64,000 nucleotides of DNA from a virus: positions 1 through 64,000 of the IMG/VR virus record IMGVR_UViG_3300035698_011322. One strand, given 5' to 3'. This document shows, piece by piece, positions 1-64,000 of this stretch. Each line of letters begins with the position of its first letter. Positions within the stretch are counted from its first letter, which is position 1. The notes beneath the pieces were generated by a model that did not search any database, had not been told where the DNA came from, and worked only from the letters and a program-made list of their open reading frames with translations. Made by a program: the position numbers and the translations under genes.

Positions 1-1544
1 AATAGTTCTTGTGCTCGTTCTAGTACTTTGTCCCTCTCCTTGCCTTCGTGCATCTGTGATGCCTGATTCTTTAGATCCTTCATTAGACCCTTTACTTCTT
101 TACGCTTAAAGAATACTTCTCTCTCAACCTGTGCAATCACACCAATCTTGGATGTTGAGAATATCGAACCACAAGGAGCAATGGCTATAAGACCTTTACT
201 CAAAACTTTATTGAAGTTCTCCAGCCTCTTACCTGTCATTTTTACGATACCACTATGCTCCTTGAACATATCAAACTCCATGAAAGCCTTGTTCTTGACG
301 CAATCAATAATGTAACTTTCCTTCAAGCCCATTATTCTCCCGATGTATGTTTCGACAGACATATTCAATGCAATAATATGTGATGGGTAAGATGATGTAA
401 TATCAACAGATGTGACCCAGTTATGCATGCCCTTCTGTGGATCTTTGACATAGGCAGCCTCAAATGTTTCCTGTGCACCACCCATAAAAGTAGGAGCACA
501 TTGTCCTTCTCTTCTAAAGTGAACCAACATAGCACCCTCAATTAGTTGAGTCATTACATTGTAATATTTCATTGGAGTCTTTGTTAAGAGCGATAGTGAC
601 TGTACTAACTTTATGTAACCAAGCTTGTCTTCTAGCTGACGAACACGTTCGCAATCTATTACGTTGTATTCCACATACTTGTTCCAGTTCTTGTTATACA
701 TCTCGTTAAGATTACCATACTCAGAGTAATCTAGCTTACCTTCTCCTAGCTCTATCTCAGAGATATATCCTAGTTGGTAATTTTCTGGCTTGTTCGGTGA
801 ATACCATTTGTATATTGAATAGTAATCAAGTATACAGACACCAGCGATGTCTATATTGATTTCATCCGTATTCTTTTGTTTCCATGTTCTGACAATTTTG
901 ACTGGAGACATTAATACATGAGGACTATTCTTAAATAAAATTTTCGATCTATTGATTATATAAGGCAAATCGAAGTTCCATATATTCCAACCAGATAGAA
1001 CATCACATGGATTCCTAAATATATAGAGAAAGAACTTCGTTAGTATTTCCTTCTCATCCTTGCATTCTGTGAATACAACATTTTCCTTATTACCTGTATA
1101 CTTCTTTGAACCAAAGGATATGGTCTTTTTAGTTTTATTATCACTAAAAGAAATAATAGTAATGGGGTCAATAGGTTTCTTTGCATTAGGAAACCCCTTG
1201 CTTGTGAGTACTTCTATATCAATTGAGTATATTCTAAGGTTCGGAACATCGACCTCATCATCTGGAATGTTATAGTATCTCTCGGCTAAGAATTGTATCT
1301 CTGGCCTAACTTTATTCTCATAGCACATATTATTCAATTGAAAATTATAGTAGTCTTGATAAGTAAGGAAATCTTTACGCATAGCTGGTATGTCGTCAAT
1401 GGTTTTATCGCCCACTCTATCACCCGTTGACTTAACATAAACATATGGAACCCATTGGAACTTATCATAAAGATCCTTACCATCTATCTGCTCCCATATA
1501 TGAACAGTTGATTCTCTTGTATTGTAAAAAATATTCTTGAACAT
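1..1544 (-). CDS. Family B DNA polymerase (T4 gp43-like), N-terminal part; runs off window start
   Basis: Not in ORF track. Manual translation from ATG 1544 gives ExoI (YSIDIEV), ExoII (GWNIWNFDLPYIINR) and Pol motif A (SVDITSSYPSHI). Confidence 0.95.
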   Translation of the reverse strand, partial: MFKNIFYNTRESTVHIWEQIDGKDLYDKFQWVPYVYVKSTGDRVGDKTIDDIPAMRKDFLTYQDYYNFQLNNMCYENKVRPEIQFLAERYYNIPDDEVDVPNLRIYSIDIEVLTSKGFPNAKKPIDPITIISFSDNKTKKTISFGSKKYTGNKENVVFTECKDEKEILTKFFLYIFRNPCDVLSGWNIWNFDLPYIINRSKILFKNSPHVLMSPVKIVRTWKQKNTDEINIDIAGVCILDYYSIYKWYSPNKPENYQLGYISEIELGEGKLDYSEYGNLNEMYNKNWNKYVEYNVIDCERVRQLEDKLGYIKLVQSLSLLTKTPMKYYNVMTQLIEGAMLVHFRREGQCAPTFMGGAQETFEAAYVKDPQKGMHNWVTSVDITSSYPSHIIALNMSVETYIGRIMGLKESYIIDCVKNKAFMEFDMFKEHSGIVKMTGKRLENFNKVLSKGLIAIAPCGSIFSTSKIGVIAQVEREVFFKRKEVKGLMKDLKNQASQMHEGKERDKVLERAQEL

Positions 1545-1570
1545 ATTACTCACCCACCCCCCCCTCTCTT

Positions 1571-2005
1571 TTATAACCCCGTAGATCCAAATCCTTGTGA
1601 TCCTCTTTCTGTTGGTTCAAGTTCATCTACCTCAACTATCTTTGATATAAACACAGGTGATACAACGCCTTGGGCAATACGATCACCAGCCTTTATTATA
1701 AACAATTTCCCATCAGTTCTATTGTTACAAATAGGTATCTTTATCTCACCTATATATGAGTTATCAACAGTCCCAATACCGATTGCTATATAGTTTGGGT
1801 ATATTATTGATAGACCACTCCTTTGTCTTACTGTCATTTCATGCCCTGATGGTATCTTAAAAGCCAAGCCTGTTTTCACTATTTTCATTTCACCTGTGGA
1901 TATAAGGCAATCATGAGCTGAGGATAAATCAAATCCAATATCACCCATATAAGCATATTTCGGTATTTTAGCATTCTCATGTAATCTCTTGACAAGTATA
2001 TTCAT
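1571..2005 (-). CDS. dut: Trimeric dUTPase
   Basis: GFDL, RSGL, GTVDNSYIGEI, GDRIAQ, RGSQGFGSTG motifs. Confidence 0.97.
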   Translation of the reverse strand: MNILVKRLHENAKIPKYAYMGDIGFDLSSAHDCLISTGEMKIVKTGLAFKIPSGHEMTVRQRSGLSIIYPNYIAIGIGTVDNSYIGEIKIPICNNRTDGKLFIIKAGDRIAQGVVSPVFISKIVEVDELEPTERGSQGFGSTGL

Positions 2006-3375
2006 CTTCTAGTCCCCCCACCCCTTTGTTGTCTTCGTTGCTTTTGTGCTGCCTCTCGTTCATCACCAGATGTTGATCTATCACTTATCCATTCATCCAT
2101 TTCTGTCTCATCATACATTTTCAAACTTCTCGCATCATAGTATAATTTTGATATCTCACCCACTCTACCACCAAGTCTGTTCTTTACAATCTTATAAGTA
2201 AGTTCATTTTGATATATCATGTTGTCTTCATCAGTACCCAGAATTATCACCAAATCAGATGTAGCGGCGATTCCGAGGCTTTCGGCAATGTATGTAAAAT
2301 CAAGCTCCCGAAATCCAACGAATGATCCTTCTCTGTTTAATTGACTAACAGATACAACAGGAGATTCGAACTCAAAAGAAAGTGCTCTGAGTTCTTCTGA
2401 TATCCTTTTTATAGCCGAATACATATTACCTTCAACTTTATATGCTGTTTTCATAAGATTTATGTAATCAACATATATAATGCCTATCTTGATCCCCCGC
2501 ATTAGTAGTTCTCTCAGATATATCTTAAAGTCCAGTACAGATGCCTCACCTGTTGGGAATTGTTTAATGTATAATTCACCTCTATCCGTGTTGCCCTTTA
2601 GTTCTCTTAAAGAAGCTAGTAGTTTTTTCTTTGTATTAGCAACATTATACATTCTATTGATATCAAGCAATGAGTATATGGCATCAAATCTTTGAGCAAA
2701 TGCATTCTCTGACATTTCAAGTGTCATTAGAACTACATTATGACCACGAAGTACTTGTCGAGCAGCAATATTTGCCATAAACGAACTTTTGCTGCCATGA
2801 ATTCTAGCAGCAAAAGTTGATAGTGTAAATGGAGGAAATCCACCATTCAAATACTCATCCAGTTGTGGGAAATATGTTGGTATCCTTATGTCTACGGCAT
2901 TGAATATCTCTCTAAGTCGTTTGCCTAAGTCACCAAAATAATTTAAACCCAGATCGACCTTTATATCTTTGCTCAAAGCAGTTTCAATGATATTCTGTAT
3001 CTCGGCCCTACTCTCAGGATCGTCAACCTTATCAACAGAGGTAATGATAGCATTCTTTATTGCCTTCTCTTTCAAGTATTCATTTGTTTGAGTCAACAGA
3101 TGATCATAGTTTCTGTTTATATCATAATCAATTAGTTCAATGTCAGTCAGAGCCTCACTAATATCATCCTTATTGTCCCCAAATGAGTTTATGATTATAT
3201 CCTTCTGTGGTATATCCTTATACTCTGAGAAGTGATCTCTAACAAATTCAAATATATTAGAGCATGCAGAATCATTAAAATATTCTTTTTCGAACACAGA
3301 GGCAATCACTGCTAAATACTTCTTACTACTCAGCATTCCTTTCATTATCAGTTTTTCTAAAAATTCCGAATTCAT
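2002..3375 (-). CDS. Replicative DnaB-like helicase (T4 gp41-like)
   Basis: TLEMSE, IYVDYINLM, SQLNREG, KNRLGG; variant Walker A (ARIHGSKS); start placed at MNSEF after AAGG. Confidence 0.92.
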   Translation of the reverse strand: MNSEFLEKLIMKGMLSSKKYLAVIASVFEKEYFNDSACSNIFEFVRDHFSEYKDIPQKDIIINSFGDNKDDISEALTDIELIDYDINRNYDHLLTQTNEYLKEKAIKNAIITSVDKVDDPESRAEIQNIIETALSKDIKVDLGLNYFGDLGKRLREIFNAVDIRIPTYFPQLDEYLNGGFPPFTLSTFAARIHGSKSSFMANIAARQVLRGHNVVLMTLEMSENAFAQRFDAIYSLLDINRMYNVANTKKKLLASLRELKGNTDRGELYIKQFPTGEASVLDFKIYLRELLMRGIKIGIIYVDYINLMKTAYKVEGNMYSAIKRISEELRALSFEFESPVVSVSQLNREGSFVGFRELDFTYIAESLGIAATSDLVIILGTDEDNMIYQNELTYKIVKNRLGGRVGEISKLYYDARSLKMYDETEMDEWISDRSTSGDEREAAQKQRRQQRGGGTRR

Positions 3376-3400
3376 CCTTTCTTCCATAAACACTTGCCCC

Positions 3401-3667
3401 TTATATTGTGAAATCCTTTTCTGAGAAGAAGTTAGTTACTTCATTTTCAAGCCAATCTTCTCTCCACCCATATACACCACCTTCTTTTAATGTATATACA
3501 TATTTTTCATAACCACGATTATAATGTCCACTAATTATAGTACAGATTTTATCATCAAGTAGTTCCATTGTGGTTTTATATCCTGGCCTGCTAGTACCAA
3601 GTTTTTTATCAGCTTCTTCCCTTTCTTCAAAATTCAATACTCTTACCTTATCACCAGATTCAAACAT
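3401..3667 (-). CDS. Hypothetical protein
   Basis: 88-aa ORF with GAGGA RBS. Confidence 0.7.
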   Translation of the reverse strand: MFESGDKVRVLNFEEREEADKKLGTSRPGYKTTMELLDDKICTIISGHYNRGYEKYVYTLKEGGVYGWREDWLENEVTNFFSEKDFTI

Positions 3668-3790
3668 AAAATCCTCTTTCTCTAATTAAATTCTTATTAA
3701 GTTTTATTATACTATAATTATATAAAAAAGTAAATGTGTTTACTTTTATCGCCGAATATTATATCATAAATAAATAGGAGCAAGATTTTT

Positions 3791-4240
3791 ATGGAAGAAC
3801 AAGAAAAGCAAGAATTGGTTGATAGGTCTGAGGAAGAGCAACGGATCATAGATGAGCTGAAGGCGGAACACCCTATTGATGAAATGGTCAAGTTCTCCGA
3901 GATCGATATAATGGATAAGCTCAAGGACAATAGCTTTATGATTGTCAAGTATAGAGAGCATTACTATCTGGAACAATCAAAATTTGAGAAACTTGAAGAT
4001 CTATATAACAAACTCCTAGGCATGCGGTATAAGCACTACAGATTCGATGATGAACGAGAATTTTCAAAAGTCGAGATTGAATTATATTGCCTACCATCAG
4101 ATACAAAAGTACTACAATTTAAGAAGATTATGTCACGGCAAAAAATAAGAGTAATGTTCTTTGAGATGGCTTACAAAGGCTTTGAAAAACAGCAATGGGC
4201 TATGAAAACATATTCAGACAATTTGAGAAGTGGAGTATAA
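3791..4240 (+). CDS. uvsY: UvsY-like recombination mediator
   Basis: Helical ~150-aa protein ending QQWAMK, located upstream of uvsW as in T4-like phages. Confidence 0.7.
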   Translation: MEEQEKQELVDRSEEEQRIIDELKAEHPIDEMVKFSEIDIMDKLKDNSFMIVKYREHYYLEQSKFEKLEDLYNKLLGMRYKHYRFDDEREFSKVEIELYCLPSDTKVLQFKKIMSRQKIRVMFFEMAYKGFEKQQWAMKTYSDNLRSGV

Positions 4241-4894
4241 ATGAAATTATGTGATGTTGATTGGAAAAATATGAGAAAAACCGAAAGTGGTAACTTTAGA
4301 GATGTTGTAAAAAAGAAAACATCGAAATATATTGAATCATGTAAGAATTGTGGTGAACCATTTTTAAGACCATCTGGAAGTAAGTGTATATTTTGCAGCA
4401 GATCATGTTCTAAGGGTGGTGAAAATAATCCTATGTATGGCAGAAGTGGTGAGTTAAATCCTTTGTATGGTAAACACCATACAAAAGAAGCAAAGAAGAA
4501 AATGAGTGAACAAAAAAGTGGTGAAAATAATCCTATGTATGGCAGAAGTGGTGAGTTAAATCCTATGTATGGCAAAACTGGTGAGTTAAATCCTGCTTGG
4601 AGAGGTGGTTGTACTGACGACCCTTACTGCCCTATATGGACAAGTGATAAAGAGTTCAGACAATCAATAAGAGATAGAGATAATAATGAGTGCCAAAATC
4701 CAGATTGTTGGGGGAAAGACAAACGAATACATCTACATCATATCAACTATGATAAAATGGATTGCCATCCTGATAATATAATTACTTTATGTGGTAGTTG
4801 TAATGCAAGGGCTAATACTAAAAGAATATGGCATGAATCGTTTTATAATATGATATTAGAAGAACAAGGTAAATTATTAAAACAAGCGGCATAA
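4241..4894 (+). CDS. Free-standing HNH homing endonuclease with NUMOD3-like repeats
   Basis: Repeated GE(N/L)NP(M/L)YG, HHTKEAKKKMS, C-terminal HLHHINYDK..N..TLCGSCN. Confidence 0.88.
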   Translation: MKLCDVDWKNMRKTESGNFRDVVKKKTSKYIESCKNCGEPFLRPSGSKCIFCSRSCSKGGENNPMYGRSGELNPLYGKHHTKEAKKKMSEQKSGENNPMYGRSGELNPMYGKTGELNPAWRGGCTDDPYCPIWTSDKEFRQSIRDRDNNECQNPDCWGKDKRIHLHHINYDKMDCHPDNIITLCGSCNARANTKRIWHESFYNMILEEQGKLLKQAA

Positions 4895-4902
4895 GGATAT
4901 AA

Positions 4903-7392
4903 ATGAATAAAGAGGTAAGAATATCAAAGCACAACCTAATGCAAATCAAAATCAACACCGAGAGTGCTGAATATATTGCTGGCATGAAAGAGTTGTTTAC
5001 TCAGTATGTGGAGGGATTTCAATATACTCCTAAATTTCGTAGCGGAAGCTGGAACGGAAAAATTTGTTTAGTAAGTAGTCCACACAACACTCTACCCTAT
5101 GGACTGTTATTAGATCTTATAAAGTTTCATAAATTGCACTTCTCAAGTTTCCATTTATCTGTGGATGATGATGTTAAAGAGTTCTTCAAGGGCCCAGAGC
5201 TGAAGGTCAAGAATGATCTTTCACTCAAACCAAGATTCTATCAAAAGGAAAGTATACGAATATGCCTAGATAGAACAAAGGGTATCATTAGATCAGCAAC
5301 CGCTTGCCATGCAAAGGGTGATAAAATTATAATATTTGATGGATCTATAAAAAACATAGAAGATATAAAAATAGGTGACTTTGTAATTGGAAAAGATGGT
5401 AAACCAAAAAAAGTTATCAACGTTTTTAATGGTATCGATGATCTATACGAAATAGATCCAAAAAATAATAGAGAATCAATAACTGTAACAGGAAATCATT
5501 TATTACATTTAACCTTCACAAATCGTGGCGGAAAATATAATAAAAGATGGAACTCATTCGAAAATATTTCTGTTGAGGAATATTTAAATAAGAGTAAAAC
5601 ATATAAACATCAATCAAAACTTTATTATAATAAAGAAGAAATAAACTTTTCTCAGAAAAAAATTGATTGTAATCTTTCACCATATTTTATAGGATTGTAT
5701 TTAGGTGATGGTGGAAAAAATGTCTGTTCTGTATATAACATAGATGAAGAATGTATAAACGCTATTTATGAAGAAGCTGACAAATTTAATATGGAAGTTA
5801 TAACTAAGTCATATAGCAAATATGGTTATTTTATTAAAGGATCAAAAAACAAAAGAAATATAATATTCAACGAATTAGAAAAAATAGGAATTATATTTGG
5901 AAGAAAACAAATGTGCGCATGTGAGGATAGATTTATACCAAAAATAATATTTAACCAAAGTATAGATTATAAAAAAGAAGTTCTTGCTGGATTAATTGAT
6001 TCGGATGGATGTTTAACAAACAGAACATATTATGAATATTGTTCAAAATCAAAAAAATTATCTGATGATGTTAAATTATTATCTACTTCATTGGGATTGG
6101 TATGTTCAATGTCGATTAAAGTTGTAAATGATGTGGATTATTATAGAGTGGTAATAATGGGTGATATATTAAGAATACCTGTTAGAATAAAAAGAAAACA
6201 AAATGTTAAAAAATCAACAACAGATGCTTACAAAAGTGGATTCAATGTAAATTATGTTGGGAAAGGGGAATATTATGGCATCCAAGTAGAAGACTCTTTA
6301 TATTTAACAGATGGTGGTATGGTAACTCATAATTCAGGTAAATCACTAGTGATCTCATATATAATGAAAACTCTACTAGAGAACAAAAAGTCTGGTGTCA
6401 ATAGAGTATTATTATCAGTAACGAGAGCTGCACTAGTAGAGCAATTTTATAATGATATGCTAGAGTATGGTATACCAGATAAACTAATAGGTAGGGTGTA
6501 TACCAAAAGAAAAGAATGGGACACACCTATCACTATATCCACATGGCAATCATTAATGAATAATCATGATAAACTTCCTAACTATGATTGTATAATATGT
6601 GATGAGGTACATGGTGCGAAATCTCATGAGCTTAAGAAAATATTAGTCAAGGCAACCAAAGCTAACTATAGATTGGGGTTCACAGGCACACTCCATTCAG
6701 CCGAGCTTGACAACTGGAATACAAAATCGTATTTGGGGCCTGTGTTGAAAGAATACTCATCTGGCTTTCTAGCAGAAAAGGGATTCATAAGTAAATGTAA
6801 TGTCCATATATTAGGAGTAGAATATGAAGCTGGTGATGATATTAAAGGGGATTATAATGAGGTCAAAGATATTGTGTTCACTAATAAATACAGAATCAAT
6901 GTCATTAGTGATCTTATTAATAAGCTTGATCATAATGTTTTACTTCTAGTTGGGTTGGTAGAAAAAGAAGGCAAAGTTCTTCTGGACGAGCTGAAGAGTG
7001 TTAATAAAGAGGTGGTGTTTCTCTCAGGCAGGGATAGTGTTGAGGATCGAGAAAAGTGGCGGAATGAAATGGATAAACGAAATGATATTGCTCTGATTGC
7101 CACATATGGAATATTTGCTGAGGGTATAAATATTCCAAATTTGAAGTACACTATACTTGCATCCCCGTTTAAAGCAAAGATTAGAATACTTCAGTCAATT
7201 GGTAGGAACCTTCGGATGCATGAAAACAAAAAACATGGAGCACATATATTTGATATACATGACCATGTTAAGTATCTTGAGAAGCATGGGGATGTGAGGT
7301 ATAGGTTCTATGATAATGAGAAGTTCGGTATTAATGAATATAATCTAATAGAAGGAACTGAGTTCGATACATCACTTCTTAATCTGAAATAG
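4903..7392 (+). CDS. uvsW: UvsW-like SF2 helicase containing an intein
   Basis: Walker A split as SATA/SGKS, DEVH, GFTGT, QSIGRNLR. Confidence 0.92.
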   Translation: MNKEVRISKHNLMQIKINTESAEYIAGMKELFTQYVEGFQYTPKFRSGSWNGKICLVSSPHNTLPYGLLLDLIKFHKLHFSSFHLSVDDDVKEFFKGPELKVKNDLSLKPRFYQKESIRICLDRTKGIIRSATACHAKGDKIIIFDGSIKNIEDIKIGDFVIGKDGKPKKVINVFNGIDDLYEIDPKNNRESITVTGNHLLHLTFTNRGGKYNKRWNSFENISVEEYLNKSKTYKHQSKLYYNKEEINFSQKKIDCNLSPYFIGLYLGDGGKNVCSVYNIDEECINAIYEEADKFNMEVITKSYSKYGYFIKGSKNKRNIIFNELEKIGIIFGRKQMCACEDRFIPKIIFNQSIDYKKEVLAGLIDSDGCLTNRTYYEYCSKSKKLSDDVKLLSTSLGLVCSMSIKVVNDVDYYRVVIMGDILRIPVRIKRKQNVKKSTTDAYKSGFNVNYVGKGEYYGIQVEDSLYLTDGGMVTHNSGKSLVISYIMKTLLENKKSGVNRVLLSVTRAALVEQFYNDMLEYGIPDKLIGRVYTKRKEWDTPITISTWQSLMNNHDKLPNYDCIICDEVHGAKSHELKKILVKATKANYRLGFTGTLHSAELDNWNTKSYLGPVLKEYSSGFLAEKGFISKCNVHILGVEYEAGDDIKGDYNEVKDIVFTNKYRINVISDLINKLDHNVLLLVGLVEKEGKVLLDELKSVNKEVVFLSGRDSVEDREKWRNEMDKRNDIALIATYGIFAEGINIPNLKYTILASPFKAKIRILQSIGRNLRMHENKKHGAHIFDIHDHVKYLEKHGDVRYRFYDNEKFGINEYNLIEGTEFDTSLLNLK
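5305..6333 (+). mobile_element. Intein with LAGLIDADG endonuclease (343 aa) inserted in the uvsW Walker A motif
   Basis: Begins CHAKGD, ends THN followed by Ser; block B TGNH; GLYLGDG and LAGLIDSDG. Confidence 0.95.
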
Positions 7393-8314
7393 TATTGTAT
7401 TTGAACTGATATTTCTTTTCAAAGTCGAGTTTCTTTTGCCAGAAATCTGGTTTCATAGCCCACCCGCCCAGAAAGTGATCTTTTAACACACCAGCAAATG
7501 ACGATTCTACTAAAAAGTATTCTTTACACCTGAACGTTACCTCTACATATGATGAATGAGCTTTCTTTAAGTTCTTATCAGTATAATCATTTATATAATT
7601 ATTAAGATTGCTTTTTATTCTTTTATACTCTTCATCAGCCTTTGTTTCAACATACTCATCAAATGTTATTTTTGGAACCCATTCAAGATCAAGATCAAGA
7701 ATATCTTCATCAAACTCACCTTCTTCATCCATGACTTTATCCATAGCATCAAATTTGGTCGATTGAAATGTATTTTTATCATTATAATACCATGTTCCAC
7801 CATCGCTATCATCGCCATAATCTTCATAATAATCATTTTCTATTTCATAATCATCATGAAAATTATCATAAATTCTATCTTTATCTGGTGGAATTAAGTT
7901 ATACTCCTCTATAACAGAATATAGATCCTCTATATCTGGATTATAAATAAAACTATACTTCTTGCCTATAGGCAAGAAGATTGCTGCTTTTCCATAATTC
8001 TTTGCAGTACTTTTGTTTGATGTAGTAAACACACCCTCTGTACGCGGTCGCCACTTGAACTTATTATAGAACTCATCATCAAGATATTCCTGCATATCAT
8101 CATCCATATCCTTTGACTGTCTATCTTTTCGTGGCTTAACATGCACCATTTTCTTATTATAAGCTTTGTTAGAGCCTCTATAGAACCAATCCTTTAGGCC
8201 AACACGTTTCATATGCTTTAGAAATGGCATACATTTCTTTTCTAAAACATTGATTATACCATATAGCTCAAGGTCTTCTTGTTCTTTTTCAATTACATAT
8301 TGCTGTAGTTTCAT
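7379..8314 (-). CDS. Putative virion-packaged protein, possible ADP-ribosyltransferase fold
   Basis: N-terminal MKLQQYVIE; YRG...FTTS...VEV pattern; paralog of 11809..12465; acidic insert. Confidence 0.5.
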   Translation of the reverse strand: MKLQQYVIEKEQEDLELYGIINVLEKKCMPFLKHMKRVGLKDWFYRGSNKAYNKKMVHVKPRKDRQSKDMDDDMQEYLDDEFYNKFKWRPRTEGVFTTSNKSTAKNYGKAAIFLPIGKKYSFIYNPDIEDLYSVIEEYNLIPPDKDRIYDNFHDDYEIENDYYEDYGDDSDGGTWYYNDKNTFQSTKFDAMDKVMDEEGEFDEDILDLDLEWVPKITFDEYVETKADEEYKRIKSNLNNYINDYTDKNLKKAHSSYVEVTFRCKEYFLVESSFAGVLKDHFLGGWAMKPDFWQKKLDFEKKYQFKYNTISD

Positions 8315-8315
8315 T

Positions 8316-8594
8316 TTAATAGTCTGTATAATAATCTATTGAAATGTAGTTACCCGATTTATAATAATTAACAGCTGATGGATGAACACCAAATGATTTT
8401 GATATCTCTTTAAGTATATTAAGTGGGTAGACATTTTTATCATCATTATCCTTTTCAATGTTTATTGTAATATTTACCTTTTCACTGGATATTTTTAATG
8501 ATGTCCCATGTTTCTTATTAATCTTATTAATAGCATCAATATACTTTTTGTTTTTGCCTGATTTCGCTTCTACCAAATATTTATCTAATTTCAT
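8316..8594 (-). CDS. Hypothetical protein with capsid-targeting-like N-terminus
   Basis: MKLDKYLVE; GGAGG RBS. Confidence 0.7.
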   Translation of the reverse strand: MKLDKYLVEAKSGKNKKYIDAINKINKKHGTSLKISSEKVNITINIEKDNDDKNVYPLNILKEISKSFGVHPSAVNYYKSGNYISIDYYTDY

Positions 8595-8678
8595 ATTACC
8601 CTCCGTATTTTTTAATTCTTGCTGTGCTGGTTTTTTAAGATTTATGATATTCCCAGTGTACTGGTCTCTCTCTCTCTC

Positions 8679-9308
8679 TCATATAAATAATTTCTCAGTC
8701 AGAACAGCATTACCAGTATTCTTTATATTCTCATATATGTTCTCATATATTTTTGGTATCAATTCTTCACTAACAAAAGCATTACCAGTATTCTTTATAT
8801 TCTCATGTATATTCTCATACACACCAGAAATAGCATTCCATTGTGATTCCGAAAAGTTCATTTCTTTAAGTGAAAATGTGTAATATATTTTATTCTTATA
8901 TTCATGTACATAAACAAAATATTTACTAAATAATTTACTATCGATTCTGAACTTATTTATTATACTATCATAGTATATTTTTAAATATTTTTCAGCATCA
9001 AATTCAAATGATTCTGGTTTCTTTTCCTTTATAAACTGATATATTGCTGTCAGAAGTTTATTAAAAAGTTCTGTTTTTTCTGTTGTAGTAAAATTTCTAA
9101 ATTCTTTTGATAGTTTAATAAGCTCATTTTTATTATCTGATAACACCCAGTATATTATCCATTTTTGTATAAAATTTTCATAAAGCGTTTTAAATAGATA
9201 TTTTTGATTTTTATGTATAATCGTCCATTCATTATTACCAGTTTTGCTAACATCTTTATCAAATTTATTTAATAGCACACCTTCTTTTATGTGGTGTACT
9301 GGTCTCAT
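8679..9308 (-). CDS. Hypothetical protein with capsid-targeting-like N-terminus and C-terminal duplication
   Basis: MRPVHHIKE; YENI(H/Y)ENIKNTGNA twice. Confidence 0.65.
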   Translation of the reverse strand: MRPVHHIKEGVLLNKFDKDVSKTGNNEWTIIHKNQKYLFKTLYENFIQKWIIYWVLSDNKNELIKLSKEFRNFTTTEKTELFNKLLTAIYQFIKEKKPESFEFDAEKYLKIYYDSIINKFRIDSKLFSKYFVYVHEYKNKIYYTFSLKEMNFSESQWNAISGVYENIHENIKNTGNAFVSEELIPKIYENIYENIKNTGNAVLTEKLFI

Positions 9309-9832
9309 ATAAACAATTCCAATAACTCATATATTAATTTAGTTTGTTCCTTATTGAATTTAAATTTTTTAACTGATTTATTTGTCCATGCTTTCAAATC
9401 ATCTTTTAGTTCTTGACTCATTGCTGCCCAATCAGCCATCATTTCAGCAATATCTATATCACTCATTTTATCTACACTACTATGTGCCTGTGGATGATGT
9501 TTGTTTACTCCTATATGATGTTTGGATGCTTTCTTTACTTTATCCTTTATACCATCTGGATATTCAAATCCTCTTCCAGCATTTTTTTCTTTATGCCACC
9601 ACGAAAGCCATATATATGGTATTCTTTCCTCTTTGCTATACTTTGATTTATCATGGTTTTTAGCTCTTGACATTAATTGAACTTTATTTAAATCATCTCT
9701 TTCTTCAGCAATTGTATATAAATTCTTTTGAACTCTTTTGATATGTTCGTTAGTTCTTTTCTCATAAAAATCAACCATCTCTTTTGTTGGTTGGGTTTCT
9801 TTAGCTTCTTTTATATAGTGTGTTAGTCTCAT
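9305..9832 (-). CDS. HD-superfamily phosphohydrolase (DUF5662-like)
   Basis: MRLTHYIKE; H..V, HDKSK, HH..N.HHP, EMMADW. Confidence 0.75.
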   Translation of the reverse strand: MRLTHYIKEAKETQPTKEMVDFYEKRTNEHIKRVQKNLYTIAEERDDLNKVQLMSRAKNHDKSKYSKEERIPYIWLSWWHKEKNAGRGFEYPDGIKDKVKKASKHHIGVNKHHPQAHSSVDKMSDIDIAEMMADWAAMSQELKDDLKAWTNKSVKKFKFNKEQTKLIYELLELFI

Positions 9833-10356
9833 GTGGTTTCCCAGAATATCTCGGCAAATTGCCCATCAAAACCCCATCCCCTTCTCAATTCACTTCCAAA
9901 TGTTTTCTTGAATAATTTCCAGTATTCATTAACACTAACTTTATACCATGGCCACCCATTAACAAAATCTTTATCTGGTGTTCCATTGCCCATATGTGTC
10001 CATACCATATCTGTGTTCTTTAGCTTAATTGTCTTATATAGTTTCTTGAACTTTCTGTTTACTACCTTATTGTCTAATCTCTCCATTTCAATATATGGTA
10101 GTTTATTATACTCTTCTTGGCTCATACCATATTCTTTTTCAAAATCCTTTACTTTTAGCCTATGTTTTTCTTCATCACCCACATATCCACCTAGAAAAGA
10201 CAAATCGGATTTTCCGGCTTGAACAGGTAACAACCATATACCTTTTCTAGCTGGCGCTCTTAATCTTTTTCTATGAGTCTGTTTTTGCCCAGACATCGGC
10301 CCTAAACGAATAAAGAACTTATCCATGCCTTCTTTTATGTAGTTTTTTAATTTCAT
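9829..10356 (-). CDS. Hypothetical protein with capsid-targeting-like N-terminus
   Basis: MKLKNYIKE start with ATGA overlap. Confidence 0.7.
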   Translation of the reverse strand: MKLKNYIKEGMDKFFIRLGPMSGQKQTHRKRLRAPARKGIWLLPVQAGKSDLSFLGGYVGDEEKHRLKVKDFEKEYGMSQEEYNKLPYIEMERLDNKVVNRKFKKLYKTIKLKNTDMVWTHMGNGTPDKDFVNGWPWYKVSVNEYWKLFKKTFGSELRRGWGFDGQFAEIFWETT

Positions 10357-10880
10357 ATATCCCACAAATCCTTTAATTTCTTTATTGTGTCACTTGTGTT
10401 CTTATGTAGTATACCGATCCCGCCTTTGGATCTCCATTGCTTGATATTTCTTTTACTATCATCTATGAGGACAGAAGATTTACTAGCATGGTTCTGTTTC
10501 TCTATACTAAGTGTAATGAAGGCCGTCTTGAGAAAGCCAGATCCAAGCTCTTTACTGATCCAATCTCTCTTGCCCTTTATGGCTGAGGTAACAGTCTTTG
10601 GTCTAGCGGTCAATATAGTTGGCTCATACTTCTTTATATAGTTCCACAGTTGCTTGCCATCACTAGTCCATGGCAGTTCAGACCAGAATGTTGCGCCCAT
10701 CTCAGCAACCTTAGTCCAAACATCTTCTGACTTCTTTTTAGTAATCCATTTTTTCCAACCATCTTTTATGTTTGGATCGATTTTATCACTCATACCTTGT
10801 AGAAAGTCAACCAGCACACCATCAAGATCACAATAAATTTTATATTCAATTTCTTCTTTTATGTAGTTAGACAGTCTCAT
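10353..10880 (-). CDS. HAD-family 5'(3')-deoxyribonucleotidase-like phosphatase
   Basis: DLDGVLVDF, ILTAR, LIDD; MRLSNYIKE. Confidence 0.88.
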   Translation of the reverse strand: MRLSNYIKEEIEYKIYCDLDGVLVDFLQGMSDKIDPNIKDGWKKWITKKKSEDVWTKVAEMGATFWSELPWTSDGKQLWNYIKKYEPTILTARPKTVTSAIKGKRDWISKELGSGFLKTAFITLSIEKQNHASKSSVLIDDSKRNIKQWRSKGGIGILHKNTSDTIKKLKDLWDI

Positions 10881-11203
10881 TTGAGTTTCCTTTTGATGGA
10901 TCGTAGTCCTAGCTCCATCTTCTTTCTAGCGGATGGATTCGCTGTATGGATTTTTATTTTGGGGCATTTGAATTCTTTGTTCGTGAATACTTGTTTCTCT
11001 ATCCATAACAATACATCATTTCCAGTTCCGATTTTACGATCATCACCTAAATCATGGTCAAGACTTATCTCGATAACATCGCCTTTTTTCAATAAATCTA
11101 TAGCTTGAGTCGGTGTCTTAACACCAATCCACCCACTAGGTGATGTTCTTTCATCATCCAGATATACCTTTATACCTTCATTTATATAATGAGTTAGTCT
11201 CAT
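10877..11203 (-). CDS. Cyclic-phosphate-processing receiver-domain protein
   Basis: YLDDER, ISLDHDLG, IHTANP; MRLTHYINE. Confidence 0.82.
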   Translation of the reverse strand: MRLTHYINEGIKVYLDDERTSPSGWIGVKTPTQAIDLLKKGDVIEISLDHDLGDDRKIGTGNDVLLWIEKQVFTNKEFKCPKIKIHTANPSARKKMELGLRSIKRKLK

Positions 11204-11331
11204 TTGAATATTCCTCTTATACGATACCCACCTATATTTCGATCCCATTCAAATGCAACATCTCCAGCAAACACAGAACCACTTACCAAAAATATTAAAG
11301 CAACAACTGTACTAAACAGTTTTAATTTCAT
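11200..11331 (-). CDS. 43-aa ORF with signal peptide (possible truncated FN3-like remnant)
   Basis: Manual translation MKLKLFSTVVALIFLVSGSVFAGDVAFEWDRNIGGYRIRGIFK; ATGA-coupled to the next gene. Confidence 0.5.
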   Translation of the reverse strand: MKLKLFSTVVALIFLVSGSVFAGDVAFEWDRNIGGYRIRGIFK

Positions 11332-11812
11332 CAAAGCCCTCTTCTTTAGTTGGTGGTTGATACTTAGCCTTCATTGATTTTATAACATCATCTGGTATAA
11401 CCTTGCCAGTGTCTTTTCCACGTTTGTCTAATCTCTTCTTTAACTCAGATCCACCAACTTTGAATATGATAGCTATTTTCTTATAGTCCTCTGAGGCACT
11501 CTTCATAAAATAACTTCTTTGTTTTACAGTCATATTAGTATTATCAACTATTATATTTCTTCCTTTACTTAGGGCCTTGTCAAACTCTTTTCTAGTATTA
11601 CCTAGAGTATTATCTCTACCCGCTTTAACAAATGCCTCTGAATATGTTATTTTATTCTTCTTCGCAATCTTCTCAACATATAAATCATTAGACACAATAT
11701 TATATTTTCCCTTGAGCTTCGAGATATATGTGGACTTACCGGATGCTGGAAGGCCAATCAGTAGTATTATTTCCTTCTGTGCCTCTTCGTTTATATAGTT
11801 GCTTAGTCTCAT
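11312..11812 (-). CDS. P-loop kinase (AAA_33 / polynucleotide-kinase type)
   Basis: GLPASGKST, IVDNTN, R..KR, PTKEEGF; MRLSNYINE. Confidence 0.88.
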   Translation of the reverse strand: MRLSNYINEEAQKEIILLIGLPASGKSTYISKLKGKYNIVSNDLYVEKIAKKNKITYSEAFVKAGRDNTLGNTRKEFDKALSKGRNIIVDNTNMTVKQRSYFMKSASEDYKKIAIIFKVGGSELKKRLDKRGKDTGKVIPDDVIKSMKAKYQPPTKEEGFDEIKTV

Positions 11813-12465
11813 AATAATACGTCCTCTACGAACTTATTATACCTTTCTCGCATTGTTAGTCCGCCTTTTGGATGGTACATTTGATCCAAAAACGATCCTT
11901 GAATGATTATATACTTCTTACAATTTAGAACAATCTCGCCCATTGTATTTAAAGCATTACATAAATCCTTATCAGTATACATCCTAGAAACCTTTTCTGA
12001 CCATTTTTTTCTATAGTGAAGCTCTTCTTTTGAATTCTTTATTCCAGCTGGTTTATAATTAGTGCTCTGCCATATAAAAAAATCTTCAATTCTTGATGAC
12101 CATACATAATTGAAGTCACCTATAGGAAAAACTAAACCAGCACCAGTTCCATATCCACTACCCAATATTTTAGGTGGGAAAGTAAACAGACCCCCGCTTC
12201 TTGGTTTCCATTTAAATTTCTTAAAGAACTCTATATCAACGGCTGCCTGTATTTCCCTTGGAGTATCAACCGGTACTCTGTTAGATCTGGTGCTCTTTAT
12301 CTCTACCAAGTCTTTTGCTACATATCCTCTTCTTACATATTTGTTATTACAACTCTTTACAGCATTAAGCCATGGTTTGCAATTAGCTTTTGTATACTTG
12401 ATAAAGAAATCGTACTTGATCTGTGGTTTTTTATTAGCTTCGTTCAAATATGAGTTGAGTTTCAT
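11809..12465 (-). CDS. Paralog of 7379..8314, possible ADP-ribosyltransferase fold
   Basis: RRG, KFKWKPRSGGLFT, FPIG, GEIVLNCKKY; MKLNSYLNE. Confidence 0.5.
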   Translation of the reverse strand: MKLNSYLNEANKKPQIKYDFFIKYTKANCKPWLNAVKSCNNKYVRRGYVAKDLVEIKSTRSNRVPVDTPREIQAAVDIEFFKKFKWKPRSGGLFTFPPKILGSGYGTGAGLVFPIGDFNYVWSSRIEDFFIWQSTNYKPAGIKNSKEELHYRKKWSEKVSRMYTDKDLCNALNTMGEIVLNCKKYIIIQGSFLDQMYHPKGGLTMRERYNKFVEDVLL

Positions 12466-13281
12466 TTATTTGATTCCTTGAATTTGCTTTGATAGTCTAC
12501 CCATAGTTCTCTTCATGGTTTTAGTCAAAAGCTTTTCTCTAATCATTCTCTTTATGAAGAAAGGGAAGAAATTATCCATGTGTCTAACCCACTTTCGAAC
12601 ATCTGGAATCTCTTTCATAAACTCATCCCATGTTAGTTTATTATACTCTTTATCACCAAGTTGCTTTCTAACTTCATCAACAGCATGTATTATTGCTTGT
12701 ATTTCTGCTGTCATATGGAAACCCAATCCTTCTTTTTCTTGTCTTATATCATCTCGCTTAGGTTCAGAGAAATACATATTATGCTTTACATCATCAATCC
12801 AATGTGTCAATTCATGTCTTATGTTGGATTTTATATTAATCTCTGTTGATACACCAAAGAAAAAGTCAAATACATTCTTTTTATCAATATCCTCTAACTC
12901 TCCAGGTTTTACAAAATGATCAAATAAAGATATTGTTGGGCCAATGAATATAACATTTTTATCAGGATAGTAAAAACCCCCATGTGATGTAAAACCAACA
13001 AATATATTTACAGGCTTTTCTTTATTTATTTCTTTAATAATAGGCGATTTCAATGAACTAGATTTGATTCTTTTGAAAACCCATATCTCATCACCACCAA
13101 CCTTGACTTTCTTTCCGGCCTTTCGGACATCACTTAAAACTTTTTTGAGTGTTTTTATATCACGTTTCTTAACACTATTGTTTATTTGTTTGACAAACTT
13201 ATCTATAGGCTTGTAGATCAAGTCTATATCACTCTTATCAACATCAATAATACTATTTTTTATATATTTGTCAAATCTCAT
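12466..13281 (-). CDS. Putative zincin metallopeptidase
   Basis: HELTH plus downstream EIQA; MRFDKYIK. Confidence 0.6.
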   Translation of the reverse strand: MRFDKYIKNSIIDVDKSDIDLIYKPIDKFVKQINNSVKKRDIKTLKKVLSDVRKAGKKVKVGGDEIWVFKRIKSSSLKSPIIKEINKEKPVNIFVGFTSHGGFYYPDKNVIFIGPTISLFDHFVKPGELEDIDKKNVFDFFFGVSTEINIKSNIRHELTHWIDDVKHNMYFSEPKRDDIRQEKEGLGFHMTAEIQAIIHAVDEVRKQLGDKEYNKLTWDEFMKEIPDVRKWVRHMDNFFPFFIKRMIREKLLTKTMKRTMGRLSKQIQGIK

Positions 13282-13964
13282 TAGAGTATTTTATCCAGCT
13301 TCATCGATTTCAGTTTGGATTTATATGATTCGAGTCTCTTCAAAAACTTCTTGTATTCTTTACCCTCACCCGAAAAAACCATTTTAAACCATTTATATAT
13401 ACCACCATGTTTACCATACTTCAGAAATTCTATTGCGGCTTGAAATGCAAAGGAATCAATCTCCACATCTGATCCAACATATTTCCAAGTATCTTCGGCT
13501 TCTAATTCCGATGGATCAATAAAAACAGCTTTAAGATCCGATACACTTATTTGAGTCAAGTGCTTAAATTCATGCGATAAAATATTCAAAAGATCTGAGA
13601 AGAATTGGTTCTTTCTTATATCCAAGAACATCTTATCTTTACCAGGTTTTGCAAATCTCTTAAAGAACTCTGAAAGACCTGTTTGTAAATGAACTGTTAT
13701 TGATAGTTCTCCACCACCTATTTCCACTTCGGCACCTGACATATATCTATATATTTTATGCTTCACTCTACCAATGTCAAATATAATAGGTAGATCTTTG
13801 TCCTTAAATAATATGTTTAGGATTTCTGTAATCTCTTTATCACTTGTTATCCATTTATTGCTTTTCAGAAACTTATATAAGAGTTTAATTTTGGGTTTTA
13901 TTATATACGCAACAAGTTTAATTTCTTCGGCTGTTGCTTCAACCATATATTGTTTTAATCTCAT
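13281..13964 (-). CDS. Putative zincin metallopeptidase
   Basis: HEFKH plus Y....EIDSFA; MRLKQYMVE. Confidence 0.6.
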   Translation of the reverse strand: MRLKQYMVEATAEEIKLVAYIIKPKIKLLYKFLKSNKWITSDKEITEILNILFKDKDLPIIFDIGRVKHKIYRYMSGAEVEIGGGELSITVHLQTGLSEFFKRFAKPGKDKMFLDIRKNQFFSDLLNILSHEFKHLTQISVSDLKAVFIDPSELEAEDTWKYVGSDVEIDSFAFQAAIEFLKYGKHGGIYKWFKMVFSGEGKEYKKFLKRLESYKSKLKSMKLDKIL

Positions 13965-14899
13965 TTATGCCATTCCCATGCTGTTTTTATAATTGTGTTT
14001 ATGTCACTCTGTTTCGGCTCCCAGCCAAGCTCGTTTTTTAACTTCGATGGATCGGCAATCAAAGTGTCAGGCTCGTTTTTTCTTCTACCAACCTCTATTA
14101 TATTTATTCTTTTGCCTGAGATTTCTCTGACCTTATCGATTATTTCTCTTACAGAATATCCTCTATTATTTCCTATGTTATATACTGTGTATCCACTCTT
14201 CAAGGCATCAATTGCCAAAATATGAGCATTAGCAATATCATTAACATGGATGTAATCCCTTACCCCTGTTCCATCTGGTGTATCATAATCTGTTCCATAT
14301 ATTTTGAATTCTTTTGATATCATTAATAACGGTATAATATGTGTTTCGGGGGCATGTAACTCACCAATATTTCCACCAGATCCCGCCGCATTAAAATATC
14401 TCAAAATAACCGAATTCATGCCATCACAGTCTTTAAGAACATTTTCTATTATAAGCTTTGTCTTACCATAAACATTCTCTGGATTACAAGCTGTTTCTTC
14501 TTTTATAGGAATTTCTTTTGGATTACCATATACAGAGGCTGATGATGAGAAAATAAAATTCTTGACCTTATTCTCCATCATAACATATAACAGATTAATT
14601 GTATTCGACACATTATTCTTGTAGTATTTTAAACTACTTGTATCAGATTCACTTACAATCGAAAATGCCGCAAAATGCATAACAATATCAATACTATACT
14701 GTTTAAATAATCTTCTTAATAATCCAACATCACCGAAATCACCTATTATAGTTCTTGTGTCTTGTAGAAGATGATCACTACCTGTTGAAAAGTTATCTAA
14801 TACAGTAACATCATAATCCTTTGTCTCCAATAACATCTTTACAACATGTGATCCAATATAACCAGCACCACCTATTACCAATATATTTTTATACTTCAC
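13961..14899 (-). CDS. galE: UDP-glucose 4-epimerase
   Basis: GGAGYIGSH, FSSSASVYG, YGKTK, RYFNAAG, DGTGVRDYIHV; GTG start chosen. Confidence 0.95.
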   Translation of the reverse strand: MKYKNILVIGGAGYIGSHVVKMLLETKDYDVTVLDNFSTGSDHLLQDTRTIIGDFGDVGLLRRLFKQYSIDIVMHFAAFSIVSESDTSSLKYYKNNVSNTINLLYVMMENKVKNFIFSSSASVYGNPKEIPIKEETACNPENVYGKTKLIIENVLKDCDGMNSVILRYFNAAGSGGNIGELHAPETHIIPLLMISKEFKIYGTDYDTPDGTGVRDYIHVNDIANAHILAIDALKSGYTVYNIGNNRGYSVREIIDKVREISGKRINIIEVGRRKNEPDTLIADPSKLKNELGWEPKQSDINTIIKTAWEWHK

Positions 14900-15029
14900 C
14901 CTTTGCCCTTCTCTCTTCATAATTTACCCATTTAACATATAAATGACCACATTTATGGCATATGCCTTGACCACTTTTTTGTTTCCATTGGTGCTCACAT
15001 TTCTGACACTTGAATGTATTATACTGCAT
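14889..15029 (-). CDS. 46-aa zinc-ribbon protein
   Basis: Manual translation with CQKC...CHKC. Confidence 0.6.
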   Translation of the reverse strand: MQYNTFKCQKCEHQWKQKSGQGICHKCGHLYVKWVNYEERRAKGEV

Positions 15030-15726
15030 ACCACGCATCGACTCCTTTATTAATTTTCTCAAGTGACAGAATAGTTGGAGATAGATACTTTTCTCCAGTT
15101 TCTATGAGTGTCTTCTTATGATCAATTCCAACTGGATTTTGTATTGGAGAGTTATAGAATCCAGCCATGAATTTATATGCGTTGACAATTACTTCATTTG
15201 TGAGCATGCCCTCATTATTATCTATCTCCATCCATGTTGAAAACTTCCCTCTATAGAAGTTCTTAGCAGCGTTGACATTCTTATGTATTTGTCTAATAAA
15301 ATCAACATCGACTTGTCGCTCTCTCTTTGAGGCTCGCTCGATTGCTGTTTCCAATGATGTGTTGATAAATATTATTGCAACATCATAGCCAAAGTATTCA
15401 AGTATTCCAACTCGCTTTAAAACTGCTGATGTTTTATTGGCAGTACCATCAACAGCTAATGGTAACATAGAATTTATATATAAGGTAAGTTGGTTCTTGT
15501 TTATTGTTTTAACTTTTAAACTTATCTTACCCCAATCCGTATTCCACCATTTCTTGAAAAGTGGAAATGATTTATCGGTGTTGACTATACGAGGTTCAAT
15601 AGATCCAGATTTTACTTTTGATAATGTATATGATTTACCTGATCCACTACTACCACACATAAAACAAGCTTTAAAAATTCCGCGATCCATAATCCCTTCA
15701 GTTATATAGTCTTCTAGTCTACTCAT
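15019..15726 (-). CDS. P-loop kinase (zeta/AAA_33-like)
   Basis: GSSGSGKS, VDGT, R...RER; MSRLEDYITE. Confidence 0.8.
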   Translation of the reverse strand: MSRLEDYITEGIMDRGIFKACFMCGSSGSGKSYTLSKVKSGSIEPRIVNTDKSFPLFKKWWNTDWGKISLKVKTINKNQLTLYINSMLPLAVDGTANKTSAVLKRVGILEYFGYDVAIIFINTSLETAIERASKRERQVDVDFIRQIHKNVNAAKNFYRGKFSTWMEIDNNEGMLTNEVIVNAYKFMAGFYNSPIQNPVGIDHKKTLIETGEKYLSPTILSLEKINKGVDAWYAV

Positions 15727-16046
15727 TTAATAACTCCGAATAATTGTTTTTTGTATGGGTGTTTTTTAGTATCTGTTTTGATTTCTTTTTTCGACTTCCC
15801 AGATCCTCTCCAATACGTGCTATTATATGATTGATCTTTAATTGAAGCACAGAACCCTTTGGCTTTCTGTGTATCGAAGCCTTCTTTACTACTCATTCTT
15901 AAGACACAGGCATCAAAGAAACCATGCTCAGTAGGATCTTTACCAATTGTCTTGGCAAACTTTGCTATGGAGTTCTCTGTCCATCCCTTAGAGGCAATTG
16001 GAGCCTCGTCTAATTCATCCACCATTAGCTTTTCAAAGAATTTCAT
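15723..16046 (-). CDS. Hypothetical protein
   Basis: 107 aa, coupled to neighbours. Confidence 0.7.
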   Translation of the reverse strand: MKFFEKLMVDELDEAPIASKGWTENSIAKFAKTIGKDPTEHGFFDACVLRMSSKEGFDTQKAKGFCASIKDQSYNSTYWRGSGKSKKEIKTDTKKHPYKKQLFGVIK

Positions 16047-16416
16047 TTATCTTTTTCTTATCCTCCTCTTCATCATCTTCTTCTGGTGGATCTTCTTCTG
16101 GTGGATCTTCTTCTGGTGGATCTTCTTCTGGTGGATCTTCTTCTGGTGGATCTTCTTCACCATCTTCTGGAAATGGCCCAACGGCCTCTATTTCCTTTTC
16201 AACATTATTCCACTTTTCGAGTTTATCTTCCAGATCAGATAATATAGCCTCTTCTGCATCATCATTTGGATCACCAACCTTCGAAATGGCATTTTCTATA
16301 GATTTCTTATTCTGGCTGATCACTCTCTCAGAATACTTTTCACCAATCTCCGGCTCATCAATATCAAGAGCTGATTGCACAGAATCCTCTTCTCTTATAT
16401 ATCTATTAAATCTCAT
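16033..16416 (-). CDS. Acidic protein with EEDPP repeats, possible head core/internal protein
   Basis: MRFNRYIRE; 15-nt tandem repeats ~16077-16160. Confidence 0.7.
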   Translation of the reverse strand: MRFNRYIREEDSVQSALDIDEPEIGEKYSERVISQNKKSIENAISKVGDPNDDAEEAILSDLEDKLEKWNNVEKEIEAVGPFPEDGEEDPPEEDPPEEDPPEEDPPEEDPPEEDDEEEDKKKINEIL

Positions 16417-16432
16417 AACTCACTCCTTCCCC

Positions 16433-16969
16433 TTATAGTGCCAGAATCAATAACAATATACTACCAATTGTTATTAAATACATTCCACCTCTATTTATCA
16501 TATTATCTGTTTTATGTTCATATTTTTCATCTCGATACATATTTTCTGAATTGATCCATAGCTCTCTATATGATATAACCTTCTCACGTTCTAGCATACT
16601 TAATTCTTTTAGAGCATTTATTTCATCTATATATGTATTTGTTATTGATTCATTAACCAATAATATTTCTTTATATGTCTTCGCTAACTTAACCACAGCA
16701 CCAACCTTAGCATATTCTTTAGGTGCTAGTAAGATATGAGTACCTTCTTCTATACTACCAACAACTTCATAACTCAATTCACCTGTTTTCTTTATATATA
16801 TGGGGAAAAGTTTATCTGGTTTTGGTAGATTATCTAAATCACTCTTTATATCATAAGAAGGTGTTTCATTAATTTGTAAATCTGGTGGTTTATATGGTGT
16901 AAATGACTTAGGGGCACAAGAAACAAACAAGAAAAGGAAGAGTATACACAATACTATTCTTGATCTCAT
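16433..16969 (-). CDS. Lipoprotein with C-terminal TM helix, spanin candidate
   Basis: Lipobox FVSC after hydrophobic signal; hydrophobic C-terminus. Confidence 0.6.
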   Translation of the reverse strand: MRSRIVLCILFLFLFVSCAPKSFTPYKPPDLQINETPSYDIKSDLDNLPKPDKLFPIYIKKTGELSYEVVGSIEEGTHILLAPKEYAKVGAVVKLAKTYKEILLVNESITNTYIDEINALKELSMLEREKVISYRELWINSENMYRDEKYEHKTDNMINRGGMYLITIGSILLLILAL

Positions 16970-17313
16970 ATATCTTCCCAATCATCATTCATTTGTTTCT
17001 CTATTTCAGCAAGCTTATCTTCTTTTAAAACTACTTGTATGTCTCTTGAAGCCTCTTGAAGTATAACTTTTATCTTTCCTTTTGTTTCCTCTGAGGAAAT
17101 TTCAGCAACTTCTATCTGTTTCATTATTATATCTTGCTCTTTGGTTTTAGCTGCAATTTCTCCCTGTTTAGTTTTATTTAAAAACTTATTCTTAAACGCA
17201 TCTATAATTTTTTCTTTCTTGTTTCTACCAAAGAACTTTGTTAATATTAAAGTTACTAAAGCAATTAAACACGCACCACCACCACCTATGAACAGAATAC
17301 TTGATATATCCAT
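16966..17313 (-). CDS. Membrane-anchored coiled-coil protein, i-spanin candidate
   Basis: N-terminal TM, helical remainder. Confidence 0.55.
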   Translation of the reverse strand: MDISSILFIGGGGACLIALVTLILTKFFGRNKKEKIIDAFKNKFLNKTKQGEIAAKTKEQDIIMKQIEVAEISSEETKGKIKVILQEASRDIQVVLKEDKLAEIEKQMNDDWEDI

Positions 17314-17330
17314 TTTATTTCACACTCCTC

Positions 17331-17693
17331 TTATACATTTACATTTTCAATTTTTTTTGCTTTTTTATCATCTGATGCTTCGTTAATTTCTTTTAGTTTA
17401 CGAACTTTATAAACCTCACGAACGGCTATAATCGAACCAGTTAAAGTAATATTAAACGTACACCATGCTATAAAGGTATCTGTCAGAACCTTTATTTGAC
17501 CCAATAATGCAGCAATTAATTCTGGTTTGACAGCCATCAAGCTTATTGCGATTTCCATAAACCCAAATTGTGACATACAGATATATATAAAAATACCCGT
17601 TGACGCCAGAAATGGTAAAAGAAAAAACCAAACCTTTACTGATGCCAAATTTTGAAGAACCTTTTTACTAAACAATCTAAACATTTCTTTCAT
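17331..17693 (-). CDS. Holin-like membrane protein
   Basis: 2-3 hydrophobic segments, charged C-terminus, first gene after a late promoter. Confidence 0.5.
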   Translation of the reverse strand: MKEMFRLFSKKVLQNLASVKVWFFLLPFLASTGIFIYICMSQFGFMEIAISLMAVKPELIAALLGQIKVLTDTFIAWCTFNITLTGSIIAVREVYKVRKLKEINEASDDKKAKKIENVNV

Positions 17694-17723
17694 TATCTTA
17701 CCTCCACTATATATTTCTGATAC

Positions 17724-17731
17724 TATTTATA
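17724..17731 (-). promoter_or_regulatory. T4-type late promoter TATAAATA heading the lysis and internal-protein cluster
   Basis: Exact TATAAATA ~30 nt upstream of ATG 17693. Confidence 0.75.
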
Positions 17732-17743
17732 TAGTTTGGGCAT

Positions 17744-17780
17744 AAAAAAGAGAAATACAAATAAATCATATTTCTCTTTT
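17744..17780 (-). terminator. Intrinsic terminator after the ubiquitin-like operon
   Basis: AAAAGAGAAATA/TATTTCTCTTTT hairpin with U-tract. Confidence 0.6.
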
Positions 17781-17811
17781 GTCCTGTAGTGGTACATCGC
17801 TTATATATTTC

Positions 17812-18696
17812 TTATATAAGATTAACTTCCGGGCCTTCAAAGTCAGTACTAATTTTCTCCATCTCCGACATCAAATCCATTTCCTCTTCTAATGTCTGTT
17901 CTTTAGAAAAATCAAGTTCTTCGATTTCAGCATCAATCTCTTCAACTTCAGCCTCTGTTAAAACAGTAGGCAAACCTGTTTTTAGATTTATATTACGAGG
18001 CACTTGTTTACCCATAAAAACACCTGGTTTAGACCATAATTCATTCTTAGCACGTGTATCCCATGACCCACCAGGATAGTTACTATAAACAACATTTGTA
18101 TCATATGTTTTTTTCTTAATTTTCTCTTTAGCGGCTTTAATAAAATCTTCTTTGTCCAAAATACATTCAGTTCTAATCTTCACAATACTCTCAATGATTT
18201 TATAAGCACCACATGGAGTTGCCCATCTTACATGACCATTTATACCATCTTTTGAAATACAAAGTGATATGTTATGATTCTGATTAATATACTTATCATC
18301 TGTCTGTGAAAATGAATTACCCATTGTATGGTGTGAATGTATAACACCAACTACTGGCAATTCATTAAACTCTTTACACATAATATTATCAACACTTCCA
18401 GTGCTTATCTCTTGATCTGGAATAAAGATATCAGTTATTTCAATAGTTTCACCAAAATCACCAAGAAGATAAGCCAACCACTCAATGTTTGAATATTCTT
18501 CCATAAGTGCTTCAATCTTTTCTTTTACCAATGGTTGAATCCACACAATAAGATTCTCAGGTGCCTTACCACAATCTGTTAAACACTCTACCTCGGTTTC
18601 CCAATAATCTGGTTCTTTATCAGAGGCAATAACATTGATTTTATTTTGTACATGCATATTATTTTTCCCTTTCTTCTTTCTATTCCTTCTTGACAT
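17812..18696 (-). CDS. JAB/MPN+ metalloprotease (Ubl processing/deconjugation)
   Basis: EWLAYL...IHSHHTMGNSFSQTD (E...HxH...S..D). Confidence 0.88.
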   Translation of the reverse strand: MSRRNRKKKGKNNMHVQNKINVIASDKEPDYWETEVECLTDCGKAPENLIVWIQPLVKEKIEALMEEYSNIEWLAYLLGDFGETIEITDIFIPDQEISTGSVDNIMCKEFNELPVVGVIHSHHTMGNSFSQTDDKYINQNHNISLCISKDGINGHVRWATPCGAYKIIESIVKIRTECILDKEDFIKAAKEKIKKKTYDTNVVYSNYPGGSWDTRAKNELWSKPGVFMGKQVPRNINLKTGLPTVLTEAEVEEIDAEIEELDFSKEQTLEEEMDLMSEMEKISTDFEGPEVNLI

Positions 18697-18706
18697 TTTT
18701 ATTCCT

Positions 18707-19285
18707 TTATATATACAATTCAATAAGATTTGTGCTAATTTCTTTATCATAGTATTTCATTATTTTATTATCAGTAAGAGCGGCTATAATACTAGCAGGA
18801 ACAACCCATGATGAAATTTCAGTATATCCATCTTCAGCTTCTCCCCACTCGGCCACTCTATTATTGATAGAAATATGTTCACCATTATACCCCGCCTTAA
18901 CATATTTCGCACCAATGTTGTCAGCAATTCCTTGATTTGTCATTTGTGATTTTATATTATCAGTACAATCGACAACCCAATCTGTTTTCTCAGATGTCAA
19001 TTCAGAATACTTAAACGGAAAACTATGAATTGTACAATCGGGTCTAATGGACTCAACCATCATTCTTACAACATCCGTTTTATTTTTCCCAATAAACTTT
19101 AAAGGAATATCTATTCTATTAAGATTATGAGCCTCAAATATATCTGGGTCCCATACACATATATTGTCTATACCTGATAAAACAGCAAACTTTGATACCC
19201 AGAACCCAATTCCACCAACGCCACATACGCTTATACTTATATTCTGATTTAATTTTAAACTTTCTTGACGATCATAAAATGACAT
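18707..19285 (-). CDS. Minimal ThiF/E1 adenylating enzyme
   Basis: YDRQ, GVGGIG, DPD.FEAHNLNR, K, VDCTDN; no CxxC pairs. Confidence 0.9.
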   Translation of the reverse strand: MSFYDRQESLKLNQNISISVCGVGGIGFWVSKFAVLSGIDNICVWDPDIFEAHNLNRIDIPLKFIGKNKTDVVRMMVESIRPDCTIHSFPFKYSELTSEKTDWVVDCTDNIKSQMTNQGIADNIGAKYVKAGYNGEHISINNRVAEWGEAEDGYTEISSWVVPASIIAALTDNKIMKYYDKEISTNLIELYI

Positions 19286-19303
19286 TATTTACTTCCTTTC
19301 TAT

Positions 19304-20152
19304 TTAAGAGCCCCATACATCCAAATCTTCCCTTCTTGTATCCGCAGATATACCTGATCTTCTAATTTGTTGATTCAAATTACCAAGTGTATCATCTTCA
19401 CCATCCTTCGCAATATGTTTTAAAACTGTTGTTTTTCTTGGCAAGCCCCTTGGTGAACTTGTAGCAATGGATCTTGTATTAATATTTTCTAAAACAGCCT
19501 CCGCATCTCTTGCTACTTTAATTATATCATCAGGTGATTTAAAACTTTTAGGATATGACCAACGACCCCAGCAATCTGGATTGGATTGATGATAATGATC
19601 AAAATAACCAAGCCCAATAGGTTGTCTCGTTGATACACTAATAATCGTATCTCCATGAGTTTTTATCATAAAAACAACAGGTGATATCATTTTCTTTGAA
19701 AACTTCTTCTCAAGTAATTTACCATCTAGAGTCTTTGGCCAATAAACACCCTGAACCAACCAAATTGTTTCATGACCCGATCCCTTTAGAACAGACAAAC
19801 CTCTTTCTGCATGACAAAATGTTACATTAGGCATGACACTAGAATTCTCAAGGGTTCTCTTTAATTCTTTTTCTTTACGTGAGTACTCTCTTTTCACTTG
19901 ATTAAAATATTCAATCATCTCTGAGATCTTAGCATTTATCTTATCTCTGATTATCTTTTGCTGAGTATTAATCTTCTCTCTCAACTCATTGCGTATTTCA
20001 TCTTCAACGGTTATAGGATTGTCTTCAACTGATTTGAACACAACCAATTTACCACCTATACGCAGAGACATACCATCAGTCTTTATTTTATCTATATCAA
20101 TTTCATTTAAATCATTCAAAACTGATTTAAATTGATCCATTTTTTGATCCAT
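19304..20152 (-). CDS. Coiled-coil plus E2/UBC-like domain protein
   Basis: HYH....DCWG resembles the prokaryotic E2 HPH..C.G motif; operon context. Confidence 0.6.
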   Translation of the reverse strand: MDQKMDQFKSVLNDLNEIDIDKIKTDGMSLRIGGKLVVFKSVEDNPITVEDEIRNELREKINTQQKIIRDKINAKISEMIEYFNQVKREYSRKEKELKRTLENSSVMPNVTFCHAERGLSVLKGSGHETIWLVQGVYWPKTLDGKLLEKKFSKKMISPVVFMIKTHGDTIISVSTRQPIGLGYFDHYHQSNPDCWGRWSYPKSFKSPDDIIKVARDAEAVLENINTRSIATSSPRGLPRKTTVLKHIAKDGEDDTLGNLNQQIRRSGISADTRREDLDVWGS

Positions 20153-20176
20153 TATTATATCCTTTTACATTTGATT

Positions 20177-20212
20177 TTCACTCCCTAGTGCTCTTAAATA
20201 CTAGGGAGTGAA
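20177..20212 (-). promoter_or_regulatory. Perfect 13-bp hairpin between Ubl and E2-like genes
   Basis: TTCACTCCCTAGT-N10-ACTAGGGAGTGAA; no U-tract on the coding strand. Confidence 0.7.
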
Positions 20213-20219
20213 GGTGTAA

Positions 20220-20492
20220 TCAAGTCCCAGCCACATCAAATGGTCTTATCTCAATATTATCATTTTCTTCGATAAGTGCCGGTGCAGCTGAGGGTAACAC
20301 TTCATCGCTATTATAAAAAACACGAAACTTTCCCATACCAGCGTCTGCAGCATAATCTCTTACTGTGTCTTTAAATGATACACCTGGATCCAATTCGATT
20401 TTAGAACCATTTACAACGATATAAGTTCCGCCATCCCTTGGTACTTCATTAACCTCTGCAGGATTTCCACCATCCCAATATTCATCATTCAT
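20220..20492 (-). CDS. Ubiquitin-like (beta-grasp) protein
   Basis: 90 aa with beta-grasp-like pattern, ends IEIRPFDVAG-T; heads the E2/E1/JAB operon. Confidence 0.78.
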   Translation of the reverse strand: MNDEYWDGGNPAEVNEVPRDGGTYIVVNGSKIELDPGVSFKDTVRDYAADAGMGKFRVFYNSDEVLPSAAPALIEENDNIEIRPFDVAGT

Positions 20493-20529
20493 TTTTTAAC
20501 TCCTCCTTTTCAATTTTTTATTATAATTT

Positions 20530-20559
20530 AATATAACAAATTTTTACAACAATGTAAAC
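20530..20559 (-). promoter_or_regulatory. Early (sigma70-like) promoter of the Ubl operon
   Basis: GTTTACA-N17-TATATT. Confidence 0.75.
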
Positions 20560-20562
20560 CAA

Positions 20563-21303
20563 CTATATTTCTCTTGAAAACAAACAATATTGCTCGGACT
20601 CATCAGCAGACTTAACAAACAATATTCCCAAATCCTGCTCCTCTCTATATGCGAACCTTATAGAAAAGTTTTCAAAACTATCCTCAATCACAGCCATAAT
20701 ATTTACCACATCTTTATAGTCAAAGGACAATACAAGATCATCATGAACTACATCATCAATGCCGAATCTTAATCCATTTGAGAACTCATTTGATTTATCC
20801 GATGTTTCAATAAACAACTTATTTTCTTTCACTTCGAAATATATCTTCTGAAACCTTGAACCGATCTTCTTAATCTTCTTAAAGTGATCCATGAAATCAT
20901 CATCAAGTTCTTTTTCATAAAACCATGTTACATCATTCCTTATTGATTCAGACCCAAATTTATTTATAATAGTAGGTGAACAAAAATTAAGTATAGTCTT
21001 CTGCTTACCAGACTTTAATACAATCCTATTCTCAAAGATCTGGGTGTCGACCTCTTCCGAATCAAACAAATTCAAGAATGGAATGACATTACTTGATGGC
21101 TCCGAGAAATTAAGTTCAATTTCATCACCTGTATCAAAAACATCGTTATCCACATTCACTATTGAAATACTACCATCATCGCTTGATATCATTCTTGATT
21201 TGGCCTTGCTGTCCGCAAATTTTATCTGAACATTATTAATTGAAAAATTTATTGTGGCCTTTTTTAACAACTCTTTTAGGTTGCTTACATTCGTTTTTAT
21301 CAT
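20563..21303 (-). CDS. Sliding clamp (gp45-like)
   Basis: 246 aa with two-domain clamp-like pattern, directly after the clamp loader genes. Confidence 0.75.
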   Translation of the reverse strand: MIKTNVSNLKELLKKATINFSINNVQIKFADSKAKSRMISSDDGSISIVNVDNDVFDTGDEIELNFSEPSSNVIPFLNLFDSEEVDTQIFENRIVLKSGKQKTILNFCSPTIINKFGSESIRNDVTWFYEKELDDDFMDHFKKIKKIGSRFQKIYFEVKENKLFIETSDKSNEFSNGLRFGIDDVVHDDLVLSFDYKDVVNIMAVIEDSFENFSIRFAYREEQDLGILFVKSADESEQYCLFSREI

Positions 21304-21676
21304 CTATCTTTAACTCCTTTTTAAATGTCACAAGCATCTTTGCTTCTCTTTTTGACAAATCTGTTTCTTCGACTACCTTTAAGACATCTTTCATAAACTG
21401 TTTTTCTTCAGTTGTCTTCTTGATCCACTTCACATATCTTCTGCCCTTTGGAACAACAGCCATATAATAGTCATATATAGATTTATCAGGTATCTTAAAC
21501 TGTAAGTGATTTATTTTCTCAACATATTGAATTAAATGTTTATCATGGCTCAACCACATTGATAACATATATGCAGATGCAAGTTTCTTGTCATATGAGT
21601 ATTTTATTACCTTTGTATATATCTGATTCAAGAAGGTAAAGAGATTCGGTTCACTACTTTTCTTCTTCTTAGCCAT
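21236..21676 (-). CDS. Clamp loader small subunit (gp62-like)
   Basis: LFTFLNQI, YDYY...VPKGRRYVKWIK. Confidence 0.8.
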   Translation of the reverse strand: MAKKKKSSEPNLFTFLNQIYTKVIKYSYDKKLASAYMLSMWLSHDKHLIQYVEKINHLQFKIPDKSIYDYYMAVVPKGRRYVKWIKKTTEEKQFMKDVLKVVEETDLSKREAKMLVTFKKELKIDDKNECKQPKRVVKKGHNKFFN

Positions 21677-21784
21677 ATTACACAAACCCCATAATAAAAA
21701 TAGTAGTCAAAATAACAATTACAATAGATATACTTATTTCTACAAACCACTCATTCAAAAAATCCATTAATTTATAAACCACTC

Positions 21785-22696
21785 TCATACTATTTTACCA
21801 TATATCATATCAACAACCATGTGCATAAAATTTATTTCTTTTATATCTGATATAGCATTTCTATGTAAATGCTCACCTATCATTAGAATAGCACCACCTG
21901 GTTCTTTGAACTCACCCGCGTTCTCAAATAGATAACTATATAGCTCTGTATAATCGATATAATTTGATTTGAGAATTTGTCGTACAGTTTCAATATCCTT
22001 TAGTGTGATACCTCTTAATATCTTATCCCATACACCCTCTGACTTTGATAGTCTACTGCCAATCAAAACACCATCAATACAATTTTCTTGTAGAACATTA
22101 ATAGTTTTTCGTATGTCTGGATAGCATTTCTCAACAATAGTTTTTATATGAGCAACACTTTCCTTGGTAAGTTTTATCTTCTCACTCCTTAAGATCTTCA
22201 AACAAAACTTAGCTATATCAGGCTTAGGTGGGTTCTCTACCTTCAACACAGTGAAACGTGATCTCAGTTCTGGAATAACATACCTATCATAATTACACAG
22301 AAGAACAAATCTAGTAATCTTTTGTACGTCTTCCATCATTTGTCTTAGCATCTTTTGGGCACCCTGTGGGCCTGAGGATAATGAGTCGCCCTCATTTAGA
22401 ACAACAATTTTCATATCCCCATGAGAGGCCATAGATGTAGCAAACCGCCTAACCTTATCTCTCATTGTATCTATACCTGTTTCATCAGAAGCATTAATCC
22501 ACAGTTTAGGTAAGGCTGACTGCTCCAAAAGTATATGGGCAAAGGTACCTTTGCCAATACCAGGACTACCATACAACATTATGTTTGGTAATTCTATAAT
22601 AAACTTTCTAAACCTTTTTCTTATATCTTCATTTAGAACCATATCATCTATAGATTTTGGTTCATATCGAAATGACCAGATTGATTTACTATTCAT
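21785..22696 (-). CDS. Clamp loader AAA+ subunit (gp44/RFC-like)
   Basis: W..RYEPKSIDDM, GSPGIGKGT, INASDETGID, SRF, YPDIRKTIN. Confidence 0.93.
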   Translation of the reverse strand: MNSKSIWSFRYEPKSIDDMVLNEDIRKRFRKFIIELPNIMLYGSPGIGKGTFAHILLEQSALPKLWINASDETGIDTMRDKVRRFATSMASHGDMKIVVLNEGDSLSSGPQGAQKMLRQMMEDVQKITRFVLLCNYDRYVIPELRSRFTVLKVENPPKPDIAKFCLKILRSEKIKLTKESVAHIKTIVEKCYPDIRKTINVLQENCIDGVLIGSRLSKSEGVWDKILRGITLKDIETVRQILKSNYIDYTELYSYLFENAGEFKEPGGAILMIGEHLHRNAISDIKEINFMHMVVDMIYGKIV

Positions 22697-23169
22697 TATA
22701 TACACTCTATACATTTTATTTTATTTGGTTCTGTTTCTATACCATCATTACAACAAGGTCTTTCACAACTATCATCGTGTATATGTGACTTTATATGCAT
22801 GCAATCCTGAAACTCACAATTTTCGGCCTCTATACATTTCACCACAGTTTTTTTTTCATCTATTGTTTCTATTTTTACCGAATCAATTCCACCACTACCC
22901 ATAACAACATTCACATCTGCTGTTCTCCGCACATCATCTTTTAGTTGAAGACTCATATCATACTCAATATCATTCATAGCATCTTCAATAAGATTCTCAA
23001 CTTGATTTAAAATATCTGATATGTTACCACCTATTTTCTTCTCCATCTTTTGTAAGAATAATAAATACTCATCTTTGTCCATAGAAGATTCCAATTCTTT
23101 TTTGAACTCATAATTCTTAATGCCATACAAAAAATACTTACAAAATAACCTTTTGAGAATTTTTTTCAT
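22696..23169 (-). CDS. Hypothetical protein, Cys/His-rich C-terminus
   Basis: 157-aa ORF with RBS. Confidence 0.65.
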   Translation of the reverse strand: MKKILKRLFCKYFLYGIKNYEFKKELESSMDKDEYLLFLQKMEKKIGGNISDILNQVENLIEDAMNDIEYDMSLQLKDDVRRTADVNVVMGSGGIDSVKIETIDEKKTVVKCIEAENCEFQDCMHIKSHIHDDSCERPCCNDGIETEPNKIKCIECI

Positions 23170-23237
23170 TTATCTATTTCCTTTTTATGTTTTATTATAT
23201 TAATTATACAGCAAAATTATAGATAAGTAAATACAAT

Positions 23238-23675
23238 TTATAATCTTTCAAGGAGAAAGTTTTTAGATGAATATACTTGATTCCTTTTAGTATTAACAAA
23301 GGCATCAATTATCTTTTCATGTTGATCGGAGTTGGTTATTTTATCTGGTATACAAATCACATTCATATCATATTTTTCGATTGCTCTTGTTACCATTAGT
23401 TCATTTATACAAACGACTGCTCTTGTATGTTTATTTCTGTTTGCCATAATAGATGAATACATTGAATACTCTGATATAATAATTCCAAGATCATTATATT
23501 CAGACACAGCTTCAGAAAGCATTGATACAATAATAGAAAAATCTTTATTGTCAATACTCAAGTTTATTATATTATGGAATTGGAATTTTTTGCTCAGATA
23601 AGTTGTTATTAGGTAGGATGTTTCAACACAATTTTTATCATTGCATATATATATTGTGGGTTTTTCACTTGACAT
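23238..23675 (-). CDS. Degenerate RpiB/LacAB-family protein
   Basis: GIII....SSIMANR....RAVVC...MNVICI pattern; catalytic CGTG absent. Confidence 0.65.
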   Translation of the reverse strand: MSSEKPTIYICNDKNCVETSYLITTYLSKKFQFHNIINLSIDNKDFSIIVSMLSEAVSEYNDLGIIISEYSMYSSIMANRNKHTRAVVCINELMVTRAIEKYDMNVICIPDKITNSDQHEKIIDAFVNTKRNQVYSSKNFLLERL

Positions 23676-23703
23676 TTTATTACTTCCTTTCACAAATTAT
23701 TAT

Positions 23704-23793
23704 TGGCGGAAGAGGAGAGGATTGAACTCCCACCGGCTTTTACACCGTAGCGCCTTAGCAGGGCGTTCCAATACCAATTATGGTTACTCTTCC
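23704..23793 (-). tRNA. tRNA-Ser(GCT)
   Basis: Cloverleaf, long variable arm, CCA. Confidence 0.9.
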
Positions 23794-23799
23794 ATTTTT

Positions 23800-23872
23800 T
23801 GGAGCGACTTGGGGATTTGAACCCTACCTTCCCGCTGGACGCAAGACGTGCTGCCAATTACACCATCGCCGC
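23800..23872 (-). tRNA. tRNA-Gly(TCC), atypical G33
   Basis: GCG..CGC-T-CCA acceptor; loop CG-TCC-AG. Confidence 0.75.
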
Positions 23873-24298
23873 TTATACTATCCTTATTAGGTTTCCATCA
23901 TAGTTCTTACCTAAATGTCGTTCTACTTTTCTTAAAGTATCTTCTGTACCACCTTTTCTATCAGGTGACACACAGGCTATAACTATTGTATTTGGCTCTG
24001 ATTCTCTTGCAACAACTGTATTTCTTTCGTAGAACCATTGTGCCCATTTATGTCTTGGTGAATATTCTACTGGTTTCTTTTCTGGATCGGGTCTATGAAT
24101 TATTAGCTTTCCATTTGATTCTGTTAGGTTCATCTTTCTAGCAATGATTTCAGCAAACCGATCCCCACCCTTTGGGCAACCGCCAGAAATAATCACATCA
24201 CCTTTATCATACCATTTCTTGAACTCATTATAAACTTGATGGTAATCGGAAGGATTGTTTCTTCTTCTAGATCCAATGATAATTATCTTCTTAGACAT
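23873..24298 (-). CDS. SLOG-family (YspA/DprA-like) protein
   Basis: IIGSR, ISGGCPKGGD, RN, GGTEDT. Confidence 0.8.
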   Translation of the reverse strand: MSKKIIIIGSRRRNNPSDYHQVYNEFKKWYDKGDVIISGGCPKGGDRFAEIIARKMNLTESNGKLIIHRPDPEKKPVEYSPRHKWAQWFYERNTVVARESEPNTIVIACVSPDRKGGTEDTLRKVERHLGKNYDGNLIRIV

Positions 24299-24506
24299 AG
24301 ATTATCCTTTGAGATAATTCTTCACCTATTTCCCAATCCTCTATAGTAACTTTTACTTTTGTCGCTTCGAAAATCGCATACCAAACAGATCCACAATCAT
24401 CGCATACTCCTTCAAGACCTGCTGTTTGTGGATCTGTTTGTGGTATCAAATGAGGTTCTGATCTATAACTTATATTACCATTACATTCTGGGCATACATC
24501 TTTCAT
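24291..24506 (-). CDS. Zinc-ribbon protein
   Basis: CPEC...CDDC. Confidence 0.65.
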   Translation of the reverse strand: MKDVCPECNGNISYRSEPHLIPQTDPQTAGLEGVCDDCGSVWYAIFEATKVKVTIEDWEIGEELSQRIIYV

Positions 24507-24521
24507 TTAACTTTTACCTTT

Positions 24522-24659
24522 CTATTTCTTTACTGGGGTGTCTCTTCCACGACCTCGACCTTTTCCACGACCTCGACCTCGACCATCTTTTTCTGGCCAA
24601 CCCTTTTTATCTTTCTTTGGGCCTTTTCCATCTGGGCCCGTTCCATCACCTCTTGGCAT
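24522..24659 (-). CDS. 45-aa DUF5320-like GR-rich protein
   Basis: Manual translation MPRGDGTGPDGKGP...GRGRGRGKGRGRGR; AGGAG RBS. Confidence 0.7.
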   Translation of the reverse strand: MPRGDGTGPDGKGPKKDKKGWPEKDGRGRGRGKGRGRGRDTPVKK

Positions 24660-24674
24660 AATTACTCCTCCTTT

Positions 24675-25265
24675 TCAATTTTTTATTACTTCATTAACAA
24701 AATCATATAGTGGCAAATCTTCCATTTCCTCAATCTTAATAGACCACATATCACACTCTTTGCTTTCTTTTATATCACCAGCCAGTTTCTTTATATCAGA
24801 GGAAATTATCTTACCACTATCTTGTGATATCTTTACATCCATATATGAATCTTCTTCCTTATATTCTAACTTACCAGATAATACCATACTTGCCCACTTT
24901 TGTAAATAAGATTTTGATTTACTTGATAGGTTAGATAAATTGATACTCCAGAAGTTTCTATATCTTCTCAATCTCATCCACCCCTTCTTGAACAAAGACA
25001 ACATTATTTGCTCTCTAGCTTTGCCTTCAATCCCCATTTTTTCATTATAAAAATCATATATATATTCTATGAATTCTTTATTCAGTCCGAACTTCTTAGG
25101 ATACCTTATAATCGTTTGTATATGAGTTGTTGGAGCATAAACAATTTCACCCTTTGGTGAAATAAAGAATGCTGCCATAAACACACCTTCCTCAAGAATA
25201 CTTTCAAAAACAAATGTTCTCTTACCTTTTATTGAAGTTTCTTTTAAATAATTTTCGAATTTCAT
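24675..25265 (-). CDS. Hypothetical protein with capsid-targeting-like N-terminus
   Basis: MKFENYLKE; TATAAATA at 25300-25307 upstream. Confidence 0.72.
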   Translation of the reverse strand: MKFENYLKETSIKGKRTFVFESILEEGVFMAAFFISPKGEIVYAPTTHIQTIIRYPKKFGLNKEFIEYIYDFYNEKMGIEGKAREQIMLSLFKKGWMRLRRYRNFWSINLSNLSSKSKSYLQKWASMVLSGKLEYKEEDSYMDVKISQDSGKIISSDIKKLAGDIKESKECDMWSIKIEEMEDLPLYDFVNEVIKN

Positions 25266-25308
25266 TATTATTTTCTCTCTATGACTTTTAATTGACTCAT
25301 ATTTATAA

Positions 25309-25884
25309 TTATACACTATTATATAGTAAATGTAAACTCTCATATAAATCTTTAAATTTTATTGGTGTATAGTTGATGTTCTCTACAGATATATTTATAT
25401 AATAATTGTCATATAAGTTTCTAAAGAGCGGAGATTTATTGTGCAAATGGCCGTGAATAGAGATGGCATTGTGTTTACAAGGTTTTGGTTTATGACTAAA
25501 AATAATTGGCACATCTCCATCATATATAGTGAATGGTTTCTTTGTAAGTGTTATTCCTATGTCTTTGAACCAACCAACACTATGTCCATCATGATTGCCT
25601 CTTATCATATATATTTCACCATTCAATTTACTTCTTATTTCAAATATTCTCTCTTGACCACCAAAACCAAAGTCTCCAAGATGAAGAACTATATCATCAT
25701 TACCAACAACATTGTTCCAGTTTCTTATTATAATATTTTGCCAATCATTTGGTCTGCTACAATACTCTCCTATTTTTTTATGGTTGAAATGTGTGTCTGA
25801 TATAAGAAAAACATTTTGTATGCTTCCCATAGTAAAATATTTTGATTTATTTTTTATCAAATCGTCGAATGTATTATTTGTCAT
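25309..25884 (-). CDS. Calcineurin-like metallophosphoesterase
   Basis: SDTHFNH, HLGDF, GNHD, HGHLH. Confidence 0.92.
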   Translation of the reverse strand: MTNNTFDDLIKNKSKYFTMGSIQNVFLISDTHFNHKKIGEYCSRPNDWQNIIIRNWNNVVGNDDIVLHLGDFGFGGQERIFEIRSKLNGEIYMIRGNHDGHSVGWFKDIGITLTKKPFTIYDGDVPIIFSHKPKPCKHNAISIHGHLHNKSPLFRNLYDNYYINISVENINYTPIKFKDLYESLHLLYNSV

Positions 25885-26038
25885 ATATTCCCATTTATTT
25901 TATTTTTTATGTTTACAATTATTTTTTTTATGGTATACTAGAGCATGCTCGCGCGGCAGGAAGGTTTAAATTCTGATAATATAAAAATATAGAATATAAA
26001 AATATAGAATATAAAAATATATAAAGAATAATATATAA

Positions 26039-26224
26039 TTATTTAATATACTTTTTAAGATTAAGTTTAGCCTTTTTCCTATCATATTTTCTATCATTCT
26101 TTTTTCCATGAATAACTTTTGTACCTTTTGTTGTGGGTATCCTTCCAATATTAAGATCATTCATCCTAATTATAATATCCTTTTTCTTTTTCTTATCATT
26201 AACTGACTTCATTCTCTTAGGCAT
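26039..26224 (-). CDS. Small basic protein
   Basis: GGAGG RBS; TATAAATA at 26258-26265. Confidence 0.65.
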   Translation of the reverse strand: MPKRMKSVNDKKKKKDIIIRMNDLNIGRIPTTKGTKVIHGKKNDRKYDRKKAKLNLKKYIK

Positions 26225-26286
26225 AAAAATACCCTCCTATTTTACTACATTCAACAGTATTTATATAAGAGGGTATGGTTATTTTA

Positions 26287-26676
26287 TTATTTTTCTTTGA
26301 TTAAGTTTCTTTGCTTATCCTTTTCTTGTTCGGATGCCATTCGTCGTCTACCCTCTATAAATGCTGTAATAATATTATCAATGTGTTCCAAATCTTGTAC
26401 AAGAAAAGATTCCTCTAGCTCGATATATCCTGTAAATAACATTTTTAAAGATCCTGTTATTCTTTTCCATATTCTTCTATACCAGTTGTCTTCCCAACCA
26501 GTACACCAACATACATTCTTATAAAAGGTCATTTCGAACATATTGATTTTTTTATCATATTCGAATGATATCATTGCATTATGATCGGTACTACCACAAT
26601 CACATGCTATTTGATATAGAACATAATTTTCCCATTCATCTACATTCATCACACCCTTTGATATTTCACTTTTCAT
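26287..26676 (-). CDS. Hypothetical protein
   Basis: AGGAG RBS; CDC...H. Confidence 0.7.
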   Translation of the reverse strand: MKSEISKGVMNVDEWENYVLYQIACDCGSTDHNAMISFEYDKKINMFEMTFYKNVCWCTGWEDNWYRRIWKRITGSLKMLFTGYIELEESFLVQDLEHIDNIITAFIEGRRRMASEQEKDKQRNLIKEK

Positions 26677-26692
26677 TAAACTTACTCCTTTA

Positions 26693-26992
26693 TTATTTCA
26701 AATACAATCCAAAATTGACATTAAGATGTTTGAATTTTGATAATGATTCATTCAAACTATTTGGATGAGCAATTAATAGTTCGGCCATGGACCATCCACG
26801 ATCTTTAAAGTCCGAGTTGATGAACTTATTCCGTGAACACAGGATAGCATTGTTTAATAAGGCATTACGTGTTGCTTTTTCTGACACGGGATTCTGTTTG
26901 AATTCAAGCTCACAAAACTTATTAGTATTGATCAAGTTATGATCAATACAAAATTTACAATTCTTACAATAGTTTCTCAATTTTTTAGCCAT
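26693..26992 (-). CDS. Hypothetical protein
   Basis: CKNCKFC motif. Confidence 0.6.
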   Translation of the reverse strand: MAKKLRNYCKNCKFCIDHNLINTNKFCELEFKQNPVSEKATRNALLNNAILCSRNKFINSDFKDRGWSMAELLIAHPNSLNESLSKFKHLNVNFGLYLK

Positions 26993-27324
26993 TATACTTT
27001 TTCCTTTCTTATCTCTGATTCTTTACGAGCATCAATATCTCTCTGATCAAACACCCTGCCATATATATCTTTTATCATATTATTTATTCTATCTTTTTTA
27101 CCATAATACTGTGATATACACATAATAATTTTTGGTGCATATTGTTGGTTATCTTTTAAGAACATCATTACATCATAACCAGATTTCTTAAATTTTTCTA
27201 AATCATGATCTATATATAATAGATCCCATTTTTTTCTCGATAACTGTTTTATACCCTTTTCAAATGTAGTCGCTATATAATCACATTTTAGTATTTTATT
27301 ATAACTAATAACTAATATTTCCAT
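26992..27324 (-). CDS. Second cyclic-phosphate-processing receiver-like protein (degenerate)
   Basis: LYIDHDL....SGYDVMMFL. Confidence 0.6.
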   Translation of the reverse strand: MEILVISYNKILKCDYIATTFEKGIKQLSRKKWDLLYIDHDLEKFKKSGYDVMMFLKDNQQYAPKIIMCISQYYGKKDRINNMIKDIYGRVFDQRDIDARKESEIRKEKV

Positions 27325-27343
27325 TCACTTTACTCCTTACCAT

Positions 27344-27571
27344 CTATTTCTTTTTTGTGGCAATAACTGTTTTCGCCGCGGCCTTAAAGGCATAGGCCGT
27401 GCCTCTTTTATTTCTCCATCTTGAGGCCATTCTGGTTGTATTATCAACACCTGCTTGTTTACAAGCCTCTACGAAAATCTCATTCTTCAAAGCAAACTCA
27501 GCGTTCTTTTGAGCATACTTGGGTTCAATCGGATCGGCCTGTATTCTATCCCACTTAAAATTTCTCCACAT
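27344..27571 (-). CDS. Small basic hypothetical protein
   Basis: GAGGAG RBS. Confidence 0.7.
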   Translation of the reverse strand: MWRNFKWDRIQADPIEPKYAQKNAEFALKNEIFVEACKQAGVDNTTRMASRWRNKRGTAYAFKAAAKTVIATKKK

Positions 27572-27574
27572 GTT

Positions 27575-28135
27575 TTACTTACTCCTCTTCTTTATAATAG
27601 ATTTTGGTTTATAAAGTTTAAGTTTTTTCTTTGGTTTCTTTGCTAATGTTAATTTCTTCTTTTTTGGTTTTTTATCACTCTCTTCGCCAACATCATCATA
27701 TGATTCAGTTGCTGTTGGATCATCATTCCATATATCTGTTGGATCATCATAAGATAACTTTAACATTTCCTCCAGTTTTTGTAAATGTTTACGTGGAAAA
27801 TAACCATCTATTGTAAGCTCATCAAGGATTTTAATGAGAATATTCTCCGATATTTTTGTTATACTGAACCTTACATCTCTTGGTATGCCTGTTCTTTTAT
27901 CACCCGATCCTCTTTTCAAATTCATATTAAGAACACAACTAATGTCCTCATGTATCTTCATATATTTTTTCTTTTTTGCTTTTGAACCAGATACACAAAC
28001 ACTACTTACTTGTTTGGATCTGAATACCATAAACTTGAAACCCTTATCTTGATGTTCAGTAGTTTTAGAAAAAATGAGCATACCATTACCAAAGTCTATA
28101 TACGGCATGCCTGTTTCTGAGTATTTTAATTCCAA
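27575..28135 (-). CDS. Hypothetical protein with Lys-rich tail
   Basis: 186-aa ORF, AAGGA RBS. Confidence 0.7.
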   Translation of the reverse strand: MELKYSETGMPYIDFGNGMLIFSKTTEHQDKGFKFMVFRSKQVSSVCVSGSKAKKKKYMKIHEDISCVLNMNLKRGSGDKRTGIPRDVRFSITKISENILIKILDELTIDGYFPRKHLQKLEEMLKLSYDDPTDIWNDDPTATESYDDVGEESDKKPKKKKLTLAKKPKKKLKLYKPKSIIKKRSK

Positions 28136-28243
28136 AGTATTATTCCTTTTTATTTAATTCTGGATGAATAAAAAATTCTCTTTCTCATTCATTATTTTAT
28201 CCTTTATTATACTATACTTAGCTAAAAATGTAAACACATTCTC

Positions 28244-28456
28244 TTATATTAATCGTTTATTTGATATTTGATTATCAATACCTGCTTTAAAGGCAGCCTG
28301 ACAAAATGATTCTTTGACTATAGGTTTTCTATATTCACCATCATATCCCGCAAAGTAAGCATCATGTAAAGATGAGCACCGCATTCTATCCGGTGGATGG
28401 TTTATGTAATGCTCATACATTTTCTGCAATTCTAGTATTTTAAATCGTTTTATCAT
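28244..28456 (-). CDS. Hypothetical protein
   Basis: 70-aa ORF in strand context. Confidence 0.55.
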   Translation of the reverse strand: MIKRFKILELQKMYEHYINHPPDRMRCSSLHDAYFAGYDGEYRKPIVKESFCQAAFKAGIDNQISNKRLI

Positions 28457-28832
28457 CTACGTATTCATCCCCCCTCCGTGATGTAACACATAGACCCAGA
28501 ATGAAAAATCCTGCAATCGTGCCTATGAAAATCCCTGTTATAAAGGCGATCCAAATCATATTGTCTCCTATCCTCTTCTTAATTATTTTGATACATAATT
28601 ATATCTCTAAAGCTAAAATATAGTGCATAATATTATACCATAATGGATATATTTCTGGCACTCCAATTGCGAATAAGAGTGTCCAAAATAAAATTACTAC
28701 AAAATTAAACATTATTTTAATCATTATCGATATTCTCCTTTATATTTTAAAAGCGGTCAGGATTCCAACCTGAGATAACCGTGATTTGATCAGATCACCG
28801 ACTGATAGCCACTTATATCCCCGCTTTAATGT

Positions 28833-29684
28833 TTACGCTGCCAAGAGCAGTTGATTTTCCTCATCACCATACAGATCCCCAGCCAGTCTACCCATAGTGC
28901 CGTAACGGGCTGAGAAAATATTGGAACCATTTCTAGCCTTGGTTTCGTGGGTCATAAGGTAAGTAAGGATATTAAAGGCACCCCATTTGGTGTCAGCCAA
29001 TTTTTGTTCGTTCAAAAGAGGCTCATAAGATTCACCAATAGTATTTGCCATTTTTTCGGACAAGTACTGAGTTGCCTTAGATTTACCAGTGGTAGGTTTT
29101 GTATGAAGACTAAGAAAATCATCGAAAGCCTTTTGATCAAAGGATTCTTTAGTCCATTTTTCCCACACCTTCGCGTTTTTGTGAAACATGTTGAACTTGA
29201 AGGCGAAGGATTCTCTCAGCCTATCAACATTACCATCATAGTGAGCGAATGACTCTGAGAACAAGTTTTTCTTACCCATGATCATACCATTAGAGCACAT
29301 CCAACGAAAACCCATAAGATTGTAACCGAAAGCGGTTCTACCATCATAACCATTATACACTTCAAGGCACACACCGACCACATCGGAAGGCAAGATCTCA
29401 GCGTTCAAACGACTATCATCGAAAAGGAACTGACGCTTCCACCTTTTGGTAGTCGAATCCATATGATCCTTGACCTTGGCAACACCAAACTCGCTGACTG
29501 CTTCTTCAAACAAATTACTGACAGCCTGATTTTCAACAATATCATAACCAGGTGAAACAAAACCAATCACAGTATTCAGTTCATCATTAACGAGTGCTAC
29601 TTTGTTAGGTATCTCAACACCCGAAGCCGTATGAACGGTTTCTTTCTTTACATTGAAAAACGGATTTCTTGGTTCGATATACAT
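28833..29684 (-). CDS. DUF932/DUF945-family protein
   Basis: VSPGYDIVEN, NGYDG, CSNGM, WGAFNILT. Confidence 0.8.
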   Translation of the reverse strand: MYIEPRNPFFNVKKETVHTASGVEIPNKVALVNDELNTVIGFVSPGYDIVENQAVSNLFEEAVSEFGVAKVKDHMDSTTKRWKRQFLFDDSRLNAEILPSDVVGVCLEVYNGYDGRTAFGYNLMGFRWMCSNGMIMGKKNLFSESFAHYDGNVDRLRESFAFKFNMFHKNAKVWEKWTKESFDQKAFDDFLSLHTKPTTGKSKATQYLSEKMANTIGESYEPLLNEQKLADTKWGAFNILTYLMTHETKARNGSNIFSARYGTMGRLAGDLYGDEENQLLLAA

Positions 29685-29685
29685 A

Positions 29686-29761
29686 TTTCACACTCCTTTT
29701 TGATTTCTAAGAACATTGTAACACAAAATAAAGTTTGTGTAAATCACTTTTTAATTTCTTT
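29686..29761 (-). repeat. Promoter+RBS cassette, copy 1 (copy 2 at 34086..34162)
   Basis: ~75 bp near-identical direct repeat containing TTTACA-N17-TACAAT and AAGGAG. Confidence 0.9.
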
Positions 29762-29782
29762 TACTCTCCTCTATATATTGTT

Positions 29783-30034
29783 TTAGTTTATTCCCCCTTT
29801 ATACGAAAAAAACATATCTGCTGATTTAAACATGACACTGCAATTTTTGCAGATACAATATTCTATCCAGCTGCTCCCCCCAGGCCCTAATATCCCATTG
29901 TTTGATACGATTTCAGTGTATCCTTTATCTGAAAGACATACTGGGCATATACAGTCGTCCGTTATGTCAGTTGCTTCTATCTTGCTGTGTCTATCACACA
30001 CGGCATCTTGTTCAAACGGTACATCTCTTAACAT
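29783..30034 (-). CDS. Zinc-finger protein
   Basis: CPVC...CKNC; AAGGAGG RBS. Confidence 0.65.
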   Translation of the reverse strand: MLRDVPFEQDAVCDRHSKIEATDITDDCICPVCLSDKGYTEIVSNNGILGPGGSSWIEYCICKNCSVMFKSADMFFSYKGGIN

Positions 30035-30159
30035 AATACCTCCTTAGTTTGTCGCTCCCTGATTGGTTTCATTTTTCTTTTGTATCGGGATTAATATATT
30101 CAGTACACTTGCCTTCTTTGTCAACATAAATCCCCATTTAATCATGCTTTGGATTGTGT

Positions 30160-31029
30160 TCATGCGGCCTTGTCTTTGACGGCGGTTTCAATTTCGTACA
30201 GCGCCTTGCAATACTCATAAGCCATGCAACATTTCTCGTAGTCGTCACCAGGCTCGACTTGGCTTCTATATTTGTCTGTGGCAACGATCTTGTCCCACTC
30301 AGCCATGGTATGAAGGTTGCATCCAATTTGCAGAAATTTGTCGTAAAGTGTGACATTAAAGCTACACGTACCGATTAAATTAATGACAGTTTTAGTGATT
30401 TTCGCATCGCCGGAGACCCTCGCATCGCCGGAGACTATCGCATCACCACAGACCTTCGCATCACCACAGACCCACGCATTGCTGGAGACCCCCGCATTGC
30501 CGTAGACCCATGCATTGCCGTAAACCTTCGTATCACCACAGACCCTCGCCTTGCCGTAGACCCATGCATTGCCGTAAACCTTCGTATCACCACAGACCCA
30601 CGCATTGCCGTAAACCTTCGTATTACCATAGACCCTCGCATTGCCGTAGACCCATGCATTACCATAGACCCTCGCATTGCCGTAGACCCATGCATTGCCG
30701 TAAACCTTCGCATCACCACAGACCCACGCATTGCCGGAGACATCCACATCGCCGTAGACCATCGCATCACCGCAGACCTCCGCATCGCCGGAGACCTTCG
30801 CATTGCCGGAGACCTTCGCATTGCCGGAGACCCTCGCATTGCCGGAGACCCACGCATCGCCGAAGACCCACGCATCGCCGAAGACATCCAGGTTTTTACC
30901 AGATTCCACAAACCCACCCTTTTCTCTTTTTTCCACGTCTCCAAACGAGATTAGCGCCTCAATGCGGAATAAGGTTCGGCCAAGAAATGTTTTTGTTTCT
31001 TTGGTGAGTTTGTACTTTTTGTTTTTCAT
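30160..31029 (-). CDS. Hexapeptide-repeat beta-helix protein
   Basis: ~25 x G(N/D)A(W/R/K)V(Y/S/C) repeats; start MKNKKY after AAGGAGG. Confidence 0.85.
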   Translation of the reverse strand: MKNKKYKLTKETKTFLGRTLFRIEALISFGDVEKREKGGFVESGKNLDVFGDAWVFGDAWVSGNARVSGNAKVSGNAKVSGDAEVCGDAMVYGDVDVSGNAWVCGDAKVYGNAWVYGNARVYGNAWVYGNARVYGNTKVYGNAWVCGDTKVYGNAWVYGKARVCGDTKVYGNAWVYGNAGVSSNAWVCGDAKVCGDAIVSGDARVSGDAKITKTVINLIGTCSFNVTLYDKFLQIGCNLHTMAEWDKIVATDKYRSQVEPGDDYEKCCMAYEYCKALYEIETAVKDKAA

Positions 31030-31154
31030 GTTTTCCTCCTTTAAGTTAGGCAGCGAGGCTTTACCAGGGCTTGTCTCCCTGGCGTCACCCGTTGTGACTT
31101 GCCCCACCGTTGTTGCCGAAGTGCGTAAGCATTGAAGGTGGCTTCGGCAAAACA

Positions 31155-31865
31155 TTAAATCTTAATTCCAATGTTGTAAAAAACCAGTGCGAATATTGCC
31201 GCGAATGCCGCTATTTCTATTAGTATTTTTTTCATGTTCCCCCCCCTTTTCTTTACAATCATTGATGTTAATCTACGATTATATTTATCTAATATTTTTT
31301 CGTTTATGTTAGGATCCCAATCACCCTTGGTAATGTCCCTAGTAGCATCCCAGGCAGCGTTCCAGGCAGCGGCTATGGCAGTGCCCCCGGCAGTGCCCCC
31401 GGCAGCTGCCCTGGCAGCGGCCCCGGCAGCGGCCCTGGCAGCAAGAGTGGCAGAGTACCAGGCAGCATCCCAAGCAGCGGTCCAGGCAGCGACTCTTAAT
31501 AAGTCATTGCCTGTTTTTAAATATTCGGTGACAATAGCAGGTGCCTCCCATAAGTGTATAACGTCAAGAGCACAGCGACGAGTAAAGTCATTGAGTACAT
31601 CTGTTGCATCATATCCCCACAGATATTTTCGTTTAGTAGCTGCGATTTTATCAGCACCAATATCAAATTTTCCAGAAAGTTCTACTCGCCAGATTATCGG
31701 CCCGGGAGAATATAACAGCGCATCAATTATTCTTTGAGATCCGTGTAGCCCTTGAAGGCAAAGTCGTGGTATACAATTAACTTTGTGCATTCGGTTTTTC
31801 CGAATTTGTCGGCAATCACCATATTTAAGCTTTCTATCAAGTTGAGAAAACCACCATACTTTCAT
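31155..31865 (-). CDS. Phage protein with AAWDAA-type repeats
   Basis: C..GLHGS....DAL.Y; Ala-rich repeats. Confidence 0.72.
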   Translation of the reverse strand: MKVWWFSQLDRKLKYGDCRQIRKNRMHKVNCIPRLCLQGLHGSQRIIDALLYSPGPIIWRVELSGKFDIGADKIAATKRKYLWGYDATDVLNDFTRRCALDVIHLWEAPAIVTEYLKTGNDLLRVAAWTAAWDAAWYSATLAARAAAGAAARAAAGGTAGGTAIAAAWNAAWDATRDITKGDWDPNINEKILDKYNRRLTSMIVKKRGGNMKKILIEIAAFAAIFALVFYNIGIKI

Positions 31866-31866
31866 T

Positions 31867-32064
31867 TTATTCTCCTCCTTTAGTTGGCTCGGGTATCGGG
31901 CCAGCCCATTTGCTATTATCTGATAATCCCCAGCCGATAGTACATACATCGCCATTCAAAATCTTGACAAAAACTACCCGTGGACTGTTATTGCCTGGGT
32001 GAGATTTTGGTGGTTTTTCCCAATACCAACCCATCGTTGTTGGTTTTTCTTTTGTCCATTTCAT
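31867..32064 (-). CDS. Small phage protein
   Basis: WTKEKPT..GWYW...WAGPIPEP. Confidence 0.7.
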   Translation of the reverse strand: MKWTKEKPTTMGWYWEKPPKSHPGNNSPRVVFVKILNGDVCTIGWGLSDNSKWAGPIPEPTKGGE

Positions 32065-32074
32065 TTTGTATTCC

Positions 32075-32287
32075 TTATTCTACCGTTACGGCGTCCATTA
32101 CAGTTGTTAGTAAATGGGTATAGTCGCCCGTGGTGGCCTCGTCGATTACTGATGTTATATAATCCTGATCCGCCCCGGCTGCTTTGAGTGCTCGTTTCAT
32201 GGTTCCAATTATCGCAAAAGCATTTCCAGATTTTCCTTCTAAAGAAATTGTCGGTTTTGTTTTTGGTATTTCCATGTTTTCCTCCAT
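32075..32287 (-). CDS. Small conserved phage protein
   Basis: GNAFAIIG....AL..AG...GDY..LL. Confidence 0.7.
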   Translation of the reverse strand: MEENMEIPKTKPTISLEGKSGNAFAIIGTMKRALKAAGADQDYITSVIDEATTGDYTHLLTTVMDAVTVE

Positions 32288-32335
32288 TTCCCAAAAATGT
32301 TGTTCTTAATCCCTTAGTGTCAAACTTACTTGTTC

Positions 32336-32626
32336 CTAATATCCTCCATCAAACGGTTGGGTTCTCCTTGACGCCATAATCTCCGCTCTACTCTTACCTT
32401 TTTTCGGAACAGAATCCCCTCCTGTACATCCTGCAGAAAATCTATATACATCCTGCAGAACATTTAACTCTTCTTTCAAAGTTGTAATCTCGTTTGATAA
32501 AATCTTCTCTTTGAGCAAGAGCCATCTATCGGGCCATGTATCCCTGGCATCTGATTCATATTCACTACTCAATGGTTTTTGAGCAATTATTTCATTCATC
32601 AATTCTATGATCTTTGAACTTTTCAT
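32336..32626 (-). CDS. Hypothetical protein
   Basis: ATGA-coupled ORF. Confidence 0.55.
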   Translation of the reverse strand: MKSSKIIELMNEIIAQKPLSSEYESDARDTWPDRWLLLKEKILSNEITTLKEELNVLQDVYRFSAGCTGGDSVPKKGKSRAEIMASRRTQPFDGGY

Positions 32627-32862
32627 AACCCGTCTATCCAAGATATAGATTTTAATTCGTTATTATCATTAAGCTGAAAAGATATTTTCCCATCTTTAGG
32701 AACCTCAGGATAAAGCACCCTTATAGCATCCCAAAAGTTGTCTGAAGTTCTTTTGACAAGAATTGCACTTTCCTGAAATGCTACTCGCGCCGCATCATGT
32801 GATTCTCTTAGTGTTTCTAAATGATCTACGTGGTCTTCTTCCACTTCAATTCTGTTTAACAT
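32623..32862 (-). CDS. Hypothetical protein (MLNRIEVEE start)
   Basis: RBS; N-terminus shared with the next gene. Confidence 0.65.
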   Translation of the reverse strand: MLNRIEVEEDHVDHLETLRESHDAARVAFQESAILVKRTSDNFWDAIRVLYPEVPKDGKISFQLNDNNELKSISWIDGL

Positions 32863-32907
32863 TTTTTCTCCTTTTTTGCGAATGGGATTTGTTACGAAGC
32901 GCCCTCA

Positions 32908-33144
32908 TTATTCGTTTTCTTCTCCACCATATTTTTTGAAACAGCGAATGGCATATCCTAAAGACATAAAATAACGTGACGGTCTTACCGGATCTTTCAT
33001 TAATTCCATATATACCTCTAGCAATGCTTTAAGAACCTTCTCTTTTGCCATTGCTCTTATTTGAGGTTCATCTACCCACTCGATAGTGCTATTGTCAGAC
33101 CGTCCACTATGTTGGCCTTCTTCCACTTCAATTCTGTTTAACAT
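32908..33144 (-). CDS. Hypothetical protein (MLNRIEVEE start)
   Basis: RBS; duplicated N-terminus. Confidence 0.6.
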   Translation of the reverse strand: MLNRIEVEEGQHSGRSDNSTIEWVDEPQIRAMAKEKVLKALLEVYMELMKDPVRPSRYFMSLGYAIRCFKKYGGEENE

Positions 33145-33172
33145 TTTCTACTCCTTCTTAAATTTTCAAGTA

Positions 33173-33391
33173 CTATGATAATTCCCAAAAGTGTTTATCA
33201 ATTAACGCGCTAATTTTTGGTGGTAAATCTTTTTGGTTTCTGATAATATTTTCAAATACTTCAACGTGTGCCGCACAAAGAGCCACAACCTCCATGTCGT
33301 CCTCGTCAAATTTACAGCAGCATCCACTTCTATTTTTTCGCAGAGCAGAATCTTTCCCTGCTTGCCATCTTTTTGCAAAATCTTTAGCCAT
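33173..33391 (-). CDS. Hypothetical protein
   Basis: AAGGAGG RBS. Confidence 0.65.
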   Translation of the reverse strand: MAKDFAKRWQAGKDSALRKNRSGCCCKFDEDDMEVVALCAAHVEVFENIIRNQKDLPPKISALIDKHFWELS

Positions 33392-33405
33392 AATTTTTCT
33401 CCTCC

Positions 33406-33798
33406 TTAGCGCCACCATTGCATAAGTTCTGGATTCTCATATATATTGCCCACTATTTGCATTTCTGGGTATGAATATCCACCTAGTGATGTAACTGGGC
33501 CAGAAAAGAAGCCAAATCCCATGTAGCATTCGTCCCACTGGCAGACATAAATAGTGCCATTTACATCAACAATATCCCCCTCGTAAATCTCTATACCTGA
33601 TTTATCTTTTAGCCATATGTATTGCATGAGTGTCCAGCCGTCATCAGTCCACGGCGCAGTAAATGGGTATCCAATATCAGGATCTTTCTCACATATAAAC
33701 CACACGTCTAGATCGATAATTTCTTGATAAAACATTAGATAACCATCTTTAGTATCTTTGAATGGTTCATAAATTGCTCTAAATTTAATCTTTTGCAT
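33406..33798 (-). CDS. YopX-family protein
   Basis: IKFRA, LMQY..LKDKSG.EIYEGDIV, VGNIYENPEL. Confidence 0.9.
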   Translation of the reverse strand: MQKIKFRAIYEPFKDTKDGYLMFYQEIIDLDVWFICEKDPDIGYPFTAPWTDDGWTLMQYIWLKDKSGIEIYEGDIVDVNGTIYVCQWDECYMGFGFFSGPVTSLGGYSYPEMQIVGNIYENPELMQWWR

Positions 33799-33848
33799 TT
33801 TGTGCCCTCCTTCTTTACAGGCGCAATCACAGTAAGTTTCTGCTTTTA

Positions 33849-34091
33849 TTATATTTTTCTCCGTTTGAACTTACGTTTCACCGAGTATTTCGGTTTTTCA
33901 TAGTCCACAATTTTATTCGTTTTGAGAGCACACCCACCAAGTCTAGCGAATACGGAAGGATCAATATAGGCTTTACAAATAGAGTCCTCATAAACCTTAT
34001 CGCATCCCGTACACATTTTTTCGTCAATAGGTTTTCTTGTCACATTCTCATTTGGAAGTACATCAATATATTTTCTTTTAGACATTTTCAC
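33849..34091 (-). CDS. Small Cys-containing protein
   Basis: CTGC..C..C; downstream of promoter cassette. Confidence 0.65.
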   Translation of the reverse strand: MKMSKRKYIDVLPNENVTRKPIDEKMCTGCDKVYEDSICKAYIDPSVFARLGGCALKTNKIVDYEKPKYSVKRKFKRRKI

Positions 34092-34162
34092 ACTCCTTTT
34101 TGATTTCTAAGAACATTGTAACACAAAATAAAGTTTGTGTAAACCACTTTTTTAATTTCTTT
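34086..34162 (-). repeat. Promoter+RBS cassette, copy 2
   Basis: Direct repeat of 29686..29761. Confidence 0.9.
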
Positions 34163-34181
34163 CATCTTTATTACTGTTTAA

Positions 34182-34257
34182 TGGCATGCCTGGTAGGATC
34201 AAAACCCACGACAATCTGATTAGAAGTCAGATGCTCTATTCCCTGAGATACAGCGCA
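34182..34257 (-). tRNA. tRNA-Arg(TCT), degenerate
   Basis: TCTGA-CTTCTAA-TCAGA arm, CCA; altered T-loop and acceptor. Confidence 0.65.
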
Positions 34258-34521
34258 TTATTTATTATTTCTTTACGTAACCCTTTCCCTCACATGTTCT
34301 ACAGTATTCAGTGACATCATGACCACAGAATATAGTAATTTCTCCATCGCCAAGACAATCTTCGCATACTTTTATCGGTAAATTAAATTCTTTTTTAAGT
34401 TCCTCAATTTGTTCTACACCCATTGGTTAACCTCCAGTCAATTCAATATCTACAATGATATCACTAATTTGCTCTAAATTATGCCTTATTACTCTTTTGT
34501 CAATTACTTCATTTAACATAG

Positions 34522-35244
34522 TCAAAAGTGCATCCTATTCATTTTATCAACACTATGAATGTTTATACGCCTTTCATCATTTTTATAACCATTACAAAGA
34601 ATATAAGCAGATTTAGGTGTAGTTCTAGTAAGTCGTTCCCACTTTAGGCCATTCTTATATCTCACAAGAACTTTAACACCCTCATAATGTTTATTCTTTC
34701 TCAGACCAAGTTTTTCAAACTGAACATCTGCAATAGTTTGTTTAACTTTGGCAATTGATTTTCTCTGATTCTTATTAAATTCAAGTTTTTGCTGGCCTTC
34801 GTTTACTATGAATTCGTCAGCCATACCAACGATATCAAACACAACCGCATTGGTAACAACTTTCCATAACTCATTGTTTTTAAAGTCATATATACTGAAT
34901 TCGCGTTTGCCTCTATTATATCCCTTTTTTATTTCACGGATTGCAATGATAACACCATGAAGGGTTTTTTCTTTTTTCTTGAAAATAAATCTATGGCGAA
35001 TGATAGCACCGACAACGGCCTCGAATACTGAATTAGCGAAAGAACTAGCTTTCTGATCAAAAGCAGATGTATTGAATGAACCGTCAAGAGCCAATCCCCA
35101 TTTTCTGGCAAGAGTCAAAAGTGCATAAGGTCGGTCTTTATTAGCAATGACTTCACGCATTTTAGCACCTGATGCAAATTCCGAATTGGTCATATCGGGG
35201 TGAACTTGTTTAGATATTTCTCTGAATAGTGATTTATCATTCAT
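34522..35244 (-). CDS. Protein with N-terminal J-domain-like HPD motif
   Basis: FREISKQVHPD...KMREV. Confidence 0.6.
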   Translation of the reverse strand: MNDKSLFREISKQVHPDMTNSEFASGAKMREVIANKDRPYALLTLARKWGLALDGSFNTSAFDQKASSFANSVFEAVVGAIIRHRFIFKKKEKTLHGVIIAIREIKKGYNRGKREFSIYDFKNNELWKVVTNAVVFDIVGMADEFIVNEGQQKLEFNKNQRKSIAKVKQTIADVQFEKLGLRKNKHYEGVKVLVRYKNGLKWERLTRTTPKSAYILCNGYKNDERRINIHSVDKMNRMHF

Positions 35245-35459
35245 TATACAATCTCCCCTTCCCCCCAACCGCCTGACCTTACTTTAATTTTTTCGATATT
35301 ACCCTCGTTACGCGGGCACAATATATTATTCATATGTTCCTTAACAAGTTTTTCGCACTTTTCTGCCAATTTCCAACCAAGATCATATGTCCCTGTTCCA
35401 TCATCCTCAATTGATGCTTCAAAAGACATATCTATATATACTGTAAATTTCTTTTTCAT
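35244..35459 (-). CDS. Hypothetical protein
   Basis: Coupled ORF. Confidence 0.6.
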   Translation of the reverse strand: MKKKFTVYIDMSFEASIEDDGTGTYDLGWKLAEKCEKLVKEHMNNILCPRNEGNIEKIKVRSGGWGEGEIV

Positions 35460-35705
35460 TTAGGCCACCACCTTTGTGAGCAATCTATCAATTCTTTCAT
35501 GTGTAACAGATTTACCGAAAACAGCACGACTTTGGCTGGATATTCTGCCAGACCGAAAAGCACCACCTTTACCAATAAAAATTTTAGGGTCAATGCCATC
35601 TTTTTCAAAGGTTCTGTACTTTCTGGATTTAGTCAAAATTTCCTCATATCCTCGAAGGGTTACGAATTCCACAAGTTTTTCAGATACCGTTTTTCTTTTA
35701 GCCAT
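35460..35705 (-). CDS. Small basic early protein
   Basis: AAGGA RBS; early promoter upstream. Confidence 0.7.
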   Translation of the reverse strand: MAKRKTVSEKLVEFVTLRGYEEILTKSRKYRTFEKDGIDPKIFIGKGGAFRSGRISSQSRAVFGKSVTHERIDRLLTKVVA

Positions 35706-35792
35706 GATTTTCGATTCCTTTCAATTTTTTCTTGATTATAAAAATATTGTAACACAGAAAATGTTTTATGTAAACCACTTATTCTAGAGCAT

Positions 35793-35821
35793 AAAAAATG
35801 GGGATTCTAAGGATATCCCCA
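35793..35821 (-). terminator. Intrinsic terminator
   Basis: TGGGGAT...ATCCCCA followed by T6 on minus strand. Confidence 0.75.
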
Positions 35822-35846
35822 AAGCCTGTCGGGTCACAGCAGACAA

Positions 35847-35974
35847 CACTGGGTGATTTCGGTTCTAGCTTGATTTAAGTGAGTGAACCTGGCATGACCT
35901 ACAATGCTCACTGGGTGATTTCGGTTCTAGCTTGATTTAAGTGAGTGAACCTGGCATGACCTACAATGCTCACT
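35847..35974. repeat. Exact tandem duplication of a 62-bp non-coding unit
   Basis: Copies start at 35847 and 35909. Confidence 0.95.
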
Positions 35975-36001
35975 ATCCGAATCCAATAATTAGGGGGTTC
36001 A

Positions 36002-36175
36002 TTACCCTATGGTAATGAACTCAAAGTCATTGAATTTCAGGTTATCGCTCATGCGAATCATATTGCGGACGAACTTTTCAGCCTTGAAACGAGCGGAGAA
36101 AACGCGGGCTTTGGAAGTGGATTTGGAAGCTACAAGAACACGACCTTCTTTAATAACAATAGTGGATTTTGCCAT
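36002..36175 (-). CDS. 57-aa basic early protein
   Basis: Manual translation MAKSTIVIKEGRVLVASK...FEFITIG; AAAGGAG RBS; promoter 36212-36240. Confidence 0.8.
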   Translation of the reverse strand: MAKSTIVIKEGRVLVASKSTSKARVFSARFKAEKFVRNMIRMSDNLKFNDFEFITIG

Positions 36176-36256
36176 GATATAATCTCCTTTGATTTTTTAT
36201 TGAACTGTTTTAATATAACCCATTGTATCGCCAATGTAAATGCCTAATGTTTTAAT

Positions 36257-36499
36257 TCATATAAAAAACAACTCTTCTTCTAATTCAAACTCATTATATA
36301 ATTGAAACCTATCATCCATATATCCTTGACCAGTGCAATCCCCTTCTAATGTAATACTATGAGGTCTAGTAGATTTAACAACTACATATGTATACTCAGA
36401 AAAAAGCCAATCCAGATGTTTAATAAAATCATCAATCCATGCCGGTCCGGTAAAACAGATATTCTGTACTACTTTATCTCCAACTTCAAATTTACTCAT
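36257..36499 (-). CDS. Hypothetical protein
   Basis: GAGGGG RBS; resembles 3401..3667 at both ends. Confidence 0.65.
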   Translation of the reverse strand: MSKFEVGDKVVQNICFTGPAWIDDFIKHLDWLFSEYTYVVVKSTRPHSITLEGDCTGQGYMDDRFQLYNEFELEEELFFI

Positions 36500-36549
36500 A
36501 TCAACCCCTCATGTAACGTTTTAATTTTGTTTTTCTCTCGACTGAAACC

Positions 36550-37067
36550 ATACTAACAACCTTGAACCGACTTGTAAATCATAAATAAAATTTTAAGAAT
36601 AATTAAAAAATATGGCTAAATGAATGTATAACTTCTCACCTTATTTAATTCGCTTCTGAAACCATACTTTCCAATTGAAATTGGTTGTAACGTTTTGATT
36701 TTGTTTCGTTTTTGACCGTACCAACGTTGGAGTTTGTTTAAATTGTTTTTGTTTTATTTTCCGAAGAAAATTTGGTAGGAAAATCAAGGGTTTACTAAAC
36801 GTCTTAAGCCGTTTTTCAACTCTTCCAATGTTTTATGACATCGGCTACCCGAACTGTTTTAATATAATTCATTGTATCGCCAATGTAAACGCCTATGGTT
36901 TTTTCTTTAATTAACTCATAGGGTAAAAATTTAGATTCTTAAATGAAATCGGTGGTTTATATAACCAAAGTTTCGGGCAGAATCGACATCTTTGTAAAAT
37001 GTTTTTAATATAATTTATTTTTCCTCTCGACTGAAACTATAATACCAAATTCCACCCACAATGTAAA
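36550..37067 (-). promoter_or_regulatory. Battery of leftward early promoters
   Basis: TTTACA-N17-(TAGTAT/TATATT/TATTAT) with -35 boxes at 36573, 36884, 37062. Confidence 0.7.
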
Positions 37068-37144
37068 TCATAAAATTATCTCCAATAAAATCAGATCCTT
37101 ATATAATCCTATGGGTTTTCAAGAGAAAATCGAATCAGGATTTT

Positions 37145-37660
37145 ACTCAAAATATCGATTCTGGGCAACTCAGGTGACGCTGGTTGGGTCAAAAAACATT
37201 TCGAATGTTATGGGTCGCGTTATGGAATCAAATATTTTCTGTGGTCTAATATCAATATCCTTAATGATGTCAGGGTGTTATCCTATATAATTATATGCCG
37301 CAACAGTATCCTCAATGATTTCTGGGGTTTATGTGTGCAGTGTTTTACCACAGTGACCTACCCGATGCATGCCTCATATTAGGGGCACTTATGCTCTACC
37401 TGAGGCACAGTGCCCAACTTGAGGCACAGTGCCACCTACCTGAGGCACAAAATGTGCAGTGAAATCCTGCACCTTTTATCCAATGATCTCAGGGAATTAT
37501 AACGTGTCATATAATTATACATGGCAAGGCCCTGATTTTATTGGAGATATTGATAATGGATCGATTTTCTGGTCGTGATTCCATAACGGCCCATTATATC
37601 TCTTTTGGATTTTAACCCACCAGAATTGACCTGAGTTGCTCTGAGGGTATATTTTGAATG
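37145..37660. repeat. ~500-bp imperfect inverted repeat with central TGAGGCACA direct repeats; candidate origin
   Basis: Mirror blocks 37165-75/37629-39, 37218-30/37576-88, 37286-97/37508-19 all centre on ~37402. Confidence 0.8.
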
Positions 37661-37716
37661 TACTTTCAGGAGGTTATGGTGATCCAAATATGCCCCAAAA
37701 TTTTTAATATGAGGCG

Positions 37717-37935
37717 GTTTACATCTGAGTCAAAAATTGGTAGAATGGTTTTGTGGTTGGGAGATTTACCCCGACCCATGTGTCTCAAAAAACAAATTAA
37801 TATGAGACAGTTTACAATCGAGTTAAAAATTGTTATAGTGTACGTGTTGTTCGGAAATTGTTTTTAAAAACGGAAATGGTTTTAAAAATTGTTTGAAAAT
37901 TGTTCGTTTACAAGTTAGTTCAAAGTTGTTAGAAT
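37717..37935 (+). promoter_or_regulatory. Three tandem rightward early promoters
   Basis: GTTTACA-N17-TAGAAT/TATAGT at 37717, 37810, 37906. Confidence 0.8.
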
Positions 37936-37979
37936 GTGTTTATTGAGTGAGTAAATTGTTAAAGAAATTGTTAACTAAA

Positions 37980-38605
37980 TAGTCTTGTAATCTTGGCCGA
38001 TTGGCGGTTAATAGTCCTGTGAAGAAAAACACCTAGCGCTGGGTGCAAAGTAACAGGTTAAATTGGGATGGCTAGTTCTTCAAACCTTTAAAAACCCTTG
38101 AGTCGCGACTCAAGGAACCGATTGAAATTCAAAACAAATTGATATACTCGACAGCAAACGTGATGGTTAGTCGCAACAAGTACTAGCTAGGCTAATAGCG
38201 GACTATATTGATCTTTGGGTTAACATTATCGGATATTAAAATCCCAAGTGGGGATATTGTTTAGGGAATTAACCTGGTTAGATATTCCTTCTTGTAAGGT
38301 CGGTGGCGTGGCATCGAATAATAAAATAATCCACGACGCTTTAATAATGATACCCCAGTCCTACAGATAATGCTTCTGAAATAAGAGTATATGGCCGCAT
38401 GGTGAAACAATATCGCTGGGGGATTTACAATTTTATTGGTTCCAGTGGATTAAATGCAACGGATTCAGACCGTTCAGCCAATAATGAATTAAACATATGA
38501 TCTAAAACCCTGTATCACCTATCACCTAATAGGTGGGAAACCTACAAGCAAGAGGTATAGAAAAGGGTATTCGTCTGTTAAAATCAGAAGAGATCATATA
38601 AATTT
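37980..38605 (+). ncRNA. Candidate large structured ncRNA (~620 nt), family unknown
   Basis: No ORF >=60 aa; many helices and long-range complementarities; triple promoter. Confidence 0.55.
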
Positions 38606-38676
38606 TTATTCGTGTACAATGGTAAATGATTGTGTTATTCTTAATATTATTAACTACAGAAGGGAGTAACTCTCAA

Positions 38677-38925
38677 ATGGCAAGATATGACCGTAGTAAA
38701 GACATTGCGGTTTTTGAAAGAACGATAGGTGATGAAATCAACAAATCGCTTAAAGTGTCCGTAATGTCCTATAATGATGGAGAAAGAAAACTCCAGATTG
38801 GCCCCCGTACTTATATTAAACGCAATAGGTCCACTGGTTACGGCAAAGCAGGTCGCATGACCCTTGATGAAGTAAAGTCAATCACAGACCTTATGCCTGA
38901 AATCGAAGGTGCAATGAACGCTTAA
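38677..38925 (+). CDS. PC4/YdbC-like ssDNA-binding protein
   Basis: VSVMSYNDGERKLQIG.R...GKAGRMTLDE; GGGAG RBS. Confidence 0.65.
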   Translation: MARYDRSKDIAVFERTIGDEINKSLKVSVMSYNDGERKLQIGPRTYIKRNRSTGYGKAGRMTLDEVKSITDLMPEIEGAMNA

Positions 38926-39010
38926 TAATCAACAGGGCGGTGTTTTTCTGGGGACCACAGTAGGTCCCAGCCGCCCATTAACAAGATTGTAAGAAAAAAG
39001 GGAACATGAA

Positions 39011-39379
39011 ATGAAAATAACACATGATAGATTTAATAGGACAGTGTGGGCTATTAAGAAAGACTTTACAGGAGCGCTGGCTAAGTACTTAGTAATACAA
39101 TCACCGTATACCGTGCCAGAGAACCTATCAACGTGCATAGAGAAATTCGACCAGAAGCTTGACAAACTGGCATCATTTGACACCAATGGAATGGCTGAAA
39201 TCTCTTTGTTGGGGTTAACCGCTAATGTAAATTCAATCCTTGAAAGCATCCCCGAAATAATGGCTTTGAACGAGCCAAACGATGATTTTATAGACATCCT
39301 GGCGGTAGCTCAAAACATAACCTGTGCATTCGCAGAGGAAGCAGAGTCTCAATGTTATCGGGAACACTGCATGGGCTGA
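39011..39379 (+). CDS. Hypothetical protein
   Basis: 122-aa ORF. Confidence 0.65.
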   Translation: MKITHDRFNRTVWAIKKDFTGALAKYLVIQSPYTVPENLSTCIEKFDQKLDKLASFDTNGMAEISLLGLTANVNSILESIPEIMALNEPNDDFIDILAVAQNITCAFAEEAESQCYREHCMG

Positions 39380-39474
39380 TCCTATTATTAACATGGGATC
39401 ATATCTGGTGTAAGGCATTACCCAGTGATAACATGGGTTTAAAAGATATTATTGACTACAATATAACAAAAGCA

Positions 39475-39525
39475 CTCGCATAGAGATCATTCTCGCATAG
39501 AGATCGTTCTCGCATAGAGATCGTT
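39475..39525. repeat. 17-bp tandem repeat x3
   Basis: CTCGCATAGAGATC(A/G)TT. Confidence 0.9.
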
Positions 39526-39734
39526 TAGTTTGAATAGTTCAGATATCTTCTTAACCAATCCGCAAAAATCCTTGTGGTTTACATCATATCGATCATTTAT
39601 TATGGTGATAATAACGCAAAAACTATAATAAGCTTGATCGAGTGTAAAGTAGAAATAAGTCGTGTTCATTTTAGCGTTATGGATAAAAGCACACTTAAAG
39701 TAAACCGGGTATGAATTTAAAAAAGGAGTGTACA

Positions 39735-39938
39735 ATGATTAAACAAGATGATATATTAGAAATTAAGTTCAGGATCAAAGAAGTTCAAGAATCATTACTT
39801 AATCTTACATGTTCTTTAGAAGAAATTGGTTTTAGAGAAAGCGATTTAGAAATAATAAATTTATCGAATACAATTGATTCACATTTTGATAGTATTAACG
39901 AAGTAATGAAGTTGAGTTTGTTTAAAAGGAAAGTTTAG
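39735..39938 (+). CDS. Hypothetical protein
   Basis: AAGGAG RBS. Confidence 0.6.
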   Translation: MIKQDDILEIKFRIKEVQESLLNLTCSLEEIGFRESDLEIINLSNTIDSHFDSINEVMKLSLFKRKV

Positions 39939-40041
39939 AAAAGTGATTTACATATTATCTTAATTTTGAGATAATAAATCCAACTGTTAGAAAAATCTTC
40001 TTCAAGGTTTTGAAAAAACAGTAAAAATCAAAGGAGGCAAC

Positions 40042-40338
40042 ATGAATAAGAAAGGATTGACGAATTTCGTAGCAGAGGAAGCAGGGATTACTAAAAAGGA
40101 CGCTAACGCACTGATCGGTGTGGTTCTGGATGGTGTCACCAGCGGTATTACTACCGATGGTAAAGTGACCCTGGTTGGTTTCGGGACATTTTCAGTAGTG
40201 ACCAGGAACGCCCGTATGGCTCGGAACCCACGGACTGGGGAAGCGATTTCGGTTCCTGAGAAAACGGTTCCGAAGTTCAAACCGTCCAAGAAACTGAAGG
40301 AAGCTACCCTCGGTTTCGAGGCACCTGCCGCAGAGTAA
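40042..40338 (+). CDS. hup: HU-family DNA-binding protein
   Basis: GFGTF, RNPRTGE, PKFKPSKKLK. Confidence 0.96.
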   Translation: MNKKGLTNFVAEEAGITKKDANALIGVVLDGVTSGITTDGKVTLVGFGTFSVVTRNARMARNPRTGEAISVPEKTVPKFKPSKKLKEATLGFEAPAAE

Positions 40339-40358
40339 TAATACTCGGTAGGATTGAC

Positions 40359-40396
40359 AAAAAAGGGATGATGGCGAGTTCATCATCCCTTTTTTG
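40359..40396 (+). terminator. Intrinsic (bidirectional) terminator after HU
   Basis: AAAAAAGGGATGATG/CATCATCCCTTTTTT. Confidence 0.85.
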
Positions 40397-40468
40397 TTTA
40401 CATTTTGAATTGTGTGTGGTACACTTCTTATGAATGAGGGCAAATCAAATGAAAAAAGGATAAATCAA

Positions 40469-40735
40469 ATGAAAAAAGAAAAAATAATAGTTTTTGATTA
40501 TACTGATGCTATTCATGGTTCCGCGCCTTGGCATTATAAAGATGATCACTCGCCTGTAAAATATGAAGTTGAGGCATGGTGCCTTCAAGGTGATACAGGG
40601 TTTAGAGCGTTTTTTTATTTAGGCGACAAAATATGTGAAGCTCATGGCGATGATGGTCATTGGTGGTTGATAGGGTGCATGCATAAAAACTGGATTAAAG
40701 ACTTCAAAAATGTTGTTAATTCTATTGAAGAGTAA
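40469..40735 (+). CDS. Hypothetical protein
   Basis: AAGGA RBS. Confidence 0.65.
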   Translation: MKKEKIIVFDYTDAIHGSAPWHYKDDHSPVKYEVEAWCLQGDTGFRAFFYLGDKICEAHGDDGHWWLIGCMHKNWIKDFKNVVNSIEE

Positions 40736-40748
40736 AGGGTGATCAAAA

Positions 40749-41102
40749 ATGGCAAAGATCACAACTCATTGTGAGGACTGCGTAAGATTATTAGGAAAAC
40801 CATATAAAGAAGTCCATGTGTGGTTGGATCATTATGCCAAGAAGTTCAATCCTTTTATCTATCTTGAATATCATAGACAATTCAGGCACACAGAGGTGGC
40901 ACTTAATAAAAAATTCAAGGAATGGGGTTTCTATAGACAACAAGCCGCTAAAATCCATATCATAAGAGACAATGAAGATTTTGTTCTCAGTAAACTATTT
41001 TGTCAAGTAGAAGTTGAGGAAATAGATGCTCTGTATGAAAAAGCAAAACAGTGTTTACATCCTGGTGAAATCGATTATAATGTAGATAACTATAAATTTT
41101 AA
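40749..41102 (+). CDS. His-rich hypothetical protein
   Basis: H....VH.WLD...HRQFRH...H. Confidence 0.7.
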   Translation: MAKITTHCEDCVRLLGKPYKEVHVWLDHYAKKFNPFIYLEYHRQFRHTEVALNKKFKEWGFYRQQAAKIHIIRDNEDFVLSKLFCQVEVEEIDALYEKAKQCLHPGEIDYNVDNYKF

Positions 41103-41122
41103 GGTGGGGGTGGGGGGTTAAA

Positions 41123-41365
41123 ATGGTAAAAATTTGTGTTAAATGTAATGTGTGCCATGATCGATATCCAAAGATAATAGAAGTAGATGCTCGAGAAGTC
41201 AATGAGCAAATGCGGGAACTGTTGGGAATTGTAGAACAAGATAATTGGATAGTTGATTGGCAGTCCGGTGACGCGACTTGTACAGACTGTTTGGGTGAAA
41301 TAGGTATAGAGGTTGAAATTGACCCCAAAACCGGTGATTACAAAACACTGTCATTTAAGGAGTAA
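41123..41365 (+). CDS. Zinc-binding hypothetical protein
   Basis: CNVC...CTDC. Confidence 0.6.
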   Translation: MVKICVKCNVCHDRYPKIIEVDAREVNEQMRELLGIVEQDNWIVDWQSGDATCTDCLGEIGIEVEIDPKTGDYKTLSFKE

Positions 41366-41426
41366 ATACACAGAAATACTCATGATAAATATAGAAGCAA
41401 AGAAAAATATTTTTTTCAAATAACTA

Positions 41427-41490
41427 GTTTACATTTTATCTCAAAAAAGTTATAATAAATCTTAGTCAAAGTAAGAAAGTTATATAAATA
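41427..41490 (+). promoter_or_regulatory. Tandem early + late promoter of tRNA array 1
   Basis: GTTTACA-N17-TATAAT then TATAAATA (41483-90); same layout at 45143-45206. Confidence 0.8.
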
Positions 41491-41598
41491 GAATTGAGGA
41501 TAACGTTGAAGAATATTTTAGTCAAATATTGCAAAATCTGGATAAAGTGGACTATAAAACAAACTCCAGTATATTCTCTTCAATAAAAGGAAAATATT

Positions 41599-41721
41599 AT
41601 GTCAAGAACAACTAAAAAAACTACTACAAGGGGCAATGATTATCGATATATAGTCGAACATCATATTTATGCAATCGTACCGACAACGCATATTATCCCA
41701 ACAGAGGAACATAATATGTAA
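41599..41721 (+). CDS. Leader peptide 1 (40 aa) of putative tRNA-array attenuator
   Basis: AAAGGA RBS; MSRTTKKTTTRGNDYRYIVEHHIYAIVPTTHIIPTEEHNM. Confidence 0.75.
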   Translation: MSRTTKKTTTRGNDYRYIVEHHIYAIVPTTHIIPTEEHNM

Positions 41722-41724
41722 GTA

Positions 41725-41790
41725 TTAGCTGAAATATAAGTAATAACCTAAAGGGTTTCAGCTAAGTTAAAAGTTGAAATCCTTTTTTAG
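41725..41790 (+). terminator. Terminator/antiterminator switch 1
   Basis: 41725-34 pairs with 41756-65; alternatively 41750-63 pairs with 41772-85 ending in a U-run. Confidence 0.8.
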
Positions 41791-41795
41791 TTTAT

Positions 41796-41869
41796 GGTTC
41801 CATCGTCTAATGGTAGGACACCAGACTTTCGATCTGAGAATCGGGGTTCGATCCCCCGTGGAATCGCCA
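41796..41869 (+). tRNA. tRNA-Glu(TTC)
   Basis: Cloverleaf, TTCGA, CCA. Confidence 0.92.
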
Positions 41870-41918
41870 AATTCACCCCGCGAAGAGGGTGTTGAAATAA
41901 TATCTTCGACAAACATAT

Positions 41919-41993
41919 CGCCGAGAAGGCTTGGGGTAAGCCCCTGGTTTTGGGTACCAGTAGCTGTGAGTTCAACTCTCACCTCGGCGACCA
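41919..41993 (+). tRNA. tRNA-Pro(TGG)
   Basis: CTGGT-TTTGGGT-ACCAG, CCA. Confidence 0.88.
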
Positions 41994-42001
41994 ATTTTTA
42001 T

Positions 42002-42078
42002 GGTGGTTGTGGCGAATTGGTAAACGCGATCGGTTGTGGCCCGATTATTAGTGGGATCGTTACCCACCAATCACCCCA
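42002..42078 (+). tRNA. tRNA-His(GTG)
   Basis: G-1:C73, anticodon GTG, CCA. Confidence 0.88.
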
Positions 42079-42154
42079 TTTTATGATCCATATATGAGGC
42101 ATGTTTACAAAATAATTTGATAGTGTTATAATATAATCTTGAAAGGAAAGAATA

Positions 42155-42469
42155 ATGAATGAAAATTATGAAAAACAAATGAAAGTTAATGAATCCTTTG
42201 AAGAGTGTCTTTATAAATTAAAAGATAAAATACAAGTCACCAAATATAGTTATGAAATGTATAATGCCTTGAGTAATATACAATGGCAGAATATAAAAGA
42301 TCCAGAAAATATTTATTCATGTTCATGGCGATATGCAGGTGGTATGATTGCAGAAATAAAAGGATATGGTGAAAACTATTTAGATTTTTATTGTTCTGGC
42401 AATGAAGGTATGGTAACAGAAGAGATTGAGAATGATCTTAATGAATTAGGTTGGAAATCATTAGAATGA
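42155..42469 (+). CDS. Hypothetical protein
   Basis: SCSWRYAGGMIA...YCSGNEG; RBS and promoter. Confidence 0.75.
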   Translation: MNENYEKQMKVNESFEECLYKLKDKIQVTKYSYEMYNALSNIQWQNIKDPENIYSCSWRYAGGMIAEIKGYGENYLDFYCSGNEGMVTEEIENDLNELGWKSLE

Positions 42470-42496
42470 AATTTTGATATAATATGAAGTAAATGA

Positions 42497-42586
42497 GCGT
42501 CGGCCAATAGTGTAAGTGGAGAACACAAGTGGCTGTAACCCACCCGCTGAAAAGCTTTGGGGGTTCGACTCCCTCCCGGCGCACCA
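42497..42586 (+). tRNA. tRNA-Tyr(GTA)
   Basis: Long variable arm, TTCGA, CCA. Confidence 0.82.
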
Positions 42587-42815
42587 TTTATGATTCGTAT
42601 ATAGACCATAAGACACCTTTATGATCCATGTACGAATCACGTTTACAAAATAAAATATCTATGTTATAGTGGGGTATATTAAATGGAATATTGTATTTTG
42701 AGAGAATCATTAAATGAGTGGACAACAGATACAATTTGTTCAAGTAAGAAATATAGACCAATCAAGGGAATTAAGTATAAGTACACTTGTGATAACTATA
42801 AATTGGAGATAATAA

Positions 42816-43004
42816 ATGGAATACAATGATCTAGTAAAAAATGTTTCAAAGGATGCCGGTATTGATGAAGAAGAAGCAGAAAAATGTACGGAATCTTTCT
42901 TTAAATATTTTGAAGGTAAACCAGAAAGTGTACTGGAAGAATTCTTTGGTTATAATCTGATAGAAATAGATTTTAAATATGATGATATGAGATACAAATG
43001 GTAA
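42816..43004 (+). CDS. Small acidic protein (HU N-terminus-like)
   Basis: GGAG RBS. Confidence 0.55.
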   Translation: MEYNDLVKNVSKDAGIDEEEAEKCTESFFKYFEGKPESVLEEFFGYNLIEIDFKYDDMRYKW

Positions 43005-43441
43005 TAGAAAATTATAAACCTTTTAGTGAACAGTTTACAGAGTGTCAAGAGAATGGTAATCTGATAAAGATCGATACATCGATGATGAAAGGATTATATG
43101 GTCATGATGTTGGTGAGATAAATGTCTGTATAAAATATAAATCAATTTGTCATTCTGGAGTATGTAGAGAAGAAAGGACAAAGATGAGAATTAAATGTAC
43201 CGCAATACGATATGAAGGTAAAATATATGAAGGCAAACGTCATGCTGTAATTGGTTTAAAAATGGTACATGATGATATTTGTTCCGCACCTTATCCATTC
43301 GGTGATGATCAGGGTTTTGTAACAGAATGTGGAAAGTATGTTCACAGAGCACCGGCACTTATGATTGCACTTAGATCAGGTCAAGTGAAAGAAGGCGAAC
43401 ATATACGACCAAATGAATTATATAGTGAAGATTTAAAGTAA
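42998..43441 (+). CDS. Hypothetical protein
   Basis: G.RH...QGFVT..G.YV.R...LYSEDL. Confidence 0.65.
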   Translation: MVIENYKPFSEQFTECQENGNLIKIDTSMMKGLYGHDVGEINVCIKYKSICHSGVCREERTKMRIKCTAIRYEGKIYEGKRHAVIGLKMVHDDICSAPYPFGDDQGFVTECGKYVHRAPALMIALRSGQVKEGEHIRPNELYSEDLK

Positions 43442-43447
43442 GTAATA

Positions 43448-43542
43448 GAGGGGGATGTTCCGGTGAGCGGACTGTAAATTCGTTGCACGTTAAAATTTCA
43501 TCGGCGGCTGTGTGAGTGGTTCGATTCCTCCATCCCTCACCA
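43448..43542 (+). tRNA. tRNA-Tyr(GTA)-like, reduced D-arm and oversized variable region
   Basis: GCGGA-CTGTAAA-TTCGT, TTCGA, CCA. Confidence 0.6.
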
Positions 43543-43552
43543 AAAAATATAA

Positions 43553-43639
43553 GCTCTTGTCGCATAGTGATCGATTGCACTGGTTTCGTAATCCAGCGGA
43601 ATAATTCCCACGTAGGTTTAAATCCTATCAAGGGCTCCA
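43553..43639 (+). tRNA. tRNA-Thr(CGT) with extra variable arm
   Basis: Loop TT-CGT-AA, CCA. Confidence 0.78.
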
Positions 43640-43682
43640 GAAACAATAATAAAGATAAAGATAAAGGATTAAGGGTAATCAA

Positions 43683-44384
43683 ATGAAAATTATAATAGCA
43701 GGCGATGTTCATGGTCGATTCGGTGAACTAAACACACTTATCAGTAAACAAAAACCAAATCTTGTGATCTGTTGTGGTGACTTTGGTTACTGGCCTCACT
43801 TTGGTAAAGATGAGTTTAATAAAATCAAACCACAAGGCTCAAAGATACTGTGGTGTGATGGGAACCATGAAGATCATTGGTCTTTGAGAGACAGAAAAAC
43901 CGATGAATTCGTGAAAGACGTTCATTATATGCCAAGAGGATCAACATTTACATTAAGCGATGGTCGTGTCTTACTCTTTATGGGTGGCGGAGATTCAATT
44001 GATAAAAATTCTAGAACAACTGGTGTTGATTGGTTTCCAGAAGAAGTGATTGGACAAAAAGATATTGAGAACCTTCCTGACAAGAAAATTGATATTGTTA
44101 TATCTCATACTTGCCCACTTGAGCTATTAGGTGAAATGAGAGGATATCGAGAAAAAAAAGTAGAACCTTCTAATCACGCTCTTAGCTACATTTTAGAAAA
44201 ATATAATCCTCGCCAATGGTTTTATGGTCACTGGCATTCATATAAAGAAGTGTTACTGAGAAGCACAAAGTTTACTGCTCTATCATGTTTGCCTACTTAC
44301 ATGGGTCATGGTAGATGGTGGATTGAGTTAGATGAGAAAATATCGAGTAAAATATCAACATTTAGTTTTAATGATAATTTTTAA
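43683..44384 (+). CDS. Calcineurin-like metallophosphoesterase
   Basis: GDVHG, GDFG, GNHE, SHTCP, GHWH. Confidence 0.92.
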   Translation: MKIIIAGDVHGRFGELNTLISKQKPNLVICCGDFGYWPHFGKDEFNKIKPQGSKILWCDGNHEDHWSLRDRKTDEFVKDVHYMPRGSTFTLSDGRVLLFMGGGDSIDKNSRTTGVDWFPEEVIGQKDIENLPDKKIDIVISHTCPLELLGEMRGYREKKVEPSNHALSYILEKYNPRQWFYGHWHSYKEVLLRSTKFTALSCLPTYMGHGRWWIELDEKISSKISTFSFNDNF

Positions 44385-44600
44385 ATTTGGTTCGTAGTCG
44401 GAATTCTAACCAATAGAAGACGATGTTTCCAAGGGTGAAATTGATCAAAACAGGGAAGGGTGGTTCCTTTCAATGTCGTGATAAAGTAACCCAAAAACAT
44501 AATATTGTAACATAAAAAGTTAATGTTGACCAGAGCGCGCACTAAATCAGTTAGTGCGCGCTGTGGTTTACATTAAGTATATAGAAAGGAGAAAGTAACA

Positions 44601-44627
44601 ATGATTTATCTATCCAATACCTTCTGA
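44601..44627 (+). CDS. 8-codon leader ORF (MIYLSNTF) overlapping an SD-sequestering hairpin
   Basis: AAAGGAG RBS; stem 44620-30/44637-47 hides AGGAGG of the next gene. Confidence 0.65.
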   Translation: MIYLSNTF

Positions 44628-44654
44628 TGTAACTTAACATTAGGAGGCATACAA

Positions 44655-44987
44655 ATGAAACATGGCGATATTATTCAAGAAGCAGATTGGCTACATTGGT
44701 GGCCTAAGTGGAAAAGATATCCACGTTTACAATACAGATTTAGATACGATCCTGTACCATTATATATCAATAACTATCATAGAGGTTGTTGGTGTAAAAG
44801 ACCACATCACATGAATGAAGAAAAACAATTCTATGCATGTGATCCAAAACTAGTAAGAGGAAAAAGACATCCAAGACACCTTCCAGATCCTTGGGATGAT
44901 CACAAAAGAAGTGATCTAAGAGACAAAAGATCATGGAAAAAAGGATATAGAGTTCGTAAACAATGGATGAAACATATAGCCAGTTAG
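44655..44987 (+). CDS. Basic Trp/Arg-rich protein (LPDPWDD...RSWK...KQW)
   Basis: AGGAGG RBS; stop codon lies inside tRNA-Ile. Confidence 0.8.
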   Translation: MKHGDIIQEADWLHWWPKWKRYPRLQYRFRYDPVPLYINNYHRGCWCKRPHHMNEEKQFYACDPKLVRGKRHPRHLPDPWDDHKRSDLRDKRSWKKGYRVRKQWMKHIAS

Positions 44988-45051
44988 CTCAACGGAAGAG
45001 CCCGCGATCGATAATCGCGTGATAAAAGTTCAATTCTTTTACTGGCTACCA
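44978..45051 (+). tRNA. tRNA-Ile(GAT), C33 variant
   Basis: CGCGA-TCGATAA-TCGCG, CCA. Confidence 0.78.
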
Positions 45052-45056
45052 AATTT

Positions 45057-45130
45057 AGCCCTATAATAGAATGGTAGAATATTTCTTTTACAAGGAAATT
45101 AACTTGGTTCGATTCCAAGTGGGGCTACCA
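45057..45130 (+). tRNA. tRNA-Val(TAC)
   Basis: Loop TT-TAC-AA, TTCGA, CCA; weak D-stem. Confidence 0.75.
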
Positions 45131-45142
45131 AAATAAAAAGTA

Positions 45143-45206
45143 GTTTACAATTATTTCAAAAAAAGTTATAATAAATGTAATTGAAGTTGAGAAAGTTATA
45201 TAAATA
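45143..45206 (+). promoter_or_regulatory. Tandem early + late promoter of tRNA array 2
   Basis: GTTTACA-N17-TATAAT; TATAAATA 45199-45206. Confidence 0.8.
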
Positions 45207-45220
45207 GAAAGTAGGAGTAA

Positions 45221-45334
45221 ATGATGATGGCGAGAAAAATTAATAGGCAAAAACAGAATAATAGATGTTTATCGACAGGCATACTTGCGTTCTCCTCATC
45301 ATTTTTGAATTGGGCAGGAGATAAGTGCCTATGA
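45221..45334 (+). CDS. Leader peptide 2 (37 aa) of putative tRNA-array attenuator
   Basis: AGGAG RBS; MMMARKINRQKQNNRCLSTGILAFSSSFLNWAGDKCL. Confidence 0.75.
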   Translation: MMMARKINRQKQNNRCLSTGILAFSSSFLNWAGDKCL

Positions 45335-45336
45335 TC

Positions 45337-45405
45337 TAGCTGAAACATAAAGTAATATTTTAAGGGGGTTTCAGCTAAAAAGTTAAAGTTGTAACCCCTT
45401 TTTAG
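45337..45405 (+). terminator. Terminator/antiterminator switch 2
   Basis: 45337-46 pairs with 45368-77; alternatively 45362-76 pairs with 45387-401 ending in a U-run. Confidence 0.8.
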
Positions 45406-45412
45406 TTTATTC

Positions 45413-45487
45413 GGATATGTCGTATAAAGGGAATTATACTTGACTCTTAATCAAGATGATGTTGGTTCAAATCAAATCGTACCATCA
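45413..45487 (+). tRNA. tRNA-Lys(CTT), degenerate
   Basis: CTTGA-CTCTTAA-TCAAG intact; acceptor and T stems broken; ends TCA. Confidence 0.55.
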
Positions 45488-45511
45488 AACAATAGAAAGG
45501 AAAATATTAAA

Positions 45512-46153
45512 ATGAACACATATCATAAAATCCAAACGGTATTTTTAAGAGATCCTAAAACTAAGTTCAAAACACTTTTAGAAGGTCAGTTTGCTAAATT
45601 TGAGTTTGAATATCTCGCAGAACTTATGTGGGCATGGACAGAAAAAGTTGATGGTACTAATATTCGCGTACAGTATGATAGTGATGAAAAGAGCCTTAAC
45701 TTTAATGGCAAGACAGATAGGGCTCAGTTACAGGCAACTCTTTTCGAGTACCTAACAGAAACCTTTACACCAAAGAAACAACTTTTTATGGATACATTTG
45801 ATAAAGAGAATGTTAAAGTATGTTTATACGGTGAGGGTTATGGCCCCAGAATTCAAAAAGGTGGTGGCCTGTATCGTAAAGATCAGAGTTTTGTATTGTT
45901 CGATGTAAAGATCAATGATTGGTGGTTAAAACGTGGTGATGTAGAAAATATCGGACATAAGTTTGGTATTGATGTTGTACCAATCATTCGCCATGGTAAT
46001 CTTTATGAAATGGTCGAGTTTGTTAGAAATGGTTTTAATTCACAATGGGGAGATTTTCTAGCAGAAGGTATTGTTGCAAGACCATTCGTGGATTTGAGAG
46101 CAAGAAGTGGTGAAAGAATCATTACTAAACTAAAATGTAAAGATTTTGTATAA
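45512..46153 (+). CDS. RNA ligase (Rnl2-like nucleotidyltransferase)
   Basis: YHKI, TEKVDGTN, YGEGYG, FDV, EGIV, KLK. Confidence 0.88.
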   Translation: MNTYHKIQTVFLRDPKTKFKTLLEGQFAKFEFEYLAELMWAWTEKVDGTNIRVQYDSDEKSLNFNGKTDRAQLQATLFEYLTETFTPKKQLFMDTFDKENVKVCLYGEGYGPRIQKGGGLYRKDQSFVLFDVKINDWWLKRGDVENIGHKFGIDVVPIIRHGNLYEMVEFVRNGFNSQWGDFLAEGIVARPFVDLRARSGERIITKLKCKDFV

Positions 46154-46162
46154 AATGAATAT

Positions 46163-46240
46163 TGTGGATTAGAGAAGTGGCCTATATAGGAGGGTTCGAA
46201 TCCTTCAGATAGGTGGGGGTGATCGATTTCCAACCCGCCA
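46163..46240 (+). pseudogene. Scrambled tRNA remnant
   Basis: D-arm-like start, GGTTCGAATCC T-arm, terminal CCA, no anticodon arm. Confidence 0.45.
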
Positions 46241-46245
46241 TATAA

Positions 46246-46318
46246 GGGTTTGTAGTTCAATGGTAGAACATTCGGTTCTTACCCGAAAAATTAGGTTTCG
46301 ATACCTACGAACCCACCA
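46246..46318 (+). tRNA. tRNA-Lys(CTT)
   Basis: TTCGG-TTCTTAC-CCGAA, CCA. Confidence 0.8.
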
Positions 46319-46340
46319 TACAATAGAAAGGAGTATTAAA

Positions 46341-47039
46341 ATGGAAAAGTTAACTAATTACCCAAAAACATATTGCCCCTTTATAAGAAAAACATTTGAT
46401 GTTAATAAAGATCAATGGAAAAAATATGGTCGAAAACTTCAACTACGTGAGCCTAATGTTTATCTTGCAGTGAATGAGATTAATCCTGGTTATGAATGGG
46501 TTCTTGATGATCCTGATACGTTTGCAGTTGAAAAACTTGATGGTACAAATGTTAAACTCAAAACAGAAAATGGTAGATTAATTGCTCTTCAAAATAGATT
46601 GAATATCATTGATCCACTTCAAATAGTAAAAGGTAAGGCATTTATTCTCGAAGGCGTTTTTCAAGCAATTGGGAAGGGTTATGTTGAGAAAGATGGGGAA
46701 CAATCAGGCGAAGTTATTGGAACAAAACTTCAAGGCAATCCATATGAACTCAATAATACACATCTATGGTATCCTTTTGAAAAGTCTATAAAGCATTTAA
46801 AATACAAGTCTTTTTTTAATCATGATAGAACTTTTGATAATTGGAGTTCATGGTTCAAAGATTACTTATTTTCCCTCTTTGCAATGAAAAGAGGTAACAA
46901 GGATATTATGGCAGAAGGTGTAATATTTTATAATCTAAAAAGAAAAGCCGAAGGTAAAATATATAGAGCAAAACTTAGAAGAGACATGTTTGAATGGTAT
47001 TATAGTGATAAGATTGATATTTACAATTATCATGGGTAA
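46341..47039 (+). CDS. Second RNA ligase-like nucleotidyltransferase
   Basis: VEKLDGTN, GEVIG, QGNPY, EGVIF, AKLRRDMF. Confidence 0.82.
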   Translation: MEKLTNYPKTYCPFIRKTFDVNKDQWKKYGRKLQLREPNVYLAVNEINPGYEWVLDDPDTFAVEKLDGTNVKLKTENGRLIALQNRLNIIDPLQIVKGKAFILEGVFQAIGKGYVEKDGEQSGEVIGTKLQGNPYELNNTHLWYPFEKSIKHLKYKSFFNHDRTFDNWSSWFKDYLFSLFAMKRGNKDIMAEGVIFYNLKRKAEGKIYRAKLRRDMFEWYYSDKIDIYNYHG

Positions 47040-47059
47040 TGATATTATAAAATAAATGA

Positions 47060-47148
47060 TGCGGGTTAGAGTAGCCAGGTCAACTCACTAGTCTCATAAG
47101 CTAGAGCTCTTAACGAGCACGGGGGTTCGAGTCCCCCACCCGCTACCA
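47060..47148 (+). tRNA. tRNA-Met(CAT) with 1:72 mismatch and long variable arm
   Basis: Loop CT-CAT-AA, TTCGA, CCA. Confidence 0.82.
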
Positions 47149-47381
47149 AAAAAGATAAACGAGTTTGACTCATGTTTATAGTGTTCTAGACACCATTTAA
47201 AAATAGTTGGTTTGTGCTCAAAGAATATCAATTATGGCATATTCATTGTAGTATACTGAGTGAAAGCCTCAGGACTCGTTTGTTGATAAAAAAGTAGTGA
47301 GAATGTATAATAAAGATTACGTTGTGAACACGAACGTTATGTGGTAAAACATGGTTTTGTATAGGTCCTGGAGTGCCCTAA

Positions 47382-47458
47382 GCCCTTGTAGCTGAACTGG
47401 ATCAGCACGAAACTTCTAATTTCGTTCTATGTGGGTTCGAATCCCATCAAGGGTTCCA
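47382..47458 (+). tRNA. tRNA-Arg(TCT)
   Basis: Cloverleaf, CCA. Confidence 0.9.
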
Positions 47459-47466
47459 AAAAATAC

Positions 47467-47544
47467 GGTCTGTTGGAAGTAGGTGGTGAACTTCGTGAGA
47501 CTGTCAATCTCAAGTAGCGGGTTCGATTCCCGTACAGACCGCCA
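47467..47544 (+). tRNA. tRNA-Asp(GTC)
   Basis: Cloverleaf, G73, CCA. Confidence 0.9.
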
Positions 47545-47720
47545 AAGAAATGGTATCATAAGTTAATACCATAGAAGAAGATTATAAGTTAAAATCTATT
47601 CCAGAATGGTGTCCTTTAGAAAATGCAGAAGAGTATCATTTACATGGACGTATAGATCATCCATTTTAATAGAATGAGGAAGGCGCCGTCAACAGTGACA
47701 AACAATATAAATTAATCTTA

Positions 47721-47806
47721 GGAAGAAATCCGGTTGGATGAGGACGCAGTCTTGAAAACTGTTGGGTGTAAAAGCTTTGGGGGTTCGAATCCCTCTTCTT
47801 CCGCCA
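47721..47806 (+). tRNA. tRNA-Ser(TGA)
   Basis: Long variable arm, G73, CCA. Confidence 0.9.
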
Positions 47807-47853
47807 TTAAAGAGTTTTGATGATTTTTATACATTTTGAACTAAATTATTATT

Positions 47854-47919
47854 GCGGCCTGAGCTAGTGTGGTCATATCGTTCGGTTTAAACCCGGAAGA
47901 ATTCAGAGAGGTCGCGCCA
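47854..47919 (+). pseudogene. tRNA pseudogene lacking T-arm (loop TT-TAA-AC; possibly ex-Phe)
   Basis: Acceptor GCGGCCT/AGGTCGC, D-arm, CCA. Confidence 0.55.
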
Positions 47920-48105
47920 AAATTAAAGGAGTATGATAGTGAGTAAAACAATAATAATGGCAGAAGAATTTGGTATTTATTGGTCTAAAGATGATCTAAA
48001 GAACCTAAGAGAACTGTTATACATAGGTTTGGGTGGTAATATTGGCGATGAAAGAATAAATTATATAGGAATCGCGGTTATAGACAGAATAGAGGAGAGA
48101 TTAAA

Positions 48106-48537
48106 ATGAACTTAATACCACTTGAAAAATGTGTAAAGGGCAGAGTATATAAACTCGATTGCCGTAATTTTAATTATGGTGTGTATAATGGTAAATATGG
48201 CTTCATTGGTATTCGCCGCAAGTTCAATGATAGATTTCTATTTACTGAATATCACAAAGATATAGATCCCCACTATGGTACTGTTATAAGAATGGAAGAC
48301 ATGGGTATCGATGTTCCGGATGATATAGAACTAAAAGAAGACGAGCCAACCATTGATAGAAATACTGGCAGACACGTGTGGTTCGATAAACCAGTTGTTG
48401 ATGGTGGTCGAGGCTGGGTATACAAAGATACTGATGAAAATAGTTATGATATAAAACCAGTCTCTCATGTGAATAGAAAATTGTTTAAATTCTTGGATGA
48501 TATGTGGGAGGATTTTAATTATACAGAAGTAGAGTAA
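48106..48537 (+). CDS. Hypothetical protein
   Basis: GAGGAG RBS; 143 aa. Confidence 0.75.
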   Translation: MNLIPLEKCVKGRVYKLDCRNFNYGVYNGKYGFIGIRRKFNDRFLFTEYHKDIDPHYGTVIRMEDMGIDVPDDIELKEDEPTIDRNTGRHVWFDKPVVDGGRGWVYKDTDENSYDIKPVSHVNRKLFKFLDDMWEDFNYTEVE

Positions 48538-48542
48538 TATAA

Positions 48543-48627
48543 GCACCCAGCCCTTAATCTGAGAGGGACTCAGGCAAGTCTCCAAAGCTTGTGGCATAAA
48601 GGCGTTCAACTCGTCCTGGGTGTGCCA
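48543..48627 (+). tRNA. tRNA-Trp(CCA), atypical D-region
   Basis: CAAGT-CTCCAAA-GCTTG, CCA. Confidence 0.72.
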
Positions 48628-48637
48628 AAATAAATAT

Positions 48638-48713
48638 GGGGGCGTAGCCAAATCGGGAAGGCACTTGGTTTGCAACCAAGAGATTGAGGGATCGTTCCCC
48701 TCCGCCTCCACCA
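48638..48713 (+). tRNA. tRNA-Ala(TGC)
   Basis: G3:U70 pair, CCA. Confidence 0.9.
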
Positions 48714-48790
48714 AATGATTTAATAGATAAAAAAACATCAATACTTTATGGTTGGAAAAGAGGTAGATCAAAAGGTAATTTTAATCCTAT

Positions 48791-48869
48791 ACCCTAGTAT
48801 ACCCTCTGGCTACGAACCAGTTGAAAGGTTAACGAACACATGTGGGTTTGAATCCCATCTAGGGTTCCA
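48791..48869 (+). tRNA. tRNA-Arg(ACG)-like lacking a D-arm
   Basis: ACCCTAG/CTAGGGT acceptor, CTGG-CTACGAA-CCAG, T-arm, CCA. Confidence 0.65.
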
Positions 48870-48873
48870 CTAA

Positions 48874-48950
48874 GGGCTGTGTTATCAGATGGTTTTCTGG
48901 TGACTGGTTGCAATCCAGTTTTTGAGGTTCAATTCCTCCGCGGCCCTCCA
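48874..48950 (+). tRNA. tRNA-Cys(GCA)
   Basis: U73, CCA. Confidence 0.82.
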
Positions 48951-49003
48951 ACTTTAAAAAAAAGTAGTTTACAATAAATATGATTTGAGATATAATAGTT
49001 AAA

Positions 49004-49232
49004 TATGACATAGATAGTTCCTATAAAAATATTAATAAATAAGAAATACTATCCGTCATATAATTAGTTATCAAGTGACATAAATGGTTCCTCTATAAAA
49101 ACTGGAACCGGATGCTGGCGAGCCTTTGGTTCGTACCAGACCGGTTATTAAATTACCATTCGTCATTTAAAATATTGGGCAAATGAAAGTTCCTATAAAA
49201 CACACTTGATATGTATAATTACTTTCCGCCCA
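49004..49232 (+). ncRNA. Three structurally conserved hairpin RNAs (Y-RNA-like candidates)
   Basis: Units 49004-60, 49075-166, 49176-232 with covarying stems and shared GTTCCT(CT)ATAAAA; promoter at 48967. Confidence 0.7.
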
Positions 49233-49254
49233 TAACAAATTAAAAGGAGTGAAA

Positions 49255-51159
49255 ATGAAACGATCATTGTTAAGATTATTTAAAGCTGTTGAGATCGAAT
49301 CCACACCTAAACATAAAGATGCCGAAGTTAGCCGTTATATCAATGGTATAACATTAAAGAGTGGTTTCGTTTTCTCTCCAGAGATTCATTATAATTGTCC
49401 TCAAAGCAAAATGATAGAGATGGCCAATGTAATAACTAATGAATTGGGTATCACTTCAGAACAAATGAATAATGCTTTCCATAAGTCATGGGATAAGGTT
49501 GCCAATGCTGATCTGTTATTGCTTCAATTAGAACAAGCAATTCATTATGCAACAACCTATGGTTATGAATCAATCGGTATATTCAAGAACAGTACTGTAT
49601 TCATTCCAGATGAACAATTGGATGTACCTGGTTTAGAAAATGGTATTAAGTTAACTGTTATCAAAGGTATGACAAAGTATGATATGAGAGTTGCCTTGAT
49701 GGACTTGCTTGATACGGGCATTGCATTGAAAGAAGATACAGTTGTTGATTGTGTTGTATTGGGTAAATATCTTGAACTGTCAAATGATGAAATCAATAGT
49801 ATCAATAATAAAGAAGTAAAGACTGCTCTTTTTGATGAACTAGGTGGTGTTCCAAAGAATCCAATTGAGTTCCTGAGATATGTTGTTTATAGAGTTACTG
49901 GTAAAACATTATTGATCAAAAATCAAGCACTTATTGCTCAAATCAAAGAAGGTAATTTGGATAGAGCACTTGATCCATTTAAAATGTATGATATTGGATA
50001 TGGTATGAATCATTTGTCAGGAATCTTCAATAGATTCAAACCATTGTTCTTGGCTTTCAAGGCTCATAGGGAATTGAAGCCTGTTATAAACAAGTTGAGT
50101 AAACTTTCTAAGAAATATCATGAACCAATGAAGAGTGATTATTTAAATGATATTACAGCTATGATTAAGAATAGTATACACATTGATGTTCGTACTCTTC
50201 GAGACAAACTTAACAAAGCAAACGCTTTCAGAAAAATCAGATTGGCTTATGCTTTAAACTATAGAACCAATGATGTTAGTTCAATCCTTTATAGAGTCAG
50301 AAATGGCAAGGGGTTTTCAACTGAATTTTCGTTTGATAATAAGAGAGTTGCCAAGAGAGCACTGAACATTGTATTGGATTCGATTGCCAAAGATCTTAAA
50401 AGAAATGTGGAAGGCAAGAAAATATATGTTCCATCTAATATTAGATATGCTCTGCCTGCAACTGAGAAACAATTTACAGGCAACTTCCCAACTGGCACAA
50501 GTGTAGTGGTTGATAGTGATATGATCTTTGGTATTCATTGGAATGATATTGGTGGATATAGAATTGATTTGGATCTATCATTAATTGATGTAACTGGATA
50601 TAAATATGGCTGGGATAGCAATTATCGTAATGAAGATAAGAGTATTTTGTTTTCTGGTGATATGACTTCCGCTCCTGGGCCAATGGGTGCAACGGAGTTG
50701 TTCTATGTTAGAAATAATGTTGTTGGATCAAACATCTTGTCAGTTAATTATTACAACTATATGGATGATGTTCCTGTTCCATTCAAGATCATTGTTGGTA
50801 AAGATAAAACAGATAAGTTCAGAAATAACTATGTACTCGATCCTAATAATGTAGTAATGACGTCTTCATCAAAAATGAATGTTAAACAAAAGGTATTGGG
50901 TCTACTGAACACTACTAAAGATGAATGTAGATTTTACTTCACAGAGGTTGATATGGGTAACTCTATAACATCATCTTCTACGTATGATTATGTTACTCAT
51001 GCTAGAAAGTATATGTTCGACTTCTATAAAAACAACATAGACCTTGATGTGATGCTACTAATGGCGGGTGCTGAGTTTGTAGAAAATGTAGAAGATTGTG
51101 ACATTGATCTTTCACCTGAGAATATTAAAAAGGATGATATAATTAATATGTTAGTGTAA
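49255..51159 (+). CDS. Large protein with helical N-terminus and TerD-like C-terminal domain
   Basis: ALPATEKQF.G..P.G, GIHW...DLDLS, FSGDMTSAP..GATE. Confidence 0.65.
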   Translation: MKRSLLRLFKAVEIESTPKHKDAEVSRYINGITLKSGFVFSPEIHYNCPQSKMIEMANVITNELGITSEQMNNAFHKSWDKVANADLLLLQLEQAIHYATTYGYESIGIFKNSTVFIPDEQLDVPGLENGIKLTVIKGMTKYDMRVALMDLLDTGIALKEDTVVDCVVLGKYLELSNDEINSINNKEVKTALFDELGGVPKNPIEFLRYVVYRVTGKTLLIKNQALIAQIKEGNLDRALDPFKMYDIGYGMNHLSGIFNRFKPLFLAFKAHRELKPVINKLSKLSKKYHEPMKSDYLNDITAMIKNSIHIDVRTLRDKLNKANAFRKIRLAYALNYRTNDVSSILYRVRNGKGFSTEFSFDNKRVAKRALNIVLDSIAKDLKRNVEGKKIYVPSNIRYALPATEKQFTGNFPTGTSVVVDSDMIFGIHWNDIGGYRIDLDLSLIDVTGYKYGWDSNYRNEDKSILFSGDMTSAPGPMGATELFYVRNNVVGSNILSVNYYNYMDDVPVPFKIIVGKDKTDKFRNNYVLDPNNVVMTSSSKMNVKQKVLGLLNTTKDECRFYFTEVDMGNSITSSSTYDYVTHARKYMFDFYKNNIDLDVMLLMAGAEFVENVEDCDIDLSPENIKKDDIINMLV

Positions 51160-51168
51160 GGGAATCAA

Positions 51169-51252
51169 GCCACCATAGAGGAAATGGTCTACTCAACAGG
51201 TTTAGGCCCTGTGCCTTCGGGCGTCTCGGTTCGAATCCGAGTGGTGGTACCA
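51169..51252 (+). tRNA. tRNA-Leu(TAG)
   Basis: Variable arm, CCA. Confidence 0.88.
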
Positions 51253-51264
51253 GTTAATAATTAA

Positions 51265-51351
51265 GCGGTTGTAGACTAATTGATAAGTCACCAGTCTTCC
51301 AAGCTGGCGTCAGAAATGACATTGTGAGTTTGAATCTCACCAGCCGCTCCA
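51265..51351 (+). tRNA. tRNA-Gly(TCC) with long variable arm
   Basis: GCG/CGC-T-CCA; extra GTCA-GAAA-TGAC arm. Confidence 0.82.
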
Positions 51352-51368
51352 ATAAAGGATTGGTGATT

Positions 51369-51533
51369 ATGATGGACACAATAAAAGATAGAGCTAAAGA
51401 ATTATTGAGACTAAGTAGAATAGAACTGAAAAGAAGATCAGAGTTACTTAAACTAAAGAATATAGAAGGGGCTGGTAAAATAAAACTAGCTGTTATGATC
51501 GCTGTGAAAGAATATATTGATGATCCAGACTAG
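51369..51533 (+). CDS. Small hypothetical protein
   Basis: AAGGA RBS. Confidence 0.5.
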   Translation: MMDTIKDRAKELLRLSRIELKRRSELLKLKNIEGAGKIKLAVMIAVKEYIDDPD

Positions 51534-51592
51534 TTTACATTTTATATACTATCTGATATACTATATACAAGTTAAAGAATTGTGTATTTATA

Positions 51593-51773
51593 GGGAGAGA
51601 GTTGAGATTGGGGATGATAAACTCAACAGAGATATGGGCAAATCCGGATAAGCCCCATATAGCATAAAGGTTAATTGCGAGAAAGAACTGTTCAATTCGA
51701 ATATCGCGACATCCTGTAAAAAGTTATGCTTGTCTCAATAGAGGCAAGTATAACAACAATATGTAACTCTCCC
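51593..51773 (+). ncRNA. Candidate ~180-nt multibranch ncRNA, family unknown
   Basis: Closing stem GGGAGAG/CTCTCCC plus four internal helices; promoter at 51533. Confidence 0.65.
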
Positions 51774-51791
51774 GCTATAAGTACATAATTT

Positions 51792-51869
51792 GCCGGAGTG
51801 GTGTAAATGGTAGCCACGCGAGGTTTAAGCCTTCGTGCCTGAGATGGTGTAGGGGGGTTTCCGGTATCA
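51792..51869 (+). pseudogene. tRNA-Leu(TAA) with disrupted T-arm
   Basis: Intact D and anticodon arms; T-loop missing; ends TCA. Confidence 0.65.
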
Positions 51870-51874
51870 TATAT

Positions 51875-51949
51875 CGCGGAGAGGATGCTGGTTTCCAACT
51901 AGGGCTCATATCCCTGGTCGCGTCGGTTCGATTCCGATCTCCGCTCCCA
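51875..51949 (+). tRNA. Initiator-type tRNA-Met(CAT)
   Basis: C1 mismatch, GGG/CCC anticodon stem, CCA. Confidence 0.8.
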
Positions 51950-51956
51950 AAAATAA

Positions 51957-52033
51957 TGGGGTATCGTCCAATTGGCAGGACAGCGGACTTTGAATCCGCT
52001 AATGATCTGGTTCGAATCCATCTACCCCAGCCA
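51957..52033 (+). tRNA. tRNA-Gln(TTG)
   Basis: Cloverleaf, CCA. Confidence 0.9.
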
Positions 52034-52044
52034 TAATACAGCAT

Positions 52045-52130
52045 GCCCGCATAGACGAAATGTGGCATAGTCACTAGTTTCAAACACTAGGCCCTCGGGC
52101 GTGTAGGTTCGACCCCTACTGCGGGTACCA
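52045..52130 (+). tRNA. tRNA-Leu(CAA)
   Basis: Variable arm, CCA. Confidence 0.88.
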
Positions 52131-52144
52131 GAAAGGAAAAACAA

Positions 52145-52375
52145 ATGAAACTATGTATAGATTGTAGATATTATGATAGTGTTAAAGGTATATCTTTATT
52201 CTTTAAAACAAAGGCATGCATACATCCAAAGAATATTGAAATAAATCCAGTCACTGGTGATATAGAGTATGGATCCACACCAAGTCATTTAAGAAAATTT
52301 GTTGATGCTTATTGTGATAAAGATGCTTATTGTGATAAAGATGGTAAGTGGTTTAAGAAAAGAGTGAAGAAATAA
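52145..52375 (+). CDS. Small Cys-rich phage protein
   Basis: CIDCRYY...C; DAYCDK duplicated. Confidence 0.7.
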   Translation: MKLCIDCRYYDSVKGISLFFKTKACIHPKNIEINPVTGDIEYGSTPSHLRKFVDAYCDKDAYCDKDGKWFKKRVKK

Positions 52376-52378
52376 TAT

Positions 52379-52453
52379 AGTCTAGTAGCTCAATGGTAGA
52401 GCATTCAACTTATAATTGAAAAACGTAAGGTTCGATTCCTTTCTAGACTACCA
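52379..52453 (+). tRNA. tRNA-Ile(TAT)
   Basis: TTCAA-CTTATAA-TTGAA, CCA. Confidence 0.85.
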
Positions 52454-52545
52454 AATAATTTTTATAGTTCAAAGTACTACAATGTTGCTCAAAAAAGAAT
52501 TAGAGAGTATGTAAAGACACAGAATAGCAAAGGGGAATTTTTCAA

Positions 52546-52728
52546 ATGAAAATATTACAAAAAGTTTTAATATTGGTTGGTCTTAGTGGGTTTCTATTAA
52601 GTGTTCTAGTTGCCATATTATTACCATCAGCCATTTCTCTCGCAGTGATTATATGGTTTTGTTCATCTTGTATTATGGCAATAATAGGTCTTGTATGGTA
52701 TTATAGAAATCCAATTAAAATGTATTAG
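52546..52728 (+). CDS. Two-TM membrane protein
   Basis: Hydrophobic 60 aa. Confidence 0.6.
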   Translation: MKILQKVLILVGLSGFLLSVLVAILLPSAISLAVIIWFCSSCIMAIIGLVWYYRNPIKMY

Positions 52729-52746
52729 GAGGAGGGGGGGGGGTTT

Positions 52747-52956
52747 ATGACAGATATGAAATTTAAGCATTATATTTTATCACCGGATTTAGACGAAGCA
52801 GCATATATGGGTAACATAGGCTTTGAAGAACTTGTAAGCTACTATAAAAAAGCATCTAAAAAAGAAATTAAAATTATAGAAGATATAATTAAAAAAGAAG
52901 ATTGGGAAGAATTTAAGAATCAAATCTTTAAGGTATTGGGTAAAAAACTAAAATAA
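52747..52956 (+). CDS. Small protein with capsid-targeting-like N-terminus
   Basis: MKFKHYIL...LDEAAY.GNIGF.E. Confidence 0.7.
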   Translation: MTDMKFKHYILSPDLDEAAYMGNIGFEELVSYYKKASKKEIKIIEDIIKKEDWEEFKNQIFKVLGKKLK

Positions 52957-53217
52957 GATAATTCACAACTAAACACTAAATCGGCATAGGATTTTCATTC
53001 TATGCTGATTTTTTTGTTTACATTTTTTACATAATTTAGTATAATATATGTAATGTTCTACACAATAAATTAAATTATGTAATTTATTTCATAGTAATTA
53101 ATATTTTATAATGCTTTGTTTTCATATGTTTTGAAGTATTTTTTAAAATATTGGGATATTGGCATAATTATTGTATATAACATGTAGTAAAATAATAATA
53201 AAAAGGAGAATGAGAAA

Positions 53218-53940
53218 ATGAGAAAAATTTTAATGAGTTTAACGATTTTAATGTTAGGAATGTTTTTAGTAGTTGGGAATGTGTCAGCGTTAGCAATTAA
53301 TTCCGATTCAACAATGTCTACAGAAGGTGTGATATATAATGAATCAAATGCTGAGACATTGGTTTTGAATGATGTTGATCAAGCTGATATGCATGCTTAT
53401 TTTATATTAGAGCTAGCAGGTTGGTCTGGTCAAAATGTATTTGGGATTTATGGTATTTCAGAAGATGGTAATGGTAATGCTCTTGCACCTAGTTCAAATC
53501 AAATGCTTTCTTTATTTGATGGCGTGGAGGGTACATATTCAGTTAGTATTAAATTTGATCTAGTTAATGATCAAGCATGGAGAGTGGATAATCCAACAGA
53601 TGTTAAAGATATAGGAATGGAATTTGGTTTGTATCTTGATTCATCAGCTACAATAAGTAATCTATCAGGTATTTTCTTTTCACAGAATGATCTTAATATT
53701 AATTCACATGACTATTTTTGGATCTATGATGTGTCTAATGGTATTTCAACAGAGATCGGTGGATATGAGACTGTTGTAGCAATGGAAGATCAATTGTTTG
53801 GTGGTGGGGATAATGATCATAATGACTTGGTTGTTGGTATTACTGATGCGTCGCCAGTACCCGAGCCAGCAACAATGCTACTATTAGGAACAGGATTGCT
53901 TGGATTTGTATCTATAGGTAGAAGAAAATTTAAAAAATAA
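53218..53940 (+). CDS. PEP-CTERM-sorted surface protein (DUF4114-like)
   Basis: Signal peptide; EDQ.FGGGDNDHND; VPEPATMLLLGTGLLG...RRKFKK. Confidence 0.92.
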   Translation: MRKILMSLTILMLGMFLVVGNVSALAINSDSTMSTEGVIYNESNAETLVLNDVDQADMHAYFILELAGWSGQNVFGIYGISEDGNGNALAPSSNQMLSLFDGVEGTYSVSIKFDLVNDQAWRVDNPTDVKDIGMEFGLYLDSSATISNLSGIFFSQNDLNINSHDYFWIYDVSNGISTEIGGYETVVAMEDQLFGGGDNDHNDLVVGITDASPVPEPATMLLLGTGLLGFVSIGRRKFKK

Positions 53941-54054
53941 TATAAATAAAATATAATAGAATATTTAATCGATATAGGCATTACGCCTATATCGATTTTT
54001 TTTGTTTACATTTTGTATTATGTATAGTATAATATAATATAAAGGAGAAATAAA

Positions 54055-54822
54055 ATGAATGATGAAAATATGGATAGTATTGGTGAGCCATTTGATTTTA
54101 AAAAGTACTTAGACTCGAAATATCCTTTACTGGAAGTGTTTAGAGAAAAAACACCAGGAACACATAAGCATTCACAAAATGTTGCTTTGCTGTGTGAGGC
54201 TGTTGCATTAGGTCTTGATTTGAATGTTGATGAAATGAAGGTAATTGGGTTGTATCATGATATTGGTAAAATGAACTTCCCAGAAAATTTCTCAGAAAAT
54301 CAGAATGGAACTAATGTGCATGATGGTTATGATTCTTTTGTATCATATCATCTAATAACAAGACATATTGGTGATTCGGCTGTTATTTTATTGAATAAAA
54401 CAAATTTACCTAGAGATACTATTTCAAAAATAACAGAGCATCATGGCAATACTGTTCTTCAATATTTTTATGAAAAATCTGAATCAAGTACAGAAGAATC
54501 ATATAGATATAAATGTTCATCACCAAGTACCATTGAGTCAACTGTTTTAATGCTCTGTGATTCTATTGATGCTACCGCTAGAGCACTTTCTGCTGCGGGT
54601 AAATTGGGTTCAATAGAAGATAGAAAGGCTGTTGTTAGTAGTACTATAAATAGATTGATGGATGATGATCAACTTGATGGAATGACGGTTGGTTCTATTA
54701 AAGTTATAAGAAGAGTTCTGTTACGAGAGTTAGAAACGATTTATCATAAACGTGAAGTATATGGTAACGAAAAAAAAGAAGTTAAAAATGATGATTCTGT
54801 AAGGATAGAAGATAAGGAGTAA
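54055..54822 (+). CDS. Stand-alone HD domain of the PgpH/7TM-HD type
   Basis: PGT..HS, YHDIGK, F.ENQ, EHHG, YFY, YRY, MLCDS.DA..RAL. Confidence 0.85.
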   Translation: MNDENMDSIGEPFDFKKYLDSKYPLLEVFREKTPGTHKHSQNVALLCEAVALGLDLNVDEMKVIGLYHDIGKMNFPENFSENQNGTNVHDGYDSFVSYHLITRHIGDSAVILLNKTNLPRDTISKITEHHGNTVLQYFYEKSESSTEESYRYKCSSPSTIESTVLMLCDSIDATARALSAAGKLGSIEDRKAVVSSTINRLMDDDQLDGMTVGSIKVIRRVLLRELETIYHKREVYGNEKKEVKNDDSVRIEDKE

Positions 54823-54835
54823 AGGGGGGTGTGTT

Positions 54836-55267
54836 GTGGTCGTAAGGGGTTATAAAGTTAAAGTATGGCAAGTTGTAGTCGGTGTGGGTGTTGTATTAAG
54901 TGTGCTTGGTGGTTTCTTTACAGCAGAAGATAGATGGAATCAAATGGATGAAGTCATGGCGGCTGAAAAGGAAGCTGATTATAAGATAGTAACAGCCGGA
55001 AAGGATTATGATAATAAGTTGTTACTTGTGTCTCAGGAGATCATTCAAACCTTTGAGTCATATCAAAAAAAACAAGATGTTCAAACCAAAGGTCAGGCAT
55101 TAGAAATATTGGATATGCAGTATGAAACTCTTACAAGACAATATTATGAGGTTCGTAAACAATTAAAAGCTAATCCAGGTGATGTTGAGTTAAGAGAAGA
55201 ACTAGATAGAATAAAAAGAGATAGAGAAAGAGTTCTGAACAGAAAAAATAAAATAATGGGTGAATAA
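54836..55267 (+). CDS. Membrane-anchored coiled-coil protein
   Basis: N-terminal TM. Confidence 0.7.
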   Translation: MVVRGYKVKVWQVVVGVGVVLSVLGGFFTAEDRWNQMDEVMAAEKEADYKIVTAGKDYDNKLLLVSQEIIQTFESYQKKQDVQTKGQALEILDMQYETLTRQYYEVRKQLKANPGDVELREELDRIKRDRERVLNRKNKIMGE

Positions 55268-55282
55268 AAATAAGGATATCTA

Positions 55283-57133
55283 ATGAGTGAACTGAATAAA
55301 CTGATCGAATATGATAATTTGTATTATAATGAAGGAACGTCGCCTCTTGATGATGGCGAGTATGATAATCTAAAGAAAGAACTCAAATTAAAGTTTCCTG
55401 ACGATCTATATTTTACTGAGGTAGGAAGTCAGGTAAAAAATAATGGAAAGGTGAAACTCAAGTATACACTAGGTTCGCTCAATAAAGTCAAACTTGATAC
55501 ATTACAGAAATGGCTTGATAAGCAGACATCTGATATTTTTATCATAAGTGAAAAAATGGATGGTGTGTCTTTTTATGTGAACTATAAAAATAAAGAAGTG
55601 GTGTCTGCATCAACAAGGGGTGATGGTAGTTATGGTCAAGATATAACTGATAAAGCTAAGGTTTTTTGTGGCCCTATAAAAACAAATAAAGATTCATGGT
55701 TTCGATGTGAGGCAATGCTTGTTGGATCAAAAATCAATGAACAACTTGGTTTCAAAACAAGAAGAAATGGCGTTGCTGGTATTATAAATCGTGATGGTTT
55801 AAAAAATGTAGAACACATTACACCATTTTTCTATGAACTACTAAATTATGATGAAATACTTCCAGACTCAGATGAAATAGGAAGATTTGATTTTATGAAT
55901 GAAGTTGTGGATATGGGTAGCTCTAAAAATTTCATACCTTTGTTTTTTATATACAACAAGAATAATCACACAACAGCAGATATCATAACATTTTATGATA
56001 AAATGAAAGAAAAGAATGCATATGATATAGATGGTCTTGTTATAACACCAATTGACTATAAAAGAGAGAATGTCCTCTACCCTAAGAATAAAGTAGCATT
56101 TAAAATCAATGAAAAACCCATTAATGTCGTTGTGAAAGAAGTAATGTGGAGTGTTACAAGAACAAGTAGAGTGGTTCCATTAATTAATATCGAGCCTACT
56201 GAAATTCAAGGTGTTACTATTTCTAAGGCAACGGGATTTAATGCAAAATATATTGTTGACAATAATATAGGTAAAGGATCTATTGTAAAAATTATTAGAT
56301 CGGGGGATGTTATACCCACAATAGTTGGTGTTCAGAAGGAATCCAATCCTTATTTACCAACAAAATGCCCAGCCTGTGGTGCTGATCTGGTATGGGAAAG
56401 TGTTGATCTAAAATGTACCAATGATGATTGTTGGCGAAAATCATATAAAGAACTTGAGCACTTTCTCAGAGCAATGGGCGCCGAGAACATAACAGAGAAA
56501 ACACTCATGAAGCTCGGTGTGTCTCACATTGAAATGTTATATGAGATCGATGAGTGGAGTATTTCAACTATGGAAGGATTCGGTGTAAAGAGAGCACAAC
56601 AAATAATAGACGAGATACAAGGAACATTGTTTTCAACACCCGAAACACTACTAAGATCATTTGGTATAAAGAATATTGGCAAATCATTATCAAGAGATAT
56701 AACAAAACATTTGTACAGAATATCCGATGATGATAATACAGTAATGGAATATATATTTTCATTGCCATATGAAGAACTAATAAAAATTGAAGGAATCGGA
56801 GAAAAAATTGCTGAAGTATTTGTTTCGGAGATAAATAAACATAGATGGAAGTATGATTTTCTTAAAAGTGTTGGTTTGGTCTTTTCAAACGAAAACGAAA
56901 CAGGAAAGTTTGATGGAATGAAATTTACTTTAACAGGGAAGGGGAGTTTGGGAAGAAATGAAATTCGGACTCTTATTGAACGTAAGGGTGGTTTGGTCAA
57001 GGGTATTAGTAAAACTACTAACTATCTTGTTGTTGGTGATATAAATACAACAACTAGTAAGGCTAAAAAGGCTAGAGAATATGGTGTAGAAATTATCATA
57101 TATGAAGATCTGATGAAAATGTTAGGAGTATAA
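55283..57133 (+). CDS. ligA: NAD-dependent DNA ligase
   Basis: YY...D.EYD, EKMDG, TRGDG, DGLVI, RSGDVIP, Zn finger, BRCT. Confidence 0.96.
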   Translation: MSELNKLIEYDNLYYNEGTSPLDDGEYDNLKKELKLKFPDDLYFTEVGSQVKNNGKVKLKYTLGSLNKVKLDTLQKWLDKQTSDIFIISEKMDGVSFYVNYKNKEVVSASTRGDGSYGQDITDKAKVFCGPIKTNKDSWFRCEAMLVGSKINEQLGFKTRRNGVAGIINRDGLKNVEHITPFFYELLNYDEILPDSDEIGRFDFMNEVVDMGSSKNFIPLFFIYNKNNHTTADIITFYDKMKEKNAYDIDGLVITPIDYKRENVLYPKNKVAFKINEKPINVVVKEVMWSVTRTSRVVPLINIEPTEIQGVTISKATGFNAKYIVDNNIGKGSIVKIIRSGDVIPTIVGVQKESNPYLPTKCPACGADLVWESVDLKCTNDDCWRKSYKELEHFLRAMGAENITEKTLMKLGVSHIEMLYEIDEWSISTMEGFGVKRAQQIIDEIQGTLFSTPETLLRSFGIKNIGKSLSRDITKHLYRISDDDNTVMEYIFSLPYEELIKIEGIGEKIAEVFVSEINKHRWKYDFLKSVGLVFSNENETGKFDGMKFTLTGKGSLGRNEIRTLIERKGGLVKGISKTTNYLVVGDINTTTSKAKKAREYGVEIIIYEDLMKMLGV

Positions 57134-57134
57134 T

Positions 57135-57359
57135 ATGTTAGAAAACATTAAAAAGTATATAAGAATTAATGAAAGTTACTTTGAAACCGAATCATTCTTT
57201 TCATTTATAATATTTAGAGTCGTCCCTAGTGATAGTGATACTTATAAAGTTAAATTTTCTTCGAAATATGGTAAAGAACATGATATAATTATAGGTTTGA
57301 AAGCCAAAAATAAATTAGATGCAAGAAAAGAATTTGAAAAAAATATAAGAGAGGTATAG
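57135..57359 (+). CDS. Hypothetical protein
   Basis: AGGAG RBS. Confidence 0.55.
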   Translation: MLENIKKYIRINESYFETESFFSFIIFRVVPSDSDTYKVKFSSKYGKEHDIIIGLKAKNKLDARKEFEKNIREV

Positions 57360-57360
57360 T

Positions 57361-57606
57361 ATGGGAAAGTGTATGCGGTGTTATTCAGTATACCCACCAC
57401 AATATATGCGAGATATTGAAGGATCTGAAGATGGTGATCAGCAATGTGTATATTGTAAGAGGGGAAACGATTTTGTAATGTTAGTAAAAGAGGGTGCTAT
57501 GGATGAAAAATATACAAAAAAGCAATGTATAAGTGATTACAAAGTATTTCTAAATGAACTAAAAAACATGCCAAATATTGCGAATAAATTGGCAAAGCCA
57601 AAATAG
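57361..57606 (+). CDS. Zinc-binding hypothetical protein
   Basis: CMRC...CVYC. Confidence 0.7.
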   Translation: MGKCMRCYSVYPPQYMRDIEGSEDGDQQCVYCKRGNDFVMLVKEGAMDEKYTKKQCISDYKVFLNELKNMPNIANKLAKPK

Positions 57607-57623
57607 AGAAGGAAAGTGATGTC

Positions 57624-58145
57624 ATGAATACAATAATAAGAGGCAATCCTGTAATACTATTAAATGCGGATTATAGTTATCTGAATACAATCAAATGGAA
57701 AAAAGCATTAACTCTTGTTACAAAAGATAAGGTTAGTGTTGTTAAATACAGTAAGAATGTAATAAGATCAGCATCTGGTATTATAATCAAAATACCTTTA
57801 ATAATGAAATTGATAAAATTCATTAGAACTGTATACAGAACCCGTGTGCCTTTTTCAAAGAAAAATATTATGATTCGTGATGGTATGAAGTGTGTTTACT
57901 GTGGTGCTACAAATGTTAGACTAACAATAGACCATATTCTCCCAAAGGCTAAAGGTGGTAAATCGACCTTTGAAAATACTGTTGCTGCATGTAAACCATG
58001 TAACAATAAAAAAGGTAGTAAGCTTTGCTCAGAGGTTAAAATGTATCCAAAGAGCAGAGCGAACTCACCTACGATTTCTGAGTTTTTGATGATCAAAATG
58101 AAGATACTCGGAATAGATAAGATAATAAGTGATTTGTTTAAATAA
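57624..58145 (+). CDS. HNH endonuclease
   Basis: RD..CVYCG, TIDHILPK.KGG, N..AAC..CN..K. Confidence 0.93.
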   Translation: MNTIIRGNPVILLNADYSYLNTIKWKKALTLVTKDKVSVVKYSKNVIRSASGIIIKIPLIMKLIKFIRTVYRTRVPFSKKNIMIRDGMKCVYCGATNVRLTIDHILPKAKGGKSTFENTVAACKPCNNKKGSKLCSEVKMYPKSRANSPTISEFLMIKMKILGIDKIISDLFK

Positions 58146-58214
58146 AAGTGAACATAGATAGTAGATCGTTAGTGTTTTACTATCTATGTTTGAAAGGTTT
58201 GGAGAATATGTTAA

Positions 58215-59333
58215 ATGACAAAAAAGAAAAAAGATGTACTAAATCGTATAAAAAAACCCGCACAAATAAATTTCCTCAGTTATATAGCAGATAATCAAGG
58301 ATGTGGTACAATAAGAGTAATGTATCCATTTATATTACTTCCACACTCAACAGATAAAGATAACAAATATATAACACAATATCAATCACAATATGTATCC
58401 AATCCAGATTATTATCAAGGGTATACTTTTACCCAATTTCAGAGATCAGCAACAAAAGAACATTTGAGTCTATTTTTACATTATAAAAAGAAGATTCAAA
58501 AGAGATTCAAAATACCATTGATATATGAAATTGATGATATGTTGATTAATATTCCTAAGTTCAATTATGCTTCATTATATTATGTTAAAAACGAGGAATA
58601 TATAAAAAAAATGATTGCAATGGCTGATGGTGTTATCACATCAACACAAAAATTAAAAGAAGTATATAGTAAATATAATAATAATATAGAAGTAATACCA
58701 AATCATCTTCCAAAATTTGTATGGGGCGATGTATTTCCGGCTCATGAATATAAAAATGAAAAGGAGAAAATAAAAATCTTATGGGCTGGTTCTATGAATC
58801 ACTTTCCATTGCCAGAAATGAAGCAAGCGGGTATAAAGGGTGGTGATTTTAGTGATATACTCATAGACTTTATGAAAAAGACTACTGATAAATATGAGTG
58901 GATATTTATGGGCGCTCTTCCACAAGAATTAAAACAACAAGTCAAATTTAATAAAATTAAGTATATTAAGTGGGTAAACATTTTTCAATACCCATCGGTA
59001 GTAAAGAAATTAGAGCCTGATATATGTATAGCTCCGTTATTTCCAGATAAATTCAATGAGTGTAAATCAAATATAAAATGTCTTGAGTACTCGGCTTTAG
59101 GAGCACCTGGTGTCTATACAAATATAAGACCTTATCAAGATATGACACTTACTGCTAACCTTGAAGAAGAAATGATATCACACATTGAAAAATTAGCTAG
59201 TGATATTAATTTTAGAGCAAAAGTATGGAAGAAGGATTATAAGACAGTTGAAGAAAATTTATATTGGGAAGAGAATAATAATCTAATAAAGTATGTCAAT
59301 TCTTATTTAAAGTTGTTTGGTAAGCGTTTATAG
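58215..59333 (+). CDS. GT-B glycosyltransferase
   Basis: YEIDD, WAGS..H, IAPL...FNECKSNIK.LEY. Confidence 0.85.
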   Translation: MTKKKKDVLNRIKKPAQINFLSYIADNQGCGTIRVMYPFILLPHSTDKDNKYITQYQSQYVSNPDYYQGYTFTQFQRSATKEHLSLFLHYKKKIQKRFKIPLIYEIDDMLINIPKFNYASLYYVKNEEYIKKMIAMADGVITSTQKLKEVYSKYNNNIEVIPNHLPKFVWGDVFPAHEYKNEKEKIKILWAGSMNHFPLPEMKQAGIKGGDFSDILIDFMKKTTDKYEWIFMGALPQELKQQVKFNKIKYIKWVNIFQYPSVVKKLEPDICIAPLFPDKFNECKSNIKCLEYSALGAPGVYTNIRPYQDMTLTANLEEEMISHIEKLASDINFRAKVWKKDYKTVEENLYWEENNNLIKYVNSYLKLFGKRL

Positions 59334-59379
59334 AATGTTTACAAAGTTTATATAATTTGTTATAATATATTAAAATGAA

Positions 59380-59607
59380 ATGAAAGGAAAAAGTATAATG
59401 GTAAACATAAGAGTTGAAAAATTATGCAAGAAGGATCATAAGAAAGAAGATTCGTGGATATTATCTCATGTAAAATTTTGTAGAGAGGGTGATATTGTTC
59501 GTATCAATGGAAAGAAGGATAAGTTCTTTCAATCTGTTTCTGATCCTATATGGTCTACGGCACATAAGGATTATGATATGAAGTTTACCATGTGGGTACC
59601 AGAATAG
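59380..59607 (+). CDS. Hypothetical protein
   Basis: After early promoter at 59337. Confidence 0.55.
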   Translation: MKGKSIMVNIRVEKLCKKDHKKEDSWILSHVKFCREGDIVRINGKKDKFFQSVSDPIWSTAHKDYDMKFTMWVPE

Positions 59608-60210
59608 ATGGACGCTGAAAACATATACTACTTCTTTCGAAAGGCTCAGTCTGAATCAAAGAATAGAGGGTTTAGATTACCCAAGGACTGGGAATCTCAC
59701 TTACAAAATAGATTCACTGCAAAGAATAGAGAATCGCTCTTAATGGCAACTGGTTTCTTCAATACGAAATGGGAGAACGTTGATCCATATAGATACTTTC
59801 AATGTGGTTTTGAAATACTAAAGACATTCTCTTATATTAATTTTTTCGATCCAAGAGTATTGAGATTGTATATTCAAAGAGATAAGAATATAAAAAGAGA
59901 GCTGAGTAACTGTAAGAAAGAAATAATAAACTCGATTGTCTTTATTAAAAAGTATATGAAGAAACATAACATCATTATGTTTAGTGATTACATACAAATA
60001 ACAGATGGAAATAGAAGTATTGTAATAAAGCACTATACACAGAATAAAGTAAGTAAGTTTTTTATTGTATGGTTGATGATGTTGGGTAAAATATCTCTGA
60101 GTGATAGTGATTTGGCTTTCATGCCATATCTTCAAGATCAGTATAGAGAAATAAGAGTCAAATTAGATGATATTGGGCCATTCTTGAGAAAAATAATAAG
60201 GAAACTATAA
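59608..60210 (+). CDS. Hypothetical protein, possibly gp59-like helicase loader
   Basis: Basic/aromatic ~200 aa upstream of gp32; weak call. Confidence 0.4.
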   Translation: MDAENIYYFFRKAQSESKNRGFRLPKDWESHLQNRFTAKNRESLLMATGFFNTKWENVDPYRYFQCGFEILKTFSYINFFDPRVLRLYIQRDKNIKRELSNCKKEIINSIVFIKKYMKKHNIIMFSDYIQITDGNRSIVIKHYTQNKVSKFFIVWLMMLGKISLSDSDLAFMPYLQDQYREIRVKLDDIGPFLRKIIRKL

Positions 60211-60221
60211 AGGAAAAACAA

Positions 60222-60674
60222 ATGATTAATTGGACAAGAAATATATATTATGGTGTTAGAAATATAATCAAATGGGTTCCTTTGATCTATAAAGATAGAG
60301 ACTGGGATCATACATATCTTATGGGGATTATGCAATTCAAACTGAAAAATATGGAAGAAAATTTCAGAAAATATGGACACCATGTTAATTCAGATAGAGA
60401 TGCAAGAGAGATTCGTAAATGCATTTTATTACTTGATAGAATTATAAAAGACGATTATATTAAAAAAGACTGGGATAAGTTTGAAAAAAGATGGGGCGAA
60501 TTAGGGTTTGAATCACATAGGTTGGTTCGTTCTAATGTTGTAACCGAAGATGATAAAGAACAAGAAAAAAAAGGCTTTAAGAGATTGATTGAAAAAGAAG
60601 ATTCTATAAAAAGTCAAGATATGGATCTTTTGTTTAATATAATGAGAAAGCAAATACTTGGATGGTGGGACTAA
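60222..60674 (+). CDS. Conserved phage protein
   Basis: DRDWD...FKL..M...WWD. Confidence 0.75.
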   Translation: MINWTRNIYYGVRNIIKWVPLIYKDRDWDHTYLMGIMQFKLKNMEENFRKYGHHVNSDRDAREIRKCILLLDRIIKDDYIKKDWDKFEKRWGELGFESHRLVRSNVVTEDDKEQEKKGFKRLIEKEDSIKSQDMDLLFNIMRKQILGWWD

Positions 60675-60675
60675 T

Positions 60676-61209
60676 ATGTTAAAATCTAGTAAAACAAAAA
60701 AGCGTAAGATATTATTAGATTCGATTCTGAAAGTCATATCAAATAAGGATATATATAATACTATAAACTATAAAAAGAAGAACGAAGAGTATATAAAACA
60801 GTTTATGTATCAGCCATTACTACAAAGCCTTATTAAAAGATATAGTGATGAAGGGTTCAGGGACAAAACTTGTGTTAAGAAATCCAAAGAGTCATTAATT
60901 TGGGAATCTAATAAACAAACAGTATTACATAATATGATGTTGTTTGGAACACAACATAGACCAGATATGGAAATTAATACAGATAATATTTCTATAGCAA
61001 TCGAGGTCAAGAGAGGTAGTTGTGGTTGTGATATTCGACAAGGCATAGGTCAATGTATTGTTTATTCTACAAAGTATGATTTTGTAGTATTTCTTTTTAT
61101 TGATACATCGGATGATAAAAGAATATTCAATAGCATGTGTTCCAAGAAAGAACTTGAGATCAGAGCAAACTTATGGAAGAACTATAATATAATGTTCGAT
61201 GCTGTATAA
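60676..61209 (+). CDS. PD-(D/E)xK nuclease
   Basis: RPD...IAIEVK...GIGQ...Y. Confidence 0.75.
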   Translation: MLKSSKTKKRKILLDSILKVISNKDIYNTINYKKKNEEYIKQFMYQPLLQSLIKRYSDEGFRDKTCVKKSKESLIWESNKQTVLHNMMLFGTQHRPDMEINTDNISIAIEVKRGSCGCDIRQGIGQCIVYSTKYDFVVFLFIDTSDDKRIFNSMCSKKELEIRANLWKNYNIMFDAV

Positions 61210-61529
61210 AGGAATGACAAAGACTGTGGATTTTTATAACAAAGAAGAAGAAGAAGAAGAAGAGGAAGAGTAGATGAGTAAAGAATATGATAAAGAAAAG
61301 TACTTGAAAGACAAAAAGAAGAAAGATCTTTTGAAAAAAAGCTTGCCAGAAGGTAAGATATTAAAACCTAAGTCACCAGAAGGTAGACCATTATGGGTTT
61401 ATGATAAACTAAACGAAGAAAAGAAGAAGAAGAAAAAGCTCAATGAGTAAAATTTTATGTTTACTTTTATAATATAATTGTGTATAATTATATTATAGTA
61501 AATAAAAAAGTATATAAAGGAGTAAGAAT

Positions 61530-62489
61530 ATGTCCAAATGGATTTCAAAAGATTTGTTTAACGACTTTCAGAAAGAAAAGAAAGCCGAGGCTGACAAGCC
61601 AAATGATTATGGTATGCGAAGAAGTGAAATTATATGGGAAACACCAGTAAAAGGTACACAAGAAAAACCTAAAACTTATGAGGGCCGATTTTTACCAGAT
61701 ATAGATGGTGGTTTTTATAAAAAGTACTCATACCATATGTTCAAAAGTGGTGAAAAATGGATGTTTATACTATGTCCGAAAACATATAATTTTGAAAATT
61801 ATTGTCCACTATGCTCCGCTACTTCTCAATTGTACCAAGGAACAGCAGCTGATAAGAAAATGGCATACAGTTATAAGAGAAAAGAAAAGTTCGTTAGTAA
61901 TTTCTTTCTTGTAAATGATCCCAGGGATGCTGAAAGAGAAGCAGAGAACAAAGTAAATGGTAAGGTCAAATTGTATGAGTTTCCTGGTAAAGTAGAAATG
62001 AAACTCAAGAACGAAATAACCGATACTAAAGAAGGGTATGGTTATTTGATATTTGATCCAGGTGAAGAAGGTCACAATTTCATTCTAAAAGTATTGGCAA
62101 CAAAGCAAGATACAAATGGAAACATATGGCCTGATTATGCTTCATCATTATTTTCAAGAAGTTCGGAGCCAATAGGCACAGAAGGCGATATTGATAAAAT
62201 AATGGAATCAAGAATCAATATTACTGAGTATATCAAGACACTTGAAAAGACAGATGATGAAATTGTTCAAATTTTAAAAGCTGAAATGTTATGGGATTTG
62301 GTCGAAGATGAGTGGAACAGATATAAGAACGTTCAAGAAAAGACAACAGTAAAAGTAGAAGAGGATGATATTGATGATTCACAATGGAGTGATGACACTA
62401 CTCCAGAAGAGAAAGATCAAGGAACTGAGAAAGAAACTGATCAGGAATTAGATGATGAAGAATTATTACGAGAATTAGAGGATATGTAG
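61530..62489 (+). CDS. Single-stranded DNA-binding protein (gp32-like)
   Basis: RFLPD, H..C...CPLC, V.DP...NGKV, NF.LK, acidic tail. Confidence 0.9.
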   Translation: MSKWISKDLFNDFQKEKKAEADKPNDYGMRRSEIIWETPVKGTQEKPKTYEGRFLPDIDGGFYKKYSYHMFKSGEKWMFILCPKTYNFENYCPLCSATSQLYQGTAADKKMAYSYKRKEKFVSNFFLVNDPRDAEREAENKVNGKVKLYEFPGKVEMKLKNEITDTKEGYGYLIFDPGEEGHNFILKVLATKQDTNGNIWPDYASSLFSRSSEPIGTEGDIDKIMESRINITEYIKTLEKTDDEIVQILKAEMLWDLVEDEWNRYKNVQEKTTVKVEEDDIDDSQWSDDTTPEEKDQGTEKETDQELDDEELLRELEDM

Positions 62490-62634
62490 TAATAACAAGG
62501 GTTTACACTTTTTGTTGAAAGAATTGGAAAAATATGTAATATTGTTGAAAAAGAAATTCATTTGATATTCATTAAAAAGTGATTATATTATGTATAGGAA
62601 AAAATATTAATTATAAAAAAGGAGTAAATGTTAT

Positions 62635-63099
62635 ATGAATTTATGGTCCACAAGTAAATTTGGAAATCGAATGTATAAGACTATGTTCGATGAAAGTGAT
62701 CCATTGGAAAATCTTTGGAATGATTTTAATTATATGTTTCATCGTGATAGTGATTGTGATTGTTGTAAAGAAGAAGAAGATGAGGAAGGTAGTTTGCTTC
62801 TTACCTTGGATGTTCCTGGATTTAATAAGGATAATCTAAAAGTAGACATATCTGATGGTATTTTAACTATAAGCGGCGAAAGTGAGGTGAGAAAACAAAC
62901 TGAATATGGTCGCAATAAGATTATGAAAAGATATCAAATTGGTGATGTGGAAGATGTAGAGGCTGCTATAAAAGATGGTATTTTAACTATTAATATAAAA
63001 TATCCTAGCAAAGAAGTAAAAACAAAACGGATTAAAATTAGTGATGGAATATGTGGATGTGGATGTGGATGTAATGATGTTGATTGTGCTGTATCTTAG
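62635..63099 (+). CDS. Small heat-shock protein (Hsp20) with Cys-rich ends
   Basis: DVPGF.K..L.V...GIL.I.G, A..KDGILTI; CDCC and CGCGCGC. Confidence 0.9.
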   Translation: MNLWSTSKFGNRMYKTMFDESDPLENLWNDFNYMFHRDSDCDCCKEEEDEEGSLLLTLDVPGFNKDNLKVDISDGILTISGESEVRKQTEYGRNKIMKRYQIGDVEDVEAAIKDGILTINIKYPSKEVKTKRIKISDGICGCGCGCNDVDCAVS

Positions 63100-63351
63100 T
63101 AATGGTAAGAGTTATTAAAAATAATAGATCGGCGAGAAAAGCGGAACTATTAACCATAACTTTTAATACTTGAACATAATACTAAACTAATTATAAATTA
63201 TGATGAAAAAATCCTTCAGTTAAAATTTAACAACTGGGGGATTTTTTTGCCTTTTTTATTGAAAAACCCAATTCATAACATAAATATAAAATGAATTAGT
63301 AGTTTTAAACAAGAAAATTTTGTAAAAAAGGTTGGAAAATAGAGGTAAATA

Positions 63352-63906
63352 ATGAGTAAATCTAGTAAGGGCAGTGCATTTGAAAGGGAGGTATCTAAAT
63401 ATCTTACTGAATGGATTAGTGGAAAAAAGGCCCCTCTTTTGTTTTGGCGAACCCCTCTTAGTGGTGGACTTGCAACAATAAATGAATTAAATAAAAATAT
63501 ATCTGGTGATGTTTTTCCAATTGACGAATCAGTAATGAAATGGTGGCCGTTTTCGGTCGAATGTAAAAATGGGTATCCATCTACTTCCTTTTGGCAACAC
63601 TTTAAAAACATAAAGACATTCAATCTGAAAAGTTTTTGGAAACAATGTTGTGGTGATGCTAGCAAATCTAGTAAATATCCGATGCTAATATATAGGAAAA
63701 AGGGTAGAAAACCTATAGTTGGTATAGATATGACTGTATTTTCGATCATTGATACAATTATTCCTATTTCTAGATTGAGTAGTGTTATATTGAATTGGAA
63801 TAATGGATTGGATAGTTTGTTACCAAGTGTTATATTTTTTGACTGCAATGATTTTTTTGAAATGATAAAACCAGATGACATAAAGGAGATTTTTACTAAT
63901 GGCTAA
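63352..63906 (+). CDS. Holliday junction resolvase (Hjc-like PD-(D/E)xK)
   Basis: KGSAFEREV, RTPLSGG, GD, VECK. Confidence 0.82.
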   Translation: MSKSSKGSAFEREVSKYLTEWISGKKAPLLFWRTPLSGGLATINELNKNISGDVFPIDESVMKWWPFSVECKNGYPSTSFWQHFKNIKTFNLKSFWKQCCGDASKSSKYPMLIYRKKGRKPIVGIDMTVFSIIDTIIPISRLSSVILNWNNGLDSLLPSVIFFDCNDFFEMIKPDDIKEIFTNG

Positions 63907-64000
63907 ATTAGATCTAACACCCAGCCAATTTGCTGATTATATATCAGCTCTTATGCTTGATAAAATGATCAATGACAAGGTTATGCATAAAAATAAAGAA
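63899..64000 (+). CDS. Partial ORF running off window end
   Basis: AAGGAG RBS, MAKLDLTPSQFADY... Confidence 0.6.
   Translation, partial: MAKLDLTPSQFADYISALMLDKMINDKVMHKNKE

Follow-up and report, generated by a model that had tools for sequence, protein, structure and literature searches.

A nine-residue N-terminal tag shared by unrelated phage enzymes: a probable capsid-targeting propeptide of the T4 type

We analysed a 64-kb stretch of DNA (the window) from an uncultured, T4-like giant phage and found that most proteins of one minus-strand operon (17693..7379) have a common N-terminal tag, M-[RK]-[LF]-x-x-[YF]-[IL]-x-E, which is probably a capsid-targeting propeptide like the T4 CTS, attached to unrelated enzymes. 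Because the tag matches the T4 capsid-loading signal, and because in a cultured relative, the Agrobacterium jumbo phage Atu_ph07, a related tag is confined to virion proteins, it is most likely that the tagged enzymes are packed in the phage head. The mechanism itself is already known, so the array is a variant on it and not a new one. The first-pass annotation had proposed such a targeting tag, and the match to the T4 residues, the modular nature of the tag and the Atu_ph07 virion data all speak strongly for it. Nevertheless, this support is indirect, since head genes are missing from the contig, whose completeness is about 31%; we found no head, scaffold or protease gene in it, and a search with PF03420 gave no hit.

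A six-frame scan of the window with the pattern M[RK][LFIP]..[YHF][ILMV].[EN] gave 13 matches, 12 of them in the operon and one at 25265. All 13 were on the minus strand and stood at the beginning of ORFs of 92-311 aa (the first ATG or a plausible start), and over the whole window there was no match inside an ORF and none in the non-coding frames. Two of the tags are degenerate (MRPVHHIKE, and MRFDKYIKN, which has lost the terminal Glu), and there is also a variant of 10 residues, MSRLEDYITE, at the start of the gene at 15019-15726. The tag was found in 13 of the 19 genes of the operon, but the 40 plus-strand genes on the early side (37-64 kb) all lack it (Fisher P about 2e-13). Thus, the earlier claim of some 14 coupled genes with a common tag is borne out, although no tag is present on the first three genes after the promoter, which code for membrane proteins or lipoproteins.

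Table 1. Features of the tagged operon and of the stand-alone tagged gene
Feature	Coordinates	Strand	N-terminal tag	Tag start in scan	Remarks
TATAAATA box of stand-alone gene	25300-25307	-			42 nt upstream of start 25265
Stand-alone tagged gene	24675..25307 (with box)	-	MKFENYLKE	25265	found in window scan
AT-rich hairpin and T-run	17744..17780	-			just upstream of promoter box; read by eye
TATAAATA, T4-late-promoter-like box	17724..17731	-			intergenic; 38 nt upstream of first operon gene (17693), then GGAGG and ATG
Membrane protein, 120 aa	17331..17693	-	untagged		first gene of operon; 79% identical in L006; no Pfam hit
Protein, 115 aa	16966..17313	-	untagged		N-terminal TM segment, charged tail
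Lipoprotein-like protein, 178 aa	16433..16969	-	untagged		LFVSC lipobox, C-terminal TM segment; 82% identical in L006
Acidic protein	16033..16416	-	MRFNRYIRE	16416	(PPEED)n repeats; L006 ortholog also tagged
Protein, 107 aa	15723..16046	-	no canonical tag; starts MKFFEKLMVDE
Zeta-toxin/AAA_33-type P-loop kinase	15019..15726	-	MSRLEDYITE		Pfam Zeta_toxin 1.7e-7
Zinc-ribbon-like ORF, 49 aa	14889..15038	-	untagged		CxxC...CxxC; missing from L006
GalE-like NAD-dependent epimerase	13961..14920	-	untagged		inside array; Pfam Epimerase 5e-50; L006 copy untagged too
HEFKH-motif protein	13281..13964	-	MRLKQYMVE	13964	tagged orthologs in L006 and L016
HELTH-motif protein	12466..13281	-	MRFDKYIKN (degenerate)	13281	missing from L006
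phrog_11975 protein	11809..12465	-	MKLNSYLNE	12465	homologous to Atu_ph07 virion paralogs
AAA_33/KTI12-like P-loop kinase	11312..11812	-	MRLSNYINE	11812	AAA_33 1.5e-22; domain from residue 16
cREC_REC domain protein	10877..11203	-	MRLTHYINE	11203	Pfam 2e-25
HAD-superfamily NT5C-like 5'-nucleotidase	10353..10880	-	MRLSNYIKE	10880	2.8e-7; domain from residue 15
Protein, 175 aa	9829..10356	-	MKLKNYIKE	10356	no assigned family; L006 ortholog 81% identical, tagged
DUF5662 protein	9305..9832	-	MRLTHYIKE	9832	1.2e-30; H..HD..HH..D motifs; missing from L006
Protein, 209 aa	8679..9308	-	MRPVHHIKE (degenerate)	9308	no assigned family; missing from L006
Protein, 92 aa	8316..8594	-	MKLDKYLVE	8594	scan match
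phrog_11975 long paralog, 311 aa	7379..8314	-	MKLQQYVIE	8314	last gene of operon

The genes of the operon (Table 1) are closely coupled: 11 of the 18 junctions are overlaps, 6 of those by 4 nt (ATGA), and only two intergenic gaps exceed 17 nt. A single late promoter driving the operon is plausible, and the TATAAATA box is well placed, but statistics give it no support: with 20 occurrences in the contig against 17.7 expected, the octamer shows no enrichment. The same holds for the stand-alone gene, where both the tag and the box claimed for it were found and the encoded protein has no family match. The hairpin upstream of the operon probably terminates the preceding Ubl/E1/JAB operon; it is missing from the terminator-scan list because that scan demands at least 3 G-C pairs. 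Within the array, galE has no tag, as noted in the first pass, and the start MKFFEKLMVDE may be a divergent form of the tag. The last gene overlaps the end of a convergent helicase gene, and the cREC_REC gene has an in-frame upstream extension of 15 codons, to 11248.

Regarding the cargo, Pfam agrees with the first-pass assignment of the two P-loop kinases, the HAD/NT5C protein and the cREC domain. The Zeta-toxin-type kinase has homologs with related tags in RsoM2USA (ORF254, MTTFKEYLLE, 42% identity) and in the gp53 region of Atu_ph07. The supposed HD phosphatase does have HD-like motifs, but its Pfam family is DUF5662, and the HD character is suggested by these motifs only. Both supposed zincins contain HExxH, but neither matches a family in Pfam, PHROG or NCBIfam, and the zincin assignment is only suggestive.

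The tag is much more constant than what follows it. In a logo of 59 tags from the contig and related contigs, R/K2 reaches 100%, L/F3 98%, Y/F6 98%, L/I7 93% and E9 97%, and from residue 10 on nothing is conserved. We counted 65 tagged proteins across 19 loci, which belong to at least 26 families unrelated by BLAST, and the Pfam domains of the cargo begin 10-15 residues after Met1. Homologs of the DUF5662 protein with at least 47% identity mostly show the tag and then a variable linker, whereas distant homologs begin right at the domain. The tag is a modular, portable add-on that is separable from the cargo domain.

The tag codons are strongly A-ending (AGA 8/8, AAA 12/12, ATA 9/9, GAA 12/12), with an A3 fraction of 0.59, compared with 0.43 at the starts of other genes and 0.35 within gene bodies. 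As this bias goes beyond the genome usage, the tag is also subject to gene conversion or to some constraint at the nucleotide level. One could go further and regard the common start as mainly a nucleic-acid or translation feature, with no role in targeting: an A-rich initiation region, free of structure and serving translational coupling, whose similarity is maintained by gene conversion between neighbouring genes, the more so as most tagged genes overlap the upstream gene by ATGA. We consider this highly improbable. As a protein sequence the tag varies conservatively (R/K, L/F, Y/F, I/L/M/V), and the Leu and Tyr codons vary; galE and the zinc-ribbon ORF are coupled to their neighbours in the same way and are untagged, whereas the gene at 25265 stands alone and is tagged. 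Furthermore, the tag is kept in homologs from many contigs while linker and body diverge, and Atu_ph07 shows the same pattern with other residues and codons on proteins that are in its virions.

A targeting propeptide is supported by the comparison with T4. In the T4 CTS (MKTYQEFIAE), residues 4 and 7 have been mapped as the ones that mediate targeting, and residues 8 and 10 as those for processing (PMC9026906). Like it, the window tag lies at the extreme N-terminus, has about 10 residues, begins with Met and then Lys/Arg, and is fused to unrelated partners that are hypervariable among relatives. Its L/F3 and Y/F6 keep the i/i+3 spacing of the T4 targeting residues, and its I/L7 and E9 the i/i+2 spacing of the processing residues. 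However, the window tag has nine residues, one fewer before the first hydrophobic position, whereas the 10-residue variant M[ST]RLxxYIxE (e.g. MSRLEDYITE) has exactly the T4 spacing. There are other differences too: about 14 mostly enzymatic cargo proteins of 90-310 aa are encoded in one operon here, in contrast to three small basic proteins in T4, and the phage is only distantly T4-like, its clamp loader being about 32% identical.

Prohead proteases of the gp21 type and a scaffolding core are encoded by the tag-bearing relatives G005, G006, G007, G009, G010, RsoM2USA, XacN1 and Atu_ph07, and the N-termini of the relatives' proteases carry (L/I)-x-E as well (MKELKLITE, MKKGFLITE, MKLITE, MKQAILVE, MSTKLTE). 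These N-termini, together with the agreement of the tag, position by position, with the T4 CTS and with the gp21 cleavage motif, argue against the tag being an address to some other destination or fate, for instance a degron for a protease or chaperone, a site on the membrane or a replication factory. Such an address would suit an operon that opens with three membrane or lipoprotein genes, and a tag-like start, MKFENYINRE, does occur at 67062 within a nucleotide-metabolism cluster. Nevertheless, every tagged Atu_ph07 protein is found in virions, and we regard another destination as very unlikely.

The chief new evidence is that from Atu_ph07. All 17 annotated CDS starting with M[RK][WL]xxLxE (gp43, gp53-63, gp381, gp408, gp482, gp561 and gp672), which we located in the ESI-MS/MS virion table by exact molecular-weight match, belong to the published virion proteome of 131 out of 714 proteins (Attai et al. 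2018, PMC6102473; hypergeometric P = 1.2e-13). As 13 of the 17 are paralogs of one another, the enrichment was also counted over 5-6 independent unrelated families, which gives P = 4e-5 to 2e-4; the 131-protein list includes likely contaminants because the virions were PEG-purified. In the genome, DNA patterns for M[RK]WxxLxE gave 13 matches versus 0 in the control, and a looser pattern gave MRLIDLLE three times and MRLFQLLE. In the text searched, the paper describes the tagged proteins as no more than hypothetical virion proteins, and neither 'N-terminal' nor 'paralog' occurs (PMC6102473). The virion protein analysis of RsoM2USA covers ten gel bands only.

Atu_ph07 resembles the window in having an array of consecutive genes whose common N-terminal tag ends in L-x-E. 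One of its cargo families is homologous to the window proteins at 7379-8314 and 11809-12465, and gp53 contains a zeta-toxin-like kinase domain, comparable to 15019-15726; its head module is of the T4 type and includes a gp21 homolog. However, its tagged proteins are mostly paralogs of one family, and its tag is an 8-mer with Trp, therefore the link to the window tag is one of analogy plus homology of one cargo family.

The tag might also recruit proteins into the virion or the assembly pathway without their being injected effectors, so that they would be scaffold-associated, structural or decoration proteins, or would be degraded after assembly. In several relatives the tagged genes adjoin tail sheath, baseplate or head genes; the Atu_ph07 data concern presence in virions and not head location, cleavage or injection; and in T4, core proteins like gp67 and gp68 undergo processing as well and are mostly expelled. 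But a structural role is not plausible for most of the cargo, which is enzymatic (kinases, nucleotidase, cREC and, among the tagged cargo of relatives, a CCA-adding enzyme), the cargo turns over among close relatives, which structural genes do not, and the Atu_ph07 proteins are kept in mature particles, where they were detected with 12-52% sequence coverage. Therefore, we consider a role confined to the virion unlikely.

Packaged enzymes that lose a propeptide have precedents. T4 Alt, a head-packaged, gp21-processed and injected ADP-ribosyltransferase, is a capsid-delivered enzyme that loses a short N-terminal propeptide. The first-pass annotation had named two ART-like proteins, and the two phrog_11975 paralogs resemble ART folds weakly in structure. 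R46-G47, F94 and E177 are invariant across 9 sequences (R-G ... F-T ... E in the window's two paralogs). With the predicted structure (pLDDT 88), Foldseek against the PDB returned nothing at E<=0.001, whereas the best VIA-align match was the uncharacterised BC2332 (Z 6.4), followed by DarT, Arr, exotoxin A, cholix toxin, CopC, AvrPphF and PARP (Z 2.4-3.7; true ARTs about Z 3-4). However, no Pfam ART hit, S-T-S consensus or (Q/E)-x-E was found in these sequences, and the window paralogs have no detected sequence similarity to Alt. An ADP-ribosyltransferase-like nature is only suggested by the model. In the phiKZ-like giant phages 201phi2-1, phiKZ and SPN3US, many head-internal proteins are cleaved C-terminal to Glu and delivered to the host (PMC5694885). 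The gp21-related protease of their inner-body or ejection proteins cuts after Glu, as proposed for the window tag, but these phages are of another lineage, and their propeptides are long, differ from protein to protein and have an S/A/G-x-E motif, in contrast to a uniform N-terminal tag of 9 residues.

The first 27 nt of the cargo genes are nearly identical, which would allow the gain or loss of whole genes at the tag boundaries. The window differs from the relative L006 by gene-precise indels, the cargo content turns over between close relatives, and the L006 ortholog of the cREC_REC gene has two tandem tags. Swapping of cargo by recombination at the tags is plausible and fits both the indels and this tandem-tag scar.

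In the mechanism that we propose, late in infection the hydrophobic positions 3 and 6 of the tag would attach the enzymes to the scaffolding core while the prohead assembles. A gp21-type prohead protease would then cut after Glu9, with I/L at P3 and E at P1 as the motif suggests, and the mature enzymes would remain in the head with the DNA. More speculatively, they may be ejected into the next host and act before any phage gene is expressed. Such a kit would comprise kinases and phosphatases, a domain that processes cyclic phosphates, HExxH proteins and perhaps enzymes that use NAD.

The shared N-terminal tag described in the first-pass annotation is real. On the minus strand, 19 tightly packed genes run from 17693 to 7379, where 11 of the 18 junctions are overlaps (six of them of 4 nt) and gaps of more than 17 nt occur only twice. 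The tag is the nine-residue start M-[RK]-[LF]-x-x-[YF]-[IL]-x-E on unrelated proteins of this operon. We scanned the window in six frames with M[RK][LFIP]..[YHF][ILMV].[EN] and found 13 matches in the 64 kb, each on the minus strand and at an ORF start, 12 in the operon and one at 25265; the zeta-like kinase gene begins with a ten-residue variant, MSRLEDYITE. Tagged genes made up 13 of the 19 in the operon, and of the 40 genes on the plus strand between 37 and 64 kb none is tagged (Fisher P ~2e-13). Therefore, the observation is far beyond chance, and the epimerase gene (galE) inside the run does lack the tag, as had been noted.

The viral contig is 74.7 kb long, an estimated 31% complete, and the window covers its first 64 kb. 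The phage is a distant T4-like one, whose clamp loader shares ~32% identity with its counterparts in XacN1, PA5oct and pelagiphages; megablast of the tagged array against cultured phages gave no match. Beyond the window, one gene starts with MKFENYINRE, an imperfect tag with Glu at position 10. Its product matches the S-adenosylmethionine lyase family below threshold (PF23780, E 8e-6), and the gene sits in a nucleotide-metabolism cluster, flanked by a thymidylate-synthase-like gene and by a ribonucleotide reductase of 1586 aa with intein and LAGLIDADG domains.

Regarding the spread of the tag, the stringent DNA pattern MRLxxY[IL]NE matched 99 IMG/VR stretches, when ~14 were expected by chance from an estimate of the pattern's information content, and the general pattern gave 42 matches in five large contigs versus 2 in the control. 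The closest cultured relatives, the jumbo phages RsoM2USA and XacN1, carry the nine-residue form: MRLKQFLME, MKFSDYILE, MRFVQYLIE and MRFTSYLIE. Their tagged ORFs include ORF254, ORF256 and ORF258 in RsoM2USA and ORF314 and ORF352 in XacN1. In HTVC008M a zeta-kinase homolog is present and no match to the tag was found.

Phage T4 uses a short address at the N-terminus to package three small internal proteins and Alt. This capsid targeting sequence (CTS) is MKTYQEFIAE (PMC8442874); in suppressor analysis, residues 4 and 7 proved to serve targeting and residues 8 and 10 processing, and the prohead protease gp21 cleaves after the Glu (PMC9026906 section 2.6). Our tag set comprised 65 non-identical proteins, collected in the window and in 18 related IMG/VR loci, which by BLAST of the bodies only belong to at least 26 unrelated families. 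In the logo of the 59 canonical tags, M1 is followed by R/K2 (100%), L/F3 (98%), Y/F6 (98%), L/I7 (93%) and E9 (97%); positions 4 and 5 are free, position 8 is mostly N or K, and conservation is absent from residue 10 on. Like the T4 CTS, the tag has an i/i+3 hydrophobic pair and I/L-x-E, and the variant M[ST]RLxxYIxE is in the exact T4 register; unlike it, the conserved positions of the tag are one residue nearer Met1. We consider it likely that the tag is a propeptide of the T4-CTS type: the tagged enzymes would be loaded onto the prohead core by the tag, which would be cut off after Glu9. A second recurrent start, ..(I/L)(E/D/x)KYL(N/T/M)E a few residues past Met, was seen on small proteins (e.g. 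MGKIEKYLNE, MNIIKTIDKYLME); this is possibly a related propeptide whose lead-in is longer.

A translation or DNA-level feature would be another explanation of the tag. Substitutions in the tag are conservative at the protein level, and its Leu and Tyr codons are varied. A-ending codons are over-used (AGA 8/8, AAA 12/12, ATA 9/9, GAA 12/12), with an A3 fraction of 0.59 in tags, 0.43 in other gene starts and 0.35 in gene bodies; therefore some nucleotide-level constraint or homogenisation acts beside protein-level selection. We regard this explanation as less likely than the propeptide.

The experimental anchor comes from the Agrobacterium jumbo phage Atu_ph07, the sole tblastn match of the phrog_11975 proteins (the family of 7379-8314 and 11809-12465). 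Eleven consecutive genes of this phage begin M[RK][WL]xQLxE. Genome-wide, the DNA pattern M[RK]WxxLxE had 13 matches, all at annotated starts, and none in the reversed control; with a looser pattern, MRLFQLLE and three genes with MRLIDLLE were found as well. Attai et al. 2018 (PMC6102473) list 131 virion proteins among 714 CDS in Supplementary Table S5, and we paired genes with table rows by CDS order and molecular weight, in agreement within 0.01 kDa. All 17 annotated tagged CDS are in the list (gp43, gp53-63, gp381, gp408, gp482, gp561 and gp672), with coverage of 12-52% (hypergeometric P 1.2e-13). A raw count of 14/14 was set aside as pseudo-replication, as it represented two BLAST families only; the looser search then brought three unrelated tagged virion proteins. 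With 13 paralogs among the 17, a fair count is 5-6 BLAST-independent families, for which the enrichment is P = 4e-5 to 2e-4. Virion targeting is the best-supported step of the CTS reading and cleavage less so, and an address to another cellular destination is a less likely reading of the tag. The words 'N-terminal' and 'paralog' are absent from the text of that paper, so the tag appears unnoticed there. In addition, gp407 is in the virion list and has the tag MKLINLLE at an internal Met, 11 residues beyond the annotated start codon, which looks misannotated, and an ORF starting MRLFDLFE was outside the MS search database because it is unannotated. For RsoM2USA, the published virion MS covers ten gel bands only.

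Regarding the head protease (PF03420), the window's own contig gave no match, because it is a fragment. Tag-bearing contigs that are long enough do encode it (G005, G006, G007, G009 and G010), as do RsoM2USA, XacN1 and Atu_ph07, whose gp21 homolog is gp204. The protease N-termini bear the C-terminal motif of the tag: MKELKLITE (G005), MKKGFLITE and MKLITE (G006 and G010), MKQAILVE (XacN1) and MSTKLTE (Atu_ph07, where the tag ends QLTE). T4 gp21 itself has 'LIE-9', for which a CTS-like role has been suggested (PMC9026906). Furthermore, ALLE-G occurs near the N-terminus of the major capsid proteins of Atu_ph07 and RsoM2USA. The frame of the RsoM2USA protease gene, ORF379, is open for ~35 codons upstream of the annotated start, and the extension reads ..IKQQILIEE.., resembling the XacN1 protease start; this start codon also looks misannotated.

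Pfam identified all of the two kinases, HAD protein and cREC protein claimed as cargo, and in every tagged protein with a domain the domain begins 10-15 residues past Met1. Two proteins, the proposed zincins, contain HExxH, but searches of Pfam, NCBIfam and other family sets gave them no family match; neither they nor DUF5662 nor the other unassigned proteins gained an annotation from sequence searches of NCBIfam and the PDB. The two proposed ADP-ribosyltransferase (ART)-like proteins, 7379-8314 and 11809-12465, are paralogs within phrog_11975. Their invariant residues (R46-G47, F94 and E177) are compatible with an ART, but a (Q/E)-x-E motif was not found. With the AlphaFold model (pLDDT 88), Foldseek against the PDB gave no significant match, and VIA-align ranked BC2332 first (Z 6.4), then many true ART folds at Z 2.4-3.7. 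Therefore, the predicted ART likeness is a lead and not a result. In relatives the tag also heads CCA-adding tRNA nucleotidyltransferases (a PolyA_pol head and RNA-binding domain, in some cases also HD) as well as an Amidoligase_2 protein, which gives the cargo an RNA-repair flavour.

Coordinates of cargo genes, related starts and neighbouring features (window positions unless a locus, contig or accession is named)
Feature	Coordinates	Strand	Remark
NUMOD3 endonuclease-like gene	4241-4894		
Convergent helicase	4903-7392	+	
DUF5662	9305-9832	-	Pfam; tagged
NT5C/HAD nucleotidase	10353-10880	-	Pfam; tagged
cREC_REC	10877-11203	-	Pfam; tagged
cREC gene with upstream extension	10877-11248		
44-aa ORF	11200-11334	-	
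AAA_33/KTI12-like kinase	11312-11812	-	Pfam; tagged
GalE-type epimerase	13961-14920	-	Pfam; untagged
Zeta_toxin/AAA_33 kinase	15019-15726	-	Pfam; tagged
Three operon-head genes	16433-17693	-	untagged
Ubl/E2-like/E1/JAB operon	17812-20559	-	
Same operon in L006	L006:1572-4246		
Ubl/E2-like/E1/JAB-like set	L017:4458-6772		
cREC gene of L006	L006:12362-12751		two tags
CCA-adding tRNA nucleotidyltransferases / Amidoligase_2	L006:14028-15461, L012:6870-7700, L016:3297-4721, L002:2544-3689		tagged
..KYL(N/T/M)E-type starts	L006:7216-7476, L006:16185-16463, L012:2728-3096, L016:4768-5103, L008:9116-9322, L021:10094-10312		
MKFENYINRE gene	G000 67062-67730 / L039:3062-3730	+	same contig, beyond window
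gp407 of Atu_ph07	MF403008 303755-304783		
MRLFDLFE ORF of Atu_ph07	MF403008 315526	-	
ORF379 of RsoM2USA	MG752970 near 259178		protease

Judged from sequence comparison, the tag is a modular add-on. The six metagenomic homologs of 11809-12465, at 36-56% identity, have all kept it. Among 38 DUF5662 homologs, those of at least ~47% identity mostly have the tag, a variable linker of 2-10 residues and the conserved body PTKEM..FYEKRT, and most of the more distant ones begin right at the body (e.g. MKQPTKEM..., MSTEEMVKYF...). The locus L006 is a close syntenic relative with a backbone 57-89% identical to the window, in the common order clamp, Ubl, E2-like, E1, JAB, two membrane proteins, lipoprotein, array and convergent helicase. 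Comparing cargo order showed that the two differ by whole tagged genes: 12466-13281, 9305-9832, 8679-9308 and a zinc-ribbon ORF are found only in the window, and at least six genes only in L006, including a tagged 477-aa CCA-adding enzyme.

These indels span start codon to start codon. The cREC gene of L006 has an intact tag, MKLSKYLTE, and then a decayed second one, MRLVDYLIV, ten residues on; tag-coding DNA is 69% identical pairwise versus 33% in the flanks. All this fits the earlier suggestion that recombination at the tags may exchange cargo genes, although it does not prove it. The window cREC gene has an in-frame 15-codon extension upstream of its tag. In the 108-nt gap between kinase and cREC lies an ORF of 44 aa that begins like a signal peptide (MMKLKLFSTVVALIFLVSGSVFAG); it may be what a deletion left behind, since L006 carries three additional genes here, one of which encodes a signal peptide.

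A late promoter for the operon and another for the stand-alone tagged gene had also been proposed, and the octamer is well placed at both. The T4-late-promoter-like octamer TATAAATA lies 38 nt upstream of 17693, between an AT-rich hairpin with a T-run on one side and GGAGG and ATG on the other; a second copy lies 42 nt upstream of 25265. We rejected enrichment as evidence of late promoters, with 20 copies observed in this AT-rich contig versus 17.7 expected, so late expression of the operon is plausible only. Sigma-70 promoter and terminator scans within the array were at background level.

Around the array, the convergent helicase has 829 aa versus 487 aa in L006. The extra ~340 aa run from a Cys to ...THN-S and include LAGLIDADG-like blocks (LYLGDGG, GLIDSDG), which makes an intein with a homing endonuclease likely; the NUMOD3 endonuclease-like gene lies just upstream. 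The untagged operon head encodes a multi-TM protein of 120 aa, one of 115 aa that has a TM segment at its N-terminus and a charged tail, and a lipoprotein of 178 aa (LFVSC) with a TM segment at its C-terminus. These three genes are kept in L006 (60-82% identity) and look like a lysis cassette of the holin/spanin type, in which the lipoprotein resembles a unimolecular spanin. Directly upstream of the array, the Ubl/E2-like/E1/JAB operon is kept in L006 in order and sequence (67-89%), and a similar set appears present in L017.

Injection of the tagged enzymes and their function in the host are our inference; a virion role without injection is a less likely reading of the tag. It is possible, though rather doubtful, that the clade pre-loads its capsid with a changeable RNA-end and nucleotide-processing kit, injected against RNA-cleaving or nucleotide-signalling defences before phage expression, the near-identical 27-nt tag starts being boundaries for cargo exchange. 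Such a kit would comprise, in the window, the PNK-like kinase, the cREC cyclic-phosphate module, HAD and HD-type phosphatases, the zeta-like kinase and possible NAD-using enzymes, and in relatives also the CCA-adding enzyme and the amidoligase.

In a search confined to the open-access literature, we found no prior account of such arrays in non-T-even phages. The proposed mechanism varies one already known from T4; new are the nine-residue form, its spread over distant T4-like jumbo phages, a cargo of this size and enzymatic nature, and the anchor in proteomics, Atu_ph07 giving the tag pattern experimental support. This suggests that a T4-type address in a nine-residue form is used by widespread cultured and uncultured T4-like jumbo phages for a dozen or more enzymes per genome. 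The tag rule could predict virion-internal, possibly injected proteins straight from genomes, the tagged enzymes are candidates for first-strike anti-defence enzymes, and the tag would be a natural portable means of loading foreign proteins into non-T4 capsids.

Follow-up and report, generated by a model that had tools for sequence, protein, structure and literature searches.

The window, by which we mean the whole 64-kb stretch of DNA analysed here, is the first part of a 74,657-bp virus contig that has no terminal repeats. It encodes a T4-type replisome, with a gp41-like helicase, a gp32-like single-strand-binding protein (SSB), a clamp loader and a UvsW-like helicase (Table 1), and it carries 19 tRNAs. 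The sequencing runs that contain DNA of this phage are salt-lake metagenomes, with no RNA data set among those listed, and no close cultured phage was found in sequence searches. A candidate host would be a low-G+C bacterium of saline sediments that uses sigma70-type promoters. Because CheckV rates related contigs of 22-132 kb as 16-66% complete, the whole phage genome is probably about 150-240 kb long.

Every gene to the left of ~36.5 kb lies on the minus strand, except for an island at 4.2-7.4 kb, and every gene to the right of ~38.6 kb lies on the plus strand. The sole strand switch between these two gene arms is an intergenic gap of 2.1 kb that contains no credible open reading frame. Genes of early or anti-defence type adjoin it, for example one with a match to Tad5 (E 3.8e-23), as does the gene for a conserved 83-aa early protein, which we used as a marker. 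An assignment of this marker as a PC4-like single-strand-binding protein was rejected, having no support from Pfam, PHROGs, NCBIfam or a PDB profile search.

An inverted repeat between divergent promoter batteries

The gap holds an imperfect inverted repeat of ~515 bp with an axis at 37402-37403 and an arm identity of ~63-67%, which we refer to, together with its surroundings, as the hub. An inverted repeat of ~500 bp had been predicted here; all four of the mirror blocks named in that prediction are present on one axis, and a fifth can be added to them (Table 1). Because the block axes fall between 37402.0 and 37403.0, the spacers in the two arms differ by no more than 2 nt. When the left half was compared with the reverse complement of the right half, the gapped local alignment score was 55, against 18.3 +/- 2.0 for shuffled sequences; when the axis was slid along the whole contig, the mean score was 19.6 +/- 3.3 and the next-best unrelated locus reached 34. 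By gapped score, the hub is thus the strongest mirrored locus in the 74.6-kb contig, in which the repeat is single-copy. An ungapped, fixed-axis symmetry score did not single out the locus because of the 1-2-nt indels between the arms. Folded as a single strand, the 526 nt give a z-score of -7.8, as expected of any inverted repeat.

Misassembly, which would have spoken against the repeat, is contradicted by independent assembled Logan contigs (depth 2-4) from four salt-lake runs, in which 36995-37317, 37316-37608, 37420-37625 and 37457-37873 are recovered free of joints. Moreover, because the arms are only ~65% alike, a misassembly by repeat collapse is implausible.

The hub is flanked by outward promoters. 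At least four pointing left and three pointing right had been predicted, with genes diverging from them, and a consensus scan yielded five and three, respectively. The DNA that follows these early promoters is 72-85% A+T, so that the setting by which a T4-type origin can be recognized, namely, a promoter directed into A/T-rich DNA in a phage with a T4-type replisome, is present here. Tracts of 80-90% A+T in the promoter zones are candidate unwinding stretches, alongside the two A/T-only 10-bp palindromes of the arms, which themselves sit within longer A/T-rich stretches. Each arm also contains a perfect, inward-facing TATAAT.

Table 1. Coordinates of the hub, its promoters and the genes discussed in the text (window numbering; paired mirror blocks are given as left/right positions)
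Feature	Position	Strand	Remarks
gp41/DnaB-like helicase	2002-3393		30% identity to cyanophage T4-like primase-helicases
UvsW-like helicase	4903-7392		
Clamp loader	21785-22714		
Leftward sigma70-like battery, TTTACA-N17-TAnnAT	35746-37067	-	-35 elements start at 37067, 36889, 36578, 36240, 35774
Motif-A site, left promoter zone	36932-36960	+	17.0 bits
Motif-A site	37074-37102	+	23.1 bits; AATCAG-ATCC-TTA, a perfect WATCAR-N4-TTR
Left arm	37146-37297		blocks TCAAAATAT, GCAACTCAGGT, CTGGTTGGGTC, CGTTATGGAATCA, ATCAATATC with motif-A site, TATAATTATATG
Mirror block TCAAAATAT (fifth)	37147/37649		axis 37402.0
Mirror block GCAACTCAGGT	37165/37629		axis 37402.0
Mirror block CGTTATGGAATCA	37218/37576		axis 37403.0
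Mirror block ATCAATATC	37251/37546		axis 37402.5
Motif-A site, left arm	37253-37281	+	30.3 bits; followed by TATATAATTATATG
Mirror block TATAATTATATG	37286/37508		axis 37402.5
A/T-only palindrome TATAATTATA	37286-37295		surrounding TATAATTATAT invariant in 6/6 arms of the three alignable genomes
Non-mirrored centre, 210 nt	37298-37507		most G+C-rich part of the gap
Motif-A site, inner-left	37304-37332	+	29.5 bits
Inverted TGCCTCA	37370-37376		
Degenerate palindrome TGCCTCATATTAGGGGCA	37370-37387		in centre
Iteron-like array, three (C)TGAGGCACA(G) units	37401-37449	+	TGAGGCACA at 37401, 37420, 37441; palindrome GGCACAGTGCC within units 1 and 2
Hairpin of the centre	37454-37472		T-run follows (37454-37480)
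Motif-A site, inner-right	37472-37500	+	15.9 bits; orientation as inner-left
Right arm	37508-37658		mirror of left arm, block order kept, ~63-67% identical
Mirror copy of TATAATTATA palindrome	37510-37519		
Motif-A site, right arm	37524-37552	-	32.8 bits; mirror partner of 37253-37281
Rightward battery, three tandem promoters	37718-37935	+	37718, 37811, 37907; 93- and 96-nt repeat units
Conserved early protein, 83 aa	38674-38925	+	function not assigned; marker for homologous loci
IHF/HU-family DNA-bending protein, 98 aa	40042-40338	+	Pfam Bac_DNA_binding, E 1.4e-30
NAD-dependent ligase	55283-57133		
gp32-like SSB	61530-62489		

Conservation of the hub among metagenomic relatives

Homologous loci were fetched from metagenomes and IMG/VR using the marker protein. 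Conservation in relatives had been proposed as a check of the predicted blocks, and the same layout recurs in all 12 metagenomic relatives (marker identity 44-78%): outward TTTACA-N17-TAnnAT batteries surround a promoter-free core, which measures 0.5-0.9 kb in most of them and up to 1.9 kb. Where the relatives have significant inverted repeats, the distance from the axis to the marker gene downstream is 1.0-1.7 kb, and in L131 the mirrored region extends over almost 1 kb. Other searches were negative: the DNA of the region had no match in a phage collection in either near or distant modes, the small flanking proteins (122, 80 and 248 aa) had no relatives in IMG/VR, where an exact 15-mer of the centre and a 19-mer of an arm gave only unrelated chance matches, and the DNA of 33-42 kb did not match any of five related fragments.

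Over the whole repeat, L125 (positions 923-2141) and L128 align with the window at ~72% identity. Outside these two loci and Q, the window's own phage, the arms are not alignable, and two motifs persist. Among the three alignable sequences, conservation is block-wise, in CAGGT, CTGGTTGGGT, TTATGGAATCA, TCAATAT, AATGATnTCAGGG and TATAATTATAT, and the spacers diverge in sequence with their length kept. Orthologous arms are 0.70-0.81 identical (Q-left versus L125-left, 0.81; Q-right versus L125-right, 0.70), compared to 0.59-0.63 for the two arms within one genome. Orthologous arms being closer than paralogous ones, the arm duplication predates these lineages, in agreement with the original view that the repeat does not reflect a recent duplication.

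The open reading frames of the arms (59, 49 and 43 aa) were rejected as coding, given that substitutions are spread evenly over the codon positions (10/11/12) and that the orthologues contain stops and frameshifting indels. Of the 106 mirror pairs, 55 are invariant and 12 show changes on both sides in the three sequences compared; with only these three sequences, the 12 double changes do not exceed chance significantly, at 9.0 +/- 1.9 in shuffles and with 12 reached in 45 of 500. The symmetry is kept by sequence-specific conservation of each block, and not demonstrably by base-pairing, a pattern that suits protein sites better than a hairpin or cruciform.

Motif A, the central repeats and a phage-encoded IHF/HU homologue

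The commonest block of the hub, motif A, spans ~30 nt, and its consensus across 54 sites is tcAATAT-N5-AATGATTTCAGGGgnTTA. A search with the pattern AAT[GA]A[TA]nTC[AG]GG, allowing at most one mismatch, found motif A at densities of 2.3-7.8 per kb in the core and 0-0.7 per kb elsewhere, a 20-70-fold enrichment that holds for each of the 12 relatives. For the window, we used a weight matrix built without its own motif-A sites; seven matches of at least 12 bits were obtained in the 74.6 kb, six of which fall inside 36932-37552 (Table 1). In G006, three matches were obtained in 80 kb, and two of them, at 79908(+) and 80404(-), face inward and are symmetric about the axis at 80156. The possibility that motif A marks a genome-wide class of promoters (an AATGAT box 17 nt upstream of TATAAT) was rejected, its occurrences being clustered only in the hub.

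The core of motif A, wTTCAG-N4-TTA, agrees in spacing and letters with the consensus for IHF, WATCAR-N4-TTR (given as WATCAANNNNTTR in PMC10380432). Measured against WATCAR-N4-TTR, 16 of the 54 sites are perfect and another 26 have one mismatch, the commonest deviation being T for A at position 2. The TTR element, which the search pattern did not include, is found at exactly this spacing in 48 of the 54 sites. IHF sites carry an A/T-rich tract about one helical turn upstream, and motif A has such a tract at that distance from its core. In the window, perfect IHF-consensus sites occur at 3.8 per kb in 36931-37720 versus 0.23 per kb contig-wide. By consensus matching, motif A is a putative IHF-type DNA-bending site.

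A candidate for the binder of motif A is encoded nearby. The gene for a 98-aa protein of the IHF/HU family, an early gene after the rightward battery, lies 2.6 kb downstream (to the right) of the repeat. The best NCBIfam matches of this protein are IHF beta and alpha, both under the curated cut-offs, and its matches in the PDB include IHF, HU and SPO1 TF1 (chains 1exe and 1wtu). The gene is kept, at 60-95% identity and on the strand of the marker, in every relative that has a motif-A array and whose DNA runs beyond the marker gene (that of L128 ends before this position), and it is absent from more distant marker-bearing loci that have no such array. It is from this co-occurrence that we infer a candidate binder in the 98-aa protein.

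Turning to the centre, the three repeats and the inverted TGCCTCA of the original prediction are all in place (Table 1). The TGAGGCACA units are spaced by 19 and 21 nt, or about two helical turns, have no other exact copies in the 74.6 kb, and provide the minimum of three phased direct repeats by which an iteron origin can be recognized. With a G+C content of 53-60%, the centre has a composition that does not fit an unwinding element. The half-site TGAGGCA, or motif B, takes the form of the palindrome TGCCTCATATGAGGCA and of direct repeats, and GTGCCTCA is often found 3-4 nt after the inner motif-A sites. In Q, L125, L131, L133, L134 and L205, motif B is found in the core alone, and in L204 it is enriched there; altogether, 7-8 of the 12 relatives show enrichment of the half-site in the homologous centre. 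Its copy number varies between close relatives in the fashion of iterons, with three units in the window and at least six in L125. Other repeats occupy the centre elsewhere, namely, 16-nt tandem units in L131, L133 and L204, CGGAGGATCG in L138 and G006, and GGTGTTGATA in G006; the motifs of the centre are different in L138, L139, L146 and G006. The centre is the least conserved part of the hub, its length and repeat content varying even among close relatives.

Taken together, the old, block-wise conserved, non-coding arms and the locus-specific, family-wide motifs argue for the symmetric protein-binding sites that had been proposed, as far as can be judged from sequence. Very probably, then, the hub is a conserved, symmetric, protein-binding cis element, neither a duplication nor an artefact.

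Possible functions of the hub

The original prediction went on to assign these sites to a bidirectional replication origin or to a genome end or packaging site. Nothing was found in support of the latter assignment, which appears improbable, and the former we retain in part: the symmetric sites are borne out, and origin function is a plausible inference that has neither an initiator gene nor DnaA boxes nor independent skew support behind it. Our tentatively preferred reading is that the hub forms the architectural core of a bidirectional origin, plausible but short of probable. In its favor, a unique hub at the single divergence point joins iteron-like repeats, bending-type sites and A/T-rich, strongly transcribed flanks. 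Regarding DnaA boxes, 36500-38600 contains no exact TTWTNCACA and four one-mismatch versions compared to 7.3 expected. No initiator, Rep-like or O-like gene was recognized with PHROGs, Pfam and NCBIfam among the ~55 open reading frames of the window, many small ones of which are unannotated; beyond the scanned part lie 10.7 kb of the contig and the rest of the genome.

The cumulative GC skew, a check suggested along with the prediction, does have a minimum here, at 37109, but this is explained by gene orientation and is not evidence of an origin. The coding-strand skew of the counter-oriented genes at 4241-7392 is 0.27, compared to 0.24-0.26 for co-oriented genes, and the respective third-position skews are 0.18 and 0.27-0.29, with a standard deviation of ~0.2. 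Because the skew follows the gene strand, it offers no independent support for an origin.

If the hub is an origin core, the 98-aa protein or the host IHF would bend the DNA at five or six motif-A sites and a second protein would bind the TGAGGCA repeats, and the resulting folded nucleoprotein complex would organize a bidirectional origin. Initiation would most plausibly resemble that at T4 oriE, oriF and oriG: aided by negative supercoiling trapped between the outward early promoters, transcripts from these promoters may melt the A/T-rich flanks of the hub and serve as primers for two leading strands that diverge. More speculatively, and here we are doubtful ourselves, an uncultured, habitat-wide T4-type lineage might build one mirror-symmetric origin complex between divergent early promoters with a self-supplied IHF homologue, the two outward transcripts priming the two forks. 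The symmetry of the hub would then leave the early segment free to invert around the origin, and this would account for the two genome arrangements found among relatives.

The closest known systems are T4 oriE and the iteron/IHF origins. T4 oriE, oriF and oriG lie at points of transcriptional divergence with compositional shifts, and oriE requires an early promoter and contains direct repeats at even spacing, with an R-loop RNA priming one leading strand (PMC3016281). The hub resembles these origins in its T4-type replisome, strand switch and skew shift, and early promoters here flank an iteron-like array. However, there is no sequence homology, the T4 origins have neither a large mirror symmetry nor an array of IHF sites, genes similar to repEA and repEB were not recognized here, and a replication role of the oriE repeats is unproven in T4 itself. 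Furthermore, because T4 uses several origins without a shared motif, a T4-type phage need not have a single elaborate origin. In the iteron origins with IHF (pSC101 ori, R6K gamma ori and P1 oriR), one half-site is used both in an inverted pair and in direct repeats. The hub shares with this group (and with lambda ori, as far as iteron logic is concerned) phased direct repeats, IHF-type bending sites and A/T-rich DNA, but it has no adjacent Rep-type or O-type initiator gene and no DnaA boxes, and it differs in its 5-6 IHF-type sites compared to 1-2, its G+C-rich centre and its mirror symmetry over ~500 bp.

Other systems offer more partial parallels. The ori of the Vibrio cholerae satellite PLE was proved by read-coverage peaks and deletions (PMC7145576). 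Like it, and like the ICP1 ori, the hub is a kb-scale non-coding region between divergent operons with several repeat families; however, PLE has a cognate RepA_N initiator that acts on semi-palindromic iterons, and no such gene was found here. TF1 of SPO1 is listed as a phage HU-like protein (PMC6606824). The likeness to TF1 consists in an early-made phage protein of the HU/IHF family with specific sites, in our case predicted ones, amid strong early promoters. Hydroxymethyluracil DNA is the preferred substrate of TF1, whose sites overlap promoters, whereas those of the hub are situated between the batteries and match the consensus for IHF. The repeat regions of the T5 first-step-transfer DNA (iss) differ in lying within a terminal repeat and having paired DnaA boxes, neither of which was found here. 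The present locus is set apart by the length and conservation of its mirror symmetry, by an IHF/HU homologue that the phage itself encodes and by the context of a T4-type replisome.

The main rival to the origin reading, with which it is not mutually exclusive, is control of early transcription: the IHF/HU-like protein and a TGAGGCA-binding factor would wrap the DNA between the divergent batteries and so activate, insulate or later shut off early transcription. SPO1 TF1 has been proposed to act at early promoters, and an IHF site lies between Mu Pe and Pc. The hub is positioned exactly between strong outward early promoters in every relative, its candidate binder is the product of an early gene downstream of the rightward battery with TF1 among its structure matches, and its neighbours are typical early or anti-defence genes. 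Nevertheless, none of the -35 or -10 elements is overlapped by motif-A or TGAGGCA sites, and the closest strong promoters begin 50-170 bp beyond the arms. Elsewhere in the contig, early promoters have no motif A, which is thus not a general promoter operator, and 5-6 bending-type sites with further blocks over 0.6 kb exceed what known divergent-promoter regulators need. We consider transcription control possible but on the whole unlikely as the sole account of the hub.

The remaining explanations are less likely than transcription control. A packaging site (pac-like or cos-like), genome end or injection signal would also be single-copy, conserved, repeat-rich and non-coding and could contain IHF-type sites, P1 pac and lambda cosB being known to use IHF; strong early promoters are common near the genome ends of large phages, and comparison can be made with the conserved repeat and palindrome regions of the T5 first-step-transfer DNA. 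We nonetheless regard such a function as improbable, given that no terminase gene lies near the hub in the window, that the contig has no terminal repeats, and that no breaks or joints occur at the hub in the four runs, the last two points being weak in that they come from assembled contigs rather than reads. In addition, T4-type phages usually package by the headful without a site. True inverted terminal repeats would not be only ~65% alike, and the centre is imperfect as a palindrome where a protelomerase site has to be perfect; accordingly, inverted terminal repeats or a protelomerase target (telRL) were rejected, on arm identities of 63-67%, a non-palindromic centre and the failure to match a protelomerase or terminal-protein gene. 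Still less is to be said for a site-specific recombination or inversion switch that would flip the centre or the whole early segment, with the arms serving as recombinase-binding ends as in Mu, Tn7 or invertible promoters. The inverted arms do contain several blocks that resemble binding sites along with IHF-type sites, and the central early segment, of 17 kb, occurs in either orientation depending on the relative, but no recombinase or transposase gene was recognized in the window, alternative joints are absent from the contigs of the four runs, and the breakpoints in the window, at ~23.5 and 41-43.6 kb, lie outside the arms. Ends of a MITE or transposon were likewise rejected, the element occurring once in 74.6 kb and occupying a constant syntenic position in the 12 relatives; being single-copy and syntenic, it is not mobile. 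Finally, a small structured RNA might start at the conserved TATAAT of one arm and end at the hairpin of the centre, the arms then being promoter regions. The inward perfect TATAAT of each arm, the hairpin with its T-run and the fold z-scores of the centre on the two strands (-2.4 and -2.6) would fit such an RNA, although these modest z-scores are accounted for by the palindromic half-sites. Against it, the inward TATAAT has no -35 element, Rfam yielded no credible family (the sole match, to mir-290, is a chance one at E 0.52), and the putative RNA would lie in the part of the hub that is least conserved and carries different motifs in L138, L139, L146 and G006; we find it very hard to credit.

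To our knowledge, replication origins have been mapped in very few lytic phages, and among the relatives of T4 we know of only T4 itself as having been studied for origins. Should the speculative reading of a self-built origin complex be true, an origin architecture would be defined for the first time in T4-like phages other than T4, with a virus-encoded architectural protein dedicated to its own origin. Whatever its function, the locus is compact, at ~0.8 kb, with clear boundaries, two motifs and a candidate binder encoded nearby, and many metagenomic phages of saline and sediment habitats share it in conserved form. By means of the family-wide motif, the equivalent hub, and with it the orientation of the genome, can be located in fragmented metagenome contigs from this lineage.

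Inversions about an axis are seen around bacterial origins. Because inversions would be tolerable around any symmetric hub of divergent promoters, their presence in this lineage supports an origin only weakly. The segment at 24-41 kb of the window, hub included, is inverted relative to G006, with the distal arms keeping their order. Once the helicase and the ligase had been located in four further records, two configurations emerged. In Q and G011, marker and ligase share a side of the axis; in G013 and G014, the axis separates the ligase from the marker; in G012, the helicase is on the side of the marker; and in G006, the ligase is opposite the marker and the helicase is on the side of the marker. 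In every configuration, all genes point away from the axis.

Orientation of the central early segment

Window positions 24000-41000 were set against four pieces of the related virus record G006 (L120-L123, covering 40-120 kb) and against records G011-G014. In some relatives, the central early segment that bears the hub, the mirror-symmetric repeat at the strand switch, is flipped with respect to the distal arms. The marker, an 83-aa early protein gene used to locate homologous loci, lies on the same side of the hub axis as the ligase gene in the window phage and G011; in G013 and G014, the two genes lie on opposite sides. In G012, the marker's side of the axis also holds the helicase gene, and G006 combines both arrangements, with the ligase opposite the marker and the helicase on the marker's side. 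Near the inversion breakpoints, the window carries tRNA genes at 23704-23873 (−) and 41796-42078 (+).

Hub centre and possible anti-defence early module

At the hub centres of three related phage loci (L131, L133 and L204), a 16-nt unit resembling TGCGCCTCCGTTTGGA is repeated four to five times in tandem, where the window hub centre has only TGAGGCACA repeats. The encoding of a Tad5-matching protein directly to the right of the window hub suggests an anti-defence early module at this location. The 3' part (38496-38602) of the window's ORF-free stretch shows 83-91% identity to differently placed stretches of distant relatives and may thus belong to an RNA or cis element that has been conserved. 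The IHF/HU-family gene is present in two copies in G006 (83952-84239 and 87305-87562), compared to one in the window.

Features of the window and of related loci
Feature	Position	Strand	Remarks
Counter-oriented island	4241-7392	+	NUMOD3 homing-endonuclease-like gene, then UvsW-like helicase
Prok-JAB (JAB-domain) and ThiF-family (E1-like) proteins	17812-19285	−	Neighbours
Two near-identical tandem units	35834-35973		~70 nt each
ORF-free stretch	37942-38602		~650 nt, behind three tandem rightward promoters
Early protein	39011-39379	+	122 aa; Pfam Tad5 (type I Thoeris inhibitor), E 3.8e-23
PEP-CTERM protein	53218-53940	+	C-terminal sorting motif; DUF4114 domain
Stretches compared with 38496-38602	L134 9218-9318; L205 7338-7405
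16-nt tandem units	L131 463-575; L133 3771-3900; L204 3598-3715

Remaining window features

One phage protein bears both a PEP-CTERM motif and a DUF4114 domain, perhaps a hint of an exosortase system in the host. The Prok-JAB/ThiF pair is reminiscent of ubiquitin-like conjugation or deconjugation modules of defence and counter-defence. The NUMOD3/UvsW-like island is the only counter-oriented one in the left arm, and the orientation of its helicase is retained in G006. The tandem units, located downstream of a 57-aa basic ORF (36002-36175), translate into a repeated ORF, MSIVGHARFTHLNQARTEITQ.

Follow-up and report, generated by a model that had tools for sequence, protein, structure and literature searches.

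The window (the whole 64,000-nt stretch of DNA that was analysed) is part of a 74.7-kb IMG/VR contig (estimated to be 31% complete) from an uncultured jumbo phage of a salt lake. An Rfam scan showed at least 19 tRNA genes, and the proteins of the phage had only distant relatives, of cyanophage type. The stretch occurs in six sequencing runs, all of them salt-lake metagenome DNA and none of them RNA; the contigs from these runs were identical and of low depth, and gave neither variants nor transcript ends. A strand-switch region containing iterons and inverted repeats borders a non-coding unit of about 660 nt (from about 37942 to a U-run at about 38607), which is located on its rightward side; genes are oriented leftward upstream of the unit and rightward downstream. 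About 735 nt without a conserved ORF extend up to the ATG at 38677, which begins the gene of an 82-aa protein (the anchor gene) that belongs to no Pfam or PHROG family. A Tad5-like anti-Thoeris gene, which is of anti-defence type (PF25190, E 3.8e-23), lies 330 nt downstream of the anchor gene start and is among the first genes downstream of the unit. The 3' part of the unit was named R1, and the tRNA array of the window begins 3 kb downstream of it. An RNA ligase and a metallophosphoesterase are encoded within the tRNA arrays of the window. The features of the unit and its borders are given below.

37718-37746, plus strand: promoter A (TTTACA, 17 nt, TAGAAT, upstream TG; 10/12 consensus)
37811-37839, plus strand: promoter B (TTTACA, 17 nt, TATAGT, upstream TG; 10/12 consensus)
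37907-37935, plus strand: promoter C (TTTACA, 17 nt, TAGAAT, upstream TG; 10/12 consensus)
37942-38494, plus strand: ORF-free, fast-evolving leader with patchy identity to the related locus L042
38495-38599, plus strand: R1, a five-helix RNA of about 105 nt (covariance model, covariation and fold)
38603-38607, plus strand: run of five U, a possible weak terminator, starting 4 nt past the closing helix of R1
38613-38641, plus strand: promoter D, the anchor gene's own (TGTACA, 17 nt, TATTCT, with TG)
38677-38925, plus strand: 82-aa anchor gene, with the ribosome-binding site AAGGGAG at 38660-38666

Comparison was made chiefly with L042, a locus whose entire 4 kb is syntenic with window 35398-40317 at 67-77% identity and from which only the Tad5-like gene is missing. 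An earlier note on this DNA, made from the letters alone, had described a candidate structured non-coding RNA of about 620 nt under three tandem promoters, possibly of a new class. The three promoters were located on the plus strand, each matching the consensus at 10 of 12 positions, and all three were kept in L042. They are of the sigma-70 type and are arranged in tandem 93-96 nt apart, with promoter B as a 93-nt direct repeat of the promoter A unit (repeat family D1) and both of them within a 63-nt direct repeat. A cluster of six AAATTGTT words was found at 37827-37972. The position of the -10 box of promoter C predicts a transcript start at about 37942. Promoter D had a counterpart in L042 (TTTACA, 17 nt, TATCCT) and was also conserved in a second locus, L004. 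An internal promoter at 38402-38431 (9/12) was rejected, as its -10 box was not kept in L042. The three near-consensus promoters with extended -10 boxes suggest high early expression of the unit, and the terms "abundant" and "early", which the note had applied to the RNA, derive from these promoters only.

No credible ORF was found in the region of about 37942-38677, where the longest frames were of 40 aa (plus strand) and 49 aa (minus strand). The ORFs of the unit had no Shine-Dalgarno sequence, and in L042 stop codons or indels of a length not divisible by three disrupted them. The description of the unit as ORF-free was thus confirmed, with no ORF carrying a Shine-Dalgarno sequence and none surviving the comparison with L042. 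The GC content of the unit was 0.35-0.42, compared with 0.28-0.31 in the promoter flank and 0.33 just downstream; it is indeed less AT-rich than both flanks, as had been noticed, yet its GC is about that of coding DNA here. The Infernal/Rfam scan that had been proposed was run on the whole window at the gathering score, and the unit matched no Rfam family, with no tmRNA, RNase P, intron or other family found in it. At E values up to 10 on 37500-38800, only noise was obtained (RAGATH-7 at E 0.63, and others). ARAGORN found nothing on 35000-41795. The Rfam and ARAGORN results agreed with the observation that the unit carries no tmRNA, RNase P or intron hallmarks.

Folding of the 683-nt RNA was no better than that of dinucleotide shuffles (z -0.92 on the plus strand and -0.68 on the minus strand). 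Complementary words were only modestly enriched, with 27 complementary 7-mers against 16.5 +/- 5.0 and 10 complementary 8-mers against 3.9 +/- 2.4. All the sequence words quoted in the note were found where it had placed them, and their pairings fared differently in L042. The long-range pairs ATAGTCC/GGACTAT, CAGGTTAA/TTAACCTG and CCCCAG/CTGGGG were not kept there, with the 3' partner of the second lying inside a 54-nt indel, and the CACCTAG/CTGGGTG hairpin was not clearly retained. The hairpin CCTTGAGTC/GACTCAAGG was retained with compensatory changes, as was the long-range pair ATATGATC/GATCATAT, which is the closing helix (P1) of R1. A non-coding unit behind strong promoters of early type, with a structured RNA in it, was present as proposed, but a single large fold was not supported (z -0.9). 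The proposed new class stood in so far as it is absent from Rfam, but it is limited to the 3' part of about 105 nt (R1) and does not cover the whole 620 nt or so. The evidence does not support one ornate RNA of about 620 nt like ROOL or GOLLD.

Searches for relatives of R1 were made from the anchor gene, with the 82-aa protein locating three IMG/VR loci. A blastn comparison of the region with these three anchor loci gave one significant match, between window 38491-38602 and L003:6967-7073 (79% over 112 nt), and the copy in L003 lies 3 kb downstream of the anchor gene. A covariance model of R1 was built from the window/L003 alignment, and the collections were scanned with core patterns. The metagenome scan yielded L042 (117 bits), while a search with the P5 word yielded L046 (89.8 bits). 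Four copies of R1 were obtained in total (window, L042, L003 and L046), scoring 90-144 bits. The core patterns, both exact and degenerate, were found in IMG/VR only in L003/L006 and L046.

The remaining matches were set aside. These were 29 loci (L007-L035) that were chance matches and served as background only, a chance match within coding DNA (L036), and the chance matches L037-L041 and L043 from the metagenome scan. Three matches in bacterial MAGs (GTDB genomes, P5 19-mer) had nothing in common with R1 beyond that word. The 1.1-kb region gave no blastn match among GenBank phages, and R1 alone, at E up to 10, gave a 29-nt match in the huge phage LR756508.1, which was rejected because it lies inside a TnpB-like coding region and folds unlike R1. 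The R1 and R2 models found no further copies over nine whole related phage records, an absence that is weak evidence because the contigs are 15-53% complete, apart from one at 100%. The closest homologs of the anchor protein, P0001, P0002 and P0004 (71-78% identity), are encoded on contigs outside this comparison. R1 is rare, with its four copies in uncultured salt-lake and sediment-type phages, and its immediate reach is limited.

The structure of R1 comprises five helices on the plus strand, as listed below.

38495-38503 with 38591-38599, plus strand: helix P1, 9 bp, closing
38507-38511 with 38564-38568, plus strand: helix P2
38516-38522 with 38529-38535, plus strand: helix P3, a variable hairpin
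38541-38543 with 38553-38555, plus strand: helix P4, an invariant hairpin with loop ACAAGCAAG
38574-38577 with 38585-38588, plus strand: helix P5, an invariant 4-bp stem with the 7-nt loop UUAAAAU

The helices form two nested three-way junctions, in which P1 joins P2 and P5, and P2 opens onto P3 and P4; P5 stacks beside P1, and its loop contains the palindrome UUAA. Of the 106 pair cells, 98.1% were standard pairs; sliding the 3' partners by 1-3 columns lowered this to 37-51%. Changes on both sides of a pair were found in 13 of the 28 pairs, against 1-3 in the slid controls, and none of 500 shuffles reached the observed values. The double-changed pairs were distributed as six in P1, four in P3, two in P4 and one in P2, with none in P5. 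RNAalifold, with no structure supplied, recovered P1, P2, P4 (plus an A-U/G-U pair) and P5. The single-sequence fold z values of the four copies were -3.35 (window), -3.12 (L003), -3.79 and -2.40. Between the window and L003, 56 of the approximately 105 nt of R1 are identical, and the outer stem and one inner hairpin differ yet stay complementary. The covariation that the note had asked to be checked was strong over the four copies of R1, and in the 5' region it amounted to a few modules in two sequences. The independent covariation events in R1 are few because there are four copies, two of them close relatives, and folding is the only support for P5 and most of P2, which never vary.

The strand of R1 was read from two observations. 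Read from the opposite strand, the U·G cells (14-104) and the G·U cell (52-68) would turn into A·C mismatches, and the L003 copy had a fold z of -3.12 on the plus strand and -1.76 on the minus strand. R1 is therefore read from the plus strand, on which the promoters also lie. It is invariant in its junction runs (AAA, GGAA and UAUAG-N-AA), in the P4 loop, ACAAGCA(A/G)G, and in the segment UCG-UCUG-UUAAAAU-CAGA-AG. Taken together, R1 is very probably a real structured RNA of a new family. At its 3' side, the terminator scan did not call the P1 stem and the U-run; a U-rich tract follows R1 in L042, and U8 follows the analogous end in L004.

The leader evolves differently from R1. Relative to L042 it contains indels of 13, 24 and 54 nt and stretches at 26-40% identity, which is the random level, and about half of the unit cannot be aligned. 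The blocks conserved with L042 are the promoters, 38046-38075, 38090-38135, 38210-38235, 38296-38330 and 38420-38607. Among the related contigs, the leader sequence was found in L042 and in no other. Its modules are as follows.

38096-38115, plus strand: hairpin H2 (CCTTGAGTC/GACTCAAGG), followed by the conserved block GGAACCGATTGAAATT
38118-38133 with 38214-38232, plus strand: long-range helix H3, 15 bp, enclosing about 80 variable nt
38245-38298, plus strand: segment of 54 nt missing from L042, which holds TTAACCTG
38305-38337, plus strand: hairpin H4, with the conserved 19-nt loop CATCGAATAATAAAATAAT
38433-38484, plus strand: domain P0, a branched hairpin directly upstream of R1, 90-97% identical in L042

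H2 had fold z values of -3.15 (window) and -2.2 (L042), with two pairs changed on both sides. On the minus strand, H2 resembles a terminator. H3 connects two of the conserved blocks, and in RNAalifold with the window and L042 only, all of its cells were paired, with two adjacent double changes against none in the slid controls. The arms of H4 are GGCGTGG/CCACGAC in the window and GTACTGG/CCAGTAC in L042, giving two double changes that were read by hand; H4 was not counted by the tool because MAFFT mis-gaps its 3' arm. The changes in P0 were one-sided only and gave G·U pairs, and P0 is absent from L003 and L046. Between the window and L042, H2, H3, H4 and P0 together contained 6 pairs with changes in both partners. 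In the controls for these modules, shuffles reached the observed value in 36 of 500 cases and slid controls in none. The compensatory support for the 5' modules comes from two sequences and a structure derived from them, and is suggestive only. The conserved modules may point to a long RNA that works as a whole.

The genomic contexts of R1 differed among the four copies. The long non-coding unit has R1 as its last element in the window and L042, with a U-rich tract, promoter D and the anchor gene next. In L046, where R1 lies within 5756-5871, the order is tRNA-Arg, a promoter, R1, 6 nt, tRNA-Ala, tRNA-Tyr and the rest of an array of 20 tRNAs; the promoter (TTTACA-17-TATAGT) has a -10 box that ends 7 nt ahead of P1. 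In L003, R1 begins 4 nt past the stop codon of a small gene, and the tRNA array lies 460 nt downstream. The description as a non-tRNA RNA gene within a tRNA transcription unit of a phage thus applies to R1 in L046 only and not to the window copy. No partner protein consistently adjoined R1 across the contexts, and R1 is linked to tRNA biology by position alone.

The layout of the window, with tandem promoters, 0.7-1.3 kb of ORF-poor DNA, a separate promoter and the anchor gene, was also found in L004, L003 and L071, where the sequence is unrelated; neither L004 nor L003 has leader sequence in common with the window. The unit of L004 ends in a tRNA-like fold, with a 7-bp acceptor-like stem and a D-like arm, and then U8. 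In this RNA a GNRA-capped stem replaces the anticodon arm, and the T-arm is GUGGG-UUCGACC-CCCAC; calls of this end as a tRNA or tmRNA were negative. The unit of L071 contains a tRNA-His and a second tRNA in the equivalent slot. Because a tRNA-like RNA occupies the slot in L004 and real tRNAs occupy it in L071, the slot is an RNA-gene island in which R1 is interchangeable with RNAs of the tRNA type.

From these results a mechanism is proposed in which host RNA polymerase would read the unit of about 660 nt from the three tandem near-consensus promoters. R1 would be the functional core and an autonomous RNA gene, and the leader would mostly be a carrier with a few lineage-specific modules (H2, H3, H4 and P0). 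Since in L046 it has its own promoter and stands directly before tRNA-Ala, R1 could be freed by ordinary tRNA processing, keeping a tail of 6 nt if RNase P cut at tRNA-Ala. R1 would then accumulate as a stable RNA acting in trans. Its invariant junctions and the loops of P4 and P5 may be bound by a protein or RNA of tRNA processing, repair or targeting, with R1 acting, for example, as a decoy or cofactor. The results above establish the promoters, the absence of coding, the fold and strand of R1 and its settings in the genomes, whereas the abundance, the processing, the action in trans and the partner are what we infer here. This full reading, with R1 as a stable trans-acting RNA and the leader as its carrier, is held with moderate confidence.

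The first alternative is that the unit is a cis-acting leader of about 660 nt for the rightward early operon, with R1 serving at its 3' end as a protector against exonuclease, a processing site or an unusual terminator. Phage T7 likewise has three tandem early promoters (A1-A3) and a leader. In three of the four contexts (window, L042 and L003), R1 is at the 3' end of a longer upstream RNA, U-rich tracts follow it in the window and L042, as U8 follows the analogous end in L004, and the Tad5-like gene of anti-defence type is among the first genes downstream. Against this alternative, R1 is separated from the anchor gene by a conserved promoter, and in L046 R1 stands at the 5' end of the transcript, with tRNAs next and no U-run. 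The invariance of the loops and junctions is more suggestive of specific recognition than of simple stability, and the P1 stem with the U-run was not called as a terminator. The cis-acting leader was judged unlikely.

A second alternative takes the whole 660 nt or so as one large ornate RNA in the manner of GOLLD, in which the 3' domain is conserved and the 5' domain variable. It agrees with the keeping of H2, H3, H4 and P0, with their 6 double-changed pairs between the window and L042, and with the ORF-poor units of similar length behind the same promoter battery in L004 and L003. Several results oppose it, namely the fold z of -0.9 for the whole region, the 26-40% identity with L042 over about half of it together with the three large indels, and the presence of R1 in L046 and L003 without any of the 5' region. 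The L004 and L003 leaders share no sequence with that of the window, and the ROOL and GOLLD models of Rfam were unmatched even at E up to 10. One large RNA was therefore considered quite improbable.

Because the RNA ligase, the metallophosphoesterase and the Tad5-like gene are nearby, it is plausible in general terms that R1 has a role in counter-defence or in the contest over tRNAs. In its specific form, with R1 as an RNA counter-defence agent that is hugely produced at the start of infection and acts as a decoy or sponge, this role is doubtful. Two versions of it are possible. R1 could be a mimic from the tRNA world that occupies a host tRNA-targeting nuclease or processing enzyme, or it could be an orphan aptamer, consisting of an aptamer-like junction core without an expression platform, and sequester a nucleotide used in immune signalling. 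The early promoter battery, the tRNA and tRNA-repair neighbours and the Tad5-like anti-Thoeris gene fit with such a reading.

R1 might also belong to a new class of self-cleaving ribozyme and trim phage transcripts beside tRNAs. It resembles such a molecule in its size (about 100 nt), in having multi-helix junctions whose nucleotides are invariant, and in peripheral stems that covary freely, and ribozymes are known beside phage tRNAs, for example the theta ribozymes (PMC10879173). No known ribozyme model matched, however, and cleavage would be unneeded in L046, because there the promoter sets the 5' end and RNase P can cut the 3' side at tRNA-Ala; the ribozyme was considered very unlikely.

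It is hardly credible that the unit encodes small proteins, or that R1 owes its conservation to a short ORF of 22 aa (plus strand) or 23 aa (minus strand), since a Shine-Dalgarno sequence is missing from these frames, although both the window and L042 keep them open, and in L046 the minus-strand frame lacks a start codon. The substitutions fall as paired changes in stems and alter residues instead of being synonymous, and all other ORFs are broken in L042. An element acting as DNA (an origin, operator or packaging site) is just as implausible, for although the strand-switch region with iterons and inverted repeats borders the unit and six AAATTGTT words lie near its start, none of these lies in R1 and all are at the transcript start or upstream of it, the G·U pairs and strand asymmetry of R1 point to RNA, and R1 in L046 is placed exactly as an RNA gene.

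With R1 as a stable trans-acting RNA remaining the preferred reading, comparison was made with known systems. To our knowledge, none of the structured RNAs that phages carry near tRNA islands (T4 RNAC and RNAD, ROOL and GOLLD) has a known function, and this is a long-standing puzzle. R1 is a small and tractable example: its secondary structure is clear, its core is invariant, and at about 105 nt it is short enough for direct assays of cleavage, of ligand or protein binding, of processing by RNase P, and for structure determination. Its contexts offer a contrast between a three-promoter battery in one lineage and an ordinary member of a tRNA operon in another. The interchangeability of the slot suggests that such orphan RNAs act in the phage tRNA pathway, that is, in supply, repair or protection against targeting.

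A riboswitch was not supported, as a conserved promoter lies between R1 and the next gene, R1 in L046 stands before a tRNA, and R1 in L003 follows a stop codon; the known aptamer models gave no match on 37500-38800 at E up to 10. The theta ribozymes, which are minimal HDV-like ribozymes, are small structured RNAs embedded in phage tRNA arrays (PMC10879173). They lie directly 3' of a tRNA, whereas R1 in L046 lies 5' of a tRNA behind its own promoter, and R1 differs from them further in having no nested double pseudoknot and no Rfam match. The hammerhead, twister, twister-sister, hatchet, pistol and HDV-like models of Rfam gave no match. With the tRNA-like RNAs (the tmRNA domain, YrlA and viral examples), R1 shares a stem that closes its ends, with a hairpin stacked by the 3' strand. 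It differs from them in its 9-bp P1, its nested three-way junctions in place of a cloverleaf, and a P5 loop that lacks C56 of the T-loop. The tRNA-clan, tmRNA and Y RNA models of Rfam gave no match on 37500-38800 at E up to 10, and a Ro/TROVE protein was not seen among the proteins tested.

GOLLD has a conserved 3' region and a variable 5' region (PMC12286853). GOLLD (RF01998) and ROOL (RF03087) resemble the unit in being encoded by phages, in often being near tRNA islands and in length (about 660 nt for the unit). The conserved part here, by contrast, covers only about 105-170 nt, and R1 is a stand-alone gene elsewhere. The extensive conserved structure over 500-800 nt by which ROOL and GOLLD are recognised was not found in the unit, and neither model (RF03087, RF01998) matched the window at the gathering score or 37500-38800 at E up to 10.

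The phage T4 RNAs RNAC and RNAD are stable non-tRNA RNAs of 119-139 nt in the phage tRNA cluster, which are cotranscribed with tRNAs and have unknown roles (PMC3014915). Model R2, with filters off, gave only noise (at most 12 bits) on T4 68500-74500 and nothing over rnaC or rnaD. RNAC has a canonical T-arm (CCGGGUUCGAAUCCCGG), which R1 lacks, and because of this T-arm RNAC is closer to the L004 RNA than to R1. The window copy of R1 also differs from RNAC and RNAD in lying 3 kb from the tRNA array, behind a long leader. In kind, RNAC and RNAD are the nearest analogue of R1, which in L046 fills the same sort of slot.

Analysis of the region in which the coding strand switches (37077-37560) showed the following repeats in the window:
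37392-37450, three direct repeats of 19-21 nt with TGAGGCACA
37077-37100 and 37526-37549, inverted repeat flanking the direct repeats
37245-37297 and 37508-37560, inverted repeat flanking the direct repeats
The same region also appeared as a reverse self-match against L042, the contig syntenic with the window; it could serve as an origin or as a hub of regulation. A second set of repeats was found at the tandem promoters. Six of the 14 AAATTGTT words of the window, all on the + strand, fell within 146 nt (37827-37972), surrounding promoter C and the initial 30 nt of the transcript. Four AAAAGTTGT(A/T)AC repeats occupied the same place in L004 (3085-3150), a related phage locus, and both sets may be operators through which a regulator controls the promoter battery.

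Three hairpins within the ORF-free leader look like intrinsic terminators when read on the - strand, where a T-run comes after each stem:
38029-38046, - strand, terminator-like hairpin
38095-38116, - strand, terminator-like hairpin, with its GTTTTT tail retained in L042
38241-38255, - strand, terminator-like hairpin
These hairpins may block antisense transcription; alternatively, they may be no more than modules of the + strand RNA that combine an A-run with a hairpin.

The 122-aa gene at 39011-39379 matched Tad5, the Pfam family of the type I Thoeris inhibitor (PF25190, E 3.8e-23). Since L042, although otherwise syntenic, lacks this gene, it has the look of an anti-defence cassette that can be swapped. 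The window tRNA arrays enclosed a metallophosphoesterase (43683-44384) and an RNA ligase (PF09414; 45440-46153), which together look like a tRNA-repair toolkit; an HD-domain protein (54055-54822) and an NAD-dependent DNA ligase (55283-57133) were located further along. A 240-aa phage protein (53218-53940) carries at its end a sorting motif of the PEP-CTERM type (PF07589, E 3.5e-7), which may hint at an exosortase-bearing Gram-negative host.

In the related locus L003 (2892-3995), two tandem promoters (2892 and 2966) precede an ORF-poor stretch 5' of the anchor gene, which has its own promoter at 3933. The approximately 950 nt between the tandem and anchor-gene promoters contained short, doubtful ORFs only, and the stretch had no sequence in common with the window leader and no match in Rfam. 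The corresponding stretch 5' of the anchor gene in L071 (8650-9850) is an RNA-gene island, each gene with one promoter, and contained:
within 8650-9850, four repeats of AGAAATTGACAAAGGA-type promoters
9115-9189, tRNA-His
9202-9269, second tRNA (34.6 bits)
about 9765-9795, further T-arm-like end

In the sister phage locus L004, the equivalent ORF-free unit finishes with a tRNA-like RNA (3801-3911) that lacks an anticodon loop and on which ARAGORN and Rfam made no call. The predicted fold comprised an acceptor-like stem of 7 bp (UAUACUG/CAGUAUA), a D-like arm containing GG, a GAGA-capped stem, a long extra region holding a second T-arm-like hairpin, and a T-arm (GUGGG-UUCGACC-CCCAC) followed by U8. 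This T-arm resembles that of T4 RNAC.
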